Part shown: positions 1-64,000 of the stretch, in pieces | Position numbering within the stretch: position 1 is the first letter of the stretch | How the letters are laid out: each line of letters starts with the position of its first letter | Assembly (NCBI GenBank): GCA_050084515.1 | Contig: CM114271.1 | Span: 40,238,001-40,302,000 of the forward strand | DNA: 64,000 bases | DNA from: Blasia pusilla | Lineage: Eukaryota | Reading direction: 5' to 3' | Position numbers and translations under genes: made by a program | The notes under the pieces: model-generated | The model's input: only the letters and a program-made list of their open reading frames with translations | Database searches by the model: none | Told to the model about the DNA's origin: nothing

Positions 1-3000
1 TAAGAGAACACCGGATGGCAAAATCTCACGCACTCTCAAGATGGTGCGCCCTGCATTCATATCCAATGTCGTGGATGCCGTCTGCTGCAAGTAGACATAA
101 TCTCCTTGATGAAACCTCTGGATAGTAGGTCGATAACCACCTCCCGGTATAGTTGCATATCTCAATGTATCTCGATGCTGCGCAATCGCCAAGTTCTCAA
201 ATGCCATGGGCATCACTCTTCGAAACAATTCAGCCCTCTGAGAACATGCTCGCATCCATACATCAAGGTCATCAAGGTTCAACATCTCACCAACATCTCG
301 ACGAATGGCCACAGGTAAATCTGGCTCTCGGCCATACAAAAGCAAGTACGGTGAGAAAGACGCTAAGGATTCCTGCTTGTTGAATCTGTATCCCATTGCT
401 AACCACGGAAATTGGAAGTCCCAATCTCCTAGATGACTTCTCTGCAAGCCATATTTGCGTAATTCTCTCTTCACCGTCTGCACAACCCCCTCCGCTAGTC
501 CATCCGCCTCAAGATGATCTCGCGAAGTAGTACGGTGGTCGATGAGTGTCTGATCACCCAAGGCTTGAAACTCCTCGCGGAACTATGTATCTTGTTCTGT
601 CAACACCTCAGCTGGTGCGCCGTAATGACTCAACACCCGATCTAAGAAGGCATACGCTACTTCCTCACTCGCTTTATCACGCAATGCAACCAACTCTATC
701 CACTTGGAGAAGTGCTCAACCATCACCAACACATAACGACTATGGCGCTCTGTCAAAGGTAAAGGTCTTGCAAAATCCAAACTCTATCAATAACCTAAAC
801 GCGTGATCAGAAGTGGATGAAATTGTGGAGTTGGAGCATTGAACGATGCCAAGACTCGATCACACACCACGCATCTTGCAACAAAGTGCTACATGTCAAT
901 CTGCATGCCTCGCCACCAATACTGAATTTGGAGCAAGCTATACATCCGCTTCACTCCATAATGACCCAACTCCTCATTGGCATGACGCACCAAATGTGCT
1001 CTCTATAAAGGATGAGGCACTACACGCACTCTACCATCCTTCCATACTCAAAACATATGTGTCCCCTCCCACCAGAACCATCTGGCTCGCTGTAGGATCC
1101 AATCTTGCTCTCTAGCTCCCACTATGCTCGCAACGCTGCTAGTACGCAAGTACTCCAAGACTACTCCATCATCGTGAATATCTCGGCCATCTGTCGTCTC
1201 CTCATCGGCCTCTGGATCTAAGGACTCTCCATCAAATCTTGCCATCAAAGTCTCAACAACCTGGCTCTCCATAGCCAAAAAGCCCAAATAGGCTGACACG
1301 TGCCATCTTGGCACCAACTCCTCATCACTCTCTCCATGCCAACGAGCTCCAGTCGCATCTTGCTAACTCGGGCATAGGTTACGGCTCAAACCAACTGCAT
1401 CATGGTTGAGCATCCGAGGTCTATGCACCACTTGGAAGTCATACTCGTGCAACAAAAGAGCCCACCTCACGAGCTTCCTTGTAAGCTTGTCGGACTCCAT
1501 CAACCACTTAAATGGAAAATGATCAATAATGATGGTAAAGGGATTTTGGAATAGATAACATCCGAAATGTGCAACAACCCACACTGCAGCCAAGCACTCA
1601 TCCTCAAACGAGCTATACTTTGCCTCTGCAGCGTTTTTTGAGCAACTAGCGTAAGCCACCATGAACTCTCTACCATCATCGTCATGCTGAGTGAGCACGA
1701 CTCCAAGCCCCAAAATGCTCCAATCGGTATGCAACTGGAAAGGACGCCCCCTGATCGGTCTCCTCAATATGGGCACGGGCGTCAATCTATCCTTGAGCAT
1801 CTGAAATGCTCTCTCATGCTTATCCTCCCAGTGCCACTCATGATCCACCTTGGTCAGCAAGGTCAGTGGTTTCACAATCGAGCTGAAACCCTTGACGTAC
1901 CGTCGATAGAAGTTGGCCAATCCCATGAATATACGAACTCGACTCACATTTGTAGGGCGTAGAATGCGTGAAATAGCCTCTACCTTCGTCTGCTACATCC
2001 CATGGCCCCTTGGGTATATCGTATGACCTAGGTACTCAATCTGGTCGTAGAAGAACTTGCACTTGCTTGGATGTAACTTCAGCCCACGTAACTGCAATCG
2101 TCGAAACACCTCCTCTAGATGTCCCTCATGCTCCTCAACCATGGCGCTAAAGACTACAATATCATCTATATAATACCTAGCAAAATCCAGACCTGCCAAG
2201 ATCCTATCATGACCCTGTGAAACTCAGCCGCGGCATTCTTTAACCCAAATGGTAAGAACTGCCTCTAGTACAAACAATCCTTTCCATGAGGATTGATGCC
2301 CCAAAATGCCGTCTTCTGCCTGTCCTCCAATCTGATAGGCAGCTAATGGTATTCGGCTTGAAGATCTAACGAATTGAAGACCTTTGCATGCCTAATAGCA
2401 TCAAAGATCTCCTCAAAAGTGGGCATGGCATACCTATCGGACTTCATCTGCCGATTGATAGGTTAGTTATCTCCACACATCCACCTATCAATCCAGTTGC
2501 CATGCACATCCTTCTTGGTGGGCATGACAATGGCAGATGCATAATCTCCATGCGACATCTCCACTAGTCCTGCTCCAACCAAGTCTTGGCTCCTACTCTG
2601 AATCAAAGCCCTTTCCATGTCATTGTACCTGTAGGGTCTTCGGAAGATTGGCGTGTCACTTGACAATGCAATGCGGATCCCTGGATCCTTCAGCGTACCC
2701 AAATCATGCATACTAAATGCAAAACAACGCCTATAACTCGTAAGGAATTGGTGTATCTGGTGTTGCTCTCCTCTTGTCAACTTAGGGCCCATATCTGGTT
2801 ATCAAGTCTCCATTGTGACTATGGTAGGACTCTCCAGTGCGTGTGTCGGTGGTTGCTATGGTGCAACCCCGTCTCGGACAACAGAACTCGACTGCTCTCA
2901 ACAGCCAACTGCAAAATCGGATCTCTATGTGCAGTACCCGGAACCACGCTGGATGCTATGGCTACCATCTCCTAGCGTACCTGCAAAACATCCCGAGAAG

Positions 3001-3136
3001 TCCAAGGGTGTCTCTCCCGATCACTCTCGATGTGTCGATCTCCTTAGGTCTCGCCCCCAGCCACTGCCTCAACGGTCTTGGTAGGCATGGGGCTCACCAA
3101 CACAAATGCTATGATCTGTCGCATCTTCAAACGATG

Positions 3137-3631
3137 CTACTGAGCTACTTCTAAGTTGAAAATCCTTGTCAAGTAGTTCAGGTCCATCTCCTGACCCAAG
3201 ACATGACGTCGTGATGCCTCTGATAGTGACGGTACTATCGTCTCTCCTGTGGAGAATCCCATCGCTCGGTCTTGCTCATCGGCATTGGGCTCCACAAACC
3301 TTTGTGTCTGGTCATCCCAAACCAAACCAATTTTGGGCTCCTTGAATGCATACAAAGTGGGAAAACTCACCAATGTGGAAAATGCTGCCGGTGGCATGCC
3401 AATCCTGTTGACCACAGTCAACGAAGATCGATCATTTTGCCTCACTGCCTGTGATAGACGGCCCGGATCCAATATAGAATCCACCAACAAATTGGAGGGA
3501 CGCTCCACTCTTGCATAAGCCCTCCGAAACACCTCGTGTGGCACCAAGTTGGTCCACCAAAGACGCGGGCAATGTGCTCGTGAACCCACACTCGCGGTAG
3601 CCAACAAAACTACCGAGCCGATCCATGCGTG
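3137..3631 (-). pseudogene. C-terminal half of the element-borne C5 cytosine methyltransferase (motifs VIII-X)
   Basis: AHCPRLWWTNL, DRAMGFSTGET and RRHVLGQEMD. Motifs I-VI are absent relative to copy 2. Confidence 0.85.
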
Positions 3632-6600
3632 TCAAAGCTCCTCAGTCAAGCCCCAAAGTGGCACCTCTCCTTCACGGACTGATGCGGCTACCATGACACA
3701 CCTCTCCATAGAAATGTCACAAACAAGAGTATCATTTGCATGGACATGTCCCTCAATCAAATCACTAGGCCAAGTGATGGCATTTCTAAATGCTGCTAAG
3801 GTCGCCATCTCTCCTAGCAGTCGCTCGATCATTGCACCTTTGAATCGAATGGGTAATGAGCTAAGGCGCTCATCACCTGAAAGCTATCTTGGTCTATAGG
3901 ACATTGACTCCTCCCAGTAATCCAGGAGAAACCCCATGGGGTATAACACTGCTCCCAACCAAGACGTTGTATGATTCTGCATCAGTCACTATCGCCTTGG
4001 CTTGCACCACGGACTCATCTGTAGGATGTCTTGGATGAATCCTCACCATGACCTCATGTTAGGTGATATACTGTGTGATACTCACTCCACCCAAGGATGT
4101 CTATATCCGGAATGGACAACACTCCACATCGGCTCTCGTCAAGCCCAATACTCTGAATGACGCTTTCCCCAACATCAGGGGTTGCGCTCCTGAATCCAAC
4201 AAGATGCATTATGGACTAAAAAATCTACCTCCAGGACTCACCAACTAGAAGACCTCTTCCCAGTTATCCAAAAACTCAACACCAGGAGAAGCCATGGCAC
4301 GCTCTATCACGGGTCTAGCGGGCATCTCCGCCATCCTAGCAGCCGCAACCTGCCATGAATCTGACGTGGACGGCTCGAGCATCCACTCCAAGGGCAGGTC
4401 CATCACCTCCTCTGCAATCACCTCTGAACGTGATGCAAGAATTCCAACTCCATGCTCACATAGTGTAGCGGCCAGTCGGAACACCTTGGCAGGCGTACCT
4501 CCCAATGTTATAACATCGAAAGCAGAAAATAGCGGAGCACAATACACGATCGTGGCCGCCCCCAACATCGTACTCAACACATGCTCCTCATGATCATCAG
4601 AAATAAGAGTCATCCCACTTGTTTCTCCCATTGCCCTCCGTGCCTGCACACCAATAACATCACCAACTCTCCATGAACTCTGATCATGACCCATCGATGG
4701 GGTCCTCATCGCCTCAGACAACGTGAAAGACTGAGGAAGCCTGGCTTCCCCCCGTTGTGGATCCAACTATGCGCTGCTCCATGCGTCATAACTTCAACGA
4801 ACTCCATGTAGGCAACCCCTGACATCCAACCAGTATCCTCCATATCTCTGGCTGCTCCATATGATGTCGATGCCACAGATCCGACATCGGGTAACCTCAA
4901 TGCCATAGCGGCAATCTGCTCATGTAGCTGCTATATCTGAGCAACCATCCCAGCCTCACGCCCGGTGTCTACCTCAACGCGTCTAGGTGGTGGGACTCTA
5001 CCTCCTCCATGGGCAACTCTACTACCCTGTTTGGAAACTCTAGCTCCTCGTCTCCCAAGGGGACCACATGGTGCACGACCTCTAGGCCCACCCGAATCGG
5101 CTACTAGCTCTGGTGCCCTCTTTGGCCCTCGTTTCGGACATAACTTAGGGTGTAAACTGAAGCACCTAGCACATGTGTGACCATACCTCTGACAATAGTC
5201 ACATTGCTAACCTCCTGGTGCAGGACCATCTCCTCCTCCATGCTGAGGCACACGTCCATGACCCTGACGAGTGCAATCACGTTGATGATGGGCTCCACCA
5301 TATGACCAACAAGTAATCGTAGGCGGATGCTGTTGAGCCGCATATGAAGGCGCATGTCTTTGTGGCATGGGCTCCTGGTATCCTTTCAAAGCTTGTGGTG
5401 CCACACTCGACCTATCTCGGAGTCCACGTTGCTGCATGGTGGTGCAGGCAATTGTGACTGCTCTCGCCCAGAACCCATGGTGGCTACGTTCTCCTCCGCC
5501 ATGTTACGCTCAATGTTCTCAATGGTCCTAAAAACATCTCTCAACGTAGGGGAGGTGTTCATAAGAAGCACCCCGTCCCGCACCCGTGGCCGCACGGTCT
5601 GATCCAACATCGCGTACCATGATTGGATAGCCTGAGCCTCTGTTACCCCTTGATTGACGTTGATCAACCGGCGCAAGCGAGTGTAAGCCTCACACAAACT
5701 CTCACCCAGGCGCCTCTGGAAGTCGTGAATGCTCCACAACTTCTCCGTCCGTACCCCTGGTAGCTCGCCCTTAACTCAGCAAAGAACTCAACCACGGGGT
5801 TGAATGTGGGACGAACCCGACTAGATGGTGCAACTACTCCAGTGCAAGTGATCCCTCCTAAAACATCACTAGTGGAAGAGGAAGTAGCCTCTCTTGACTC
5901 CTCCTCCTCATCTGGGAATGGCTCCATCCATGACACATAGTGTGGGTCATAGTAGAGTCGCCATGCCTCAATCTCTTGGGCATATCTGTGGGAGAACTCA
6001 TTGTAATCGTCCATGGGCGCCCCGTCTAAATGCTGGAACATATCATTCCATGTTGTAAACGGGTAGAACTCTCTAGAGTTCCTAGCCTGTTGTAAGTCAC
6101 AACAACTTTAAACTCCGCGATGAAGTCGTGCAACTCTATTGTGCCTACTGCATCTGAGAACCTACGCGGTCCTCTACCTTGGTCGTCCATCTCGTACACC
6201 CAAGAAGTAGGACTACTCAATGTGAGTGGCAAAGCACTACTCAACTCCTCTACACCCTCCTCCTTGTTTGAAGATGACACAGAAGGAGGTCGAGGTGGTG
6301 CTGCACGTGGAGACCCTTGAAACCTAGCGCCACTCTAGGTAAACCCTCTAGAGCTACTCTTTGGTCCACCATCTCGCCTCTCAAAGTCTCGAAAGGACGC
6401 CGTGATGACCCTCGTGTCCCCCTCGCACCTTCACTCTCAACCTCTCGAGTAATCATGCAATCACTCAATCTAACATGCGGCACTCAAGCTACACTCTCTC
6501 ATTGAGACGTGTGTTGTGCGGCAACAAGCGGCGTAGTGCGGCAAATAAACTAATCTATAGTCTCATCGACAAACCATCCTCAACTTTGGACATCCCACAC

Positions 6601-7998
6601 AGGTCTATGTCCCCTCAACCCATACATCATCAATGCTCTCAACATCAACACAAAACCCAATATCCCAAATAACTTCCCAATACCCTGAATTCCCTCACAC
6701 GTGCAGGGTAAGAGATCAAAATGGGTAACCTGACAATAATGTCGATGTCGGTCCTCGGCAACTGCAAATCTTGACCCCAACTCAGTCGTGAAGACAACTC
6801 CTCCAATGAGCAAGTTGTAATCCTCTCATACTTACACCGCTCAAACCTCCACAATATGCGATGCGGATCCAGCGGTACGGTGCGGCACTGGCGGCACGGA
6901 ATGGCTACAGATTGGCACGACACTCGATAATGGGATACGGCATTCTGCGACATATCCTCCTCAATCAGCAATACACACGCTCTGCTCCTTAGTGAAGGAG
7001 CGGCTTTGCGATCGAGACGGTGCAGTGCAGCCATGACGCGGAATTCGGCGGTGCGTTGCGGCTATGGGCGTCACGGCACGGTACTCGATCGTCGTCGAGC
7101 GGCTACCAATCACAACATAGCAGAATGAAATGAAAACTCAAACACATAACCCGAGGTCGCGTGCCATTACTCCTTGATGACGAAATTGTGATGACAATGG
7201 CGGATACAAAAAAGTATGTGGTGGCGGCGCAAGTCAGAGAATCAACGGTCGTCATGGAAGACCGTCCCCGTAATGGTGGCAATGGCAACCAACGGTGGAC
7301 AACGTCCGGACACAGCTCTCAGTGGCGGTAGGCGGTGGTGGACCGTTGACGGTGACGGTGGAGCATTGATTGTGATGGTGGACGGTTGACGGTGATGGTT
7401 GAGTGTTGATGGAGGACCGTTGAAGGAGACGGCCGCCGCCGGCGCGACGGCTGATTTAGGGTTTGAAAAATTTTACCCTAAATGCCTTACAATGGTATTT
7501 TTTCAAAATTGGCCATAACTTTATGCTCGTAGTTCCAAATCATGCAATGTCTATTGCATACCATGCACAACGTCATGATCTATGATGGCGTAAAAAAATA
7601 TTTTGAATTGGAGCTTCCAATAAAAACTGATGGGGACTGTTGTAAATCCCAATGTCTCTTCTCCTACAGAAATTGTGGCGGTGCTTCTGCGCTGATTTCT
7701 CCCAACAAAAATGTAAAACCTGTGAAAGTACAAATCAGCAAGCTACATGATGCTCCCAAGAGCACCGGCATGGGGCAACCTACTCCACAATCAATCCCTA
7801 TTAGAAATTGGGCAGTGCTTCCGTGTGCCACTCTCACACAGGAAAAATCGGCACACAAACGTCAAATAGCGCGGCTCTTGCTCCGGTGAGCACTCCCATG
7901 AGCCATGAAGTGGGGAACACGGTCCCTAACCTGCACCAAACATTGAGCAACCATCGAGCTCCCCCGTGAAGCTCTCTCACCCTCTCATTCTCTCTTTG

Positions 7999-8475
7999 TA
8001 AAATAAGGTGAAATCTCTCTCACAACACCATATCATCTCACATGTGTGCACTCTCACATGTCTCTCTCAATGTCAAACCAAATCCACTCTCCTAATGAGA
8101 GGCTTGGGTTACACTCACAAGGCAAGGGACCATAGCTCGGCCGCCTCGTGCCAAGAGGTTCAACAAAGAAAGAATGATCTCTCAAGCTCTCTCCATGGTA
8201 ACCTATGCTCCCAAGTCACCTCCTTGGCTCTTGACATGATATAGGAGATCAAGGGCCACTTCCCAAAATATAATTTTGACCATATACTCAAAACGGTATA
8301 TACCTAAAATAGTAAGTTCTTCAATATGGCTCCAAATGAGCCGAAACGAAGGGGAAACCTGCTCTCTCAAGTTTCCCGAGGCGTCAAAAGGTCATCTTGA
8401 CCTCGTGAGCATGTCCTCTACTACTCGCGAAGGCGATCTACTAGATCTCAATGACTTATCCTAAAAGACGTGACA
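7999..8475 (-). repeat. 5' terminal repeat A1 of copy 1
   Basis: Reverse complement runs TGTCACGTCTTTTAGGATA...CTTATTTTA and matches 14301-14788 and 23654-24187. Confidence 0.9.
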
Positions 8476-9372
8476 TCCTCGACGTGAGGGGATTTAGGTC
8501 TAATACATGATGACAAATACTTGCCGTAGTATATTCTTGGAAGGCTCAATTGTAGAAAGACAAACCTCTCCAAGCCTCCCCTTGGGATATACCCCTGTCC
8601 AAGACCTTAAGAAGGTAACTTCTTAGATAAAACTGTCATACCCATAAAACGGACATGGTCCTAATATGCGTCTCCCGTGGAAAACTTGCAAGAACTATCT
8701 CAAATATGATGCAATTTATGTATTTAGTAATTATTTTAGGTTTCATATTACTAAATTAAGTTCTAAAAAATAGTGATGGTCTTATGATACCCTACAACAT
8801 GATTTTGACCTAGTTGTGTGACTCATGACCCATCCCACACTTATGGATCATTTTCGGCCATTTTCCATACATCTTAAAGTTGGTCCCACACATATTCTCG
8901 AAACAAGACAACGTATACCTTCAGTTTTGGATCACCATTCAATCTAGTATGTGTCCTTGGTCCCACTTATGCAGATTATTTCCAATTTTTGACACACAAC
9001 ACCATGCACATTGATTTTTATGTCGTTGTGCCACCTAGGATTGGCCCTGAATCCCACATATGAAGATAATTTCTAACGTAGGTCTTATGAATTTCAAAGT
9101 TGGTCCACATTCTAGTATCGTTTGCAACTCTACCCCTTCTACTAAACGATTTGTTTTTAATTATTACAAAATTTCCTCTTGATTTTTGAGCACTTCTCCT
9201 ATCTACATCTAACAATTTATGTGAATGAGTTCTTGATACATGTCCTTAATTTGGGATGATTTGGAGCACAAGTTAAAGAGGTTAGTCATGTGAGGGTCAA
9301 CTTTGGGGACCATTGAAGTACGATCAATTAAGGTAATATGATGGGTAATTCAAATTACCCAGAATTAGTTAT

Positions 9373-9399
9373 CCTGTGCATTGCACAAGTGTCCACTAG
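9373..9399 (+). mobile_element. Helitron-type 3' terminus
   Basis: Hairpin TGTGCA-T-TGCACA, then CTAG (9396-9399) followed by T. Confidence 0.55.
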
Positions 9400-10499
9400 T
9401 TTTTGTACATCCCATTTGATCTTGAACCGTCCTTGGTGTATGAGTTGTGGAAATTGAAGCAAGTTACATTCTTATGACCATCCTTGATGATTGGTCATTA
9501 AATTGATTTCATTGCTTATAAAATACATCCCTATATTGTTTACAATGACACTATAAAAGAACCTCCATGGGAGTATGCTAGAAGTGTCAAGAGTTCCTCT
9601 CCTTTCCTCTGCTTTGGCTCTCAACTTACGAATCTTTTTAAGTTTATCGATCGACGAGACTCTTCAAGCATAATTTGCAAACCAACACCTTACATTGTGG
9701 CATTTTCAAATTTTCCTCCGCCCAATCTCATTTTTGATGGGATGCCACCATTTTTGCTCCTCTCCTCTCCTATACCTTTGTTGGAACATTTTCAAACTTT
9801 CCTCCGTCCCATCACATTTTCCACCATTTCTGCTCGGCTTCTACACCTTCCATTGGAAAGTTTTCAAACTCCCCTTGTTGTTTGCATTGGGATGTTGGGA
9901 TTTCTACTCCTCTCCTCTACCACCTCTTACCTTCTAGCTAGTGGTATCTCCTCTTCTCCGTTTTCAATGGGATGCCATGATTTAAGGCCGGGTTCCATGC
10001 ATTGGAGGTTGCGACGACCATAGTGGATTACCAACTTTTCTGAACCAAAAAATTGTCCGTTGTCACGGCGACCTTGAGTGATGAATGTACGATAGTAATT
10101 GTGAATTACTGATTTTTCTTCTTCCATTGCCTATTGGAAGAATGTTTTGGGCACAAACATGAGCTTGCGGCTAAGAGTCAAGTCGATCCTGTGGACATCA
10201 ATAGAGGTCGTGGCAATCTCATTTCTGAGCCCAATTTATATTTCCGATTGAAAATCCAAGAAAACACATCGATTATTTGTAGTAACAATTAGACATGTAT
10301 TACTAAGGGTCGCGAGGATGTTGGACAGTTTCTGCGCCCAAAAGTTGTTGGTGTAGAAAAACTGGCGACCCTTGATAGTTCCATGGATGGGAGGTCCTCC
10401 TGTCCATGGGACCCGATTCTTACTCTCCTCTCCTCTCCTCTCTTTTGCTTTGGCTCTAAGGATAATGAGGTTGTTGGCACCGCTATTCTAGCTAGGGGG

Positions 10500-11002
10500 C
10501 ATGGAGTTCAGCTGGATTGTGGTTAGCCTCTAATGAGCCCGTCTCAGTTTGTCGACGTCTCTAATCTAGTAGCGAGACATGGGGTTTAGCAGAATCATCG
10601 TCCGCCTCGAGTGAGTCCGTCCCACTTTGTGGGTTTCAATGATTTAGCGTAGAGATATGGGGTTTAGTGGCATCATCTCCGTCTCCGATGAGCCCATCCG
10701 AATTGGAGGGTGACGCCAATCTGGCGTGGAGGCAAGGTGTTCAACGACATTGTCATCGTCCTCCACTGAACCCATCCGATCTTTTCAGTAACTCTATTCA
10801 AGTGCGGAGGTGGGGAGTTGAGCGGCATCTTCGTCGGCCTACAATCAGCCCCATCCAAGTTTATCGACGACCCTATTCTAGAACAGAGGTATAGAGTTTA
10901 GCAGCCTCGTTGGCATTCTCTCATGAGCCCATTTGAGTTTGTCACCTCACCTATTCTAGAGCGGAGGTAGGGAGCTTAGTGGTCTCTTCGGCGTCCTCTA
11001 AC
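10500..11002 (+). repeat. Degenerate tandem repeat, ~78-bp period, ~6.5 copies, probably a decayed 26-aa coding repeat
   Basis: Recurring GGNGTTTAGC...GAGCCCATCCGAGTTTGTC...CTATTCTAG...GAGG units start near 10501, 10579, 10657, 10734, 10812, 10890 and 10968. Related units recur at 25135-25255. Confidence 0.75.
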
Positions 11003-11591
11003 CAAGGTTGAGGAATTTTTTTACGAGAGGGGGTAAATTTATGGTAGGTGGTTAAATGTATCGATAATTTGAAATTTTTAACCGATTTAAAAAGGTTGCA
11101 TCTGGAATCCCCGGTAAATTTCCGGGTGATTTTTAATTCTCAGTAATTTTCCAAATTTTTAATTTTTTCCCATAGTCCATTTCTGCTCATCATGTTATTT
11201 GGCTGATATTTGGTCTTTTGGAAAATCAACCGGAATTTTTTTCCAGTCTCTATCGGACTTCATTTTCTACTTGTAAAGCAAATAATTTCAGCCTTTTTTG
11301 GGACTAAGTCATGCTTGGCAAGAATTGAACCTGGCTAGGCCTCTTATCAATTCGGAGCCAAGGATCTTTCCCCTCCATAATACATTGAAGCTTTTTAAGA
11401 GAAGCTTCAATGTATTACAAAAGGGATCCCCATCCCCAACTTTCTCCCCTCATCTTACACATCCATAATAACTTCACTTGGGTCTAAAGTATCTAAATTT
11501 ACACAAACCTATGGTGGAATTTCTATATTAGAAACATATCTCTCAGGATTGGCATACACATACCTAAAGTGTGTTGAATTTTTCTAAAGAA

Positions 11592-13683
11592 CTACAGATT
11601 CAACCAAAAAGCTTCATAATCATCCATTTTCCCCTCTAAGGCAATCCTAAGAACAACATCCAAATGTTTTTTCATTAATCTATTCCTACTTTTAGTCTTA
11701 ATCACATTATGAACAGAGAAGGATCTCTCACAAATAGTAGTACTAACATATTGTACCCTAGCAATGTTGGCTAAAATGAGCAAGTTAGAGAAATTATATT
11801 GCAAGGATGGGCCCCAACTTACCATAGCCCATAAGTTGTTGAAGTTTCGATCTTTCCACTTTATGGTGGCAATGAGCTTAAATGATTGAAACTCTTGTTT
11901 CACAACTCCTACACTCACTAAAGAAGGCTGCAAGTGACCTTTGAAGGATAAATCCCTTCCAAAATGTGCACAAAGGTCATCCAATTCCTTACAACCCCAA
12001 CTTTTTAGTCCCACTTGCCTTGAAGGCATATGTACAGGATTCATTATCCTCATAACACTAATAAAATTGTTAACCTTGAACCAATATTGTAAAGCTACCG
12101 TAAACACTCTCAGCAAATTTTTTTTGAAATAATAAGGCAGCCTCTAGATCCTTCTCCATCCGATCCCTCAATATTTCTGTGTTATGGAACTTTCGGCCCC
12201 TAATTTCAAATTGTAAACGTTTCAAATACTCCCATGGAGGACCAAAGTTGGGTAGAATATGATAACCTGTTGCTTCAGAGAAAGTAGAAGCACTCAAATC
12301 AGGGTTCTCCATCACAAAATTCATTGTTGTGGAAGCTATTTCAGAAGTCACAATACTACCTATGGTACTAGCATCTACAAACTTATATTGAAACACCTTA
12401 TTTAAGTTAGCAAGAAGAAACAAAATTTCTGCCAAAAATACAGTTGATAGATCATTGGAAATGATCTCAGTTTGTCATATAAATTGGCAATATTACCATC
12501 ATCTTTAGAGGAGGAGATATCTCTCAAATATGTAAGGAAGGATTCCAATGAGTCACATAGAGTAGTAACAACCTGTAAACGTGATAACCAGAGAATTTTA
12601 TGATACCTCCTCATCACCTTCTTAGAATCGTTCAACCTCTCTTGCAAAGTTGCAAGACCATAATTCCTCTTAGAAGACCTTCTAAAATATCTAGCTAGCG
12701 CTATTGCATTCAAGATTGAATGTACTTCTATAGATAAATCTTTACACTCTACACCTGTTGCTGTTGTTAAAGCAGCGATGTTTGTCCTACGCGCCACACA
12801 ATCCACAGACAACATAAATTGATTTACCTTTTTTTTCAACTGAGAGACTACTCCATTCTGACTTCCTACCATAGTGGAAGCTCTATCATATCCAAAGGCT
12901 ACCATTTTTGAGTCCTGAATCCTTTATCAACTCCAACAAATTGTTAGTGATTGCATTTGAATATTTCTCTGGACATTGTAGCAATCCTATAAAAGAACTC
13001 TTCACCTGACCCATCTAAGGAGGTTGCAAAGACAACGAGGTGTCCAGTAACAAATATATCTATGGACTCGTCAATCATTATCCCAAAGAAAGGAGATTGT
13101 TGCACTTTAGAAAGGTTCCTCCTAAGAAGAACCTGGCTAATATAATAACACATATCAGCACAACTTTTTCATCTTGGTACAAGTCATGGGTTTTAGGTGC
13201 ATTCACAGAAATCACTAACTTACATAGATTTGAGAACTTTGCAAATGGCAAGGCTTCCTTTGTAATGAAATATGCACATTTGAACAAAGTCAAAAGAGCA
13301 AGATCACAAGTCTGATTTCTAGTGGCTATAGCCTTGGCCATGGATCTGTTCCCTACATTCGCAGTCCATGCAAGCTTCATGTGTATGTTTGATTTACCAT
13401 GATCTTTGAAGGCCAAAACCTTACAGTTAATGGTGCCATCCCTAGCAAAGGAGCTTTTCCCCTTACCATGTCTACAAACTTTGCAAAAAATCCTACTAGA
13501 TTCTACATGTTCTATCCAATTGAACAAGGTATACCAAACATCCTTCCAAGCCAGTCTGTTTTTCTCACTACAACTTATCGAAGGGGTATTCGATTTGTCC
13601 CCTTCTCTCCCATGCAATGATCCTGATCTATTGCTATCCTCTGCAAAATCTTGACTAACTTCCTTATTTAGCATCTCATACAT
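11592..13683 (-). pseudogene. hAT-family transposase (ZNF862-like / DUF4371 type), frameshifted
   Basis: TTF-like zinc finger (W..W...F.WI...IFCKVC...H....H), FGIMIDES.D, GYDRASTMVG, C-terminal dimerisation motif STTICERSFS..N.IKTKSRNRL; split over five ORFs. Confidence 0.9.
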
Positions 13684-14300
13684 AATTCCTTGCTCGTAGC
13701 CATATAGAGGCTCAGAGATTTCAGAACTATGATGTAGATACTAAAATATGGTGTAAAAGACCTATTGTATTCTAAGTGCAAGATATTTGCAACAATGCTC
13801 TTCACTGAAGTAACCCAAACCCTAGGCTCAACCCTAAGAGAAACTATAAGCAAAGCCGTGCAAGCTGCACAACATAAACGTGTCACTTACTAGGTGCTAA
13901 AGAAATAAGGAAGCTCAAGGAGGTGTAGATCTGAAGCGTCTTGCAAACCTCAAAAGTTGGCTAGAAAAAAGTGGCAGATAATGCAATGTGTTATTGAACA
14001 CACTAAGATCTAGCATCAACATGCATGAAACATCGTCACGGGTGGAAAAGTAACTCCAAGAGGCTATGGGTGGCAAAGTAACTCCAACGGGCTACGAGGG
14101 AGGCTCCATGAAGACTCTCGGAGACATCCTAAGGTCCCTTATCGTGGCTCAGATTCATGTATAGATTGGAGAGTTCGGACACCAGAGCGGCGGAGACTAA
14201 AACCTGCAGCGGAGAGTGAACGAGGAAGCGCACAAACATGAAGATTTGAGCATGTAAGATGAATATAGCAAACCGAGCAGAGGAATGGAGATTATGAACT

Positions 14301-14788
14301 TGTCACGTCTCTTAGGATAGATCGGTGAGATCTAGTAGAGCGCCTTCATGAGTAGCGGAGGACAAGCTTGGTAGGTCAAGAATGACCTGCTGAGGCCCCG
14401 AGAAACGTGAGAGAGCAGGCTTCCCCCTCGTTTCGGCTCATTTGGAGCCATATTGAGGAACTTACTATTTTAGATAAGTACCATTTTGAGTATGTGATCG
14501 ACTTTATATTTTTGGTAAGTGTCCCTTGACCTCCTACATGAGGTCAAGAGCCAAGGAGGTGACTTGGGAGCATAGGTAACCATGGAGAGAGCTTGGGAGA
14601 GGGGAGGGATATACCTCAAGGAGAGAGAGCTCGAGAGCTCATTCTTTCTTTGTTGAACCTCTTGGCATGAGGCGGCGGAGCTATGGTCTTGAGCTAGAGA
14701 GTGGGTTTGGTTTGACATTGAGAGAGACATGTGAGAGTGCACATATGTGAGAACTATGGTGTTGTGAGAGAGATTGGATCTTATTTTA
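14301..14788 (+). repeat. Terminal repeat A1 of copy 2
   Basis: TGTCACGTCTCTTAGGA...GATCTTATTTTA; direct repeat of 23654-24187. Confidence 0.92.
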
Positions 14789-16099
14789 CAAACAAAGAAT
14801 GAGTGAGTGAGAGAGCTTCACGAGGGAGCTTGCTGGTCACTCGCTCGTTTTGCACGTTGGGGATTGTATTCCCCGTTCAGCGGTTCATGGGAGTGCTCAC
14901 CGGAGCAAGAGCCGCTTAGTTGTGATGTTTCCTTTGCCGATTTTTCGTGTGGAAAAGTGGTGCGCGGAAGCGCTGACCAATTTTTGATAGGGATTGAGTA
15001 TGGGGGCGGATTGCCCCATGCCGGTGCTCTGAGAGCACCATGTAGCTTGCTGATTTGTGTTCTCACATGTTGTACATTTTCGTTGGGAGAAATCAACACG
15101 GAAGCGCTGCCGAATTATGTGTAGGAGAGAGAGACATTTTGTTTTATGACAATCCCCACATGTTTTTACTTGGATGTTCGATTCCAAATATTTTTTGATG
15201 CTCTCGTAGATCGTGAAGCTTTGCACGCTTTGGAATAAACGGTGCAATTTGGAGTTGCAAGAAACAAGTTATGATCAATCTTGCAAAAGTGCCATTGCTA
15301 GGTGATTTTTAGGGTTAAATCGTTCAAACCCTTACCCAGCCGCCACGGCGGCGGCGGCCGTCGCCGTGAGAGTCAGCATCAAAAATCCGCCGTCAATGGT
15401 CATTGGTCAACCGTCAAAATCAACGGTCAACCGTCACTGTCAACGATCCACCGTCGGCTGTTGATGTCGCCTAGCGCTCCACTGAGCCGCATTCGGCCGT
15501 TGTCCACCCTTTTGTTGTTATTGCCGCCATTACGGAGTGGAGGGTCTTCCATGACCATCATTGATTCTGCAACTTGCGCCGCATATGCTGCCGAGTGCCG
15601 TGCTGTTTGTAGCGGTTCCGTTCCGCCAGTGCCGCACCGGATCGTTGGACCTGCACCTCACATCGAGGAGGTTTGAGCAACGTCAGTACGAGAGGAGTAC
15701 GACTTGCTGATTGGAGGAGTTGTCTTCATGATCGAGTTGGGGTCGAGATTTGCAGTTGCCGAGGAGCGATATCGATATTATTGTCAGGTTACCCATTATG
15801 GTCTCTGACCTTGCACGTGTGAGGGATTTCCGGATATTGGGAAGTTATTTGGGATATTAGGTTTCGTGCTGATGCTAGTAGCATCGATGATGTATGGGTT
15901 TAGGGGACATAGATCTGTGTGGGATGTCCAGAGTTGAGGATGGTTTGTCGATGAGACAATAGATTGATTGATTTTCCGCACCACGCTGCTTGTTGCCACA
16001 CAACACACGTCTCAGTGAGAGAGTGGAGATTGAGTTCCGCATGTTTAGTTTGAGTGATTGAGGGATTACTCGCGAGATTGAGAGTGATAATGTGAGAGG

Positions 16100-17580
16100 G
16101 GCACGAGGGCCATCACCGCGTCCTTTCAGGATTTTGAGAGGCGAGGTAGTGGATTTGAGAGTAGCTCTGGAGGGTTTACCCGGAGTGGTGCGAGGTTTCG
16201 AGGGTCTCCACGTGAGAGACCACCTCGATCTCCTTCTGTGTTATCTTCAGACGAGGGGGAGCATATAGAGGAGTGTGTTAGTGATCCACCGTACACATTG
16301 AGTGGTCCTACCAGTTGGGCATACGAGATGGAAGACCGGGGTAGAGGATTGCGTAGGTTTTTGGGTGCTGTAGGCACTATAGATCTACACGACTTTATTG
16401 CGGAGTTTAGGAGTTGGTGTGACTCACAGCGGGCCAGGAACTCTAGAGAGTTCGACCCATTTACAGCATGGAACGGTATGTTCCAACATTTAGAGGGGCC
16501 TCCCATGGACGATTACCATGAGTTCTCCCATAGATATGCCCAGGAGATTGAGGCATGGCGACTCTACTACGACCCACACTAAGTGTCATGGACGGAGCCA
16601 TTCCCAGATGAGGAGGAGGAGTCAAGAGAGGCTACTTCCTCTTCCACTAGTGATGTTTTAGGAGGGGTCACTCGCACTAGAGCAGTTGCATCATCTAGTC
16701 GGGTTCGTCCCAGGTTCAACCACGTGGTTGAGTTCTTCGCTGAGTTGAGGGCAAGCTACCAAGGGCTACGGACGGAGAAGTTGCGGAGCATCCATGACTT
16801 CCAGAGGCGCATGGGTGAGAGTTTGCGTGAGCCTTACACTCGCTTGCACCGGTTGATCAACGTCACTCAGGGGATGACAGAGGCTCAGGAAATCCAATCA
16901 TGGTACGTGATGTTGGACCGGACCCTGCAGACACGGTATGAACACGTTGAGAGATGTTTTTAGGATTGCCGAGAACGTTGACCGCAACATGGCGGAGGAG
17001 AGCGTAGCCACCACGGGTTCTCGGCGAGAGCAGTCACGATTGTGTGCACCACCTGTGCAACAACGTGGACTCCGAGATAGGTTGACTGTGGCACCACGAG
17101 CTCAGGGAGGATACCGGGAGGCCGTGCCACAAAGACCTGCGCCTTTATATGCGGCTCAGCAGCAGCCACCTATTCTTACTTGTTGGTCATGTGGTGAAGC
17201 CCATGATCAGCGCGATTGCACTCGTCAGGGTCACGGACGTGTGCCTCAACATGGAGGAGGAGATGGCGCTGCACCAGGAGGTTATAAGTGTGTCTATTGT
17301 TAGAGGTATGGTCATACACGCGCCAAGTGTTTAAGTTTACATCCTGAGTTATGTTCGGACCGAGGGCTAGAGAGGGCACCAAAGCGAGTAGCCGGTCCGG
17401 GTGGAGCTAGAGATCGTGCATCAGGTGGTCCCTTTGGGGGACGAGGAGCTCGAGTTGCCCGACAGGGTGGTGGAGCTGGCCGTGGAGGAGGTAGAGTACC
17501 ACCACCTAGACGCGCTGAGGGAAACACTGGACGTGAGGCTGGGATGGCTGCTCAGATATAGCAACTACAAGAGCAGATTG
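16100..17580 (+). pseudogene. gag (capsid-like domain plus two zinc knuckles); start approximate
   Basis: FQRRMGESLREPYTRL retrotransposon-gag motif; CWSCGEAHDQRDC and CVYC*RYGHTRAKC knuckles. Confidence 0.85.
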
Positions 17581-18239
17581 CCACTATGGCATTGAGGTTA
17601 CCCGATGCCGGATCCGTGGCATCGATATCATATGGAGCAGCCAGAGATATGGAGGATCTTGGTTGGATGGGTAGGGTTGCCCAGATGGAGGCCGCCGTAG
17701 TTGTGATGCGTGGAGCAGCCGTAGAGTTGGATCCACAGCGAGGGCAAGCCAGAAAAGAGACAAGGCTTCCTCAGTCTTTCACATTGTCCAAAGCGTTGAG
17801 GACCCCATCGATGGGTCGTCATCAAAGTTCATGGAGAGTTGGTGATGTTGTTGGTGTGCAGGCATAGAGGGCGATGGGAGAAGCAAGTGCGACGACTCCT
17901 ATTGTTGATGCTCAGGAGGGGCATATGTCGAGCACATTGTTGGGGGCAGCCACCGTTGTGTATCGCACTTCTTTATTTTCTACTCTCGATGTTATGACGT
18001 TGGGGGGTACGCCGGCCGAGGCTTTTCAGTTGGCCGCTTCACTATGTGAGCGCGGAGTTGGAGTTCCTGCATCACGTTGAGAGGTGATTGCAGAGGAGGT
18101 GATGGACCTGCCTTTGGAGCGGATGCTCGGGCCTTCCATGTCAGATTCATGGCAAGCTGCGACTACTAGGATGGCGAAGAAGCCCGCTAGACCCGCGATA
18201 GAGCGTGCCATGGCTTCTCCTGGTGTTGTATTGCTGGAT

Positions 18240-18626
18240 AAGCGAGGAGAGGTCTTCCAGTTAGTGAGTCCCGAAGGTAGAGCTTTTAGTCCGCAATGCA
18301 TCTTGTTGGATTCAGGAGCGCAACCCCTGATGTTGGGGAAAGAATCATTCAGACGATTGGGCTTGACGAGAGCCGATGTGGAGCCTTGTCCATTCCGGAT
18401 ACAGACATCCTTGGGTGGAGCGAGTACCACACAATATATCCCCCGACAGGAGGCCATGGTGAGGATTCGCCGGGGACATCCTACAAATGAGTCCATGGTG
18501 CGAGCCAAGGCGATAGTGACTGATGCAGAGTCCTATAACGTCTTGGTTGGTGGAGTTGTGTTATACCCGATGGGGTTTTCCCTGGATTACTCAGAGGAGT
18601 CAGCGTCCTACAGACCAGGACGGTAG
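18240..18626 (+). pseudogene. Retropepsin-like aspartic protease
   Basis: ILLDSGAQPLMLG catalytic motif and downstream YNVLVG. Confidence 0.88.
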
Positions 18627-19019
18627 TAAGGTGATGGGAGCCTTAGCTCATTACCCGTTCGATTCACAGGTGCAATGATCGAGCGACGGCTAAGAGAGGT
18701 GGCGACCTTAGCAGCATTTAGCAGTGCCATCACTTGGCCTAGTGGTTTGATTGAGGGACATGTCCATGCAGAGGATACTCCCGTTCCTGAAATTTCTATG
18801 GAGAGGAGTGTTATGGTAGGCGCATCATTTCGTGGAGGAGAGGTGTCGTTGTGGGGCTCGACTGAGGAGCTTCAACGATTGGCAGATGAGCACGTGCAGA
18901 GCGGGTGGAGCGAGGCGTTTGCACCGGAGCATGACGGGTCTAAGGAACCCGAGGTAGCAGGGAGTACTAGGATGACACCCTTGGATACCACACCCATTGT
19001 GTGGTGTATCTCGGAGGAG

Positions 19020-19975
19020 GGTATTTGAGTGTTAGATCTCTTTGGAGGGATTAGCACCGAGTTAGCTGATGTTTTGCAGGCAGGGGTGCGAGTGCAACAG
19101 TACATGTATGTGGAGATTGATGATGTTGCAAGGCATGCTTCACTTCACCATGTGGCACTGTTACGCCTCCGTTTTCCAGACTTGTTGTCTATGTCCACCA
19201 TTCAGGGTCACCAGAGTTCCCTACTGAGGGACATTTCATTGTTGGGGGCATATGACTTGGAGCGGGTAGGGACCATAGACCTAGTCATTGCTAGTTGGCC
19301 GTGTTAGGGCCAATCGAGTGCTGGACGAGATAGCGGGTTAACTGACACTCGAGCCAGGTTGTTTTGGGAGATGATGTGGATCTTGCGACATTTACAAGAG
19401 CATCAATCTCGTTCTCTAGCATACATTTTGGAGAATGTGCCAATTTTGGGCGATTCAAGGTCCCGCGTGGTGATGAGTGTACATCAGGTGCATGCATGGT
19501 TTAGCTCAGCAGTGTTGTTAAATGCGGCGAGTGTTGGTTCACGAGCACATCGCCCGCGTCTTTGGTGGACCAACTTGGTACCACACGAGGTGTTACCGAG
19601 GGCATATGCGAGAATGGAGCATCCCTCCAATTTGTTGGTGGATTCTATATTGGATCCGGGTCGTCGATCACAAGCAGTGAGGCACGATGATCGACCGTTG
19701 TTGATTGTGGTGAACAGGATTGGCAGGCCACAGGCAGCCTTTCCCATATTGGTGAGTTTTCCCGCTTCATATGCATTCAAGGAGGCCGGAGGTGGCTTGG
19801 TTTGGGATGACCAAGTACAGAGGTTGGTGGAGCCCAACCCCGATAAGCGAGAGCGAGCGATGGGATTCCCCATAGGAGTGACTACAATACCGTCACTATC
19901 AGAGGCATTGCGACGTCATGTCTTGGGTTAGGCGATGGATCTGAACTTCTTGACATGGATTTTCAACTTAGGAGT
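19020..19975 (+). pseudogene. C5 DNA cytosine methyltransferase domain, DNMT3-like, inside pol
   Basis: Motif I VLDLFGGI, II YVEID, IV DLVIASWPC*G, VI ILENV, VIII AHRPRLWWTNL, IX RERAMGFP, X RRHVLG*AMD. Same reading frame as protease and RT. Confidence 0.93.
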
Positions 19976-20279
19976 AGCTGAGTAGCGTTTTTTGAGGATG
20001 CGACAGATCACCGCTGTTGCGTTGGTGAGCCCCATGCCTACCGAGACGGTTAAGGCAACGGCTGGGGGCGAGATCCGAGGAGATCAACACACCAGGGGTG
20101 ATCGGAAGAGACACCCTTGGACTTCTTGGGATGTTTTGCAGGTACACGAGGAGATGATAGGCACAACATCAAGTGTGGTTTCAGATACTACATGTGGAGA
20201 TGAGAGTTCTATTGTCTGAGACGGAGTTGCACCATAGCAACCACCGACACCTGCGCCAGAGAGTCCTACCGTAGTCACG

Positions 20280-21733
20280 ATGGAGACTTGGGAGCCAGAT
20301 ATGGGCCCTAAGTTGACAGGAGGAGAGCGGCGCCAGATACACCAATTCCTTAGGAGTTATAGGAGGTGTTTTGCATTTAGTATGCATGATTTGGGTACGC
20401 TGAAGGGTCCAGGGATCCGCATTGAGTGGTCGAGTGACACGCTGATCTTCCGACAACCCTACAGGTGCAGTGACATGGAGAGGGCTCTGATTCAGAGTAG
20501 GAGCCAGGACTTGGTTGGAGCAGGACTAGTCGAGATGTTGCATGGAGAGTATGCATCTGCCACTATCATGCCCGCCAAGAAGGATGTGCATGGAAACTGG
20601 ACGGATAGGCGAAAGTGTGGAGATTACCGACTTATCAATCGGCAGACGAAGTCCGATAGGTATGCCATGCCCACCCTTGAGGAGATCTTTCATGCAATTG
20701 GGCATGCAAAGGTCTTTAGTTCATTGGATTTACGATCCGGATACCATGAGTTGCCTATCAGATTGGAGGACAGGCAAAAGACGGCATTTTGGGGTATCGA
20801 TCCTCACGGGAAGGATTGTTTGTACCAGTGGCGGTTCTTACCATTCGGGTTAAAGAACGCCCCCGACTGAGTTTGAGAGGGTCATGGATAGGATCTTGGC
20901 AGGTCTAGAATTTGCTAGGTGTTATATTGATGCAATCGTAGTCTTTAGCGCCACGGTTGAGGAGCATGAGCGACATCTAGAGGAGATGTTTCGACGATTG
21001 CAGTTACATGGGCTGAAGCTACATCCAGGCAAATGCAAGTTCTTCTACGACCAGATTGAGTACTTGGGTCATACAATATACCCTGGGGGCCTTGGTGTGC
21101 AACAGACGAAGGTAGGGGCTATTTCACGCAATCCACGCCCTACAGATGTGAGCCGCGTTCGTGCATTCATCGGATTGGCCAACTACTATCGGCGGTACGT
21201 CAAGGGGTTCAGTTCGATTGCAAAGCCACTGACCTTGCTGACCAAGGTGGATCATGAGTGGCACGGGGGATGAGCAAGAGCGAGCATTTCAGCTGCTCAA
21301 GGACAGATTGACGTCCGCGCCTATCTTGAGGAGACCGATCAAGGGGCGTCCTTTCTAGTTGCACACAGATTGGAGCATGTTGGGGCTTGGAGCTGTGCTC
21401 ACCCAACATGATGATGAGGGTAGAGAGTTTATGGTGGCTTACGCTAGACGTTCGAACAACATTGCAGAGGCAAAGTACAACTTGTATGAGGGTGAGTGCT
21501 TGGCTGCAGTCTGGGCTGTCGCACATTTCACGTGTTACTTATTCGGCAACCCCTTTACCATCATCACTCATCATCAACCACTACAGTGGTTGATGATGTC
21601 CAACAAGCTTACAGGGAAGCTTGCGAGATGGGCTCTATTGCTGCAGGAGTACGATTTTCAGGTGGTACATAGACCTGGGACGCTCAACCAGGATGCAGAT
21701 GGGCTGAGTCATAACCCATGCCCGAGTCAGTGA
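20280..21733 (+). pseudogene. Reverse transcriptase and RNase H
   Basis: DYRLIN, LDLRSGY, LPFGLKNAP, YIDAIVVF, YLGH, HTDWS, EGECLAAVWAV, DADGLS. Confidence 0.96.
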
Positions 21734-22024
21734 GATGCGACTGGAGCTCGATGGCATGGAGAGAGTGATGAGGAGTCAGTGCCAGGATGGCACGCGTCAG
21801 CCTTTTTAGGCTTGTTGTCTATGGAGAGCCAGAGTGTGGAGACTTTGATAGCGAGGTCCTTGGATCTTGAGGCCAGTGAGCAGACGACATGTGGCCGAGA
21901 TATTCATGATGATGGAGTAGTCTTGGAGTATGTGCGTACTGGCAACGTTGCGAGCATAGTGGATTCTAGAGAGCGGGATTGGATCCTACAGCGGGCCAGA
22001 CGGTTCCGCTAGGAGGGGAGGCAT

Positions 22025-23190
22025 GTGTTGCGAGTGTGGGAGGATGGTAGAGTGCGTGTAGTGCCTCATCCTTCGCAGAGAGCTCGTTTGGTGCATCATC
22101 CCCACGAGGAGTTGGGTCATTTTGGAGTGAAGCGGACATATAGCTTGCTCCAGATTCAGTATTGGTGGCGAGGCATGCAAACTGACGTTCAGCAGTTTGT
22201 TGCCAGATGCATGGTGTGTGATCGAGTCCGAGCATCGTTCTATGCTCCAACTTTCTAGTTGCATCCACTTCTGATCATGGGTTTAGGTTATAGATGGAGT
22301 TTGGATTTTTTTGAACCTTTGCCTTTGACGGAGCGCCATAATCGTTATGTGTTGGTGATGGTCGAGAACTTCTTGAAGTGGATAGAGTTGGTTGCATTGC
22401 CTGAAAAAGTGAGTGAGGGAGTAGCGTATGCCTTCCTAGATCGAGTGCTGAGTCATTACGGTGCACCAGCTGAGGTGTTGATAGACCACGGTACAGAGTT
22501 CCGCGGGGAGTTTTAGGCCTTGTGCGATCAGGCACTGATCGACCACCGCACTACTTCATGAGATCATCCTAAGGCGGATGGACTAGCGGAGCAGGTTGTG
22601 CACACGGTGAAGAGAGGACTATGCAAGTATGGCTTGTAGAGAGGTCACCTAGGAGATTGGGACCTTCAGTTGCCGTGCTTTGTGATGGGATACAGATTCA
22701 GCAAGCAAGCATCCTTAGCGTCTTTCTCACCGTACTTGTTGCTTTATGGCCGTGAGCCCGATTTACCTGCGGCCGTTCGTCGAGATACTGGTGAGGTGTT
22801 GAACCTTGATGACCCTGATGTAGGGATGCAAGCATGTTGTGAGAGGGCTGAGTTGTTTTGGAGAGTGATGCCCATGGCGTTTGAGAACTTGGCGATTGCG
22901 CAACATCGGGATACGTTGAGGTATGCAACTATTCGGGGAGGTGGTTATCGACCTACTATTCGGAGGTTTCATCAGGGAGACTATATCTACTTGCAGCAGA
23001 CGACACCCACGACATTGGATGTGACTGCAGGGCGCACCATCTTGACAGTGCGTGAGGTTTTGCCATCCGGTGTTCTCTTATTGGAGGGACAAGATGGTAT
23101 GGTTTGGAAGGGCCATGTGCGTAATTGTGCGCCATGTCATCTTCCGAACATTGACGATACAGTTGATCCGAGCTTAGCAATAGTTTCTGC
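22025..23190 (+). pseudogene. DDE integrase (HHCC zinc finger, core, C-terminal domain)
   Basis: HPHEELGHFG...CMVC, WSLDF, IDHGTEF, DGLAEQVV, FSPYLLLYGREP. Confidence 0.93.
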
Positions 23191-23199
23191 AAGCTTGCA

Positions 23200-23341
23200 G
23201 TGTATGTTGTGTGGTTCTGCCCGTGGTGCATCCACTATGCTAGTCTATGATGGGTGTTCGAGAGGATGGCATATGGCATGTTTGACGCCACCTCTTACTA
23301 GGGTTCCTCAGGGACGATGGATGTGTCACGGATGTATATAG
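23200..23341 (+). pseudogene. PHD finger fused to integrase C-terminus
   Basis: CMLC...MLVYDGCSRGWHMACLTPPLTRVPQGRWMCHGC: a C4HC3 pattern with one Cys changed to Tyr (TGT>TAT). Confidence 0.9.
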
Positions 23342-23508
23342 AGTTGGTAGTTCTACATTCTAACTTGTGTCTCTGACATGGATGACAAGAAGGCGACTAG
23401 CGATGGGGCCACATGAGCACCCGGCCTTCTTGCTCTTAGCGTCCGAGAGATGTATGTCATGGTAGGTAGGGTTAGATGGCTATCTGGAGTTAGAGGGACC
23501 TAACCACC

Positions 23509-23522
23509 AAGTAGGGGGGCGA
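23509..23522 (+). promoter_or_regulatory. Polypurine-tract-like sequence before B1
   Basis: AAGTAGGGGGGCGA; the equivalent in copy 3 is AGGGAGGAGA (58747-58756, minus). Confidence 0.55.
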
Positions 23523-24314
23523 TTGGATATATTTTGGTACTTCTTGTCTCGTTGTTTGGATGCCATGAGTTAGCATGTGATTGTGTGTGTTTGTGTGTGT
23601 GTGTTCGGTGACATCGATGTATGTTGTGTAGCGATATGTATGCGCACGACAACTGTCATGTCTCTTAGGAGACGTGACAACTCTACTAGATCGGTGAGAT
23701 CTAGTAGAGCGCCTTCGTGAGTAGCGGAGGACAAGCTCAGTAGGTCGGGGATGACTTGTTGGGGCCCAGGGAAACCTCAGAGAGCAGGCTTCCCCTTCGT
23801 TTCGGCTCATTTGGAGCCATATTGAGGAACTTACTATTTTAGGTAAGTACCATTTTGAGTATGTGATTGACTTTATATTTTTGGTAAGTGGCCCTTGACC
23901 TCCTACATGAGATCAAGAGCCAAGGAGGTGACTTGGGAGCATAGGTTACCATGGAGAGAGCTTGGGAGAGGGGAGGGGTACACCTCAAGGAGAGAGAGCT
24001 TGAGAGCTCATTCTTTCTTTGTTGAGCCTCTTGGCATGAGGCGACGGTGCTATGGTCTTGCTTGCCTTGTGTGTGTAACCCAAGCGTCTCGTTAGGAGAG
24101 TGGGTTTGGTTTGACATTGAGAGAGATATGTGAGAGTGCACACATGTGAGAACTATGGTGTTGTGAGAGAGATTGAATCTTATTTTATTGGAGATATTTT
24201 GGTACTTCTTGTCTCGTTGTTTGGATGCCATGAGTTAGCATGGGATCGTGCGTGTTTGTGTGTGTGTTCGGTGACAACGATGTATGTTGTGTAGCGATGT
24301 GTATGCGCACGAAA
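23523..24314 (+). repeat. 3' composite terminal repeat B1-A2-B2 of copy 2
   Basis: B (TTGGAnATATTTTGGTACTTC...GCGCACGA(C/A)A, ~130 bp) occurs twice, flanking a second copy of A. Confidence 0.92.
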
Positions 24315-25705
24315 AACTCCGGAGCGGCGGAGACTTCAAAGACTTCAAACACGACAACACGGGGGTCCCCGAGTGTGGAGCTTCAAAGTTTGAGCGCTGC
24401 ACGGGAATGACGACCAGTTGGAGTCCCTAAGTGTGGAGCTTGAGTGCAATCGAGACTCGAGAATACAAGGAGACTCACAAACGAGCGTGTCAGTCAGGAC
24501 TGGACCAGAGCAAGCGAGTCGTGAGTCTGGACTGTACGAGAGCAACGCGAGAGTCAACCAACTCAGGCCTAGATGAGAGCAACAACAGCTCAGAAGCGTG
24601 CGCAATAGTCAAGAGACGGGAAGGACGAGAGCAGCAACAGGGCGCACAAGAGTCGGGAGACGGGACTAGACGAAAGCCAAGGAGCAGGGAGGTATGCAAT
24701 GCCAACCCCTCCGATCCCGCCGGAATGTCCCCCTCGGGCGTGATGCTGTCAGCTCCTCACCTCCACGGTCCTACCAATGCCCACACGGATACCCCTTAGC
24801 CGCCTCACCCGACCTGGTGGCTTGCCCTACGATGGAGGGCTTAGATTAAATTAATCATGACACTAACAATGACTAACCCTCCCACTCTTCCAGTTTTCCA
24901 GCAACCGGTAGGTGATGCGGCAGTAAACCGGAATGAGTGGTATGGCCGACAGCCAAAAACCAATTCCGTCACATATTCCTCAGGACTCAGCAGAAAACCG
25001 TCCAATCCCTTCCCGGCCAGCAGGTTTCCGGGCACTCTCCGGCCCCTGTCGGAATTGCAACCGGCATTTTCGAACGCAGCCCGGAATTTTCTAATTTTTC
25101 CCGGTTAGGTGAACACGTAACCCCGGTTCTGCCCGTTCATCGCCCCCATCCGAGTTTGTCGGCGCCCCCTATTTTAGAAGAGGTTGGGGGGGGTATCTAA
25201 AGAGTTTAGCGGGCTCGTCGGCATCCGAGTTTGTCGGCGCCCTGTTCTAGCGGCAGTTTGCGGGTGGCGCTATTGTAGTGCGGAGGAGGCAGCGCTTTCA
25301 GCTGCATCGTCGTCGTCGTCCATTCTGAAGGAGAGTGAGTGAGTGGAGGAGCGATCGATCGCACTTTCTCCGAAGAAAAGTTGCGCAGTTTCGCGGATTG
25401 TGACGACGCTGAGAGAGCGACGGACGATTGTGTTGCGCTGAAGGAAAAGGGGAGTAATTGAGCGGACGCGGATCTGAGGATCCGAGAAGGCGACGCAATC
25501 GGAGGACGGAGTGTGAAGCGGAGGGCGGATTGCTTCGTTTTTTCGGAGGGCGAATCGGGGGCGCTTTGCGTGGGGAGTGGGGAAGTGGGGGAGGGAAGCA
25601 GAAAGGAGATAGGTTGGGGAGCGGCGGAGAGCGTTTTAGTTGTTCTTTGACTAAGGAGGAGTCGGGGGCGTTCTTCGCAGTAGGAGACAGATCAATCTGG
25701 GCACG

Positions 25706-27216
25706 ATGGTGGGCTTGGAGATGAACGATCGTAAAAGTACGAGACTTTTTTCAAGACGCACGTCCGCTTTAGGTTTTTTGTTCTCTTTGGCGCGAAGTGT
25801 TCCCACGGTGGGCCTGATTCCTGCAATCGGTGCAAGATAGGCTTCTTTTCTGTTGTGTTGGCTTGTTCTCAGCCTCGGACGCGGAATCCTTGTCTGATGA
25901 GATTGCTCGCTGAATGCAGAGATCGGAATCGGGCTGACCGGGTTCGGCGTTCTGTTCTCGTTTCTCGGGATGATATTTTTCTTTGACAAGGGACTTCTGG
26001 CTATGGGAAATGTGAGAATGCCATCGATCACGAAATTTGTGCATTTCAGTCTGACCAAATTTTCAATTTTCCTCCAAGATGGAGGTCGGAGGAATTTACG
26101 CTATTATCTTCCATGAAGTGCATGTTCAATGGTCGAGACGACGTTTGACTCAAATCTGAAAGGCACATTGTCACGAGGTCATCCGTGTTCGGCAGAATTG
26201 GTGTTCGCATATTTCTTAGCCCTGCCTTACAACTGTGGTTTTATGCAGATTCTTTTCATAGCTGGCGTAACCCTTACAATTGGTCTTAAGTCAACCATCT
26301 CGTTTTTTCTCAAACCTCGGAACTACAAGGTATTTTTGTATCCTGCGCGCATGTCAATGGAAAGGTGCCTGCAATTACCTGCTGCTCGTTCTGTAATTAG
26401 CCTCCAGAGATTTATATATGCGAGAAGAGCTATCCTTGGATTCTTGGATTTCCCTAATGATTGACAAAATTTTATTGGACTCTGCACAGCTTCCACCCAT
26501 TCCAGTTATTGAAACTACTGATGTGATTATTCTTTCCACTCGCAGGGGTCGATCTCCTTTCTGGTTGGTTTTTGTCTAGTGCTGGTCGGATGGGCTATTA
26601 TAGGGATGATTGTTGAGGCCTATGGATTCATCGTCCTTTTCAGGTTCTTTTCTCTTTCTCTCGTTTCTGGAAACCGACTGACACAGAGCACGAGTGTTGG
26701 ATCAGGTGATTTATGTATGCGTATCTCTTTCCCTGAGAAGAAGACTACTACCTTCGAATGCACGCTGGCTGTGCTTCTGAATCCGTGTGCTCTGTATGCC
26801 CTCCCAGATTCGCACATCTCTGGGTCAATTGCGTCGTGCTGCTTTATTGAGTCTCTTAAGATGTGGTTTGTGGGTATCTTGTTTGTGTGCAGCGGCTTTT
26901 GGCCAACGGTGGTTGTTTTCCTAGGCAGAATACCTGTATTAGGCTGGTTTCTCAATACGCCATTTTTAATAGCTGTAAGGGACTCTACCCCAAACTTCCG
27001 AACCTTTGAAGGTTTTGCGCCTCCTCAGAGCTTTGTGCGTGGTCTGCTTTTGATTACTTTCAAGCCATACTTTTTCCAAGCAGAAATATCACTGGAAACC
27101 AGAATTTCTACAAGTAATGTTTATTTGATTTCATGTCTAGTTTCATGTGCTAACTTCTGCTGTCGCTGGTTTTGCAGTTTTTTGATCGATTCAGAGAACG
27201 GAGGGTGCCAGTATAG
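25706..27216 (+). CDS. GOT1: Got1/Sft2-family Golgi vesicle transport protein, 6 exons
   Basis: GT-AG exons at about 25706-25736, 25920-26011, 26249-26329, 26546-26643, 26893-26974 and 27178-27216 give MVGLEMNDRKKIGIGLTGFG...FDKGLLAMGNILF..G...RRVPV*. Confidence 0.93.
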
Positions 27217-29965
27217 TGGAAACAGCTCTCTTTTCACTCTTTTCTGCATTTATATTTTAAGAGGGTAGCTTTACATTTAAGCTTCTCTACCTTGTCTTCC
27301 AAGACTTCCAAAGAGCACGAAAATTGTTGCATGTAGGGCCAACCAGTTGCTTGATCATAAACTGACCAGAAGTTTATGATTGATAGATAATGTACAGTTT
27401 TAAGAGAAAATTCAGAGGCTTTATATTGCACTTAAATTAATCGTGAAACCCTCGCTTGTTCAAGCTCTGGTGAGAATGTATGGGAAGTGGAGTCAAACTC
27501 ATTGAAGTGTTGACATAACTGAAATCAAAGTGGTTCCATTTCTTTCTACACGTCCTATGGGCTCTTGGGGGAAGGGATTTTTATATTGGTGTTGAAAACA
27601 GTGAAGGTATTTTGAAATTGATATATTCTAACCACATTCTAACTAGTCAGTTACCGGCAAGCTACCTGGCTTCAATCAGCGCCCAGGACAAAGTGATGTC
27701 CATTTCCTGCAGCTGGAGTTGAATCTGAAGTCATTTTGCCAAGGTGGGGTCAAGAATACCTTCAGGTGAGCATCGTCGTGTAATCACACCAATTTCTGTT
27801 AGGTTAAGGATGTGAATCTCTGCGAGTTTTCATTAGATTTGCCATGGCAGCTTACTTCTGGATGTGGTATGGCAGCCATAGTCAATGTCGCCAGGAGGAT
27901 TCTCCTGGTGTGTGAGAACAATCCATCCATGGCCTGTAGTTACAGAGCTTGGAAACTGCAACCCATGGTGGGGACCATGGGTGTGCAAGACAAACTCGGA
28001 CTCGAGAGAAAATTACCTTTGAGAGAGAAAGTCACCTTTGAGCAACGGAGTATCCTAAATTTCACTGGTTGAGTTTAAATCATATGTACAATAATTGAGG
28101 ATTAAGAGCTATCTTAATGGAATGTAAGGCAAAGCTTTCCCACAAGTTTTCCGTGTATCACTATGGTGCAATATCCTTTTGACACCAAAGATAGCCCGTA
28201 TGGAGTATGCGGGTCTCATATTGGTGGAGTAAGAGCAGTAAATGTGAAGGTTTCAAAACCAATTGCATTCCCAACACCCGCTCTTGAAGAGCCCCAATAT
28301 TTGAAGAAACTATTGATGGTAATCCACTTTGACTCCTGCAGTTTAAAATGGCTGTCAATAATGCACAACATTCACAACCTTCCTCACCTTCCACCAGCCT
28401 GGACAAGGGCGAGCATCTTGGTTGCTCTGGTTACTTCCAAAGTCCTGCATACTGTTCAAATTTTGGTCACCAGGTTTGAGTTTTGGCGCTTGGAAGAAGA
28501 GGAAAGCACCTTTCCTCACCCCAGAAGCCAACATCAGAAACAGAACTGCATGTGGGTGTATTTGCAGAGTGTTGGTGGCATACCCATGGAGGTAATAACC
28601 TTGGACAGCAAAATAGTCCTCGGCGACCCCATTCAAAAGATCGAAACTTGACTCAAACCTATTTTAGTCACACCCAAGCATGGTTAGTACAGGTTTAGGG
28701 ATCGCAACAGACTACTTCCGAAGGAAATAGGAGGGTCATGTGAGAAAGCCCTGTGCCAAAGACTTGATAAACGAGATGATAAGACCTATGCAAAGAGGTT
28801 ACGGTTACTGATCCAGATCTGAACTTTGAAAGACAACCGTATCTAGAGATCAGGCTGCCGTCCAGAGCCCGGTTGCATCGTAGATTTGGAGTGCCTTCAC
28901 GGTTGTGACGACTGCACAGCCTGCCGTGCAGCACTGCTGCATGGCAGAGAAGACTTGGATTTCCTACAAACAAGTGAGTGGATCTACTGTGAAGAACAAA
29001 CTCATTGTGAGGACGAAAAGCATGTGAGCATTATAGTTAGTGTAAGGTGGAGATCCTTCGCAATTGCAGTGATCAAGCAGGTGCAAAAGCCCTCCATGGC
29101 AGGAAAGGCAGGGATTGCACTCTTCTACAAACAACCGCCTGCACAGCTACTGTTAAGAAAGACTCATTATTGTACAGCTACTGTTAAGAAAGACTCATTA
29201 CTCATTTGGTTCTTCGCACAGAACCAAATCAGTCAGGACCTTCATGAGTTACATGCCTCAGTAGTAGTTGTTTAGTTTCAAGGTTGGGATCTCTGCACCC
29301 ACGGCAGACCCACACGTCGAGTGATCGAGGATGTTAAGTCTAAGAAGGTAATTGAATGATGGAGGTGACTGCAGGGGCTTTGCTCTGTTGTCCCTGCCAC
29401 TTAGGTCTCTATGGACGAAAAAACAACATGACTTCCGAAATGTAGCCATCTCACACCAAGGCCGAAACTTCGGATCTCGCCACATCATTCAGAAAGAGAA
29501 ACAACCGGAGCCTATCACGACATGATTCATTGATGGTTGTCCACCCGCATCTCTGCAGAGGAGAATTAGTTCTGACACGAGAACTGGTCATGTAATGAAT
29601 CTGTATAAGCTTCGAATGAGGTTGGCCGACAGTGCTCTCTCCAGCCAAGTGCAGAATCAGACGAGACGTGGAACACATGAAGAGAAGGTGCGCGGAGTTG
29701 AAGTCACCTGCTCACACGTCTGAAATTGGAATTGAATTCGACTCCAACGCTTCTACAAGAACAGGATCAATCGTACCTGTACAGGAATAGACGACAAAAC
29801 AAATCCACCAGCTGGAGTGCCGCCAACACTTTCAACAGTCTTTGACTCCGCAAAAAGAGATTTCGTACCCTCTTTATCTGTACACAAAGAGCTTCCTGAT
29901 GTAAACAATTCCTTGAGGACAAACACCCTAGAACACATCAGAAGCGCACAATTCTCAGTGCCGAT

Positions 29966-30475
29966 TTACTGCACAAGTTCATACTCGTCATCTTTCAAGT
30001 GGGCGAAGAACTTGACCGGCTTCCCGTCCACCTCTATCGTAAACTGCGTCTTCACGGGGAAAGTGGCGGACACTGGCTTGCCTTTCCACTGGCCTATGAC
30101 TTCCTTCACTTCGCCTTCTAATCCTTGTATGTCCAAATTCGGCGCCTTCATGACATGGTACACTGTCAGCGGCGTCTTCACGCGAATTCTGCTTCCAGGC
30201 CCCACAGTCGTCGCCGTCTCCTGTCCTTCGCTGGATTGCGAATGCCCAATGCTCAAGTCCACTTGACACACTACTCCTCTCCTCCTACTCCTCCTCTCGC
30301 TGGCGCTGGGAATGGCCACGGCGCACGCGCCTCCAATCCTCCTCCTCAGCGGCCCCGAGCCCAAGGAATTCTCCACTCCGATCGCCTTACTCCGTATCCC
30401 TTCCCGCTGCACCGCAGTACATGCAGAAATCGCCTGCGCGCACACACATCCCGCCACTCTCATTCCCATAGCCAT
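29966..30475 (-). CDS. Ferredoxin-thioredoxin reductase variable chain, plastid-targeted, intronless
   Basis: GSRIRVKTPLTVYHV.K.P..DIQGLEGEV...WKGKPVSATFP...FFAHLKDDEYE after a basic, Ser/Ala-rich transit-like N-terminus. ATG at 30475. Confidence 0.92.
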   Translation of the reverse strand: MAMGMRVAGCVCAQAISACTAVQREGIRSKAIGVENSLGSGPLRRRIGGACAVAIPSASERRSRRRGVVCQVDLSIGHSQSSEGQETATTVGPGSRIRVKTPLTVYHVMKAPNLDIQGLEGEVKEVIGQWKGKPVSATFPVKTQFTIEVDGKPVKFFAHLKDDEYELVQ

Positions 30476-30929
30476 TTCTCTCTCTTTCCTGTCTGTCTGT
30501 CTATCTATCTCTTCCTCACACGACACTCGTGCGCTGATCTTACAACTACAACTCTACCGTCGTCCTTGGCTTCGCTTGCTCGAGTGGGATCGCCGCATTC
30601 ATACACCGAGAGCAGAAATCCGTCTCGTCCCCGAATGGAAAGGAGAGCCTGGATAAAAAGAAATTCTCCTCTCTCTCTCACTCGGTCGCTCGCACCTCAA
30701 GGCAGGAAACACAGGGAGAGGGAGGGGGAGGAGATGGAGCAGGAGTCCATAGCCGAGAAGAAACGAGACGACCAATACAATAGAGAGATCGAAAGAAAGA
30801 TAGCACAGGCGTTTGTTTCTCTACACTTTGCCCTTTCTGTGTAGCGCGCGCGGATAGCAGTCACGTGGAGCGCGTAGCGAGACGAGACAGCGTATGGGGA
30901 CATATCCGCCCTTTTCATTATTCATTTCA

Positions 30930-31970
30930 TCTATATTATAATGGCCACCTTATATCTAAAATAACAAAATATTGTGACAATTTTTTAATTTTTTTAATAT
31001 TCTAAATATTTTCAACCAATCAAAGAAAATTTCTAATTGACAGAATTTTCAAAATGAATTTTCAAAAATAATTTAAATTATGTATAACACGGGCTCACTA
31101 TAATCGAACAAATAGCAATAAGATATTTTTGCCCCTTGATCCATATTTGATGGAAAAAAAATTTGAATGGAAGAGAAAATTTTAAATTTATTTATATTAT
31201 GCTGAGCAATCTTATATGTATATTAAAACAAAAAAGTAGGATATTAAGACAAAATAGGAACAAGGTTGCAATTTTCTCCTTTAATTCCCATTTAATGGAA
31301 GAGGAGATTGATTTTATTAATTAAAAACAGTTATTAATTAATGAGAGTTATTTTGATGGGAGGAATAGAAGGAGAATATTATGAATTATTTAGGAGAGTG
31401 GTTTATATACTAGATCATTCTAAGTTATACCACTCTTTAAATTCTAATTAAGGAGTGGAATTATTAAGGAGAGTGGTTTATACTCTAAATTATTCTAAGT
31501 TATACCACTCCTTAAATTTTAATTAAAGAGTGGAGTTATTTAGAAGAGTGGAATGTTATTACTCTTTTAAATTTTGAAAAACAAAAAAAAATGAAAAATA
31601 GATGAATTTTTTAAAATAATAATGAAAATTCACGTATGATATTTTGGAAAATGAAAATTAATTTGAATGGAAATGGAAATTATGTTAATAATTAAGATTA
31701 AATAGCAATTTATTTAATGAATGCTATTTTGAAGGGGAGTGTGGAAGTGGAATAGTAAGTATTGCTATTTATTACTTTTATGGAGGGAGAAATTACTTAT
31801 GGGAGTTGGGTTTTATTTAAATCTTAATTGAGGAATGGAATCATTTAAAAAAATAAAATTTACTACTCTTTTAAGATTTAAGAAAATGGAAATTGTACTT
31901 AAATTTTTAAATGATATATTTAAATTATTAAAAAAAAAAATTGATGCGCAAGCACGAGCATGCTAAATTG
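30930..31970 (+). mobile_element. AT-rich non-autonomous Helitron-like element
   Basis: A|TCTATATTATAAT 5' end, internal GGAGTGG repeats, degenerate 3' hairpin TGCGCAAGCACGAGCATGCTAA. Homologous in inverted orientation to ~55400-55950. Confidence 0.55.
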
Positions 31971-34591
31971 TTTCGTTTATTATTAAAGTTTCCAAGAAGA
32001 TTTGGAGTGGGCTAGTTATCCTATACTCTTAGTCTAGCCTTTGTTGTGATTTCAAGATTCCATATCTTGTTTGGTTGGTTGTTCCATATTTGCATTTTTA
32101 TATTATGGATAAAGTCTCCATTGTTATATAAAGCTAAATAAATAATAGGTTATTTGAGAAAAAAAAATGTATATTTAGAAAAAAATTTAAACCAGGTGCA
32201 ATGAATGACACTAGAATTTTACCTTCACTGCAATAGCATATGAATGGACTGGAAGGGCTCTTGTTGCTCTCTCTATGATATGAACGTAACTTACAAAAAA
32301 AATTTCTATGTGTCATTCCAAGCCTCCACAATATCTTGTCGTGATGCCTAATGCTTGAGCTTACTTACTAGTGTTTTTAAATTATTTGCGAATGAGATGA
32401 ATGAATGAATTATATTCATGAAATTAAAATTAAAATTTTAAAAATAGCAAAAGTAATCTTAACCTTTCATAAAATCGCATTTTGCATTCACAATCAATTT
32501 TACATTTCATAACCTCTTCTCACTTTAATATCATAGATTATTAATGTGGAGCCCCCACGAAGTTCATAGTTATGTGATCTAAAAAATATTTAAAGGAGAA
32601 TTTAGATGGGAGAAATTATAGTTGAGCGAGGAGAAATAGAGTGGGAGAATATTTGCAAAGGAAAATAAATTTAGAAAGTTCTGTTTTTGTAAGGAAAGGA
32701 TAGAAAGTGGAAAAGGCTTAAGAAGGAAGTAGCATGGGAAAAAAAGTACAATTCAACAATAGGAAAACATCTTGAAAATTTTGAGAATGGAAAAGAAAAA
32801 GTTGATGAAGAAGACGAAAAAATACAATCATACAAAAATCTCTATCTTTTAAAAGTTATTCTTGATGATAACATAAAATACTCTTCCATTGGTATGACAT
32901 ACATACATATACATAATATTAAGCAAACTCTTGTTTACTCACGAAAGTGAAGTTACAAGAATTTTTTCCATGATAGTTTACTAGTACTACCAAATTAAAA
33001 TAAATAAATAGATTAGTAAATTCATGTTATGGTTTTATGAGAGGTAGTCCAAAACAAAATATATACCCAACAAATCTTGATACAAAGCACAAACACATTG
33101 GTACTAATTCTACCAATCTCATTGCTTATCTTCCCAATAACATAGTTTTTTTCTTTGAAATTAACTTATCATTTTGGAGTGTGATCCTATTAATAGATTC
33201 TTGTGTGCATACTCATCACTAGTTATAAATAACATATATTGGTGTCATTACTCATATACACATAAACACAAGACATCATATGCATTCATGACATCTACAC
33301 ACGCATGAAAAAGTATATAATTAATATTTATTATGAAAGAATTTAGAAGATCAACATGAATTTTTAAAAGTATTAGTCAAAATTACATAATCAATTTTTT
33401 CTCATATGTCAACCCGAATTCATTCTCCTAGTAAGGGGTCTAGATTACTCACAAAGCATAACATAACTCTCGTGCATCATGAAAGAATCATAACCAAGAC
33501 TTGACTCAAACCTATAATGAGAAGATGAAAAGTTAGAACAAACCAATTCAAATGACAGCACCCACACCAAGAGTAAACCAAAAGCATTCAAGATGAATTT
33601 CTCAGTGTGGAGATTTTTCTTGGCTGGTTCGGTTGAACCATATTGCCATTGCTCTTATCCTCTAGGCATTCAACTCCTATTGATAGTCATCTAATCTTGC
33701 GAGACATAAGGTTGCTTTAATGTAGTTTCACATCAATTGAAACCTAGTATTGACCTTAGATATTGAAATCAATTCCTAAGTGGATTCTCCATTTAGGGAT
33801 TGATTGTGCTCATGGAATTGAAAATCCCTCACTTTTGGTAATTCCCAAACCCTTACATCCTCTCCTATACTCCCAAAGCTATTGGATGATCACGCCTAAA
33901 ATAGGCCGGTCGCAGATGACCAGGGAAATTCAATCGAAGGATGGGGAAACCCTAAACCATAATCCCCTTAACCACTCCTCCTAAATTTTCTCAACCTATC
34001 TTCCGACTTTTAGATCTAATGGTGGAGGGTATCAATACACTTTCCTTGTTTGAGTTCAACCCTCTCGAATATCACTTATCGAGGCAGAAGAATCTCATAG
34101 ACTGAATTCTGCTCCAAGATTCTTCTGCTCCCTGGTGTTTCGACATTCAATACTGTTGAAACCGTCACTACAGTACCACGAAGGATGTCTATAGCCGGGC
34201 GACATGGCCCCGACAATTAGCATTCTACCCTTTCAGGAGATTCTCCTCACATCATAAAATAAGCCACTGCTTAATTTCTCTGTTGTGAATAAGACTTTCT
34301 CTTTGCTCATAAATCAACAATTTGTTCACAAAAACTGAGAACTCAGCTACAATGATTGCGCACTCTACTCGAACCCCAGGCCACATGCACTAGGAATGCT
34401 GGTTTGATCATCAGAACCTGGCTTTCAAAATCTCTGGCAAGCACAAGATGGTGAGAGACACTTTCATGAAGGAGAGCCGTATGTTTTAAGAGGAAGCCTA
34501 AAAGCTTCATTCAATGAGTGGTGTATTACAAACTACCAGTGACACTAATTGTAGTGGACAGAAAGGCTTCCACTTCTGCAAAAGAAGCAAA

Positions 34592-35792
34592 TTAGATGGA
34601 TTTTACTGCCTCTGCAGCAAAACCTTTTCTTCTTCTTCTTCTTCTTCCTCTTCCTTCTTCCTCTTCCTCTTCCTCTTCCTCTTCCTCTTCACCATCCTCA
34701 TCCATGTCCTCGTAATCTTCCTCGTCTCCTTCCTCACCTTCAGCACTTGCACTAGAGGGTTGCCATTCTTCAGGTGATTCATAATCATCAGAAATTGCTT
34801 CCTTTTGAGACATGACCATGTGTCTTATGATTCTCTCATCTTTCTCAAACAAGGCATTCAAGTCATTAATTACATCTGTGCCGATCTCAATGTTCATGAG
34901 CACATAATTTGCTTTTTCAGCCTTCTTAATCTTGTATGCAAGTCGCCTCATACCCCAGTCATTGATTCTGTATATAAAACCTTTATTCTCCAATATGAAG
35001 CCTGCAAAACATCAAACTGTATGAGCAAAACGCTCCATCCCTTTGCATCGGTGCACGCATGAAGTCCACATTTCAACTCAACAATCTCATGTCACAAGTT
35101 CAAATCTGACCAGCCATACCAGAGGAAAGCTTCCTTTCTATGAAGAATATACCTGTGACTTTTTCTTTCACTGCTTGTACTTCCTCCACATTCTTTTCGT
35201 GGATCATAAACATAATTTCATAGTGCTTATCTGCAGCCAACCGCAAGGCATCGACTGCGTGTTACGAAGGCTTTTCACACATGACAGTATTCTGAGTAGT
35301 GAACATAAACACAAAGGGAGCATAGCGCTCACAGAAGCATTCCATCCAAAGAATCATCAACATAAATGCTTAGTGTTGAGCTGCAGCCCACAGCCAGACA
35401 TGTCACCAAAGGGGTTCACAGAAGGCAGCCTTGCATGCACAAATAGGTTGAAAAGGAGCTCACATGTATCCATAGCTAAACCACTTTGTAGGTCCAACTG
35501 CAAAAAGCTTGCAAGCTCATCTGCACACGGAATAAATTCGAGCAATCCACAACCATCCTATGATCAGTTTCCTTATTTTTTCATCGCACGAGGCCTCCAG
35601 GCACATTATTTCATGACCAAAACATGGACCAAGGTAGTGTAATTATCCAGGCAGAGGTGCAGGCGAAGTACCACGTATGAATGCTAGAAAACCAGGAAAC
35701 ACACCTTTGTCAAGCTCATCAAAATCAGGTAGGAAGTCTTCGAACTTCTGTGCCTCTTTCTGCCTTCTTGCATCTAAATCGTCGGAAGCCAT
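34592..35792 (-). CDS. Organellar ribosomal protein bS6-family protein with acidic tail (RFC3-like); 5' end unresolved
   Basis: Spliced MASDDLD...DELDK/DKHYEIMFMIHE...KVT/..ENKGFIYRINDWGMRRLAYKIKKAEKANYVLMN...DERIIRHMV; GAG/GAA-repeat acidic tail. Confidence 0.85.
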
Positions 35793-36717
35793 GGTGGGAA
35801 TCTGCATCCAGTGTGCTCAGTCTACTGGAAAAGCTGGAAACGCAAGTAAAAGCCTTCTTGCGGAAATGGCTTTCTTCCTCAGATTGCTAAAACGGTTCCT
35901 TCTGACTCTCTTGAAGCAAGGAACTGTCTTCGACAAAAAAGCAGGGACACGCTTCTGATGGACTGGAAGATTTTGCAGCACCCCTCTCTCTCATCAGGTA
36001 CACAATCCAAACAGCCGTTCGAATTTCTGAGAAGTTGTGCACAAGCAGAGGAAAAGGCGGACGAACAAACATTTCAGAGGTGCCAGGATTTGCTGATAAG
36101 TGCACAATTTGGTTCAATTTCACATCTTACATACCCGCCATCTCTGTCGGCGGACTCCACACGCTGATTTCGACTCCCATGGGAACTGCAGCGAAGATGG
36201 GCCTCTGCCTCTGCCTCTAACTCGCTGCTGTGCTGCGAGCGCTGCGCATGCAGCTCAAATTTCCGCATCAGAATGGACGGCTTGGAGACAGTTGAAGGAG
36301 GACTTGACAAGAGGTATGGTAGCAGCTGCTGCTCAGAAGTGCACGAGCATGGGCTGGTTCTTAGCACGACTACGCTCTGCGACTTCGGACTGGAATCCAC
36401 GGCGAGCGAGCTCAGGGTCCCAGAGCTTCCGCTACGGGAGTCTTTTTCCAGGGGCCAATTTTACAATGACGTTCCTGAAAATCCTCGTCGCCGTGGCTCT
36501 GCTTCGAGAATTGAAATCATCCAGAGGAGACGGACTCCTGCGACAGTGAGGAGATAGGCGAATTCCAGGCAGGGAGTCTCTCATTAACCAACGTCCAGTG
36601 ACTAAGCCCAAGTCCAGTGAATTTTTCTCGGCCTGTGGACTCTTTCAATGCGCGTCCATGGCAGGCGCTACACGCTTGACCCTGAAACGAACTCAGAGAA
36701 AACGGAATGCCAGCTCC

Positions 36718-36721
<4 letters not shown>

Positions 36722-36761
<40 letters not shown>

Positions 36762-37490
36762 CCGAGATGGAGATGAAGATGAAGAAGTGCTGCAGCAACC
36801 AGTGCCAGCTCGTCCCACCGCTGGAATGGCCGTGACCATCGCCATCGCCATGCGTCCCCGAGGCCTTGAGCTCGAGCTACCTCCTCTGCACTCCTGTCGC
36901 AAATCCCAACACCCCCCAAAACCCTACACCTCTCCACCCCTCGTACCCATCCCCCCGAAACCCCAGTCGCCTTCAACTTAGCCTAACCGCAGAATAACGA
37001 CGCCCACCAATTATTACTATCCCCCTCATGCCCTCAACTCTGGGTTCCACTTCCCAACCCCCTCAGAGAAATCGCACCTGCTGCTCACAGAGGAAAACCC
37101 AGAGGGAGAGAGGGTGGTCTATGGTCCGCTTGTCGACCAGAGGGTTGGGTTTCCCATCACCCGCCTTTTACTAAGGCTTCGCTTTTCTTTCCACAGACGA
37201 CATCTCAGCGCACAGAGGAAGGAGACAGGAGTAGAGAGTTACCCACATAGGAAGGGAGAGAGAGAGAGAGAGAGAGGGAGGGAATGTGTGCCTGTGTTGG
37301 CATTTAGATCGTGGAGTGACGCTCACGCGGACCCCAACATACTGAACTTCAACAGACAGGAGGAAGAAGACGGACATAGAGAGGCCTTCTTCCTCTTCTG
37401 TACAGACAAAATCCAAACCCTCGAAGGAACGGGAGAGGGAGAGAGATTTGCTTCTGTTTCTTGATTCACGGAGGAGAGAGAGAGAGAGAG
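36722..37490. promoter_or_regulatory. Divergent promoter/5'UTR region with (GA)n microsatellites between bS6 and PRP4
   Basis: (GA)n tracts near 36723-36755, 37255-37277 and 37474-37490; the genes are head-to-head. Confidence 0.5.
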
Positions 37491-40274
37491 ATGGCGGAGC
37501 ATCTGCATCCACCGGGTGCCACAGGAATGCAGACGAATGCTGCAGTGATAAAAGCAGAGGCAGTCACAGCAGCGGGAGGAGTCGCGTTATTCGGAGGGGT
37601 GGGGGAGAGCACAGCGCCACCGGGAGTAATGGTGGTTCAAAGTGAGGGAGCGGCGCAGGTCAGAGAGGAGGAGATGGAGGAAGCGGAGGATGACGAAAAA
37701 GAGAGCCCCGCTGCGAGCCCCAAGCGGAAGGACGGTGGGGAGGGATCCGTAGAGTATGAGATATCGGAAGAAAGCAAGAAAGCACGAGAGAGACAGGAGC
37801 AGAAGGTGCAGCAATTGCTAATGCGGAGGCGCGCGAATGCCTTAGCCGTTCCCACCAATGACACCGCTGTGCGGGCTCGGCTCCGGAGCCTGCAGCAGCC
37901 GATCACCCTCTTCGGAGAGAGAGAAATGGAGAGGAGGGATCGTCTGCGTGCAGTCATGGCAAGGCTGGATGCCGACGGGGAGCTCGAGAAGCTTCTTCAA
38001 GCTCAGGAAGCCGCTGGGGATGGGATCGCTGTTGCGGGAGCCGAAGATGCGAGCCAAATCGACGAAGCGCAGGAGCCAGAGCCGTCGCATCTGGGAATCT
38101 TCTACACTGAGGGCAGCAACGATCTCATGAAGGCTCGTATAGATATTCTCAACTTCTCGCTGCCACGAGCTGCTTCACGAATCCAGAGCTCCAAGAGAAA
38201 GCGCCAGGATCCTGATGAGGACGAGGACGCAGAGATAGAGGAGGTTCTGCACGGTATGGCCCAAACTTCAATGGAGTGCAGCGAAATTGGAGATGAGCGT
38301 CCCCTCTCAGGCTGTGCCCTCTCCCCGGATGGCTTCCTCTTGGCCACCAGGTATGTAGTGCCATCCTTGTGGTGAGGTCTCCAGGCTTCTTACAGCAGCT
38401 ATCAATCGGAGGACTGAATAGGAGCTAGAAGAGCCGTCAAGAATTTTCCAGGGCTTTCAACAACGTGGAATTGGAAGAGAGATAGACGCTTCGAACAGGT
38501 TTCTTGTATTTCATGGCTTGCCAGCATATGCGGGTGATTGTCATCAGCAGAAGCAGAGCTGATGGTTCTGAAGCTCATGGCGGTCAGGGGCATCGTAGCA
38601 TGTGCTATATTGGATCCAGTGAAGACATCTGTTCTCTCGAGCACTCCGTGAGAAATTGAGTTTTGTAGGGTGCATCCTACGGTGCTTGAGGTAAATGCAT
38701 GGGTTTTGATAGCAGTAGCTTCATTTTGAGGTGACTTGTGGATTATCTAACCTGGATCTCTTTTGACCTTAACAGTAGTTGGAGTGGTCACACAAAGCTA
38801 TGGGAAGTACCCGCTGTGAAGAAGACAGTTGTTCTTAAGGGGCACACAGAGAGAGTTACAGGAGTTGCGTTCCATCCGGAATCTTGCAGAAGCCTCTCGT
38901 CGACTGCGGGGAACATTGCCACAGGTTCTGCTGATTGTAAAGCTATTTTATGGAACCTCGAAGGCAAGAACCTGAGATCCTTCGAAGGTCATTTGGAGCG
39001 ACTTGCAAGGGTTGCCTTCCATCCTGCAGGTGCTTACCTGGGAACGGCCAGCTTTGATAAAACTTGGAGATTGTGGGACATAAATACCGGCACGGAGTTG
39101 CTACTACAGGAAGGCCACAGCCGAAGTGTATATGGTCTTGCATTTCAGGCAGATGGAGCTTTGGCCGCATCATGTGGACTGGATGCTTTGGCTCGTATTT
39201 GGGATTTGCGAACAGGGAGAAGTATTCTTGCATTGGAAGGCCACGTCAAACCGGTACCATTCCAACTTGACACTGCCAAAGCCTTGTTGGACCTGTGAAC
39301 TCCTTGCTGAATCTCTGCTCCACCGTAAGGCACCAGATTGGGATTATTAGGTTTGTCAGATCGACGAACATATTGTCTGACTTACTACAAGGATCTGTCA
39401 TGTCCTGTATCTTAGCTTGTTGACCTTAACCAATGATTTGTGTCACAAAATGTCCAGGTCCTCAGTATTGACTTCTCTCCAAATGGATACCACCTGGCTA
39501 CTGGGAGTGCGGATCATACCTGTAGAGTGTGGGACTTGAGGAAGAAGCAATCGTTGTACATAATACCTGCCCATGCATCAATTATATCTCAAGTGAAATA
39601 TGAACCTTCTGAGGGCTATTTTCTTGTGACTGCTTCCTATGACAACACTGCAAGGGTATGGAATCCTTTTCTCCAGTGTAAAGTATTTATGGTGGTAGGG
39701 GTAAACAAAGTTTGTCATGTCTTTCAAAGTAATTTGGTCTTTCAAAGATTCAGTTGCAGCAAGTGGATTGGTCGCCTTTTGGTGATTGTAGTGGTCACTT
39801 TCAATGACTCGCTGTTTCTACGACATTATCACTTCTGCGCATGTTGTGATGATGTGCATCGACAATATTTGGGGCCAGCCTACACAAATGAAATTTGCTA
39901 CAAATAAAGCTAACCACTCTTGCTATGGATTTCCTTGGCTAAAGTAGTAAGTGGCAATTCTGCTTTGCTGTCGGTCTCGTCTAATAATGATTGATATCTT
40001 TCGTGTTCTTTCAGATCTGGTCGGCCAAAGACTTCAAGCCGGTGAAAACATTGGCAGGGCATGAAGGCAAAGTTATGGATGTGGATGTTATGGCAGGTGT
40101 GGTTTCCATCCAGTTCTCTATGTGCTACTAATTCTCCTTAAAATATTTGTTTACATGTGTATCTTGATTCTGTGGCTGAGCATTGCTTTTGTGGTTTTTC
40201 CTGCAGATGGACAGTACATCGCTACCGTTTCATCTGATCGAACAATAAAACTCTGGTCACACTTCAATCCTTGA
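37491..40274 (+). CDS. PRP4: U4/U6 snRNP protein PRP4 (LACHESIS-like; SFM domain plus WD40), 5 exons
   Basis: AVPTND.AVRARLR.L.QPITLFGEREMERRDRLR, SEIGDERPLSGC and WD40 repeats. Exons at about 37491-38350, 38775-39253, 39478-39655, 40015-40097 and 40207-40274. Confidence 0.95.
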
Positions 40275-42463
40275 GCTAGTGTCTATGCAGGCATTAAAGT
40301 CCATTGGCTCTGAAAGGTGCCAGCATGGCAGGTGGGTTTGCTTGGCTATGAGTATCGGGTTTCTCCTGGTTCAACACTCTGGATGAATGTCGAAGACTCA
40401 CAAATTTTGGAGCTGTCTTGCTTTGTAACTTTCAGTCGCCCCACAGAATATGACCTTCTGAGATGTCTGACAGGTTTAGGCTTGCACACATGTTCTTGCT
40501 GGGGAGAGCGAGATGCTGGATGAACTTGGAGTCACATGTTATCGAACAATAACAACTACAACAATCCATGGAGCAGTTGTGAGTTGAGAGGCTTTACATT
40601 CAAGGGCTAACAACATGGCTGGCACACAGTTCTCTAAGCGGAATGTGGGCTTTGGGGTTATGTGTAGACTACATCAGTTTGTGATGTTTCAATATCTGCA
40701 CATTTCACCTGTGGGACTGTCTCTCCTTTGTTCTTAATACTTGCAGCTTTCATGTGTCATAATACGATGACAATTCAAGCATAAAAGCTGCTATACAGCC
40801 TTTGATGATACTCTACAGTCTGCTTAGGGAGCATTTAGATTCCGATACATGTTCCCCTTAAGAGAGATCTACTTCCCTCGAGGCTATATTGAAAAAGGCA
40901 ATTAGGAGAATGTTAGGTCAGATGATTGTTGTACATTGTTGTCCACAGTCTAGATGAATGTGCTCAACATATTCCTCACACCAATTCTTCGCCTGTCAAA
41001 TGTATCAAGTTGAACCCCATGCAAATGTGCGGAACACTTGAGAACTCGATATGCATGCTTCATCTTTGTGAAGTTAAGTGACTTAAAATCATAAATCAGC
41101 ACTTCTGTGCTACAGACTGGATGACACTACATCGAACTTGGGATCTGCCTGTTTCAGTGGTTGATAGTGCCATGGAGGTGACAAACATGTGATACGAGAG
41201 GGAATTATACTTCAACCTGTCACAAGGTCATTGCCAGAGGACCACCGATGGAGAAGCTTAAACCTTCAACCCCCATTACCAAGGGCAGTTATGAGCCATT
41301 GGGAACCCATCAAAAGTATTGTAGAACTTTCCCACTCTCAGATGAAACGAGGAAGGACTGTAACGGCTACACCTCCAGGCTACACGTTGCATCTGTACAG
41401 GTTAGAAGGTAAATCCTAGAAGAGGCGCCAAGATCGTGGTCCATATGACTGAAGCAGCATATAATTTCCTGGAAGAATATGTGTATTGTCTGGTCGAAGC
41501 ATCACGGGAAAAATCTTTCTACCTGTTATGGAATAAAGAAAGAAGGGGCATTCGAATTTTCTTTCAGGGCGCAGAAAGATTCATCCGAGAAGGTTTACCT
41601 AAACCCTTCCATTCCTCCACATCCACACCAAGTCCATCCCATGATCCGACGTCGCCAGATCAACAAACACGGATCCTACTTGAGAAGACACGGGTTCAGA
41701 TGGATCAAGATTCTAAGGCACTGAGTTCCAATTGGGATCGTTAAAACAATTCTTCATACCCGATTTGCAGGGGATCATGCAGCCAAGGTGAAGGTGCCGT
41801 CTATAGATTAGCTTTGAAAAATTGCCTCCCATCGATTCGCCGTGAACATCTAAGAAGACGATTCGTGATCAGTAGTGGCTATGCCCTAGATATGATCGAA
41901 ACGTAGACACGATCGTTGGGACGTCGAAAGGCTCCTTTGTCCATCCCCTAATCGCCATTTGATGAGGTCACTCGGTGGCACGAAGTTCGGTCGCTCACCA
42001 CCAAAATCTGTCATATCCACCTCACAAAAGTTGAGACACAGGAGGCGAGACTGTCACCACATTTTCCCTCGCCTCACGCCGTGAGATAACTTTCATAATC
42101 TCCAGGGAGATGCGGCACCGACACTCCCAGAGTCTCGTGTCCACATCCTCTCACCTACCTCTCAGAATGGAAGTGGTAATGTGCCCGAGACTACTGCCAT
42201 GCCTAGCAAGTCCGTTGACAGAAGTCCATGCTTCAGTCAGTAGCACGACCATGGGCTACGGATGAGGGATTTCGTCTTCCGATTCGTTGAGTCGGATCAG
42301 GCTCCTACCCTCTTGCCTGCCTTGTGGGGATGTCGATAGTAGGAAGCTCTCCGGAGTTAAAGCTGTTCCGTGCGTAACATCCAGCAAATGGAAGGCACGC
42401 AGGTCCGCAATCTACAATCAATGCACAGCTCGTTCAGCTGTACGACGAATTCTTGGCAAGTGC

Positions 42464-43525
42464 TCAAGGCCAATCCATGAGCCATTTCCTCACAGGGCGG
42501 TACTCCGGGATGACCTCCCAGCGCTTGACGGGTGCGGGAGCGAAAATGTGCGGCTCATTGAAGTAGATGCTTCTGCGCACTTGATGCAGCGTGATGTTCC
42601 AGGCACACGTCTCCGCGTCTTTGAAGTCGATAATTTCCTGAGCCAGATCCCAGAGCCCTTCCAACTCTTTGGCTGACAGCTTCTTGCCTCTGGTCAGCCA
42701 TTTGTCGTTGTTGTAGGCCAGAGGAATACAATCCATGTTCCGAGGTACGATGTCGAGATTGCAGTGCTTCTTCCCATCGTACCGAAATTCCTTCAGGCAA
42801 TTTTCATAAGGTTTTCGTATGACGTCTCCAAAGCCTTTGGACTTCACATTCAGCGGAATTTTCAGGACCCCTTCCCGAATGTCTGAATTGTTGACAGGAT
42901 TCAATTTTCCGACCACGGGGCGGTTGTAAGGAGAGTACTGTTCAATCACCTTGTCCAAGAGCTTCGCGATGTGACTCGCTGGGAGGTAATCCCCCTTCTG
43001 AATGAAATCGGTCATGGCGCAGTGAGGAGGAGCCATTGTGCCTTCATGCAATCCATAGTGGGCCAAGGAGGTGAATAGGTATCTCTCCAAGCTTTTGTAG
43101 AACTTCGACTTGTAGTAAGGTTCCAAGTACAAAATGAGGGCGAAACGTACCATAGCTGACGCTTCCTCCTGAAGGAATCCAAGAGCCGGGGATACTCACA
43201 GTAGGATTCTGCAGGCCATGAAGTGCTCGGGGAGCTTCCGCCAGAGCACGACGTCGCAACCGGGGAAGGGGTGGAGCTCTTGCCGGTTCATGTCGGGAAG
43301 AGCAGCAGTCGCCCAGGACTCGGTCTTCCAAGCTTCGAAGCCCAAAACAATGGACTTGAGGGTCAACATCCCACGGATAGCACCTTCATTGGGAGAGTTA
43401 ACGATGTGATAGGGATAGATGCTCCTTCCCGATGTCCATTCGGAATCCCACACGAAAAATCTGAGCCCTTTCTTTTCTCGCAATCTCATCCAAGAAGGGC
43501 AAATTCCACGATCTGATCGCACCAA
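42464..43525 (-). pseudogene. Intronless ORF of unknown family (~350 codons) broken by one in-frame TGA
   Basis: ORFs 43196-43525 and 42464-43153 are in the same frame: ...RILL*VSPALGFLQEEASAMVRF... Confidence 0.5.
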
Positions 43526-44567
43526 CTTAAGTCACTGACAGTTATTTCGCTCCGAACTTAGAGGGGGCACACATACGTTGTGATCACCAAGAATGATTCT
43601 ACTTTGGACTGATGACATACGTACACACTAGCCCCGTTCGCATGCGTAAGCAGGTAGGTGTTTGCCAATCAAGAAGCCACTCTCAGCAAAACTGTAGATG
43701 GAAAATTGTGGGCATCCAATCCCCAGATGTATTGAATTCACCAGATACCTACGGTTACATGCTCAATCAAATGACTGGAAAAATACATGCCCATACAATT
43801 TTCCTACTTCTCCAATCCTTCGCTGGATCCGAAATATCTGCTCTATCTGCTAGTTCCTGTGCTACATTTCCAGCCTACTATGCAGGCCATCCAAAAAAAA
43901 GATGGGTACTTTACAAACAGGCTCAAGTTGATGCATTTTCCATCCATCATCTCTAGAGAATATTACCTACAATCCAATCTAAGTCTATGCTGTGTGCGTT
44001 CTTGGATAAACCCTAGGTTACAGTTATGAACATTCCTATCGATGGAACCACGACGTTAGTACTGCATCAGGCAGACCATATCCAGACCTTCAGAATGTTG
44101 TTGGGAGGCAAGTATCACCACCAACAAGAAAGTATGCTAAGAAAGAATTCTTGGATACAACGGTCGAATTCCGAGAAGTACAGCAGCGTAACATTGGCAG
44201 CCGATGGAGCGACGCCGAAATATTGTTGTTCCCGACTCCAAGACGATGGTTGGGTGGCCTTTAAAGTTGTCCGCGAAACCACAAAACTGCTACCACAACT
44301 GCAGAGGCGTGTTTTCAACTTGGAACCGAGTAATGATCATATACGGGGTGAACATGGTTCCGAAGAGAGCCACTACAGTAGAGTAGTTCTTCGCTTTGCT
44401 GATGGAACTGGCCGGCTAACTCATGTGTTTCGCTGGTGGCCAAAATTGAGATGAGCTCCCGGTCGATACCCCGTCTAGACGTCTCGGAGCTTTCCCGGCG
44501 TCTTGCTTTTGAAGCGGCGACAGCAAATGAAAACCGCCGCCTGGTCAGAAATGTCCACATTTCCCAT

Positions 44568-47500
44568 CTATGATATCATGGACTCCATGTCGTAGTCATT
44601 TTCCACACTAACTCCCATCTTGAGAGCAGTCAACATCGCCTCACCTGCGTCGGGAAACTCTGGATGCTGCATGAGGATCATCTCTACAGATTTACCAGTG
44701 CTATCAAATTTGGAGGTACTTATTGTACTCTCCATGCGATCGGCCTCGAATAGAGGCATAATCTCTTGAAAAGGTGCGCCATAACATGTGGCACCTTCAC
44801 CATACAATCTCTTTGCCAGCTGACAAACACAAGTATTTTGCAAAGTCTGCCAATGTTGTTCATCACTCCAACCATTCTCTTCTGAAAACTGCCTCATTCG
44901 AGTCCAGTTGTCTTGGTCTGCAGCTCGTAACCACGCGGCCTCCAGCAAGCTCCTATTGCCCTTTCTAAAACCCTCTCCACCATATGCGAAGACGTCGAAG
45001 GCTCGCATAATAAGATCCCTGTCCCCAGTTTTCAAGCACGCCTCAACCAGTTGACCAGGCAGAAGAATCTCTTCTGAAACTGCTCCCTTTTTGGCTGCCT
45101 CTTCCTAACAACGTAACACAGGGGTCAGTGTTAAACTCATATTCTTGTGATCAAGAAGTATAGTGATTCCTATTAAGTGTCAGGTGTATGGTGGCACTTC
45201 TGCCATGTAGCGAACGAAGTTCACATTTACTCCTTAGGAAAATAGCCCAAATTTGAGACGCCACTTTTTAAGAAAAATGGACACATCAAAGTAAGGCAGG
45301 CAGGTTTAGTGGCTTTAGAGCTGACAGACAGCTGGAAATGTTGTACCCGGTGGTCTCTTCGCTGACCATACACCAAGGAACAACTGGAATGGAAGTTGTG
45401 AGAACTCCCGCTCTCTAGATTAAACGGAATAGACTTAACAGGAATGAGGTACAATCTTGAATATATTACCTGAACTTCAATGACGGCAATGTTTGCATCA
45501 ATACGGGAGATCTTTTCCCCGCCACCCAAATCGCCCCCTGCAACGATTTATTTTATTGGAACAGACTTCTTAGAAAATCTTTGATTATCCGTTTCGTTCA
45601 CATTTCATGTATGCTCATGGTAAATGAACATTATTGAAAAAGAGGCAAAAGAAGGTTTCCTCTGTTTCCCATGATATGCATGACACTCATTACTGCTATC
45701 TCTGGTCAGATTCAGGAACTCACCAGCAAGGGCAGACAACTTTGCAAGGTAAAGCAAACGCTTGCGTTCTTTGAGAGAGTCCTTGCACTTAAAGTGAACT
45801 TCGGAAAGCTTTTGAGAAGTCTTTGCCTCCTTGTTAACCAGATGATCGCGGGAAACTGCCAGCGAATGCAAGGTGCTGCACGCAGAAGTGTACTGTTGCA
45901 TAAAAAGTTCGTGTAACCAACGCAGATCAATGTGATCCTGCAGGAACAATTCTAAGTCTTCTTGGAACTCTTCTCCGAACCGCAATAGCCTCCCGAATTG
46001 TTTTGTCTTATAAAGTTCCTCAAACACATAGTAGCTGAAACGTCCTTCTCTCAACCCCATACTCTCCCGCTGCAAAGATATGCAATGTCAAGTGAGTATG
46101 AAAAGCAAGTCACCTGTAATGTGTCAAAATGTTCCAGACATCCTAGGGAAACTCATGGCTCCTGGGATCCTTTCCTAAAATTCGATTGTATGTGAGGAAA
46201 GTGGAGTGAGTGAGAACGTAACTTACCATCAAGTTGCGCAATTGATCCATATCATTTAAATCAGTACAAATGTCATACAGTGTCTGGTAGCCGGCGTGAC
46301 GCCTGGCAAGCCCTATCAAGGGTGGATACATCTTCTGTAGCACTAACCGTCGTTGCTCAGCTTTGCCATCCTCATGGACGTACTGCTGTAGTAAACACAC
46401 AAGCAAACCACGCATAAGCAATGTGTGGCCAAGTTGGAACATGTGACCTACACATAGTTCAGTGCACAGCTTTGCTAAGCTAAGAGATCCAGCCAAACTA
46501 TGACTTAGTTAAGGCGCAAACATTACTAGAGAGCAACCCTCACCTGTACAGAGGTGTCAGCAAATGCTTTCACATGCTGTTGAAGAGCAGACAGAAGGGT
46601 ATTCCGCCGACTCCAATACTCCATTTGTAAGCCACGATATTCTTCTTCACGCTCTACTTTGGCAGCGATTGCACCTACGTACCCCTCCAGAAGCACATCA
46701 GCAACCACCTCAAGCCAAGACACTAGCATTGGCTCCATGGAAGGTACTGACACATTTGCTTCTCCCTTCAGCTCCAGAATCAGGCTTGCTACTTTCCAGA
46801 TGCCAGATCGCACTGTAGAGCTACAATACCATGGCGTCAAACCATTAGGTGAAGGGTACCATGGGTGTTGATTGTCTCTGTATCGAAGAGCAGCTCTTAT
46901 GGCACTGGTCATAGCCTCTGCAATCTCACAAACCCGTTCTATTTGAGTTTTAACTGGCTTTTCCTGCCCGACAATTGAGTTGGCGTGCTGCTGAATGCAT
47001 GCAAAAAACTCAGCTAACTCTGAGACCCGAGTGTAAAAAACCTCTGATTTTTCTCGATCCATCAGCATAACATTATTCCTGCGAGCCTTTTCCCCGACGA
47101 GTTGGACCATGTCCCACAATGCACCACTAACTTCCCCGTTATCAGGCAATCCGGGATGATCAAGTAACTCGACCTCACTGACACTTTTCGCATTCTGGAG
47201 TCGTGACTTTGCCCTCGAATTGTGTAGTTCACGAAGCTGCACCATCGCAGCAAGCATCTCCCCGTGCTCCATGATGATATGCAAAGCACCTCCTGTCAGA
47301 TGATACAGTTCAGACATCCAAACAACAGTTTGTGCAATCAGTACCTCCGAAATCATGCACTCATTTTACTGCAGCAGTACTTATATCCAGGAATAACATA
47401 CAGACATAACTAGTGAATCTCATCACGGATCCATTTGTTCATAAATGACCTACTTGTAACATAGAACTTTCATAGCATACAAGCCTTGAAACTTCCTTAA

Positions 47501-50323
47501 GAGACCCATATTTTTAAGAGTAGAATAAACAAAAAAGTTCCAGCTAAGAAAGGATCTACAGGTGCTCTAATGGACAACTCAAAGCAGGTTACAAGATGGG
47601 ACCTACTTTGCTTCAGTTGGAGCTCCTCGTGGCACTTGGAAACTGACAAAAAGTTCAAGTATTGTTGATGCCGCCTTTGCTTCTCCACCAATTGAGATGA
47701 GACTGCAGCCATGATCGCATGGCTACCTGCTCCACCCACCACCCAATGTTTGGCAAGTGTATCCACAATCACCCTACTTGTACGAGCAAAGATATTCATT
47801 TCTAACTCCCCCTCAAAACCCCCAGCCCGCTGGAGCTTTTCCAGAGCAGATTCAACTTTGCCAGAAACTATAAACTGATGGAAGAGTCGCCCCACTATGG
47901 CTTCAGCCTCTTCATCATGAACGGGTGTGGAGTCTGTGCTTCTCCTTGCCAGTTTGTCTTGACCCTCAATAACAGCCCCAGGATCTTTATGCGGTTTCGT
48001 ATGGTAATTCCGTTGTCTATCCTCCTTTGCAGAATCCTCAATCAAACTCCCAATACGAGAAAGGCTTCTCTCCGGAGGATCAACACCACCCAAGAGAACA
48101 ACCTTTTCAGGCACAGCCCAGACACCTGATTTTTCAGTGAGCACTAGCCAGGCTCCTTCAACCCCCTCTTCTACAGCTGGAACCACTGAAGCATCTAAAA
48201 CTTTTCCTGCACCCCAGGCCAGGTCAAACTGATACAGTTTCAGACTTCCTTGGCAGATATGTGTTATGGTAGCTGTTCCATCACCTGCCAGGATAACAGC
48301 CGATCCCATAGGCTTTCCTCCAATCCGGAGGCGCATGGAATACAACACATCCTCCTCTTCTACTCTTGCTTTTGGAAGTATGACTTGCATAGGGGCTTTC
48401 CTCAAGACCTCACCAACAGTCGGATTATTGTCAAAGAAAGTGAGCAGAGAGTACTGCATGTAGCTAGAACTGTTCACTCGATCTTTCGAGAAAGAGGCGG
48501 CAAGCACTGTAAAGAATTTGCCACTATCATCAACCTGCAAGTCCAACAACCACACCTGTTTGTGGCCAGAGAAATCCTTTTGAGTATCTGGGTTTCCAAG
48601 AATGTCGAACCTCCAAGCCTCAGACACTTTGCCGCCCTCTTCAAGTTCCACGTTCCAGCACTCCAGCTCAGCGACAGTTAACAATAGAAACTGCCGCACC
48701 CCCTGCTTTGGGAAATTAACACTAGGACGCCAGACCATGGAACGGGCTCTAGAGCTGTTGAATGCAGTCAGTCCTACATCTCCCCGTAACACAGCATCAC
48801 GGACAACTTGCTGACAAGTAATTCCAATCCTACTGCAATCAAAACGCCACAAGTCACCATTCGATTGTCCTGCTATTGCAACACAAGCCAGGTCATTAGC
48901 TCCAGGTATAGTTGACCCTATCAGAGAGTTCACCAAATCCACACTAGGACCACCAGTGCTCCCAGTCCAACTCGAGAAGGATCTGCGCACATTTGGTCTG
49001 TTGTCATCTGGTAGAACAGAAGGTGCTGCTAACCCATTGGCCCTCTCGCCTCCTCTGATGCTGATGACAGAGGCATCACCATCGTTGAAGATGTCAGGCC
49101 AATATACCACTGCTAGGCTTTTCCGATTGCACATGATAACACCTGCAGAATGGCACTCTTTGACAAAACTGACACCACTAGGGTCATCTGGCTGCCTCCC
49201 GACAATACATACGAGCCAGTTCTCGGCAAGCTTGGAATCATCTCCACGACCATCATGTGAACAAAACTGGGAAGGTATTTTCAGCACTGCACATCTGTGT
49301 GAAACACTACTGTTGAGATGGCTCCAAACGAAGAGACTGTGGCCATGAAGAACCCATGAAAGCCCACTTTTACCATCCATACCACCACTAGTTGCAGAAT
49401 CTGGGACAATGCAAAAGAATAATCAGTAAATCAAAGAAGCAGCATCAGATAAACAACTTCAAACTTGCCAGTATTTCCACTCAAACTCTAGCATTGACTC
49501 CATCATAAGAAAAGGTTGATCCAATGTGGAGACAACAGCTGGCTTCTAATCCAGTCACATGTATCTGTGAGCATATACTACAATCAAGTTTCAAAATAGC
49601 TGCTCTCAGGTCAACGTACTAAGGGCTTCTGGTGTATACCTGCTCGCTGGCTAGCATGTTCACTGTAGGACGTTCTAAGTTGATGAGGAAAGTCACACAC
49701 CAACACCGGCTGGCTGCCGTTGCCACCAGACTTGTCCGCAATTTTTTGAACTGGTGAGATTCTGGAACAATACAAATTACAAGATTGTTTAAACGTACTA
49801 GTTACCCAAAATAATCAATTCTCACCCGAGTAACAATCCTGGAAGGTGGTACTGACCAAGAAGGACGTTAAGGCACCACCAGAAAAGAATCGCAGAAGTT
49901 TTGACTTCTCAATCCTAAACAGAAGCAGGGAGGTATTCAGATCCAGACCAGTACTACAATAACCAGAGGGATTGATTACTTTCAGGATGCTTCACAGAAC
50001 GTGGCTCAAGTTCCGGACAAAATCTTGGGAAGATAGTCTGGAACAAGTTCACAAATCCACCAAAATTGACTAAGAAAGCAGTAAGGATTTTCTGTTGAGC
50101 CTTGAGCTCAGAGGGGAAAAGTAACGCAAAGTTCAAAAAGCCGTAGAACCGACCTGGAAAAACTGGAAGTCCATGGTGACAGTAGAGCAAGACCTCCACG
50201 TAAAGCACCAGAACTTGCGAGGTGAGGCGTGAGAGCAGGAGAAGAGGGAACAGGTGCGGGGCTATGCACTCCCGTTCCTCTCCCTCTGCCCAAACCCAAC
50301 TTCCCACGAGCCGGGGAGAACAT
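44568..50323 (-). CDS. NUP133: Nuclear pore complex protein NUP133, multi-exon
   Basis: MFSPA start, GGMDGKSGLSW, SSYMQYSLLT, PKARVEEEDVLYSMRLR.GGKP.GS, SRVIVDTLAKHW, IMEHGEMLAAMVQLREL, LVGEKARRNNVMLMDR, MQHPEFPDAG. Confidence 0.94.
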
Positions 50324-51422
50324 TTCTGCCTTCCTGCAAAGAATCCGGATAGTTATAAAGTGACACATAAATTCATCTCCTGATCCCGGACCGACAGCTC
50401 TACACTCTCAACCCAAGCTCCGAGAATTCCGTTGCCCAGTCCCTACAACTGAGCTTTCTTGAGACTGGAATTCACCCATGGGTTAGCTCCACAATCATCC
50501 AGCGCCATTACTTTCGATTCCTGGAGCAACTCTCTAATGATAAGTCACCATCACCGACTGCCTTGCCCAGGTCTTGCTGCGTCGGAGAATAGCATTGAAA
50601 GCTGGTAACTTCGCAGTCGATCCATGTTGAATAGATGAGTATCATTTCACTACTGCATTGTTAAGGCGTCAAGCTACCTCCTCAAACTCTTGAATATTAA
50701 TTCCGAGCTGATTGTGAAGCGTCAGGCTGCATAATCCACTAGTTGCCACATCCACTCGATAAATCTTCATGCCGAATGAAGAATTATCGAGTCTACACCT
50801 CTCGGATGCACTTTGTGAAATCCCGGCTAGCATCTATTCTCCCGGAAATGGTGCTTGGATGGTTTCGAATCGAGTGGTTACAGACGCTCCACTTCCTTCC
50901 TCAATTTCGGTAGCTGAATCTCTCGATTGCATGTCCCTAAGCTACAGCGAATCTACTCGGTGAATTGGCGAAATCAATGCTGAACGAAAGAGAGGCAAGG
51001 ACAAAAAAAAGAACTCTATTTTGGAACCCTTACCTTGTGGTTCGTGATTATCACTTGTTTCCTCGTGCGCTCCTTCCCATGCGCTCCCCCGCCCCGCAAA
51101 CGTTGCATTCGACAAAGAATTTCACCATCTTTCAACCGCTCTACCCTCACATATGCAGCACCAATTCAATCCCAAAGCGCAGCACCACTTCTCCACTGAG
51201 ATCTCCATGACTACCCCTCCTAAGACTCCGCTTCTTCACTATCCAAAATCAGCAAATTCCCCGTACACACCAGAAACACACAAGTCCAATTCTCAACATC
51301 CGATCTGCGTCCACTCGATCACCGTAACCCAATCGAAACCCGTTTGTCAGCTCCGATCGCGCCATCGCATCCCGTCTCCTCCGCTTCCTCCCCGAAACCC
51401 TTCGAAAAGTGCCGGGCGCGGG

Positions 51423-51516
51423 AAAACCCTAAACTCCACGCGACAACCCTAAAACAGAGAAATACAGGAGAAAAACAAATGGGTACCGGGAGTTGGAGTA
51501 TCCGGAGAACCCTAAA
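51423..51516. promoter_or_regulatory. Telo-box cluster in the divergent NUP133/PRELI promoter
   Basis: Three (A)AACCCTAA motifs near 51424, 51445 and 51508. Confidence 0.5.
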
Positions 51517-52094
51517 ACCAGACCGACATCTCCAACGAAGACCGCGGGGTCTTGCCAGAGGAGCGGGCCCACGGGAGCGTTCAGGAGGAGCGCGGCCCCG
51601 CGAGCCTTGAGAGACCGTCAGAGTCCCGTCTAATAAAGTGCCCGAGCGCTCGTCGAGCGCGTCGGAGCGGTGCTGGAACGTCTGCTACGGCTCCCGAGCT
51701 CGTGGACGTTGTGCGTTTCTCTGGTCTGTGGATGAATGAGGAAGGCGGCCCGCGACGGCGACTGCTTTGTTGATGGCAATTGGAGGTGCGGGAGCCTGGA
51801 TTGATTCTGTCGAGCTTGTGAGGAGGGAGTGTTCGGCTCCTCAGCGTTGTTTGAATGGAAGCGGCGAGATTTGAACAATTCGCTTCGTTTTTATGAAGTT
51901 GTGGACAGAGCGATGCCCGAATTTTGTGCGTGCCTTGCCTTTGTATGCAAGGGATATTGTTCTTCTCGGGGTAGAAGTGGACGCAGTCAGAGACGGAGGA
52001 TTCGCTGAGTCTCGTGCAGATTGTTGTAGGAAGACGCAGTTTCTGATTGTCGGAAGGAGACGGTTGTGAGTTGCTCTGTGGTCGAGGGTCAGTG

Positions 52095-52637
52095 ATGGTG
52101 AGGGGTTTCGTGCAGGAGCATGTATACAAACATCCGTGGGAGCGAGTGACGGCAGCGAACTGGAGAAAGTACACGGATCCAGAGCACAGGTCGCAGCTGT
52201 CTCATGTACTAGAGGTGGATACTATTGATCGCAAACTGGATTCGGAGGCAGGCCAATTGCACTGCACACGGGTGATAACGGTAAACGCTCCTGGGCCCTG
52301 GTGGCTGCAAAGAGTGTTGGGAGGAAGTGTGTGTCATTGTTTGGAAAAGTCGACCGTGGATGGGAAGAAGCGAACCATGGAGATGGTGAGCAGAAACGTG
52401 ACCATGAAAGACTTCATTGAGGTGGAAGAGAAGTGTTCTTACTATCCTCACCCATCGAATCCCGATTGGACGGTGTTTAGACAGGAGACAAACATCCGCT
52501 GCGCAACCCTCTCGGCGCTGGCATCGATGGCGGAGCGTATTGAGCAGAGATGTGTTGAGAATTTTCAGAAGAACAGTTCTAGAGGTAGAGATGTTATGGA
52601 GCGAGTTTGCTCCTACATGGAGAGGGAGGCCATCTAA
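52095..52637 (+). CDS. PRELI/Ups/MSF1-family mitochondrial lipid-transfer protein
   Basis: MV.....EHVYKHPWERVTAANWRKY..P...LSHVLEVDT...SRNVT..FIEVEE...Y.PHP.NPDWTVFRQET.I. Confidence 0.92.
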   Translation: MVRGFVQEHVYKHPWERVTAANWRKYTDPEHRSQLSHVLEVDTIDRKLDSEAGQLHCTRVITVNAPGPWWLQRVLGGSVCHCLEKSTVDGKKRTMEMVSRNVTMKDFIEVEEKCSYYPHPSNPDWTVFRQETNIRCATLSALASMAERIEQRCVENFQKNSSRGRDVMERVCSYMEREAI

Positions 52638-53549
52638 TTCTTCGAGGTTTTCATCCTCAATTATTTCGCTGCGGAGATTTAAACTTTCGTATTCTTGCGG
52701 GGCCTAATTATGCCCCTTCCACGAGGTGTTTGAGATTCTACCAGTTAGATTATTCTTACTTCATCAACTGATGATGATTATCACGTATTCGATTGATGTG
52801 GCCGGAGCACCAGCCTAAAGACCGCATGTGTTTTTAAGTTTACCTGTTGTACTACTGGCCTATGGCGAGATTCGTGTAGATGGAGAGAAGAAAATTAGTT
52901 AAATTAGCAGGTCTTCGATGAAAATCTGGAAAAATTAGGTCGACCTTCGACATTCGGTTTGGACATTTTGTTTGTGCTCATCGCCGTCAAGGAACTGTCA
53001 TAACGAAGCAAACGTACCCGTCCATCGTCGAATGTCCATCCTGTGTCGTGGTCGCTAGAAAGCAAGGCTTGTCATTTTCACGTGTCCCAAGAATGAAGGT
53101 TGACCATTGAAGTGTCTGCATGGTGTCGTGTCGTATATGATTCTGTCTCTTTCCCTCACGAAGAATAGGCGTAAATTTCCTGTCAGTGCACGACGTCTAC
53201 CTTTACACGTCTGTGCCATTAAAAGCTGATCGATTGATCGACTTGGAGAAGCACTTAGCCGTCTTCCGCAGACGGGTACGTGCCCGGAGGGCGCCGAGTC
53301 GCTGGATCGGGATAGACTTGACCCTCGTTATTATGCATGAGTCTCTACGGTACCCGGTCCTACTGGAAGAGAACGCGTCTATAGGCCTCACATATTTCCA
53401 ACCCAAGAGAGTGACAAAATCAAATTTTTGTACTAACAATGAAAGAGTGTATACCTGCCCTAGTCTAGATGTAAAGAAACTCCCAAAGTGAAATTTCCAT
53501 ATGTTGTAACGAATTTGAAGTGAAGGAGATCTTGTCATAGATAGATGAG

Positions 53550-55104
53550 CACTCTCCACTAATAGATACTCAACTCATAATCACTAGTAAGGTGCATATT
53601 TAGGTTAAGAGAATTTGATGAACAATTTAGAAACTCATTGAGAATTGAGAAAAAACTCGATAATTTAAAATAGTTTCATCCCGTCCCATTTAGAAAATTA
53701 TTTCATTTCATGTAAGAATTTCCTTTCACACTCCCATAACCAATGTCCATCATTTATGCCTCTCCACTTCTAGCTTGCAAATATAATACATCTTGATCAT
53801 ATTAGATCCGAAAGTCTCGACCAGCGGGAAAGGGTTGTATTTAATTGAAACAAAGTTACCTCCTTTTCTATCTGGCCCAACTCCCTCCAAAATTGTATGT
53901 GAATGAGGGGATTCGACATCACGATGTAGCATATCCGGAAAATCACACAATCTCTTTCCTTGATCTTTCAAAGATAATATTGATACTTCCAATATTCCGG
54001 TCTGCATGGTGGAAGTACCAAATGGCAGATTAAAAATTCTTATTTTTGCAAGGCGAAGCGATATATCTAAAATAAGTCCACAAATATGATTGTGAAGAAG
54101 AAGAAGAAGAAAGGCAAGGATGCTTGCATGCTTTGCTTACCTCACATCGCTCGTAGAGAAGATCCTCTATGAGCAAGCTCAAAAATTCACTCCATATCGC
54201 AGCCGGTCGAGTAGGCGTATTTTAAGCTAAAATAATGGCAAATAATTGACGAATTGAGGATCTTGTGCGAATCTCAAAAGCTTCTTGTAAGCAAAGGAAG
54301 ACTTCCTGATTATCCTCAAGAAGTCCTAATTTAATAGCAGTTTCCTTAAAATTTAGGTGTATAATTCCATATACAGTTCTCAAGTGCTCATATGAAGTTG
54401 CACCTCAAACATGATGAAGAAATAACCGCAACCAATTACCTTATCCATCACCTCGCAAAATAGTATATAGTTGTTTAGATCATTTAGTATGATGTAAAAT
54501 ATAGTTATTTTCTCATATCAATATTTCAAAAGTAATATTTGAATTTTAACATAATGTAAAATAATGCGTTCAAAACCACATATACTCTGTAGTTTTTATC
54601 TGGATGAATAAGGTATAAATAACCAATAGGATAACCGCAACCATTTCTTCTTCGTACTCTAGGAACCCATTTCTTTTTACTCCAATGATAATATAAAGGA
54701 AAGTCAAGATATAACTATCCTCGAGCCGTATGAACAAGTTCATCACTAACAAACCATTGTGTTAGGGTAATCTCCATATTTCTTTGTATAATATCCTCAT
54801 GCATGTCAACATCCTTGTAGTAAACCATTTGTATCTTTGAAAGATGAACAACCAATCTCATAACATTTGATTGTTCCACATGTAAATTAAACTTGAAAAG
54901 TTGCCAACATGCCTTTGGAGAAGACATATGCCTACTCATTATAAAGGAGAAACTTACTTTACATACTAACATATATATAGTTTATCCTATAGTAAATTTT
55001 AATTTAATTATCCTTAAATGACACGCGTTAACAATAGAAAGTGTCACCAATAAAAAGACCTTAGGAAGGTTTGTTTTAACCTCATCCTCTTTAATAAATA
55101 TAGA
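53550..55104 (-). mobile_element. Canonical Helitron remnant (RepHel fragment), pseudogenised; left boundary approximate
   Basis: RHMSSPKACWQLFKF.LH.....V.RL.VHL...TLTQWF and LHHV*GATSYEHLRTVYG...F.E....GLLED. A|TCTATATTTATTAAAG 5' end at 55104. Confidence 0.8.
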
Positions 55105-55182
55105 TATAATAATTATTCTTAATTGCCAGACAGTTAACAAAAGAATTTATTCAAATCCCATATTCTTATAGTTATATAGATA

Positions 55183-55210
55183 CTAGTACATTGCCCGTGC
55201 GACGCACGGG
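55183..55210 (-). mobile_element. Helitron 3' terminus
   Basis: Minus strand CCCGTGC-GTC-GCACGGG hairpin, then CAATGTA-CTAG|T. Confidence 0.8.
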
Positions 55211-56605
55211 TGGCACGTTTCCCTTCAAATAACATCCCGTTAACAATCAGGGTTCTTCAAATAACATCCCATTAAAAATAAGGTCTTAAGTGGACAAGTG
55301 TTAACAAAAGAGGAACTTAAAAGAACATGTGTCAGAAAAATAGGAACCTTGAAATAACATTTGTCACATGAAAGTTCTAACCAGGTCCTCTTTAAATTAT
55401 ACTAGTTAGCATGCCTATGCTTGCGCACGAAAAATATTTTCTTGTAATTTAGAAATATTTTTAATTTCAAAATTTACGCATAATTCCCACTTTTTTGAAT
55501 CTCGAAAGAGTAAGAAAATTTCACCTTGAAATAATACCCAGATCCCCTAAATAATTTCACTCCTCCGTAAAAGTTGGAACAATATCTACTCTACCCCTTC
55601 CACTTTTCCTAACAAAATGACATTCACTAACTAAATTCTTAGTTAATTTTAGTTAGTGAAATCATTTCCCTTTCCCATTCAAATTCATCTTCCTTTTCCC
55701 AAAATATCACATGTGAATTAACCAGATTATTTTTAAAAATAATCACAATTTTTCTTTCAAAATTTTAATCTAATTTTAATTTTTAAATCTTAGAAGAGTA
55801 ATAAGATTCCAATCCTCAATTAAATTTAAATGATATCTCAATCCCCTAAATAATTTTACCCTTCCATAAAATATAAACAACATCTATTCCTTCTTCATTA
55901 AAATTAATTTTATTTTCCCATCAAACATGAATCAAGGTACAAATTGTAATATTTTGGTTATTTTTTATAATAATCCAAGCTTTAAGATCACCCATTGTCA
56001 TATAAATTAATTGAATCCCTATAATTAAAAGAGGACGAGGTTTGAAGAATCACTCCTCAAGTGTTGACACATGTCCTCTAAAAGCTCTTATGATGTTGAC
56101 AGTTTGATAGAGGAAATTGAATTAAAGAGAGATAATTAAAAAAATTAAACATCACCCGATTTAATTGGATAGTTGTTAGTTAAAATATTTCCTATCCCAT
56201 CAAATTCATTAGACAACTAAAACTAACACTAAAAAATTCTCATTTTGATTATGCTCAGTAGTGCCCTCTCGAGCTTAACAATTCCACCTTTGGCAGGTAT
56301 GGATCCTTTCTCTTTCTATCCATTTCTACATGCTATTGTCTAATTTCTTAACATTTACTTCCTGTCCATGCAAATCTTCTCTAGATTGGGGATATCCTAC
56401 TCGGACAAAGGCTATCGTACTTTCTCTCCCACTCCATCCTTTCTCTTCTTATTTTTCTATGTCTTTGCATATTATTGATCATCACTAAGAATAATTATCT
56501 CAATGTTCTTGAATAGTTGAGTACTTCTTCCCTCTTCAGGTCAGTTATGTCTTTCAACTTCACCAATTGTAATCATCCTATCCTGCATTTTTTTACTACT
56601 CTGTA

Positions 56606-58015
56606 ATGGCACCGTCTAGAAGGAAACGTGCCTCTTGTAGAACTATCAATCCACACAACGTACATGCCACTCGAGGAATACTTAACAAAATTTTCCTGGC
56701 CAAATGCAGACACAATGCAATTTTAAAAAATACTACAAACCACAAACTATCATGTAGACCTACTGCCTATCCCTGGCCACTAATTGAGCAAATGATGGCA
56801 AGGTGGGAAGCTCACTTTTCTGGATTCATAACCAAGATGCAATGTTGCGGTTATTGTGGTCGTGGTTGTGTCATCTATTGCAACCCCCAATCCAAAATGT
56901 GTACTATCACTTATGGCCAACATCCACCATATGCTTGATGTAATGGATTTCTCCTCCCTTATATTATACCAAGATCTGGTGAATTCTTTATATGTGACTT
57001 GTGTTCCACAACGCAACCACGTCGTAGCTTTAATGTCTATATGACACCATTGTATATTAGGTAGGTATTAGCTGTTGATCCCCTACACCTACAAAAACTT
57101 TATATTGTTGATTCAAGAATGGGGATCCAGAGAAAATTCAATGGATTTCACAAGGGATTCTTTCATGCTTCATCCCTGCTGGACTCGCCCCTTATTGGAT
57201 GGAACCATAATACTCAAAGTACCCAAGAATCTGAGAACAGTATTGCTATTCTCAAATAGATCATGGAGGTAAATTTTTGGATCAATCCACTCTACAAAGA
57301 CTATAAGGCTCTACTTGAACTTCCCGGTCCATCTTCCGGACTAGTAGTTTTGCCTAGCACATTAGTGAACAAGATTCTGCATTCTTTCCAAGAGAAGGGC
57401 CAACTTACTCAAAGCATGTCATATGATCCATATCAGTTGGACTTAAACATACTACAAGATGTTTCTTATTCACTACCAAATTGTAGACCTAAATCTTCTG
57501 ATATTTTTGACAATGGTTCTATCTGTATTCGCACTGGTGCAATTCAAAGATTTCTAATTGATTCCTCTGGTATTTCTATTGATAAATGTCTTACTATAGA
57601 GACAACAATTTTCCCTTTTCTATTTCTAGGATACTACACTAGTGCGCAATCTTTTCTTGAGTATATCAAATCAAGGACTAAACAATTATTTAGTGTCTTC
57701 TCTTTGTATAAGCCTTTCTCTCTTATTAGGCACCAACTCCGTCAATCTATTTCACTATGTTCCATTGCTCGTACCTTTATTCTGTAGAAAGACCTCGAGA
57801 GATTAAGGAAATATCACCCTGATCTTCATGAGGAAGATCTCTATTATTACTTATCTAAGCATTCATTAAGTCCTCAAATTCCAGCCAGCCTAGCTTGGCA
57901 TAGGCGTCATCTCCGTGACCTAAAAGCCATGGTTCACCATCTAGGCATGCCACATTTATTTTTTAACACTTACTTCTGATGAGGTTTCTGAGACCCGCTG
58001 GATTGAGATCTATCT
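56606..58015 (+). pseudogene. Helitron2/Helentron-like Rep N-terminal region, truncated by Gypsy copy 3
   Basis: IETTIFPFLF, then IPASLAWHRRHLRDLKAMVHHLGMPHLF/TLTSDEVSETRWIEI, resembling Rep motif 1. Confidence 0.7.
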
Positions 58016-61000
58016 TGCGCATACACATCGTTGTCATCGAACACACACAATCCCATGCTAACTCATGGCATCCATACACAGAGGCGAGAAGTACCAAACT
58101 ATCTCCAATTAAAATAAGATCAAATCTCTCTCACAACATTATAGTTCTCACATGTGTGCACTCTCACATGTGTATCTCAATGTCAAACCAAACCCACTCT
58201 CCTAATGAGAGGTTTGGGTTACACACACAAGGCAAGCAAGACCATAGCTCCGCCGCCTCATGCCAAGAGGTTCAACAAAGAGAGAATGAGCTCTCAAGCT
58301 CTCTCTCTTGGAGGTATACCCCCTTCCCTCTCCCAAGCCCTCTCAACGATAACCTATGCTCGCAGGTCACCTCCTTGGCTCTTGACCTGTTGTAGCGGGT
58401 CAAAGGCCACTTCCCAAAGTATAAAGTCAACTATCCCCAATATGGAAAATTACCCTAAATAGTAAGTTTCTCTATATGGCTCCAAATGAGCCGAAACGAA
58501 GGGGAAACCTGCTCTCTCAAGTTTTTCGGGGCCTCAACAGGTCATCCCCGACCTCTTGGGCATTTCCTCCACTACTCGTGTAGACGCTCTGCTAGATCCC
58601 ATTGATCTATCTTAACAATCATGATAGTTTTCGTGCGCATACACATCGCTACATCGTTGTCATCGAACACACAAACAAACACACACGATCCCATGCTAAC
58701 TCATGGCATCCATACAATGAGGCGAGAAGTACCAAAATATCTCCAATCTCCTCCCTAGCTGGTAGTTAGGTCCCTCTAACTCCAGATAGCCATCTATCCC
58801 TACCTACCACGACATACATCTCTAGGACGCTAAGAGCAGAAAAGTCACGTGCTTATCTGGCCCCATCGTTAGTCGCCTTTCTGTCATCCATATCACGAGA
58901 AAAAGTTAGAATCAAAACCTACCTAATATCTCCTCTATGTACATCTGGGACACATCCATCATCCCCGAGGAACCCTAGTGAGAGCCCTGTATGAGGAACC
59001 CTCTGTAGTTCTCCTCGTGTATCCGCAATACAATTTCTGCAGGTTTGCGTTGTATTGCATTCTGCATTGTATCCGGCGCAACAGTAGTTTCTGCACGCTT
59101 GTAGAAACTACTATACCATCAATTTTAGGAAGGTGACATGGCGCACAATTACGCATGTAGTCCTTCCATACCATACCATCTTGTCCCTCCAGCAAGAGAA
59201 CACTAGATGGCAAAACGTCACGCACTGTCAAAATAGTGCGCCCAACAGTCACATCCAACGTCGTCGGTGTCGTCTGCTGCAAGTTCACATAATCTCCCTG
59301 ATGAAACCTCCGGATAGTTGGTCGATAACCACCACCCTGAATACTTGCATTTCTCAACGTATCCCGATGTTGCGCAATCGCCAAGTTCTCGAACGCCATG
59401 GGCATCACTCTCTGAAACAACTCAGCCCTCTGAGAACATGCTCGCATCCATACATCTAGGTCATCAAAGTCCAGCACTTCACCAGCATCTCGACGAATAG
59501 CCGCGGTAAATCTTGCTCTCGGCCATAAAGTAGCAAGTATGGTGAAAAAGACGCTAAGGATGTCTGCCTGCCTGTTGAATCTATATCCCATCGCCAACCA
59601 CGGAAACTGGAGGTCCCAATCTCCTAGGTGACCTCTCTACAAGCCATACTTGCGTAAATCCCTCTTCACCATATGCACAACTCTCTCTGCTAATCCATCT
59701 GCCTTGGGATGATCTCGCAAAGTCGTGCGGTGGTCAATCAAGCGCCTGATCACACAAGGCCTCGAACTCATCGTGAAACTTCATACCTTGGTCTGTCACC
59801 ACCTCAGCCGGTATGCCATAATGACTTAGCACTTTGTCAAGGAAGGCATAAGCTACTCCCTCACTTGCTTTGTCAAGCAATGCAACCAACTCGATCCAAT
59901 AGAAGTTCGCCAATCCCATGAATGTGCGAACACGACTCACATCTGTAGGGCGTGGAATACGTGAGATAGCTTCTACCTTCGTCAGCTTAACACCAAGGCC
60001 CCCTGGGTATAACGTATGACCCAAGTACTCAATCTGGTCGTAGAAGAACTTGCACTTGCATGGATGTAGCTTCAGCCCATGTAATTGCAATCCTCAAAAC
60101 ACCTCCTCTAGATGTCGCTCATGCTCCTCAACCGTGGCGCTAAAGACTATGATGTCATCAATATAACACCTAGAAAAATCCAGACCAGCCAAGATCCTAT
60201 CCATGACCCCTTGAAACTCAGCCGGGGCATTCTTTAACCCAAATGATAAGAACTGCCACTAGCACAAAAAATCCTTCATGTGAGGATCGATGCCCCAAAA
60301 TGTCGTCTTCTGCCTGTCCACCAATCTGATAGGTAGCTGATGGTATCTGGCTCGCACATCCAATGAAATGAAGACCTTAGCATGATCAATCGCATGAAAG
60401 ATCTCCTCACGGGTGGGCATGGCATACCTATCGGACTTTTTCTGCATCAGGTATAACATTGCTTCACCAACCAAGACGTTGTAGGACTCTGCATCAGTCA
60501 CTATCGCCTTGGCTCGCACCACGGACTCATATGTAGGATGTCCCGGGAGAATCCCCACCACAACCTCCTATTGTGTGATATACTGTGTGGTACTCGCTCC
60601 ACCCAAGGATGTCCATATCCGGAATGGATAACGCTCCACATCGGCTCTTGTCAAACCCAATCCTCTGAATGACGCTTTCCCCAAATTAGGGGTTGCGCAT
60701 CTGAATCCAACAAGACGCGCTCCGGACTAAAAGCTCTACCTCCAAGACTCACCAACTGGAAGACCTCTCCTTGGTTATCAAGCAACACAACACGAGGAGA
60801 AGCCATGACACGCTCTATCGCGGGTCTAGCAGGCATCTCCGCCATGCTAGCAGCCACAACCTGCAATGAATCTCATGTGGACGGCCCAAGCATCCGCTCC
60901 AAGGGCAGGTCCATCACCTCCTCTGCAATCACCTCAGAACGTGATGCAGGAACTCCAACTCTGAGCTCACATAATGAAGCGGTCAGCCAGAAAACCTCGG

Positions 61001-64000
61001 CGGGCGTACCTCCCAAGATCATAACATCAGAAGCAGAAAATAAAGGAGCACGGTACACAACGGTGGTCGCCCCCAACAACGTGCTTGACACATGGCCCTC
61101 ATGACCATCAGCAATAGGAGTCATCGCAGTTGCTTCTCCCATCGCCCTCCGTGCCTACACACCAACAACATCACCAACTCTCCAGGAACTCTAATCACGA
61201 TCCATCGATGGGATCCTCATCGCTTTGGACAACATGAAAGACTGAGGAATCCTAGTCTATTTCCTCGCTTTACCTCGCTGTGGATCCAACTTTGCGGCAA
61301 CTCCACGCGTCACAACTACGGCGGCCTCCATCTGGACAACCCCGCACATCCAACCAGGATCCTCCATATCTGTGGCTACTCCATATGATGTCGATGCCAC
61401 GGATCCGGCATCGGGTAACCTCAATGCCATAGCGACAATCTGCTCTTGTAGCTGCTGTATCTGAGCAACCATCCTAGCCTCATGTCCGGCGTCTCCCTCG
61501 ACGCATCTAGGTGGTGGTACTCTACCTCCTCCACGGGCAGCTCCACCACCCTGTTGGGCAACTCCAGCTCCTCGTCCCCCAACGGGACCACCTGGTGCAC
61601 GATCTCTAGGCCCACCCGGACCGGCTCCTTGCTCTGGTGCCCTCTCTGGCCCTCGGTCTGAACGTAACTCAAGATGTAAATTGAAACACCTGGCACGTGT
61701 ATGACCATACCTCTAACAATAGTCAGACTGATAACCTCTTGGTGCAGCACCATCTCCTCCTCTATGCTCGGGCACACGTCGATGACCCAGATGAGTGCAA
61801 TCGCGCTGATGATGGGCTCCACCACATGACCAACAAGTAATAGTAGGCGGCTGCTGCTGAGCCGCATATGAAGGGGCTGGTCTCTGTGGCAGGGCCTCCT
61901 GGTATCCTCCCTGAGCTCGTGCTGCCACAGTCGACCTATCTCGGAGTCCACGTTGTTGTATAGGTGGTGCAACCAATCGTGATTGCTCTCACCCAGAACC
62001 CATGAAGGCTACACTCTCCTCCGCCATGTTGCGCTCAATGTTCTCGGCGGTCCTAAAAACATCTCTCAATGTAGGGAAGGTGTTCATAAGAAGCACCCCC
62101 TCCCGCACGCGTGTCCGCAAGGTCCGGTCTAGCATCGCGTACTATGACTGGATAGCGTGAGCCCCCGTCATCCCCTGAGTGACATTGATAAACCGGCGCA
62201 AGCGAGTGTAAGCCTCACGCAAACTCTCACCTGGGCGCCTCTGGAAGTCGTGGATGCTTCGCAACTTCTCCATCCGTACCCCTTGGTAGCTCGCCCTCAA
62301 CTCAGCAAAGAACTCAACCACAGGGTTGAACCTGGGACGAACCCGACTAGATGATGCAACTGCTCTAGTGCGAGTGACCCCTCCTAAAAAATCACTAGTG
62401 GAAGAGGAAGAAGCCTCTCCTGACTCCTCCTCCTAATCTGGGAATGGCTCCGTCCATGACACATAGAGTGGGTCATATTTGAGTCGCCATGCCTCAATCT
62501 CTTGGGCATATCTATGGGAGAACTCATGGTAATCGTCCATAGGCGCCCCCTCTAAATGTTGGAACATACCGTTCCATGCTGTAAATGGGTTGAACTTTCT
62601 AGAGTTCTTAGCCCGCTGGGAGTCGCACCAACTCCTAAAATTTGCTATGAAATCGTGCAACTCAATCGTGCCTACTCCACCTCAAAACCTACGCGATCCT
62701 CTACCCCGATCGTCCATCTCGTACACCCAATTGGTAGGACCACTCACAATGTATGGTGATGTGCTCACAAACTCCTCTACACCCTCCCCCTCGTCTGACG
62801 ATGACACAGAAGGAGGTCGAGGTGGTCCCTCACGTGGAGACCCTCGGAACCTCGTGGCACTCTCGGGTTCACCACCTCGCCTCTCAAAGTCCCAAACGGA
62901 CGTCATGATGACCCTCGTGCTCCTCTCACCCGATCACTCTCAACCTCGCAAGTATCCCTCAATCACTCATTCCAAACATGCGGCACTCGATCTACACTCT
63001 CCCTCCGCGAGACGTGTAACGTGCGGCAACACGCGGCGTGGTGCGGCAAATCGACCAGGCTATCATCTCATCGACAAACTACCCTCAACTCCGGACATCC
63101 CACACAAGTCTATGTCCCCTAAACCACATATATGAATGATGCTCTCACCATCCACACAACCAAATATCCCCAAATAAACTACCCAAATCCCAAAATCCCT
63201 CACATGTGCAAGGTAAAGGACCAGAATGGGTAATTTGAACACATGTCGATGTCGCTCCTCAGCAAGTGCAAATCTTGACCCCAACTTGGTCGTGAAGACA
63301 ACTCCTCCAATCAGCAAGTTGTACTCCTCTCGTACTGACATTGCTCAACCTCCTTGATGTGCGGTGGAGGTTGAGCGGTCCGGTGCGACACTGGCGGAAC
63401 ATAACGGCTACAAACATCATGGCACTCGGGAAGAATGGGATGCGGCACTCGGCGGCATACCCTCCTCAATCAACAATTCACACGCTCTGCTCCTTAGTGA
63501 AGGAGCGGTTCCGCGATCGAGACGGTACGGTGCGGCCACAAGCAGCATGGCGCAGCAATCGGTGGTGTATTGCGGCTACGGGCATCATGACACGGTACTC
63601 GATCGTCGTCGAGCGGCTACCAATCACAACATAGCAACATGAAATCAAAACTCAAACACCATAACCGGAGGTCATCTGCCATCACTGGTTGATGACGAAA
63701 CTACGATGATAATGGCGGCCAAAACAAAATACATGGTGGTGACGCAAGTCAGAGAATCAACGAACGTCGTGAAAGACCTTCCACTCCGTGATGGCGGCAA
63801 TGGCAACCAAAGGGTGGAGAACGGACGGTGGACCGTTAATGGTGATGGCTGACCATTGATGGTGATGGCCAACCAATGATAGTGGCGGTGATGGTTGACC
63901 GTTGATGGTGACTATGACGGCGACGGCCGCGGCCAACGTGGCGGCTCGTTTAGGGTTTGAAGAATTTAACCCTAAAAAATTTCCTACCAATGGTAGTTTT
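58016..64000 (-). mobile_element. Gypsy-like retrotransposon, copy 3; internally deleted, 5' end beyond right edge
   Basis: gag, protease, partial RT and partial integrase, colinear with copy 2. 3' repeats are B1 58629-58746, A2 58110-58626, B2 58016-58108. Confidence 0.92.

Follow-up and report, generated by a model that had tools for sequence, protein, structure and literature searches.

Split direct repeats on a DDE-integrase Ty3/Gypsy retrotransposon of Blasia pusilla and on related elements, with a proposed replication route through an internal palindromic junction

A 64 000-nucleotide stretch of Blasia pusilla DNA (hereafter the window) contained three old, broken copies of a Ty3/Gypsy LTR retrotransposon of roughly 10 kb, an identification that is well supported. 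In place of the two equivalent LTRs of that group, with integrase ends as outer ends, a PBS beside the 5' LTR and a PPT beside the 3' one, the element has a repeat A only at its 5' end and B-nn-A-B at its 3' end. These are split direct repeats of DIRS type (A1...B1-A2-B2), and we found them in the window and in 13 distinct relatives. The arrangement is not due to chance, since those 13 related elements come from other sources, and the data support it as a family design, speaking against both an accidental tandem and a nested insertion. Our best model, which we hold to be moderately probable and which is partly inferred, is that cDNA with joined ends is opened by the integrase at a palindromic site in its interior.

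Repeat coordinates were obtained by BLASTN of positions 14001-24700 against the window together with alignments. Both upheld the A...B1-A2-B2 layout that a preliminary description had given for copy 2. The start that it placed at 14301 also stands, whilst the end at 24318 does not: the element ends at 24314, and the AACT at 24315-24318 is target duplication. The features of copy 2 are as follows.

14301-24314 (+): copy 2, whole element, A1 ... PPT-B1-AC-A2-B2
14297..14300 (+): left 4-bp target-site duplication AACT, matching 24315-24318
14301..14788 (+): A1, 5' terminal repeat; starts TGTCACG, ends CTTATTTTA; 94.0 % substitution identity to A2
14609..14614 (+): TATA-like box, 28 nt 5' of segment S
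14638..14652 (+): segment S within A1, complementary to the PBS; putative transcript 5' end and self-primer
14789..14803 (+): PBS, directly 3' of A1; predicted from complementarity to be of self-priming type, matching no tRNA 3' end
19308..19931 (+): C5 DNA-methyltransferase (DNMT3-like) remnant in pol; Pfam PF00145, E 2.3e-4, under the curated cut-off
20238..21273 (+): reverse transcriptase (RT), two broken ORFs; Pfam RVT_1, E 8.6e-9 and 4.3e-14
21359..21733 (+): Gypsy-type RNase H; Pfam RT_RNaseH, E 7e-31
22067..22640 (+): integrase, HHCC zinc finger and D,D,35E core with stops inside; by-eye reading, frame 21701
23201..23338 (+): PHD finger, integrase C-terminus; Pfam PHD, E 1.9e-8
23509..23519 (+): polypurine tract (PPT) AAGTAGGGGGG, directly 5' of B1; none before A2
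23522..23651 (+): B1, ending ...CACGACA; 95.1 % identity to B2
23652..23653 (+): 2-nt spacer AC between B-end CA and A-start TG, the middle of the palindrome GACA-nn-TGTC
23654..24187 (+): A2, from BLASTN and alignment
24188..24314 (+): B2, 3' terminal repeat; ends CGAAA (family form CGACA)
24315..24318 (+): right 4-bp target-site duplication AACT, matching 14297-14300

The other two copies lie on the opposite strand.

8475 down to 1, the window start (-): copy 1; begins TGTCACG, 5' flank unrelated
7999..8475 (-): A1 of copy 1, PBS-like sequence next
64000 down to 58011 (-): copy 3, with 3' end PPT-B1-AC-A2-B2
58011..58760 (-): 3' end parts of copy 3: PPT 58760-58750, B1 58746-58629, spacer 58628-58627, A2 58626-58110, B2 58109-58011

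Alignment showed that copy 1 runs from A1 into internal sequence shared with copy 2, with no B there. Its start at TGTCACG beside an unrelated flank and the B1-A2-B2 end of copy 3 were likewise as first described.

The Ty3/Gypsy affiliation is indicated by Gypsy-type RVT_1 and RT_RNaseH domains in the window (Pfam), the HHCC/DDE integrase, the TG..CA termini and the 4-bp target duplication, a length within the 4-6 bp usual for the group. The top match with a solved structure was the Ty3 Gag-Pol polyprotein (E 2e-94), and the closest named proteins were those of the liverwort Marchantia polymorpha. Intact relatives keep the domain order protease-DNMT-RT-RNase H-IN-PHD; protease and DDE integrase are kept across relatives, in which the integrase domains PF17921 and PF00665 are present, and most metagenome relatives are broken, as are all three window copies. 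Membership of a green-lineage group of such elements is well supported, the marks of that group being the PHD finger on the integrase and the DNMT3-like domain in pol. The latter lies 5' of the reverse transcriptase, as expected of the Gypsy-DNMT3 lineage, and occupies the same place in the relatives P0017, P0103 and L001. The remnant at 19308..19931 matched residues 340-552 of Klebsormidium nitens KFL_009030040 (BLASTP, 39 % identity, E 3e-40); as this copy is broken, enzyme activity is not implied. Homologues of the integrase C-terminus (n=109) carried the domains rve, Integrase_H2C2, RVT_1, RT_RNaseH and PHD, with PF00145 listed for several. The tyrosine recombinase domain PF00589 was absent from the domain lists of all 109, and Pfam returned no match to it in 24 ORFs of copy 2 (both strands) or in six long proteins of relatives. 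The interval 14804-19300 (4.5 kb of copy 2) gave no Pfam match at all. The motifs in frame 21701 and the search of the 24 ORFs thus agree with the preliminary description in finding an HHCC/DDE integrase and no tyrosine recombinase. Its proposal of a hybrid with tyrosine-recombinase elements is not supported: the proteins are ordinary Ty3/Gypsy ones, accompanied by TG..CA ends, 4-bp duplications, a PPT and apparent Tf1-type self-priming.

Among 80 related metagenome loci, 13 distinct 3' ends displayed B-nn-A-B, in addition to the two in the window. Two families that split deeply share the arrangement, the flanks being unrelated, and B1 and A2 were separated by 2 nt in every case (AC, GC, GT or AT in reads of organism A). 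All 12 distinct complete 5' ends passed from flank directly to TGTCA and none contained B, which goes against the possibility, raised at the outset, that most copies carry B+A at both ends. It had also been envisaged that B2 is a separate tandem insertion. In the four complete elements, the identities of A1/A2 and B1/B2 were 94.0/95.1, 92.3/93.8, 89.0/89.1 and 89.6/89.5 %, so that B1/B2 are as diverged as A1/A2 in each, indicating that B2 arose with the insertion and not later. The A2|B2 joint varies within the same family, being exact, -2, +1, complex, lacking 27 nt or lacking most of A2; it looks to have been made anew at each insertion and resembles an end-joining scar.

A further 15 distinct relatives had 3' ends with a single B, stopping exactly at GACA next to unrelated flanks. 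Single-B and B-A-B forms were mixed in a tree of 32 3' regions (11 changes versus a shuffled mean of 10.9), and three single-B elements had the target duplications TGTT/TGTT, TACA/TACA and GGTT/TGTT. Short-read assembly of the metagenome contigs could have produced some of these single-B ends, by walking through collapsed repeats. The intact relative L015 has a second element, roughly 80 % similar, after B-nn-A, which represents either a chimeric contig or a tandem, the latter not predicted by our model.

Elements of the family end in TGTCA...GACA. Across seven complete elements the adjoining 4 bp matched at 25 of 28 positions, compared with 5-9 of 28 in eight shifted registers examined as a control. 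Four-base duplications were found in all seven, contrary to DIRS-type insertion, and in combination with the TGTCA...GACA ends they point to DDE integration. They adjoin the A-start and the B2-end, not the A2-end. The two end sequences adjoin nowhere but at the internal B-nn-A boundary, where they form a 7+2+7 palindrome. As this junction alone holds both (GACA-nn-TGTCA), new ends must derive from it, in line with the early suggestion that the B1|A2 junction is the source of both ends.

A G-run PPT adjoins the B-start in all related 3' ends examined. In all six copies carrying A1, 12-21 nt following the A-end are complementary to a segment (S) located 143-181 nt upstream, and this S:PBS complementarity is kept by three different sequences in three subfamilies (covariation). 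Only 0-2 of 500 shuffles reached the observed score (0/500 for copy 2). The predicted fold of copy 2 pairs S with the PBS, and that of the L059 leader contains a 15-bp S:PBS stem (z -5.67). Judged by these complementarities, priming looks to be by an ordinary PPT and Tf1-type self-priming. Since the PPT adjoins the B-start and the apparently self-priming PBS adjoins the A-end, the reverse-transcription unit should be B-nn-A, from which the integration unit, A...B, is offset. Four of the six copies with A1 have a TATA or TATA-like box 21-32 nt 5' of S, a distance that would suit a transcript start there, and none was evident in copy 1 or L044; the relatives L059 and L036 carry GTATAAAAGG about 32 nt before their S. 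The family is abundant in organism A and transcribed on the sense strand. In each of the three RNA runs of this organism reads crossed the B-nn-A junction, the most frequent joint being represented by 43, 65 and 44 of them, and its read tables displayed no clear transcript start at S.

From these features the following replication route can be proposed. RNA would begin at S in A1 and read through B1-nn-A2. In the B-nn-A unit, copied to both cDNA ends, U3 would run from B through nn into the first part of A and R/U5 from S to the A-end, and ordinary self-primed reverse transcription would yield (B-nn-A)-body-PPT-(B-nn-A). The A-end and B-start of this cDNA would join, either in a molecule resembling a 2-LTR circle or through end joining during integration, and the integrase would open one internal GACA-nn-TGTC site to produce the insertion A-body-B-nn-A-B. 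This form would be the sole possible template for the next round, since it alone retains the A promoter part downstream. Single-B elements would be non-replicating derivatives, arising when the half-sites at the A1-start and the B1-end are used, or through later B1 x B2 deletion. We infer the joining step solely from how the A2|B2 joint of old copies looks and how it varies between them, to which later small indels could contribute. A circle would contain two identical internal sites, and opening of the other one predicts A-B-nn-A-body-B, seen in none of the 12 distinct 5' ends, an asymmetry that the model does not explain.

The same repeats could in principle belong to an ordinary LTR element, with A as the LTR, in which B, the segment preceding the LTR, was secondarily duplicated in tandem after insertion, or to a nested or tandem pair. 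B is short (about 130 nt), partly GT-rich and an easily duplicated sort of sequence, and the window offers just two 3' ends; nevertheless we consider this extremely improbable. A tandem or nested B copy after insertion is contradicted by the recurrence of B-nn-A-B in the 13 relatives, which fall into two deeply split families and whose flanks are unrelated, by the matching divergence of B1/B2 and A1/A2 in all four complete elements, by target duplications at the A-start and B2-end instead of the A2-end, and by a PPT positioned before B1, not A2. Very unlikely, too, is a true DIRS/PAT/Ngaro-style element whose tyrosine recombinase, encoded in 14804-19300 or supplied in trans, acts on circular cDNA. 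The layout is that of PAT, Ngaro, TOC1 and SymbioDIRS, and nothing from Pfam occupies 14804-19300; against this stand the consistent absence of PF00589 from the copy 2 ORFs, the six long proteins and the 109 domain lists, the TG..CA ends with 4-bp duplications, and the presence and conservation of protease and DDE integrase.

A purely reverse-transcriptase route, in which additional template switching, or another plus-strand primer located at B|A, generates a linear cDNA that is already A-body-B-nn-A-B, would dispense with both circle and end joining. It would account for the missing mirror product A-B-A-body-B (0/12 5' ends) and would let the integrase work on true DNA ends, as usual; amplification of DIRS-1 via linear single-stranded cDNA is reported in one study (PMC7192593). 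However, the B|A boundary has no primer-like sequence and is not purine-rich, the repeats begin and end where the PPT and PBS lie, so that these define the cDNA ends, and the A2|B2 joint varies between insertions, unlike a templated copy. We regard this route as unlikely. Less plausible again, and distinctly unlikely, is that the basic unit is A-body-B without any repeat, released when the internal half-sites of a unit-length cDNA, open-circular or linear, are cut. Copies with B-A-B would then be more-than-unit-length by-products, likened to tandem endogenous pararetroviruses, which alone can yield terminally redundant RNA. The 15 single-B ends stopping exactly at GACA by unrelated flanks fit this proposal, as do the three single-B elements with target duplications, and third among the solved relatives, after a pair of Ty3 entries, comes 8r0s, a chain with the title 'Enzymatic polyprotein', which we take to be a caulimovirus protein. 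Yet single-B copies form no separate lineages on the tree, and transcription from S would drop the first part of A, presumably leaving them unable to act as templates. Moreover, B1 x B2 deletion yields an identical product, and some single-B ends may be assembly artefacts.

The topology A1-body-B1-A2-B2, with an internal B|A junction equivalent to joined ends, is that of PAT, Ngaro, TOC1, kangaroo and SymbioDIRS. All of these encode a tyrosine recombinase, and to our knowledge tyrosine-recombinase retroelements are without protease or DDE integrase and make no target duplication on insertion. The window family differs from them in its DDE integrase, protease, TG..CA ends and 4-bp duplications. 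With respect to the junction, Panganiban and Temin reportedly identified the retroviral 2-LTR circle junction as an integrase substrate in 1984, and foamy-virus integrase is said to cleave the LTR-LTR junction (Delelis et al., in 2005). Like the retroviral junction, the window site is a palindromic CA-nn-TG at which both end sequences abut; cutting after each CA would recess the 3' ends and leave overhangs of 2 nt. Retroviruses have this palindrome solely in the dead-end circle. The window family, by contrast, carries it permanently within the repeat, and it is the circle-type joint (A-end|B-start) that occurs in the genome.

Self-priming is described for Tf1/Sushi and plant Tcn1 Gypsy elements in PMC6317226. 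In the window element the PBS is complementary to S, the putative transcript start, and not to a tRNA, which would fit the same mode of priming. Integrase acts at the ends of two equal LTRs in Tf1/sushi and Tcn1-type elements, whereas the window family has its integrase ends within the repeat unit.

The window element is related to KnitGypsy-Dnmt3 of K. nitens, for which the legend to Fig. 4c of de Mendoza et al. (2018, Nat Commun, PMC5890265) gives DIRS-like repeats on a Gypsy body. The A...B-A-B layout on such a body is thus already in print once, for an algal relative, and is not unprecedented for Gypsy elements. The two share a DNMT3-like domain 5' of the reverse transcriptase in Gypsy pol and A-coding-B-A-B repeats, the K. 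nitens layout by published description only (PMC5890265). Besides the DNMT piece, KFL_009030040 matches the integrase C-terminus (53 %). The window copies differ in host lineage, in being broken and in their PHD finger, the partial K. nitens record being without one. Target duplications, PBS/PPT positions and a replication model are not given in the accessible sections of the KnitGypsy-Dnmt3 account (PMC5890265). Apparently new, therefore, are the recurrence of the layout in 13 distinct relatives with 15 more ending in a single B, the TGTCA...GACA ends with 4-bp duplications, the offset PPT/PBS frame, the equal A and B divergence and the variable A2|B2 joint.

The arrangement of the element copies was resolved by BLASTN of 14001-24700 against the whole window, by two alignments and by direct reading of the sequence. 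Together these bore out the layout first described for copies 1-3, the three broken copies of one Gypsy element in the window, in which end repeats are split between an A1 at the 5' end and B1-nn-A2-B2 at the 3' end (nn being a 2-nt spacer). The reasoning of the preliminary description was sound overall and the split-repeat finding is real. The three copies show a mutual likeness of about 85 % by BLASTN and have broken reading frames throughout. In copy 1, A1 is followed by internal sequence like that of copy 2, with no B.

Features of the element copies in the window
14301-14788, + strand: A1 of copy 2, TGTCACG...CTTATTTTA
between A1 and the polypurine run, + strand: body of copy 2, about 8.7 kb
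19308-19931: sub-threshold C5 DNA-methylase match in copy 2 (Pfam)
20238-21273: RVT_1 in copy 2 (Pfam)
21359-21733: RT_RNaseH, Gypsy-type, in copy 2 (Pfam)
frame 21701: integrase HHCC finger and D,D,35E core in copy 2 (read directly)
about 23201-23338: PHD finger in copy 2 (Pfam)
23509-23519, + strand: polypurine run AAGTAGGGGGG of copy 2
23522-23651, + strand: B1 of copy 2, last bases CACGACA, followed by the two bases AC
23654-24187, + strand: A2 of copy 2
24188-24314, + strand: B2 of copy 2
8475 down to the window start, - strand: copy 1, TGTCACG start with unrelated flank
window end down to 58011, - strand: copy 3, with a 3' end of polypurine tract (PPT)-B1-AC-A2-B2

Host genes lie between the element copies at 37380-39298 (+ strand; a PRP4-like domain, then WD40 repeats) and 47497-49422 (- strand; a 641-aa open frame with a Nup133 N-terminal domain). 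Directly downstream of copy 2, the segment 24319-26000 is element-like, with a G+C content of 0.54 and a positive GC skew, against a G+C content of 0.31-0.45 in other spacers; copy 2 may have inserted into a further repeat here.

The element belongs to the Ty3/Gypsy elements, within a DNMT3- and PHD-bearing green-lineage group, a placement based on its Pfam domains, homologues, domain order and matches to Ty3 and Klebsormidium nitens. A database search with the integrase C-terminus identified 109 homologues, the best named of which were from Marchantia polymorpha (74-77 % identity), with others from Calypogeia, Sphagnum, volvocine algae, Chromochloris and K. nitens. Their precomputed domains comprised rve, Integrase_H2C2, RVT_1, RT_RNaseH and PHD, with DNA_methylase in several, and none of the 109 domain lists contained a phage-integrase (tyrosine recombinase) domain. 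Likewise, no tyrosine-recombinase match was found in 24 copy 2 ORFs (both strands) or in six long relative proteins. Intact relatives displayed the order protease-DNMT-RT-RNase H-integrase-PHD, the best solved relative was the Ty3 Gag-Pol polyprotein (E 2e-94), and the DNMT-like ORF of the window shared 39 % identity with the DNMT region of the K. nitens protein (E 3e-40). In one intact relative of 2182 aa (L069, 4860-11405), RNase H extends to residue 711 and the integrase zinc finger starts at 1390; the roughly 680 residues separating them have no Pfam match, and the 14-kb contig of L069 showed neither repeats nor the junction motif.

An alignment of 13 related polyproteins was used to collect 80 loci from metagenome contigs. 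To survey their layout, 49 loci were compared with themselves, boundaries were read directly, a motif-anchored search was run on the full set of 80, and the A and B sequences of three subfamilies served as BLAST queries against these 80 loci and the window. The GT-rich B of one family was missed by low-complexity-filtered BLAST-short and recovered by motif-anchored alignment and unfiltered BLAST, and the mutated junctions of L043 and L056, to which a narrow junction regex was blind, were read by eye. Ends of the form PPT-B1-nn-A2-B2 followed by flank were present in 19 of 80 loci, corresponding to 13 distinct elements once same-flank contigs were removed, and in two loci the contig stopped after B-nn-A. 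A single B after the PPT was observed in 19 loci (15 distinct), B stopping exactly at GACA before unrelated DNA. All 12 distinct complete 5' ends (ten loci and two in the window) passed directly from flank to TGTCA with no B on either side of A1, and the ordinary arrangement of B+A at both ends, which the preliminary description had named as evidence against its reading, was absent from them. The split-repeat layout is a feature of the clade. The distant relative L070 (3251-11320; 31 % identity) is an ordinary Gypsy element with 892-bp LTRs at 97 %, a TGTAAC start, a tRNA-Met-type primer-binding site (PBS; TGGTATCAGAGC) and a PPT immediately upstream of the 3' LTR; with its equal LTRs it represents a conventional outgroup to the split-repeat clade. 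Another locus, L015 (8835-10912), contains an intact 2082-aa ORF and PPT-B(57 nt)-GC-TGTCATG, followed by the 5' part of another element, collinear and about 70-80 % similar; it represents either two different family members arranged head to tail with a common junction, or a chimeric metagenome contig.

Substitution identities were compared between the repeat pairs of four elements. The A1/A2 and B1/B2 values were similar within each element and both pairs therefore date from insertion. B2 as a later tandem addition, an objection raised beforehand, is excluded by B1/B2 being as old as A1/A2.

Substitution identity of repeat pairs
Window copy 2: A1/A2 94.0 %, B1/B2 95.1 %
L026: A1/A2 92.3 %, B1/B2 93.8 %
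L036: A1/A2 89.0 %, B1/B2 89.1 %
L059: A1/A2 89.6 %, B1/B2 89.5 %

The spacing of B1-nn-A2 was 2 nt in every case, nn being AC, GC, GT or AT. The joint between A2 and B2 varied among insertions of one family: L024, L047 and L078 have an exact joint, L043 and L068 lack two bases, L056 and L036 have one base more, L059 combines a deletion with one inserted base, and the window copies and L026 lack 1-4 bases. It has the look of a joint newly made at each insertion from two DNA ends, to which small later indels could contribute. Shortened forms of A2 were also observed, namely in L016 (2210-2803), where A2 without its last 27 nt lies between B1 and B2, and in L027 (4517-4942; = L071), where B-start is joined to no more than the initial 75 nt of A; these look like joints from incomplete cDNA ends, or later deletions.

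The A start was always TGTCA(T/C)G and the B end always (C/T)GACA, constituting 7-nt inverted repeats. When the 4 bases flanking TGTCA on its outer side were compared with those flanking GACA in seven two-ended elements (four B-A-B and three single-B), 25 of 28 positions matched, against 5-9 of 28 in eight shifted registers, and copy 2 is flanked by AACT on both sides. The TG..CA ends and 4-bp duplication are the product of a DDE integrase and show DDE-type insertion with A-start and B-end as the ends. Tyrosine-recombinase elements are not known to make target duplications.

The signals for reverse transcription lie elsewhere. In each of the 3' ends listed, a G-rich polypurine run lay next to B-start on its upstream side, 0-5 nt away, and B2 starts at the same point as the B that follows the PPT. 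In all six A1-bearing copies, the 12-21 nt directly after A-end (PBS) show complementarity to a segment, S, which lies within A 143-181 nt before A-end, with a score reached by 0-2 of 500 shuffles. The S:PBS pairing covaries, as the sequences differ among three subfamilies. In L059 the leader fold contains a 15-bp S:PBS stem (z -5.67), and the pairing persists, though with bulges, in the decayed window copy (z -1.8). Judged by this predicted pairing, the PBS arrangement is putatively of the Tf1 self-priming type, which PMC6317226 describes for Tf1/Sushi and plant Tcn1. A TATA or TATA-like box was present 21-32 nt upstream of S in four of the six copies, in canonical form (GTATAAAAGG) in L059 and L036, and none was evident in copy 1 or L044. 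The repeat boundaries set by priming are B-start and A-end, and the unit expected at both cDNA ends is therefore B-nn-A; the promoter part of A, upstream of S, can only be recovered from A2.

These data show that the internal B-nn-A junction holds both end sequences as a palindrome, that the priming signals are at B-start and A-end, and that B2 is contemporaneous with insertion. A further reading, possible but short of probable, is that a whole green-lineage Gypsy clade has shifted its integrase recognition ends from the outer edges of the LTR to an internal palindromic site, productive integration proceeding obligatorily via end-joined (circle-like) cDNA linearised by the DDE integrase. This would be a natural case of the route in which a circle junction is the integration substrate, a route that has long been disputed; it would be convergent in topology with tyrosine-recombinase retroelements, and would equip the element with a downstream terminator region of its own (B2) that is absent from the 5' end. 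In the mechanism regarded as most likely, RNA extending from S in A1 through B1-nn-A2 would yield [B-nn-A]-body-[B-nn-A] by ordinary self-primed reverse transcription, after which A-end and B-start would be joined, either in a 2-LTR-circle-like molecule or as free ends following cleavage at one site. Integrase would cut after each CA of one GACA-nn-TGTC site, so that, as after normal processing, the 3' ends would be recessed and the overhangs 2 nt long, and would then insert A-body-B-nn-A-B. Single-B and B-A-B elements were intermixed on a tree of 32 3' regions (11 changes against a shuffled mean of 10.9), and single-B elements are therefore recurrent dead-end derivatives. Their origin may lie in integration straight from the half-sites at A1-start and B1-end, in B1 x B2 deletion or, for some of the contigs, in collapse during assembly.

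The main unexplained point is the mirror form, A-B-nn-A-body-B, which is expected from opening of the circle's other identical site and was seen in none of 12 5' ends. Its absence would be accounted for if reverse transcriptase alone made the final linear form directly, but we regard such a route as unlikely, as no primer signals are found at the boundary between B and A and the variable joint of A2 with B2 fits it poorly. Random opening of a 2-LTR circle was rejected because it predicts the absent mirror form. Also rejected were action of integrase on both internal half-sites of linear cDNA, which would yield only A-body-B, and repair of branched intermediates, which would give B-A-body-B or A-body-B-A, neither of which was seen. 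Under integration from end-joined cDNA, a possible benefit, offered as speculation, is that the joint of A-end with B-start, and any terminator spanning it, would exist only at the integrated 3' end.

In topology the element resembles PAT/Ngaro/TOC1-type tyrosine-recombinase elements and SymbioDIRS, yet unlike these it has no recombinase and possesses a DDE integrase, a protease and target duplications. Conversely, it fits Gypsy by its proteins and integration signature but not by the definition of two equivalent LTRs. Troyka was rejected as a relative based on the CG..CG termini and 3-bp duplications given for it in the relevant part of PMC12440569. The legend to Fig. 4c of de Mendoza et al. 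(2018; PMC5890265) records a DIRS-type repeat structure with Gypsy-typical domains for KnitGypsy-Dnmt3, a K. nitens Gypsy element with a DNMT3-like domain, whilst the accessible portion of a preprint (10.64898/2026.05.21.726589) mentions Gypsy-DNMT3 and contains no repeat layout. That legend was the only account of a split-repeat layout on Gypsy found in our literature search, which turned up no replication model; the REM1 (Chlamydomonas) paper and the 2018 supplements, possibly with element maps bearing on priority, fell outside the search. Because the layout has been in print for a Klebsormidium relative since 2018, the element is not a new kind but a liverwort-type representative of one with a single earlier record. 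Within the literature searched, the clade-wide evidence for the layout, the 4-bp duplications, the offset between priming and integration frames, the putative self-priming PBS, the variable A2-B2 joint and the abundant single-B derivatives appear to be new, and together they make a specific, testable case for DDE-integrase integration from end-joined cDNA. The frame offset predicts DNA intermediates in which A-end and B-start are joined, and GACA-nn-TGTC as a site cut by integrase. Confirmation of these predictions would show that a DDE integrase can act from an internal junction site, and would mean that DDE-integrase and tyrosine-recombinase retroelements came to the split-repeat layout independently. 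In practical terms, LTR finders built on the assumption of two equal LTRs will set wrong boundaries for split-repeat elements or overlook them.

Reads from four runs sharing one species label, one of DNA and three of RNA, were aligned to 14101-24500 at a likeness of at least 85 %. Approximately 149,000 of 12.4 million sampled DNA reads fell on this stretch; the element family is abundant in the source organism. Loose ends before A-start were present in 678 reads with varied flanks (consensus agreement 0.34, among the rows listed), and B-end was joined to A-start via CA followed by AC, GC, or G/A then T in at least about 570 DNA reads, though such short-read junction counts give no proportions of B-A-B, single-B and solo forms, as A1/A2 and B1/B2 cross-map. 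The whole element was covered in all three RNA runs, in each of which pairs in sense orientation (as in usual stranded libraries) were 10-50 times commoner. The B-nn-A junction was represented in RNA by 43, 65 and 44 reads for the commonest joint among those listed. Rows for RNA beginnings and ends near the repeats held 5-12 molecules only, and no transcript start or end was readable in these tables.

Differences between the reads of all four runs and copy 2 across 14101-24500 comprised C>T at 562 places and G>A at 570, with 265-304 for A>G and T>C and 49-94 for each transversion class. This C>T/G>A excess is the pattern expected from deamination of methylated cytosine, in a family with a DNMT-like domain. 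An RNA-only joint at 20402-21473, skipping 1070 nt in the RT region, was supported by 9, 23 and 3 RNA reads and by no DNA reads among the joints listed. It is not a canonical intron, as its ends are AA..CA, and could represent an expressed copy that bears the deletion and is missing from the DNA reads sampled, an artefact of template switching, or processed RNA.

What the first reader, a model, noticed from the sequence alone, without database searches (positions are those of the whole stretch)
17586..20870. Gypsy retrotransposon polyprotein carrying a DNMT3-like cytosine methyltransferase between protease and RT
Seen: ORF pieces starting at 17586, 17874, 18084, 18675, 19029, 19359, 19992 and 20280 share one frame and are separated only by point stops, giving PR-linker-DNMT-linker-RT. 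Motifs I, II, IV (catalytic PC), VI (ENV), VIII, IX and X are in unpermuted order, unlike plant DRM. Motifs VIII-X (AHRPRLWWTNL, ERAMGFP, RRHVLG) resemble DNMT3. Copy 1 retains the C-terminal half at the same position, so this is a family trait rather than a one-off capture. Known, from memory: DNMT-encoding retrotransposons were reported in dinoflagellates and a charophyte alga (de Mendoza et al. 2018); I know of no characterised land-plant family. Inference: the protease would release the methylase into the particle, where it could methylate the element's own cDNA or insertion site.
Basis: partly seen in the sequence, partly recalled or inferred. Interest (0 to 1): 0.92.

Follow-up and report, generated by a model that had tools for sequence, protein, structure and literature searches.

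The report
Liverwort retrotransposon carrying a DNMT3-like methylase
This is a decayed copy of an abundant, transcribed liverwort jumping gene that encodes its own DNMT3-type DNA methylase, a kind of element described so far only in a green alga, and its relatives in the model plant Marchantia would make its unknown function testable.

Summary
Window 14301-24316 (+) is a roughly 10-kb Ty3/gypsy-type element. One frame reads gag(CCHC), protease, a C5-methyltransferase domain (19029-20000) and reverse transcriptase. RNase H, integrase and a C-terminal PHD finger follow.

- **The methylase is DNMT3-type.** PF00145 scores 37 bits against a cut-off of 22. DNMT3A is the best solved relative by sequence (9e-22) and by fold (pLDDT 95.6, Foldseek 2e-18). 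The motifs are in unpermuted order.
- **This copy is dead.** It has stop codons, three frame changes and YIDD mutated to YIDA.
- **The domain is a family trait.** The same arrangement occurs in Marchantia polymorpha, Calypogeia fissa and Sphagnum fallax gene models, in one intact 2300-aa ORF, and in 80 metagenome loci. dN/dS falls to 0.13-0.18 between deep lineages.
- **The host is a liverwort**, judged from a NUP133 gene in the window.

- One "point stop" (TAG 20235) is native and conserved. Its context, UAG-CAA-CCA, fits the TMV-type leaky-stop signal, so the methylase belongs to a Gag-PR-DNMT product.
- The repeats are A-coding-B-A-B, as published for KnitGypsy-Dnmt3 of Klebsormidium.
- The family has roughly 1000 copies and is transcribed in sense.
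- A second, commoner architecture (RNaseH-DNMT-integrase) exists elsewhere.

Verdict: a new land-plant member of a known kind. What the methylase does is unproven.

The parts
14301..14788 (+). 5' long terminal repeat (repeat A1), starting TGTCAC
   Evidence: BLAST against 23687-24187: 374 nt at 93.3% plus 92 nt at 96.7%. The start was fixed by comparing copies A, B and C and the sequence itself.
16343..17561 (+). gag region with a CCHC zinc knuckle (17289-17330, broken by a stop); frame change near 16940
   Evidence: tblastn of Marchantia P0005 residues 9-209 and 221 onward; CCHC motif found.
18165..18626 (+). aspartic protease (LLDSGA at 18303-18320)
   Evidence: Aligns with the protease of P0049, which Pfam scores as gag-asp_proteas; conserved block in alignment A1.
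18630..19028 (+). linker between protease and methylase, conserved in relatives (LLEGN...DTPV, TTPI blocks)
   Evidence: Alignment A1.
19029..20000 (+). DNMT3-like C5 cytosine methyltransferase domain, motifs I-IV-VI-VIII-IX-X in order. Three stops inside it: TAG at 19305 (Q of the PCQ motif), TAG at 19929 (Q of motif X; copy B has CAG) and TAG at 19983.
   Evidence: PF00145 at 37 bits. PDB sequence search: DNMT3A 2.7e-9 with the single sequence and 9e-22 with the profile. AlphaFold model pLDDT 95.6. Foldseek top 50 all DNMT3A/B/C. Stops compared between copies.
20235..20243 (+). native in-frame stop with its context: TAG CAA CCA, a candidate leaky (readthrough) stop between DNMT and RT
   Evidence: Shared by copies A and B. 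Relatives: 21 loci carry a stop (18 TAG, 3 TAA) followed by CAA-C[CT]C at the same place; L004 has TAG CAA CCA and L054/L055 TAG CAA CTA. Marchantia and Calypogeia ORFs end at the aligned place. UAG_CAR_YYA consensus read in PMC3542737.
20280..21270 (+). reverse transcriptase; one extra base near 20860 shifts the frame; catalytic YIDD reads YIDA (20923-20934)
   Evidence: RVT_1 found in two frames; tblastn frames; 564 of 1291 DNA reads lack one base at 20860.
21266..22033 (+). RNase H domain; frame change near 21266
   Evidence: RT_RNaseH 106.7 bits and RT_RNaseH_2 95 bits. RNA reads carry two extra bases at 21264/21266 in 42 of 74 and 40 of 70 reads of run X17.
22070..22567 (+). integrase: H2C2 zinc domain and DDE core (rve)
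   Evidence: Integrase_H2C2 57.1 bits, rve 36.3 bits.
23201..23335 (+). PHD finger at the C-terminal end of the integrase ORF
   Evidence: PF00628 at 29 bits, cut-off 24. The same domain sits at the same place in P0049, L069 and P0032.
23522..23653 (+). repeat B1, directly upstream of the 3' LTR
   Evidence: 93.75% identical to 24187-24312.
23654..24186 (+). 3' long terminal repeat (repeat A2)
24187..24316 (+). repeat B2, directly downstream of the 3' LTR; end of the element
   Evidence: Flanks of copies A and C diverge after it. DNA depth falls from about 1000 to under 1 after bin 24175-24641.
It lacks the part matching 18876-19490 and keeps the C-terminal half of the methylase (about 3122-3631).
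   Evidence: Self-BLAST, three-way alignment, tblastn.
58040..63823 (-). copy C, an internally deleted copy. It lacks the parts matching 18572-20641 (linker, DNMT, stop, RT N-terminus) and 21192-22379, and has B1-A2-B2 at its 3' end.

Best explanation
Window 14301-24316 is a dead copy of a liverwort Ty3/gypsy-type LTR retrotransposon of the 'Gypsy-DNMT3' kind.

**Coding plan of the family, shown by comparison.** ORF1 is Gag (CCHC), protease and a DNMT3-like C5 cytosine methyltransferase. It ends at a conserved UAG followed by CAA-CC(A/C) or CAA-CUA. In the same frame follow reverse transcriptase, RNase H, a DDE integrase and a PHD finger. The element is bounded by repeats arranged A-coding-B-A-B.

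**How it most likely works (inferred).**
- Most ribosomes stop at the UAG and make Gag-PR-DNMT. A minority read through and make the full fusion that brings RT and integrase into the particle. The methylase would then be made in Gag-like amounts (my odds for readthrough: about 0.6).
- The protease frees the methylase, which methylates the element's own new DNA copy during or soon after reverse transcription (about 0.35). This is the idea de Mendoza et al. proposed for such elements.
- The PHD finger on the integrase reads a histone tail and biases where the copy lands (about 0.3).

The methylase has been kept by purifying selection in the active lineage. This particular copy can no longer make it.
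For: **Identity of the domain.**
- PF00145 at 37 bits against a cut-off of 22.
- Family profile against PDB: DNMT3A 9e-22, DNMT3B 1.5e-19, DNMT3C 2e-19, tobacco DRM 2e-12, M.HaeIII 2.5e-9. No DNMT1 or chromomethylase chain was listed at the 0.001 cut-off.
- AlphaFold model pLDDT 95.6. The 50 best Foldseek matches are all DNMT3A/B/C, best E 2e-18, TM about 0.8 by target length.

**Element type.** RVT_1, RT_RNaseH, Integrase_H2C2, rve and PHD lie in that order downstream.

**Family trait.**
- 30 proteins at E<=1e-3 among 6675 candidates: 15 Marchantia polymorpha, 1 Calypogeia fissa, 1 Sphagnum fallax, 1 weak Tetraselmis hit and 12 unnamed.
- P0049 is one 2300-aa ORF reading PR-DNMT-RT-RNaseH-INT-PHD.
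- 81 of 356 candidate metagenome stretches encode a relative.

**Selection.** DNMT dN/dS is 0.73-0.94 between near-identical copies, 0.35-0.62 at dS about 0.15, and 0.13-0.18 between deep lineages.

**The stop.**
- TAG 20235 is shared by copies A and B.
- 21 loci have a stop 36 codons before the RT N-terminal motif (18 TAG, 3 TAA). In 14 it is in frame with methylase motif X, in 4 an indel has changed the frame, and in 3 motif X was not found.
- L004, separated from the other loci by dS of about 1.8, has TAG CAA CCA. It has no AUG between the stop and the RT start.
- Four gene models end at the aligned place.
- The context fits UAG_CAR_YYA (passages of PMC3542737).

**Repeats.** A1...B1-A2-B2 is present in copies A and C and in 4 of 18 long loci examined. 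This matches the 'A-coding region-B-A-B' layout and the KnitGypsy-Dnmt3 figure legend in PMC5890265.

**Abundance and expression.**
- Genomic depth is about 600-1600 on the element against about 0.4-1.3 in the right flank, at 90% likeness or more.
- Three RNA runs give sense-strand depth of 2-100 along the whole element, the methylase included.
- The library's strandedness was checked on the neighbouring spliced gene.

**Host.** The NUP133 ORF is 71% identical to Marchantia paleacea, 67% to Calypogeia fissa, 66% to Riccia sorocarpa, and 54% to the next hit, a lycophyte.
Against: - No enzymatic activity is shown for any Gypsy-DNMT3. The Klebsormidium domain gave no methylation in yeast; the authors call this inconclusive because human DNMT3B also failed (section 10 of PMC5890265).
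- The focal copy is dead, and I could not look for an intact copy in the host because no whole genome is held.
- Genomic depth over the methylase bins (19038-19971) is 155-243, against about 1050 in the bins beside it. At least three quarters of the copies that are 90% or more alike elsewhere therefore either lack this stretch or differ more there. Two of the three copies in the window lack all or part of it. The domain is thus not needed in cis by every copy that persists.
- Readthrough rests on sequence conservation alone. In the commonest moss-type lineage the context is CAA-CCC, which misses the last A of the consensus, and an AUG follows two codons after the stop, so restart of translation is possible there. 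Relative P0049 has no stop at all at this place.
- Protease cleavage sites, packaging and the substrate (DNA or RNA) are unknown.
- No Klebsormidium sequence and no host DNMT3 were in my tree. The link to KnitGypsy-Dnmt3 rests on the published description, and the origin of the domain is not rooted.
Confidence: 0.85

Rival explanations
1. The UAG between methylase and RT is a true terminator. RT-RNaseH-integrase is then made separately, by restart of translation at a nearby AUG or from another RNA, not by readthrough.
For: In the commonest metagenome lineage an ATG follows two codons after the stop (TAG CAA CCC ATG), and that context misses the last base of the CAR-YYA consensus. In the window an ATG lies 15 codons after the stop.
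Against: L004 has no ATG between the stop and the RT start, yet keeps TAG CAA CCA. The six bases after the stop stay CAA-CCA, CAA-CUA or CAA-CCC in three diverged lineages while the neighbouring codons differ. ORF2 is in frame with ORF1 wherever no later indel intervenes: 14 of the 18 loci in which motif X was found. RT and integrase made alone would lack Gag for packaging (general retroelement biology, recalled).
Confidence: 0.25
2. The methylase is a passenger that no longer does anything for the element, or is being lost in this host.
For: Depth over the methylase is 4-6 times lower than over neighbouring parts. Two of the three window copies lack all or part of it. The KnitGypsy domain showed no activity in yeast.
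Against: dN/dS is 0.13-0.18 between deep lineages. All catalytic motifs are kept across liverwort, moss and unnamed lineages. There are 466 cluster representatives at E<=1e-30. RNA depth over the methylase tracks DNA depth there.
Confidence: 0.12
3. The domain methylates RNA (the element's genomic RNA), not DNA.
For: de Mendoza et al. raise RNA methylation as a possibility for the LINE-borne DNMT (section 11 of PMC5890265). No DNA activity is shown for a Gypsy-DNMT3.
Against: The closest sequences and folds are the DNA enzymes DNMT3A/B/C at 9e-22. The RNA enzyme DNMT2 scores only 1.3e-6.
Confidence: 0.08
4. A one-off capture, nested insertion of a host DNMT3 gene, or an assembly chimera in this copy.
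For: Only one of the three copies in the window holds the complete domain.
Against: The same order and frame appear in 15 Marchantia models, in Calypogeia, Sphagnum, P0049 and the metagenome loci. Copy B keeps the C-terminal half at the same place. Genomic and RNA reads cover the junctions on both sides.
Confidence: 0.02

Closest known systems
KnitGypsy-Dnmt3 of the charophyte alga Klebsormidium nitens (de Mendoza et al. 2018, PMC5890265)
   Same: An intronless, unpermuted Dnmt3-type domain inside the polyprotein of a Gypsy-type element. Repeats are arranged as in DIRS elements (A-coding-B-A-B). The domain is under purifying selection (published Ka/Ks < 0.2; here 0.13-0.18 between deep lineages).
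   Different: The host is a land plant (liverwort), with relatives in Marchantia, Calypogeia and Sphagnum. Copy number is far higher, roughly 1000 against 'fewer copies' in K. nitens. The position of the domain in K. nitens is given only in a figure I could not see, so I cannot say whether PR-DNMT-RT and the leaky stop are shared. No K. nitens sequence was compared.
The RNaseH-DNMT-integrase-PHD elements found here in public data (P0032, L068/L069, a Scenedesmus 'pol')
   Same: Homologous methylase (37-43% identity), the same RT/RNaseH/integrase set and the same C-terminal PHD finger.
   Different: The methylase sits between RNase H and integrase, not between protease and RT. On the DNMT tree the two layouts fall on opposite sides of one branch: 1 change, and the window lies in a set of 32 rows with 99% support. 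This layout is the commoner one: 92 against 14 of 154 proteins, 48 not assignable.
SymbioDIRS-Dnmt3 of Symbiodinium dinoflagellates
   Same: A Dnmt3-type domain in a retroelement polyprotein; A-coding-B-A-B repeats; two domain orders coexist.
   Different: Those elements integrate with a tyrosine recombinase. This one has a DDE integrase (rve) with an H2C2 zinc domain.
Cellular DNMT3A/3B/3C (animals) and DNMT3 of bryophytes
   Same: Catalytic fold and motif order; best matches by sequence and structure.
   Different: About 20% identity. No PWWP or ADD domain was found in the element (Pfam). It is embedded in a retroelement polyprotein. Marchantia's own MpDNMT3b is a different gene, Mp5g09290.
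Chromoviruses (Ty3/gypsy elements with a chromodomain after the integrase)
   Same: A chromatin-reader module fused to the C-terminus of the integrase.
   Different: No chromodomain was found.
Type I leaky stop of tobamoviruses (UAG CAR YYA) and the gag-UAG-pol readthrough of murine leukaemia virus
   Same: An in-frame UAG before the polymerase. The six following bases in the window, L004 and L054 fit CAR-YYA.
   Different: The stop lies after protease and methylase, not after Gag. Readthrough is not shown. No downstream pseudoknot was looked for.

Membership tests
C5 cytosine DNA methyltransferase (Pfam PF00145) | Profile match above the curated cut-off | tested here: met
   37 bits against a cut-off of 22, E 3.5e-9. 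Relatives L004 49 bits and P0023 45.5 bits.
C5 cytosine DNA methyltransferase (Pfam PF00145) | Catalytic motifs I (FxGxG), IV (PC), VI (ENV), VIII, IX and X present and intact | tested here: inconclusive
   All are present and in order. In this copy the Q after PC and the Q of motif X are stop codons, so the copy cannot make the enzyme. Relatives have them intact.
DNMT3 subfamily | Closest to DNMT3 among solved methyltransferases, by sequence and by fold | tested here: met
   DNMT3A 9e-22 against DRM 2e-12, HaeIII 2.5e-9, DNMT2 1.3e-6; no DNMT1 or CMT chain listed at the 0.001 cut-off. The 50 best Foldseek matches are all DNMT3A/B/C.
DNMT3 subfamily | Unpermuted motif order (unlike DRM) | tested here: met
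   Collinear alignment to DNMT3A from motif I to motif X. DRM chains match only profile positions 2-128, at chain positions 230-350.
DNMT3 subfamily | Placement inside the DNMT3 clade in a rooted tree with DNMT1, DNMT5, DRM and bacterial enzymes | not tested
   No reference DNMT sequences could be brought into the tree. The tree holds retroelement domains only.
DNMT3 subfamily | Regulatory PWWP and ADD domains of animal DNMT3A/B | tested here: not met
   Pfam found none in any of the three frames. The only reader domain is a PHD finger after the integrase.
Ty3/gypsy LTR retrotransposon | Domain order protease, RT, RNase H, integrase, with a DDE integrase | tested here: met
Ty3/gypsy LTR retrotransposon | Two direct long terminal repeats | tested here: met
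   14301-14788 against 23654-24186, 93-97% identical. There is an extra repeat B before and after the 3' LTR.
Ty3/gypsy LTR retrotransposon | Target-site duplication, tRNA primer-binding site and polypurine tract | tested here: inconclusive
   Reading the ends gave at most a possible 4-base duplication. I saw no obvious primer-binding site after 14788 and no purine run before 23654. No tRNA set of the host was available.
Gypsy-DNMT3 (KnitGypsy-Dnmt3 kind) | Dnmt3-type domain inside the polyprotein of a Gypsy-type element, without introns | tested here: met
Gypsy-DNMT3 (KnitGypsy-Dnmt3 kind) | Repeats arranged as in DIRS elements (A-coding-B-A-B) | tested here: met
   Copies A and C, and loci L042, L043, L060 and L062. 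Published wording read.
Gypsy-DNMT3 (KnitGypsy-Dnmt3 kind) | Sequence kinship with the Klebsormidium copies and the same domain position | not testable with these tools
   No hit carried a Klebsormidium name. The figure and supplements of PMC5890265 are not held.
DIRS retrotransposons | Tyrosine recombinase in place of a DDE integrase | tested here: not met
   rve and Integrase_H2C2 were found; no tyrosine-recombinase (phage-integrase) family was listed.
Chromovirus | Chromodomain after the integrase | tested here: not met
   A PHD finger sits there instead.
Type I programmed stop-codon readthrough | UAG followed by CAR YYA | tested here: met
   Window TAG CAA CCA, L004 TAG CAA CCA, L054/L055 TAG CAA CTA. 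21 other loci have CAA-CCC or CAA-CTC, which misses the last base.
Type I programmed stop-codon readthrough | Measured readthrough product | not testable with these tools
   Needs a reporter assay, ribosome profiling or proteomics.

The most novel reading that the evidence does not exclude
Bryophyte Gypsy-DNMT3 elements form a distinct architectural branch of methylase-bearing retrotransposons. In this branch the DNMT3-like enzyme was moved to the Gag-protease side of a TMV-like leaky UAG, so it is made in structural-protein amounts and not in polymerase amounts. With about a thousand transcribed copies in a liverwort, and intact-looking gene models in Marchantia polymorpha, these elements would be a source of de novo cytosine methyltransferase outside the host's own DNMT3/DRM/CMT set. 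They would mark their own new DNA, and possibly nearby host DNA, while a PHD finger on the integrase chooses the chromatin they enter.
Probability: 0.2. Interest if true: 0.85.

Novelty: new member of a known kind. Interest (0 to 1): 0.6.

Why it matters
Cytosine methylation is the main way plants silence transposons, so a transposon that carries its own de novo methylase is a paradox. Its purpose has stayed open since 2018. The known hosts, a charophyte alga and dinoflagellates, are hard to manipulate, and the only test of a Gypsy-borne domain was inconclusive.

This family is present in land plants, abundant and transcribed in a liverwort, and represented by gene models in Marchantia polymorpha, which has transformation, CRISPR and good methylomes. 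That makes the question directly testable.

The conserved leaky-stop layout and the single switch between two domain orders also give concrete handles on how the enzyme is dosed and how such elements evolve. A practical point follows: DNMT3-like gene models in bryophyte annotations may be transposon genes and should not be counted as host methylation machinery.

Tried and rejected
- **Whole-genome search of the host:** no genome is held.
- **Indexed runs:** no RNA holder listed. The raw RNA runs were laid instead.
- **First structure prediction:** a shallow 15-row alignment gave pLDDT 55.1 and was discarded. A 58-row alignment gave 95.6.
- **First representative search:** it failed because the profile exceeded 1200 positions. 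I repeated it with a domain-only alignment.
- **Naming the organisms behind the unnamed relatives:** three cluster look-ups of 10 proteins each gave one organism name only, Scenedesmus sp. PABB004.
- **Protein atlas:** it gave only generic C5-methylase clusters.
- **Circular or tandem forms:** reads joining 24312 to 14300-14303 with CAAC between them could suggest these. They are equally explained by the internal B1-A2 junction of other copies, so I draw nothing from them.
- **Ends of the element:** target-site duplication, primer-binding site and polypurine tract were not resolved.
- **Copy C as a natural methylase-free form:** rejected. Its 2070-base gap also removes the RT N-terminus, and it has a second gap at 21192-22379.
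- **Other methylase identities (DRM, DNMT1, chromomethylase, DNMT2, bacterial):** rejected.
- **DIRS and chromovirus membership:** rejected.
- **Codons at the stop sites in other copies:** the 'other letters' table was cut after 40 of 1309 rows, so I could not see what they carry there.

Full report
**What is there.** Self-comparison of the window shows three copies of one repeat family.
- Copy A lies on the + strand at about 14301-24316.
- Copy B lies on the minus strand at 1-8475, about 85% identical, cut by the window start.
- Copy C lies on the minus strand at 58040-63823.

The frame reads 1095 codons with 11 stops, where about 51 would be expected at 3/64 per codon.

With X at the stops, Pfam finds PF00145 (37 bits, cut-off 22) and the start of RVT_1. 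The three forward frames of the whole element add the rest of RVT_1, RT_RNaseH, RT_RNaseH_2, Integrase_H2C2, rve and a PHD finger, in that order. CCHC knuckles and an LLDSGA protease lie upstream.

**The methylase is DNMT3-like.**
- The single sequence finds 41 distinct PDB sequences at E<=0.01. The 29 best are DNMT3A/B/C (best 2.7e-9), and bacterial M.HhaI follows at 2.8e-4.
- A profile of eight family members sharpens this: DNMT3A 9e-22, DNMT3B 1.5e-19, DNMT3C 2e-19, tobacco DRM 2e-12, Arabidopsis DRM2 3e-9, M.HaeIII 2.5e-9, DNMT2 1.3e-6. No DNMT1 or chromomethylase chain was listed at the 0.001 cut-off.
- The alignment to DNMT3A runs collinearly from motif I to motif X. DRM chains match only the first 128 profile positions at their C-terminal end, as expected for a permuted enzyme.
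- A first AlphaFold run with a shallow alignment was useless (pLDDT 55.1). With 58 rows the model reached pLDDT 95.6, and its 50 best Foldseek matches in the PDB are all DNMT3A/B/C catalytic domains (best E 2e-18, TM about 0.8 by target length).
- No PWWP or ADD domain is present.

**This copy is dead.**
- Inside the methylase, the glutamine after the catalytic Pro-Cys and the glutamine of motif X are TAG. Copy B has CAG at the second site. A further TAG at 19983 is shared with copy B.
- The frame changes near 16940, 20860 and 21266.
- The RT catalytic YIDD reads YIDA.
- Private changes in each of the three copies are about 70% transitions. C>T plus G>A outnumber A>G plus T>C 2- to 3.8-fold, the usual decay of methylated plant repeats.
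- The LTRs are 93-97% identical.

**It is a family trait, and the host is a liverwort.** A word-indexed search with the methylase region returned 30 proteins at E<=1e-3 among 6675 candidates:
- 15 from Marchantia polymorpha (56-62% identity; several also carry CCHC, RT or RNase H)
- 1 from Calypogeia fissa (62%)
- 1 from Sphagnum fallax (42%)
- 1 weak Tetraselmis hit
- 12 unnamed

The search among longer proteins gave one hit, P0032. A cluster member, P0049, is one open 2300-residue frame reading gag, protease, DNMT, RT, RNase H, integrase and PHD.

A scan of metagenome contigs matched 356 stretches. Of these, 81 encode a relative and 80 were kept as loci.

A full HMMER search of 1.84 billion representatives gave 13928 proteins at E<=0.001, 2424 at 1e-10 and 466 at 1e-30. 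The 150 best all score 245 bits or more, and many are polyproteins of 1000 to 3456 residues. Only one of the 20 looked up had an organism name, a 'pol' of the green alga Scenedesmus sp. PABB004.

A single-exon NUP133 ORF in the window (47500-49422, minus strand) is 71% identical to Marchantia paleacea, 67% to Calypogeia fissa and 66% to Riccia sorocarpa. The next hit, a lycophyte, is at 54%. The window therefore comes from a liverwort other than these three.

**Selection.** I took methylase domains from ten sequences that tblastn covers end to end in one frame. dN/dS is 0.73-0.94 between near-identical copies (dS about 0.05), 0.35-0.62 at dS about 0.15, and 0.13-0.18 between locus L004 and the rest (dS about 1.8). 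Against the window copy, synonymous sites are saturated (pS 0.75-0.79, pN 0.23-0.26). This is the pattern of a domain held by selection in the active lineage and decaying freely once a copy is dead.

- The TAG at 20235-20237 is shared by copies A and B. The TGA six codons earlier is CGA in B.
- The ORFs of four gene models (one Calypogeia, two Marchantia, one unnamed) end at the aligned place.
- In 21 metagenome loci a stop lies 36 codons before the conserved RT N-terminal motif (18 TAG, 3 TAA). In 14 it is in frame with methylase motif X 297 bases upstream, in 4 a later indel has changed the frame, and in 3 motif X was not found.
- The nearly intact locus L004 reads gag-protease, stop, DNMT, stop, RT, all in one frame.
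- The six bases after the stop are CAA CCA in the window and in L004, CAA CTA in L054/L055 and CAA CC[C] in the commonest lineage, while the codons on either side differ.
- UAG CAR YYA is the type I leaky-stop signal of tobamoviruses (passages of PMC3542737).

I therefore read the coding plan as ORF1 = Gag-protease-DNMT and, by readthrough, ORF1 fused to RT-RNaseH-integrase-PHD.

Points against this reading: the commonest lineage misses the last base of the consensus and has an AUG two codons on; P0049 has no stop at this place; and nothing has been measured.

**Repeats.**
- The LTR (A) is 14301-14788 and 23654-24186.
- A second repeat (B, about 130 bases) lies just before the 3' LTR (23522-23653) and again just after it (24187-24316).
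- Upstream of the 5' LTR, copies A and B have unrelated flanks. After B2, copies A and C diverge. So the element is A-coding-B-A-B.
- Copy C shows the same layout, and so do 4 of 18 long loci examined (L042, L043, L060, L062). Three more show only an LTR pair.
- This is the arrangement de Mendoza et al. describe as typical of DIRS elements. Their legend to Fig. 4c says the K. nitens Gypsy-Dnmt3 has it too. The integrase here is nevertheless a DDE enzyme, not a tyrosine recombinase.

**Abundance and transcription.** One genomic and three RNA runs of the same species label were laid on 12500-26500 at 90% likeness or more.
- Genomic depth, both lanes summed, is about 600-1600 on most of the element's coding part and its 3' repeats (lower over the methylase, below, and about 185 in bins 14835-15768). 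In the right flank bins it is 0.4-1.3. That gives roughly a thousand copy-equivalents, a rough figure because the flank rests on few reads.
- Most reads are 90-95% alike (55809 of 62386), so copy A is an older member.
- RNA depth is 2-100 along the whole element and lies almost wholly in the lane that marks + strand RNA. The neighbouring gene confirms this: its GT..AG introns (25737-25919 and 26012-26248) are read on the + strand in the same lane.
- The extra base near 20860 is absent from 564 of 1291 genomic reads.
- In run X17, 42 of 74 and 40 of 70 RNA reads carry two more bases at 21264/21266, against 19 of 453 and 7 of 600 genomic reads. The transcripts therefore come from a subset of copies that do not share copy A's frame changes.
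- Unexplained: depth over 19038-19971, almost exactly the methylase domain, is only 155-243 against about 1050 on either side, and RNA depth falls with it. Many copies must lack or differ in this stretch.

**Two architectures.** Domains were located with phmmer in 154 proteins: 149 hits plus five I added (P0005, P0021, P0023, P0032, P0049; P0023 is itself the 150th hit).
- 92 have the methylase after RNase H and/or before the integrase.
- 14 have it after the protease and/or before RT.
- 48 hold the methylase alone.

A maximum-likelihood tree was built from 146 methylase domains; rows with under 270 matched residues were left out. It puts the window copy in a set of 32 rows with 99% SH-aLRT support: 22 of the PR-DNMT-RT kind, 10 unassigned, and none of the other kind. 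The layout label needs a single change on the tree. The tree has no outgroup, so the direction of the change is open.

**Comparison with what is known.** For de Mendoza et al. 2018 I read sections 9, 10 and 11 in full and further passages. They describe Dnmt3 domains in the Pol polyprotein of a Gypsy element of Klebsormidium nitens, with DIRS-like repeats and Ka/Ks < 0.2. In yeast the domain gave no methylation, which they call inconclusive. They propose self-methylation of cDNA among other ideas.

Later papers speak of 'streptophytes (Gypsy-DNMT3)' and cite only that work (passages of PMC12344493, and of bioRxiv 10.64898/2026.05.21.726589).

Searches were run for Marchantia/DNMT3/retrotransposon, liverwort/LTR/DNMT, Gypsy-DNMT3, Marchantia/DNMT3/Gypsy, bryophyte/methyltransferase domain and MpDNMT3. 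None turned up text describing such an element in a land plant. The passages read in PMC11982613, PMC6453930, PMC9033089, PMC8616336 and bioRxiv 10.1101/2021.02.12.428880 held nothing on it. The last gives the host gene MpDNMT3b as Mp5g09290, which is not among the models found here.

Figures and supplements were not available. They may show the K. nitens domain order or list bryophyte sequences.

**Verdict.** The element is a land-plant member of a known kind. It adds features not in the text I could read: the leaky-stop layout, the PHD finger, the two architectures, and high copy number with transcription. The mechanism remains inference.

Noticed in passing
window 19038-19971: Genomic read depth (90% likeness or more) drops to 155-243 over almost exactly the methylase domain, against about 1050 in the bins on either side. 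RNA depth drops in step. Many family copies must lack this stretch or be much more diverged in it.
   Followed up: partly
window 20860 and 21264-21266: Transcribed copies differ from copy A at its frame changes. 42 of 74 RNA reads (run X17) carry an extra base at 21264, against 19 of 453 genomic reads, so the RNA comes from a minority subset of copies.
   Followed up: partly
P0032, L068, L069, P0211 and about 90 other proteins: A second and commoner layout has the homologous methylase between RNase H and integrase, again with a C-terminal PHD finger. One named example is a 'pol' of the green alga Scenedesmus sp. PABB004.
   Followed up: partly
P0275 and its cluster: Ten members of exactly 2487 residues lie on ten different contigs. 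This looks like a recently active methylase-bearing element in an unnamed organism.
   Followed up: no
P0049/P0025 and L069: In these lineages motif IV reads Glu-Cys (GWEC) where most members have the usual Pro-Cys.
   Followed up: no
window 47500-49422 (-), 37380-38372 (+), 52047-52634 (+): Host genes: a NUP133-like N-terminal exon of 641 codons, a PRP4-like ORF and a PRELI-family ORF.
   Followed up: partly
window 25576-26500 (+): A transcribed, spliced host gene lies directly downstream of the element, with introns 25737-25919 and 26012-26248 (GT..AG) and RNA depth about 7-16.
   Followed up: no
window 12967-13740 (-): An ORF with a C17orf113-type zinc finger (13081-13740) is transcribed from the minus strand. 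Its genomic depth is about 35 against under 1.3 in single-copy flank, so it belongs to another repeat family.
   Followed up: no
window 14363: RNA molecules of two runs begin at 14363 inside the 5' LTR, and RNA depth rises about five-fold from there. This may be the transcription start.
   Followed up: no
window 31589-31821 and 55526-55757: An inverted pair of about 235 bases at 76% identity, 24 kb apart.
   Followed up: no
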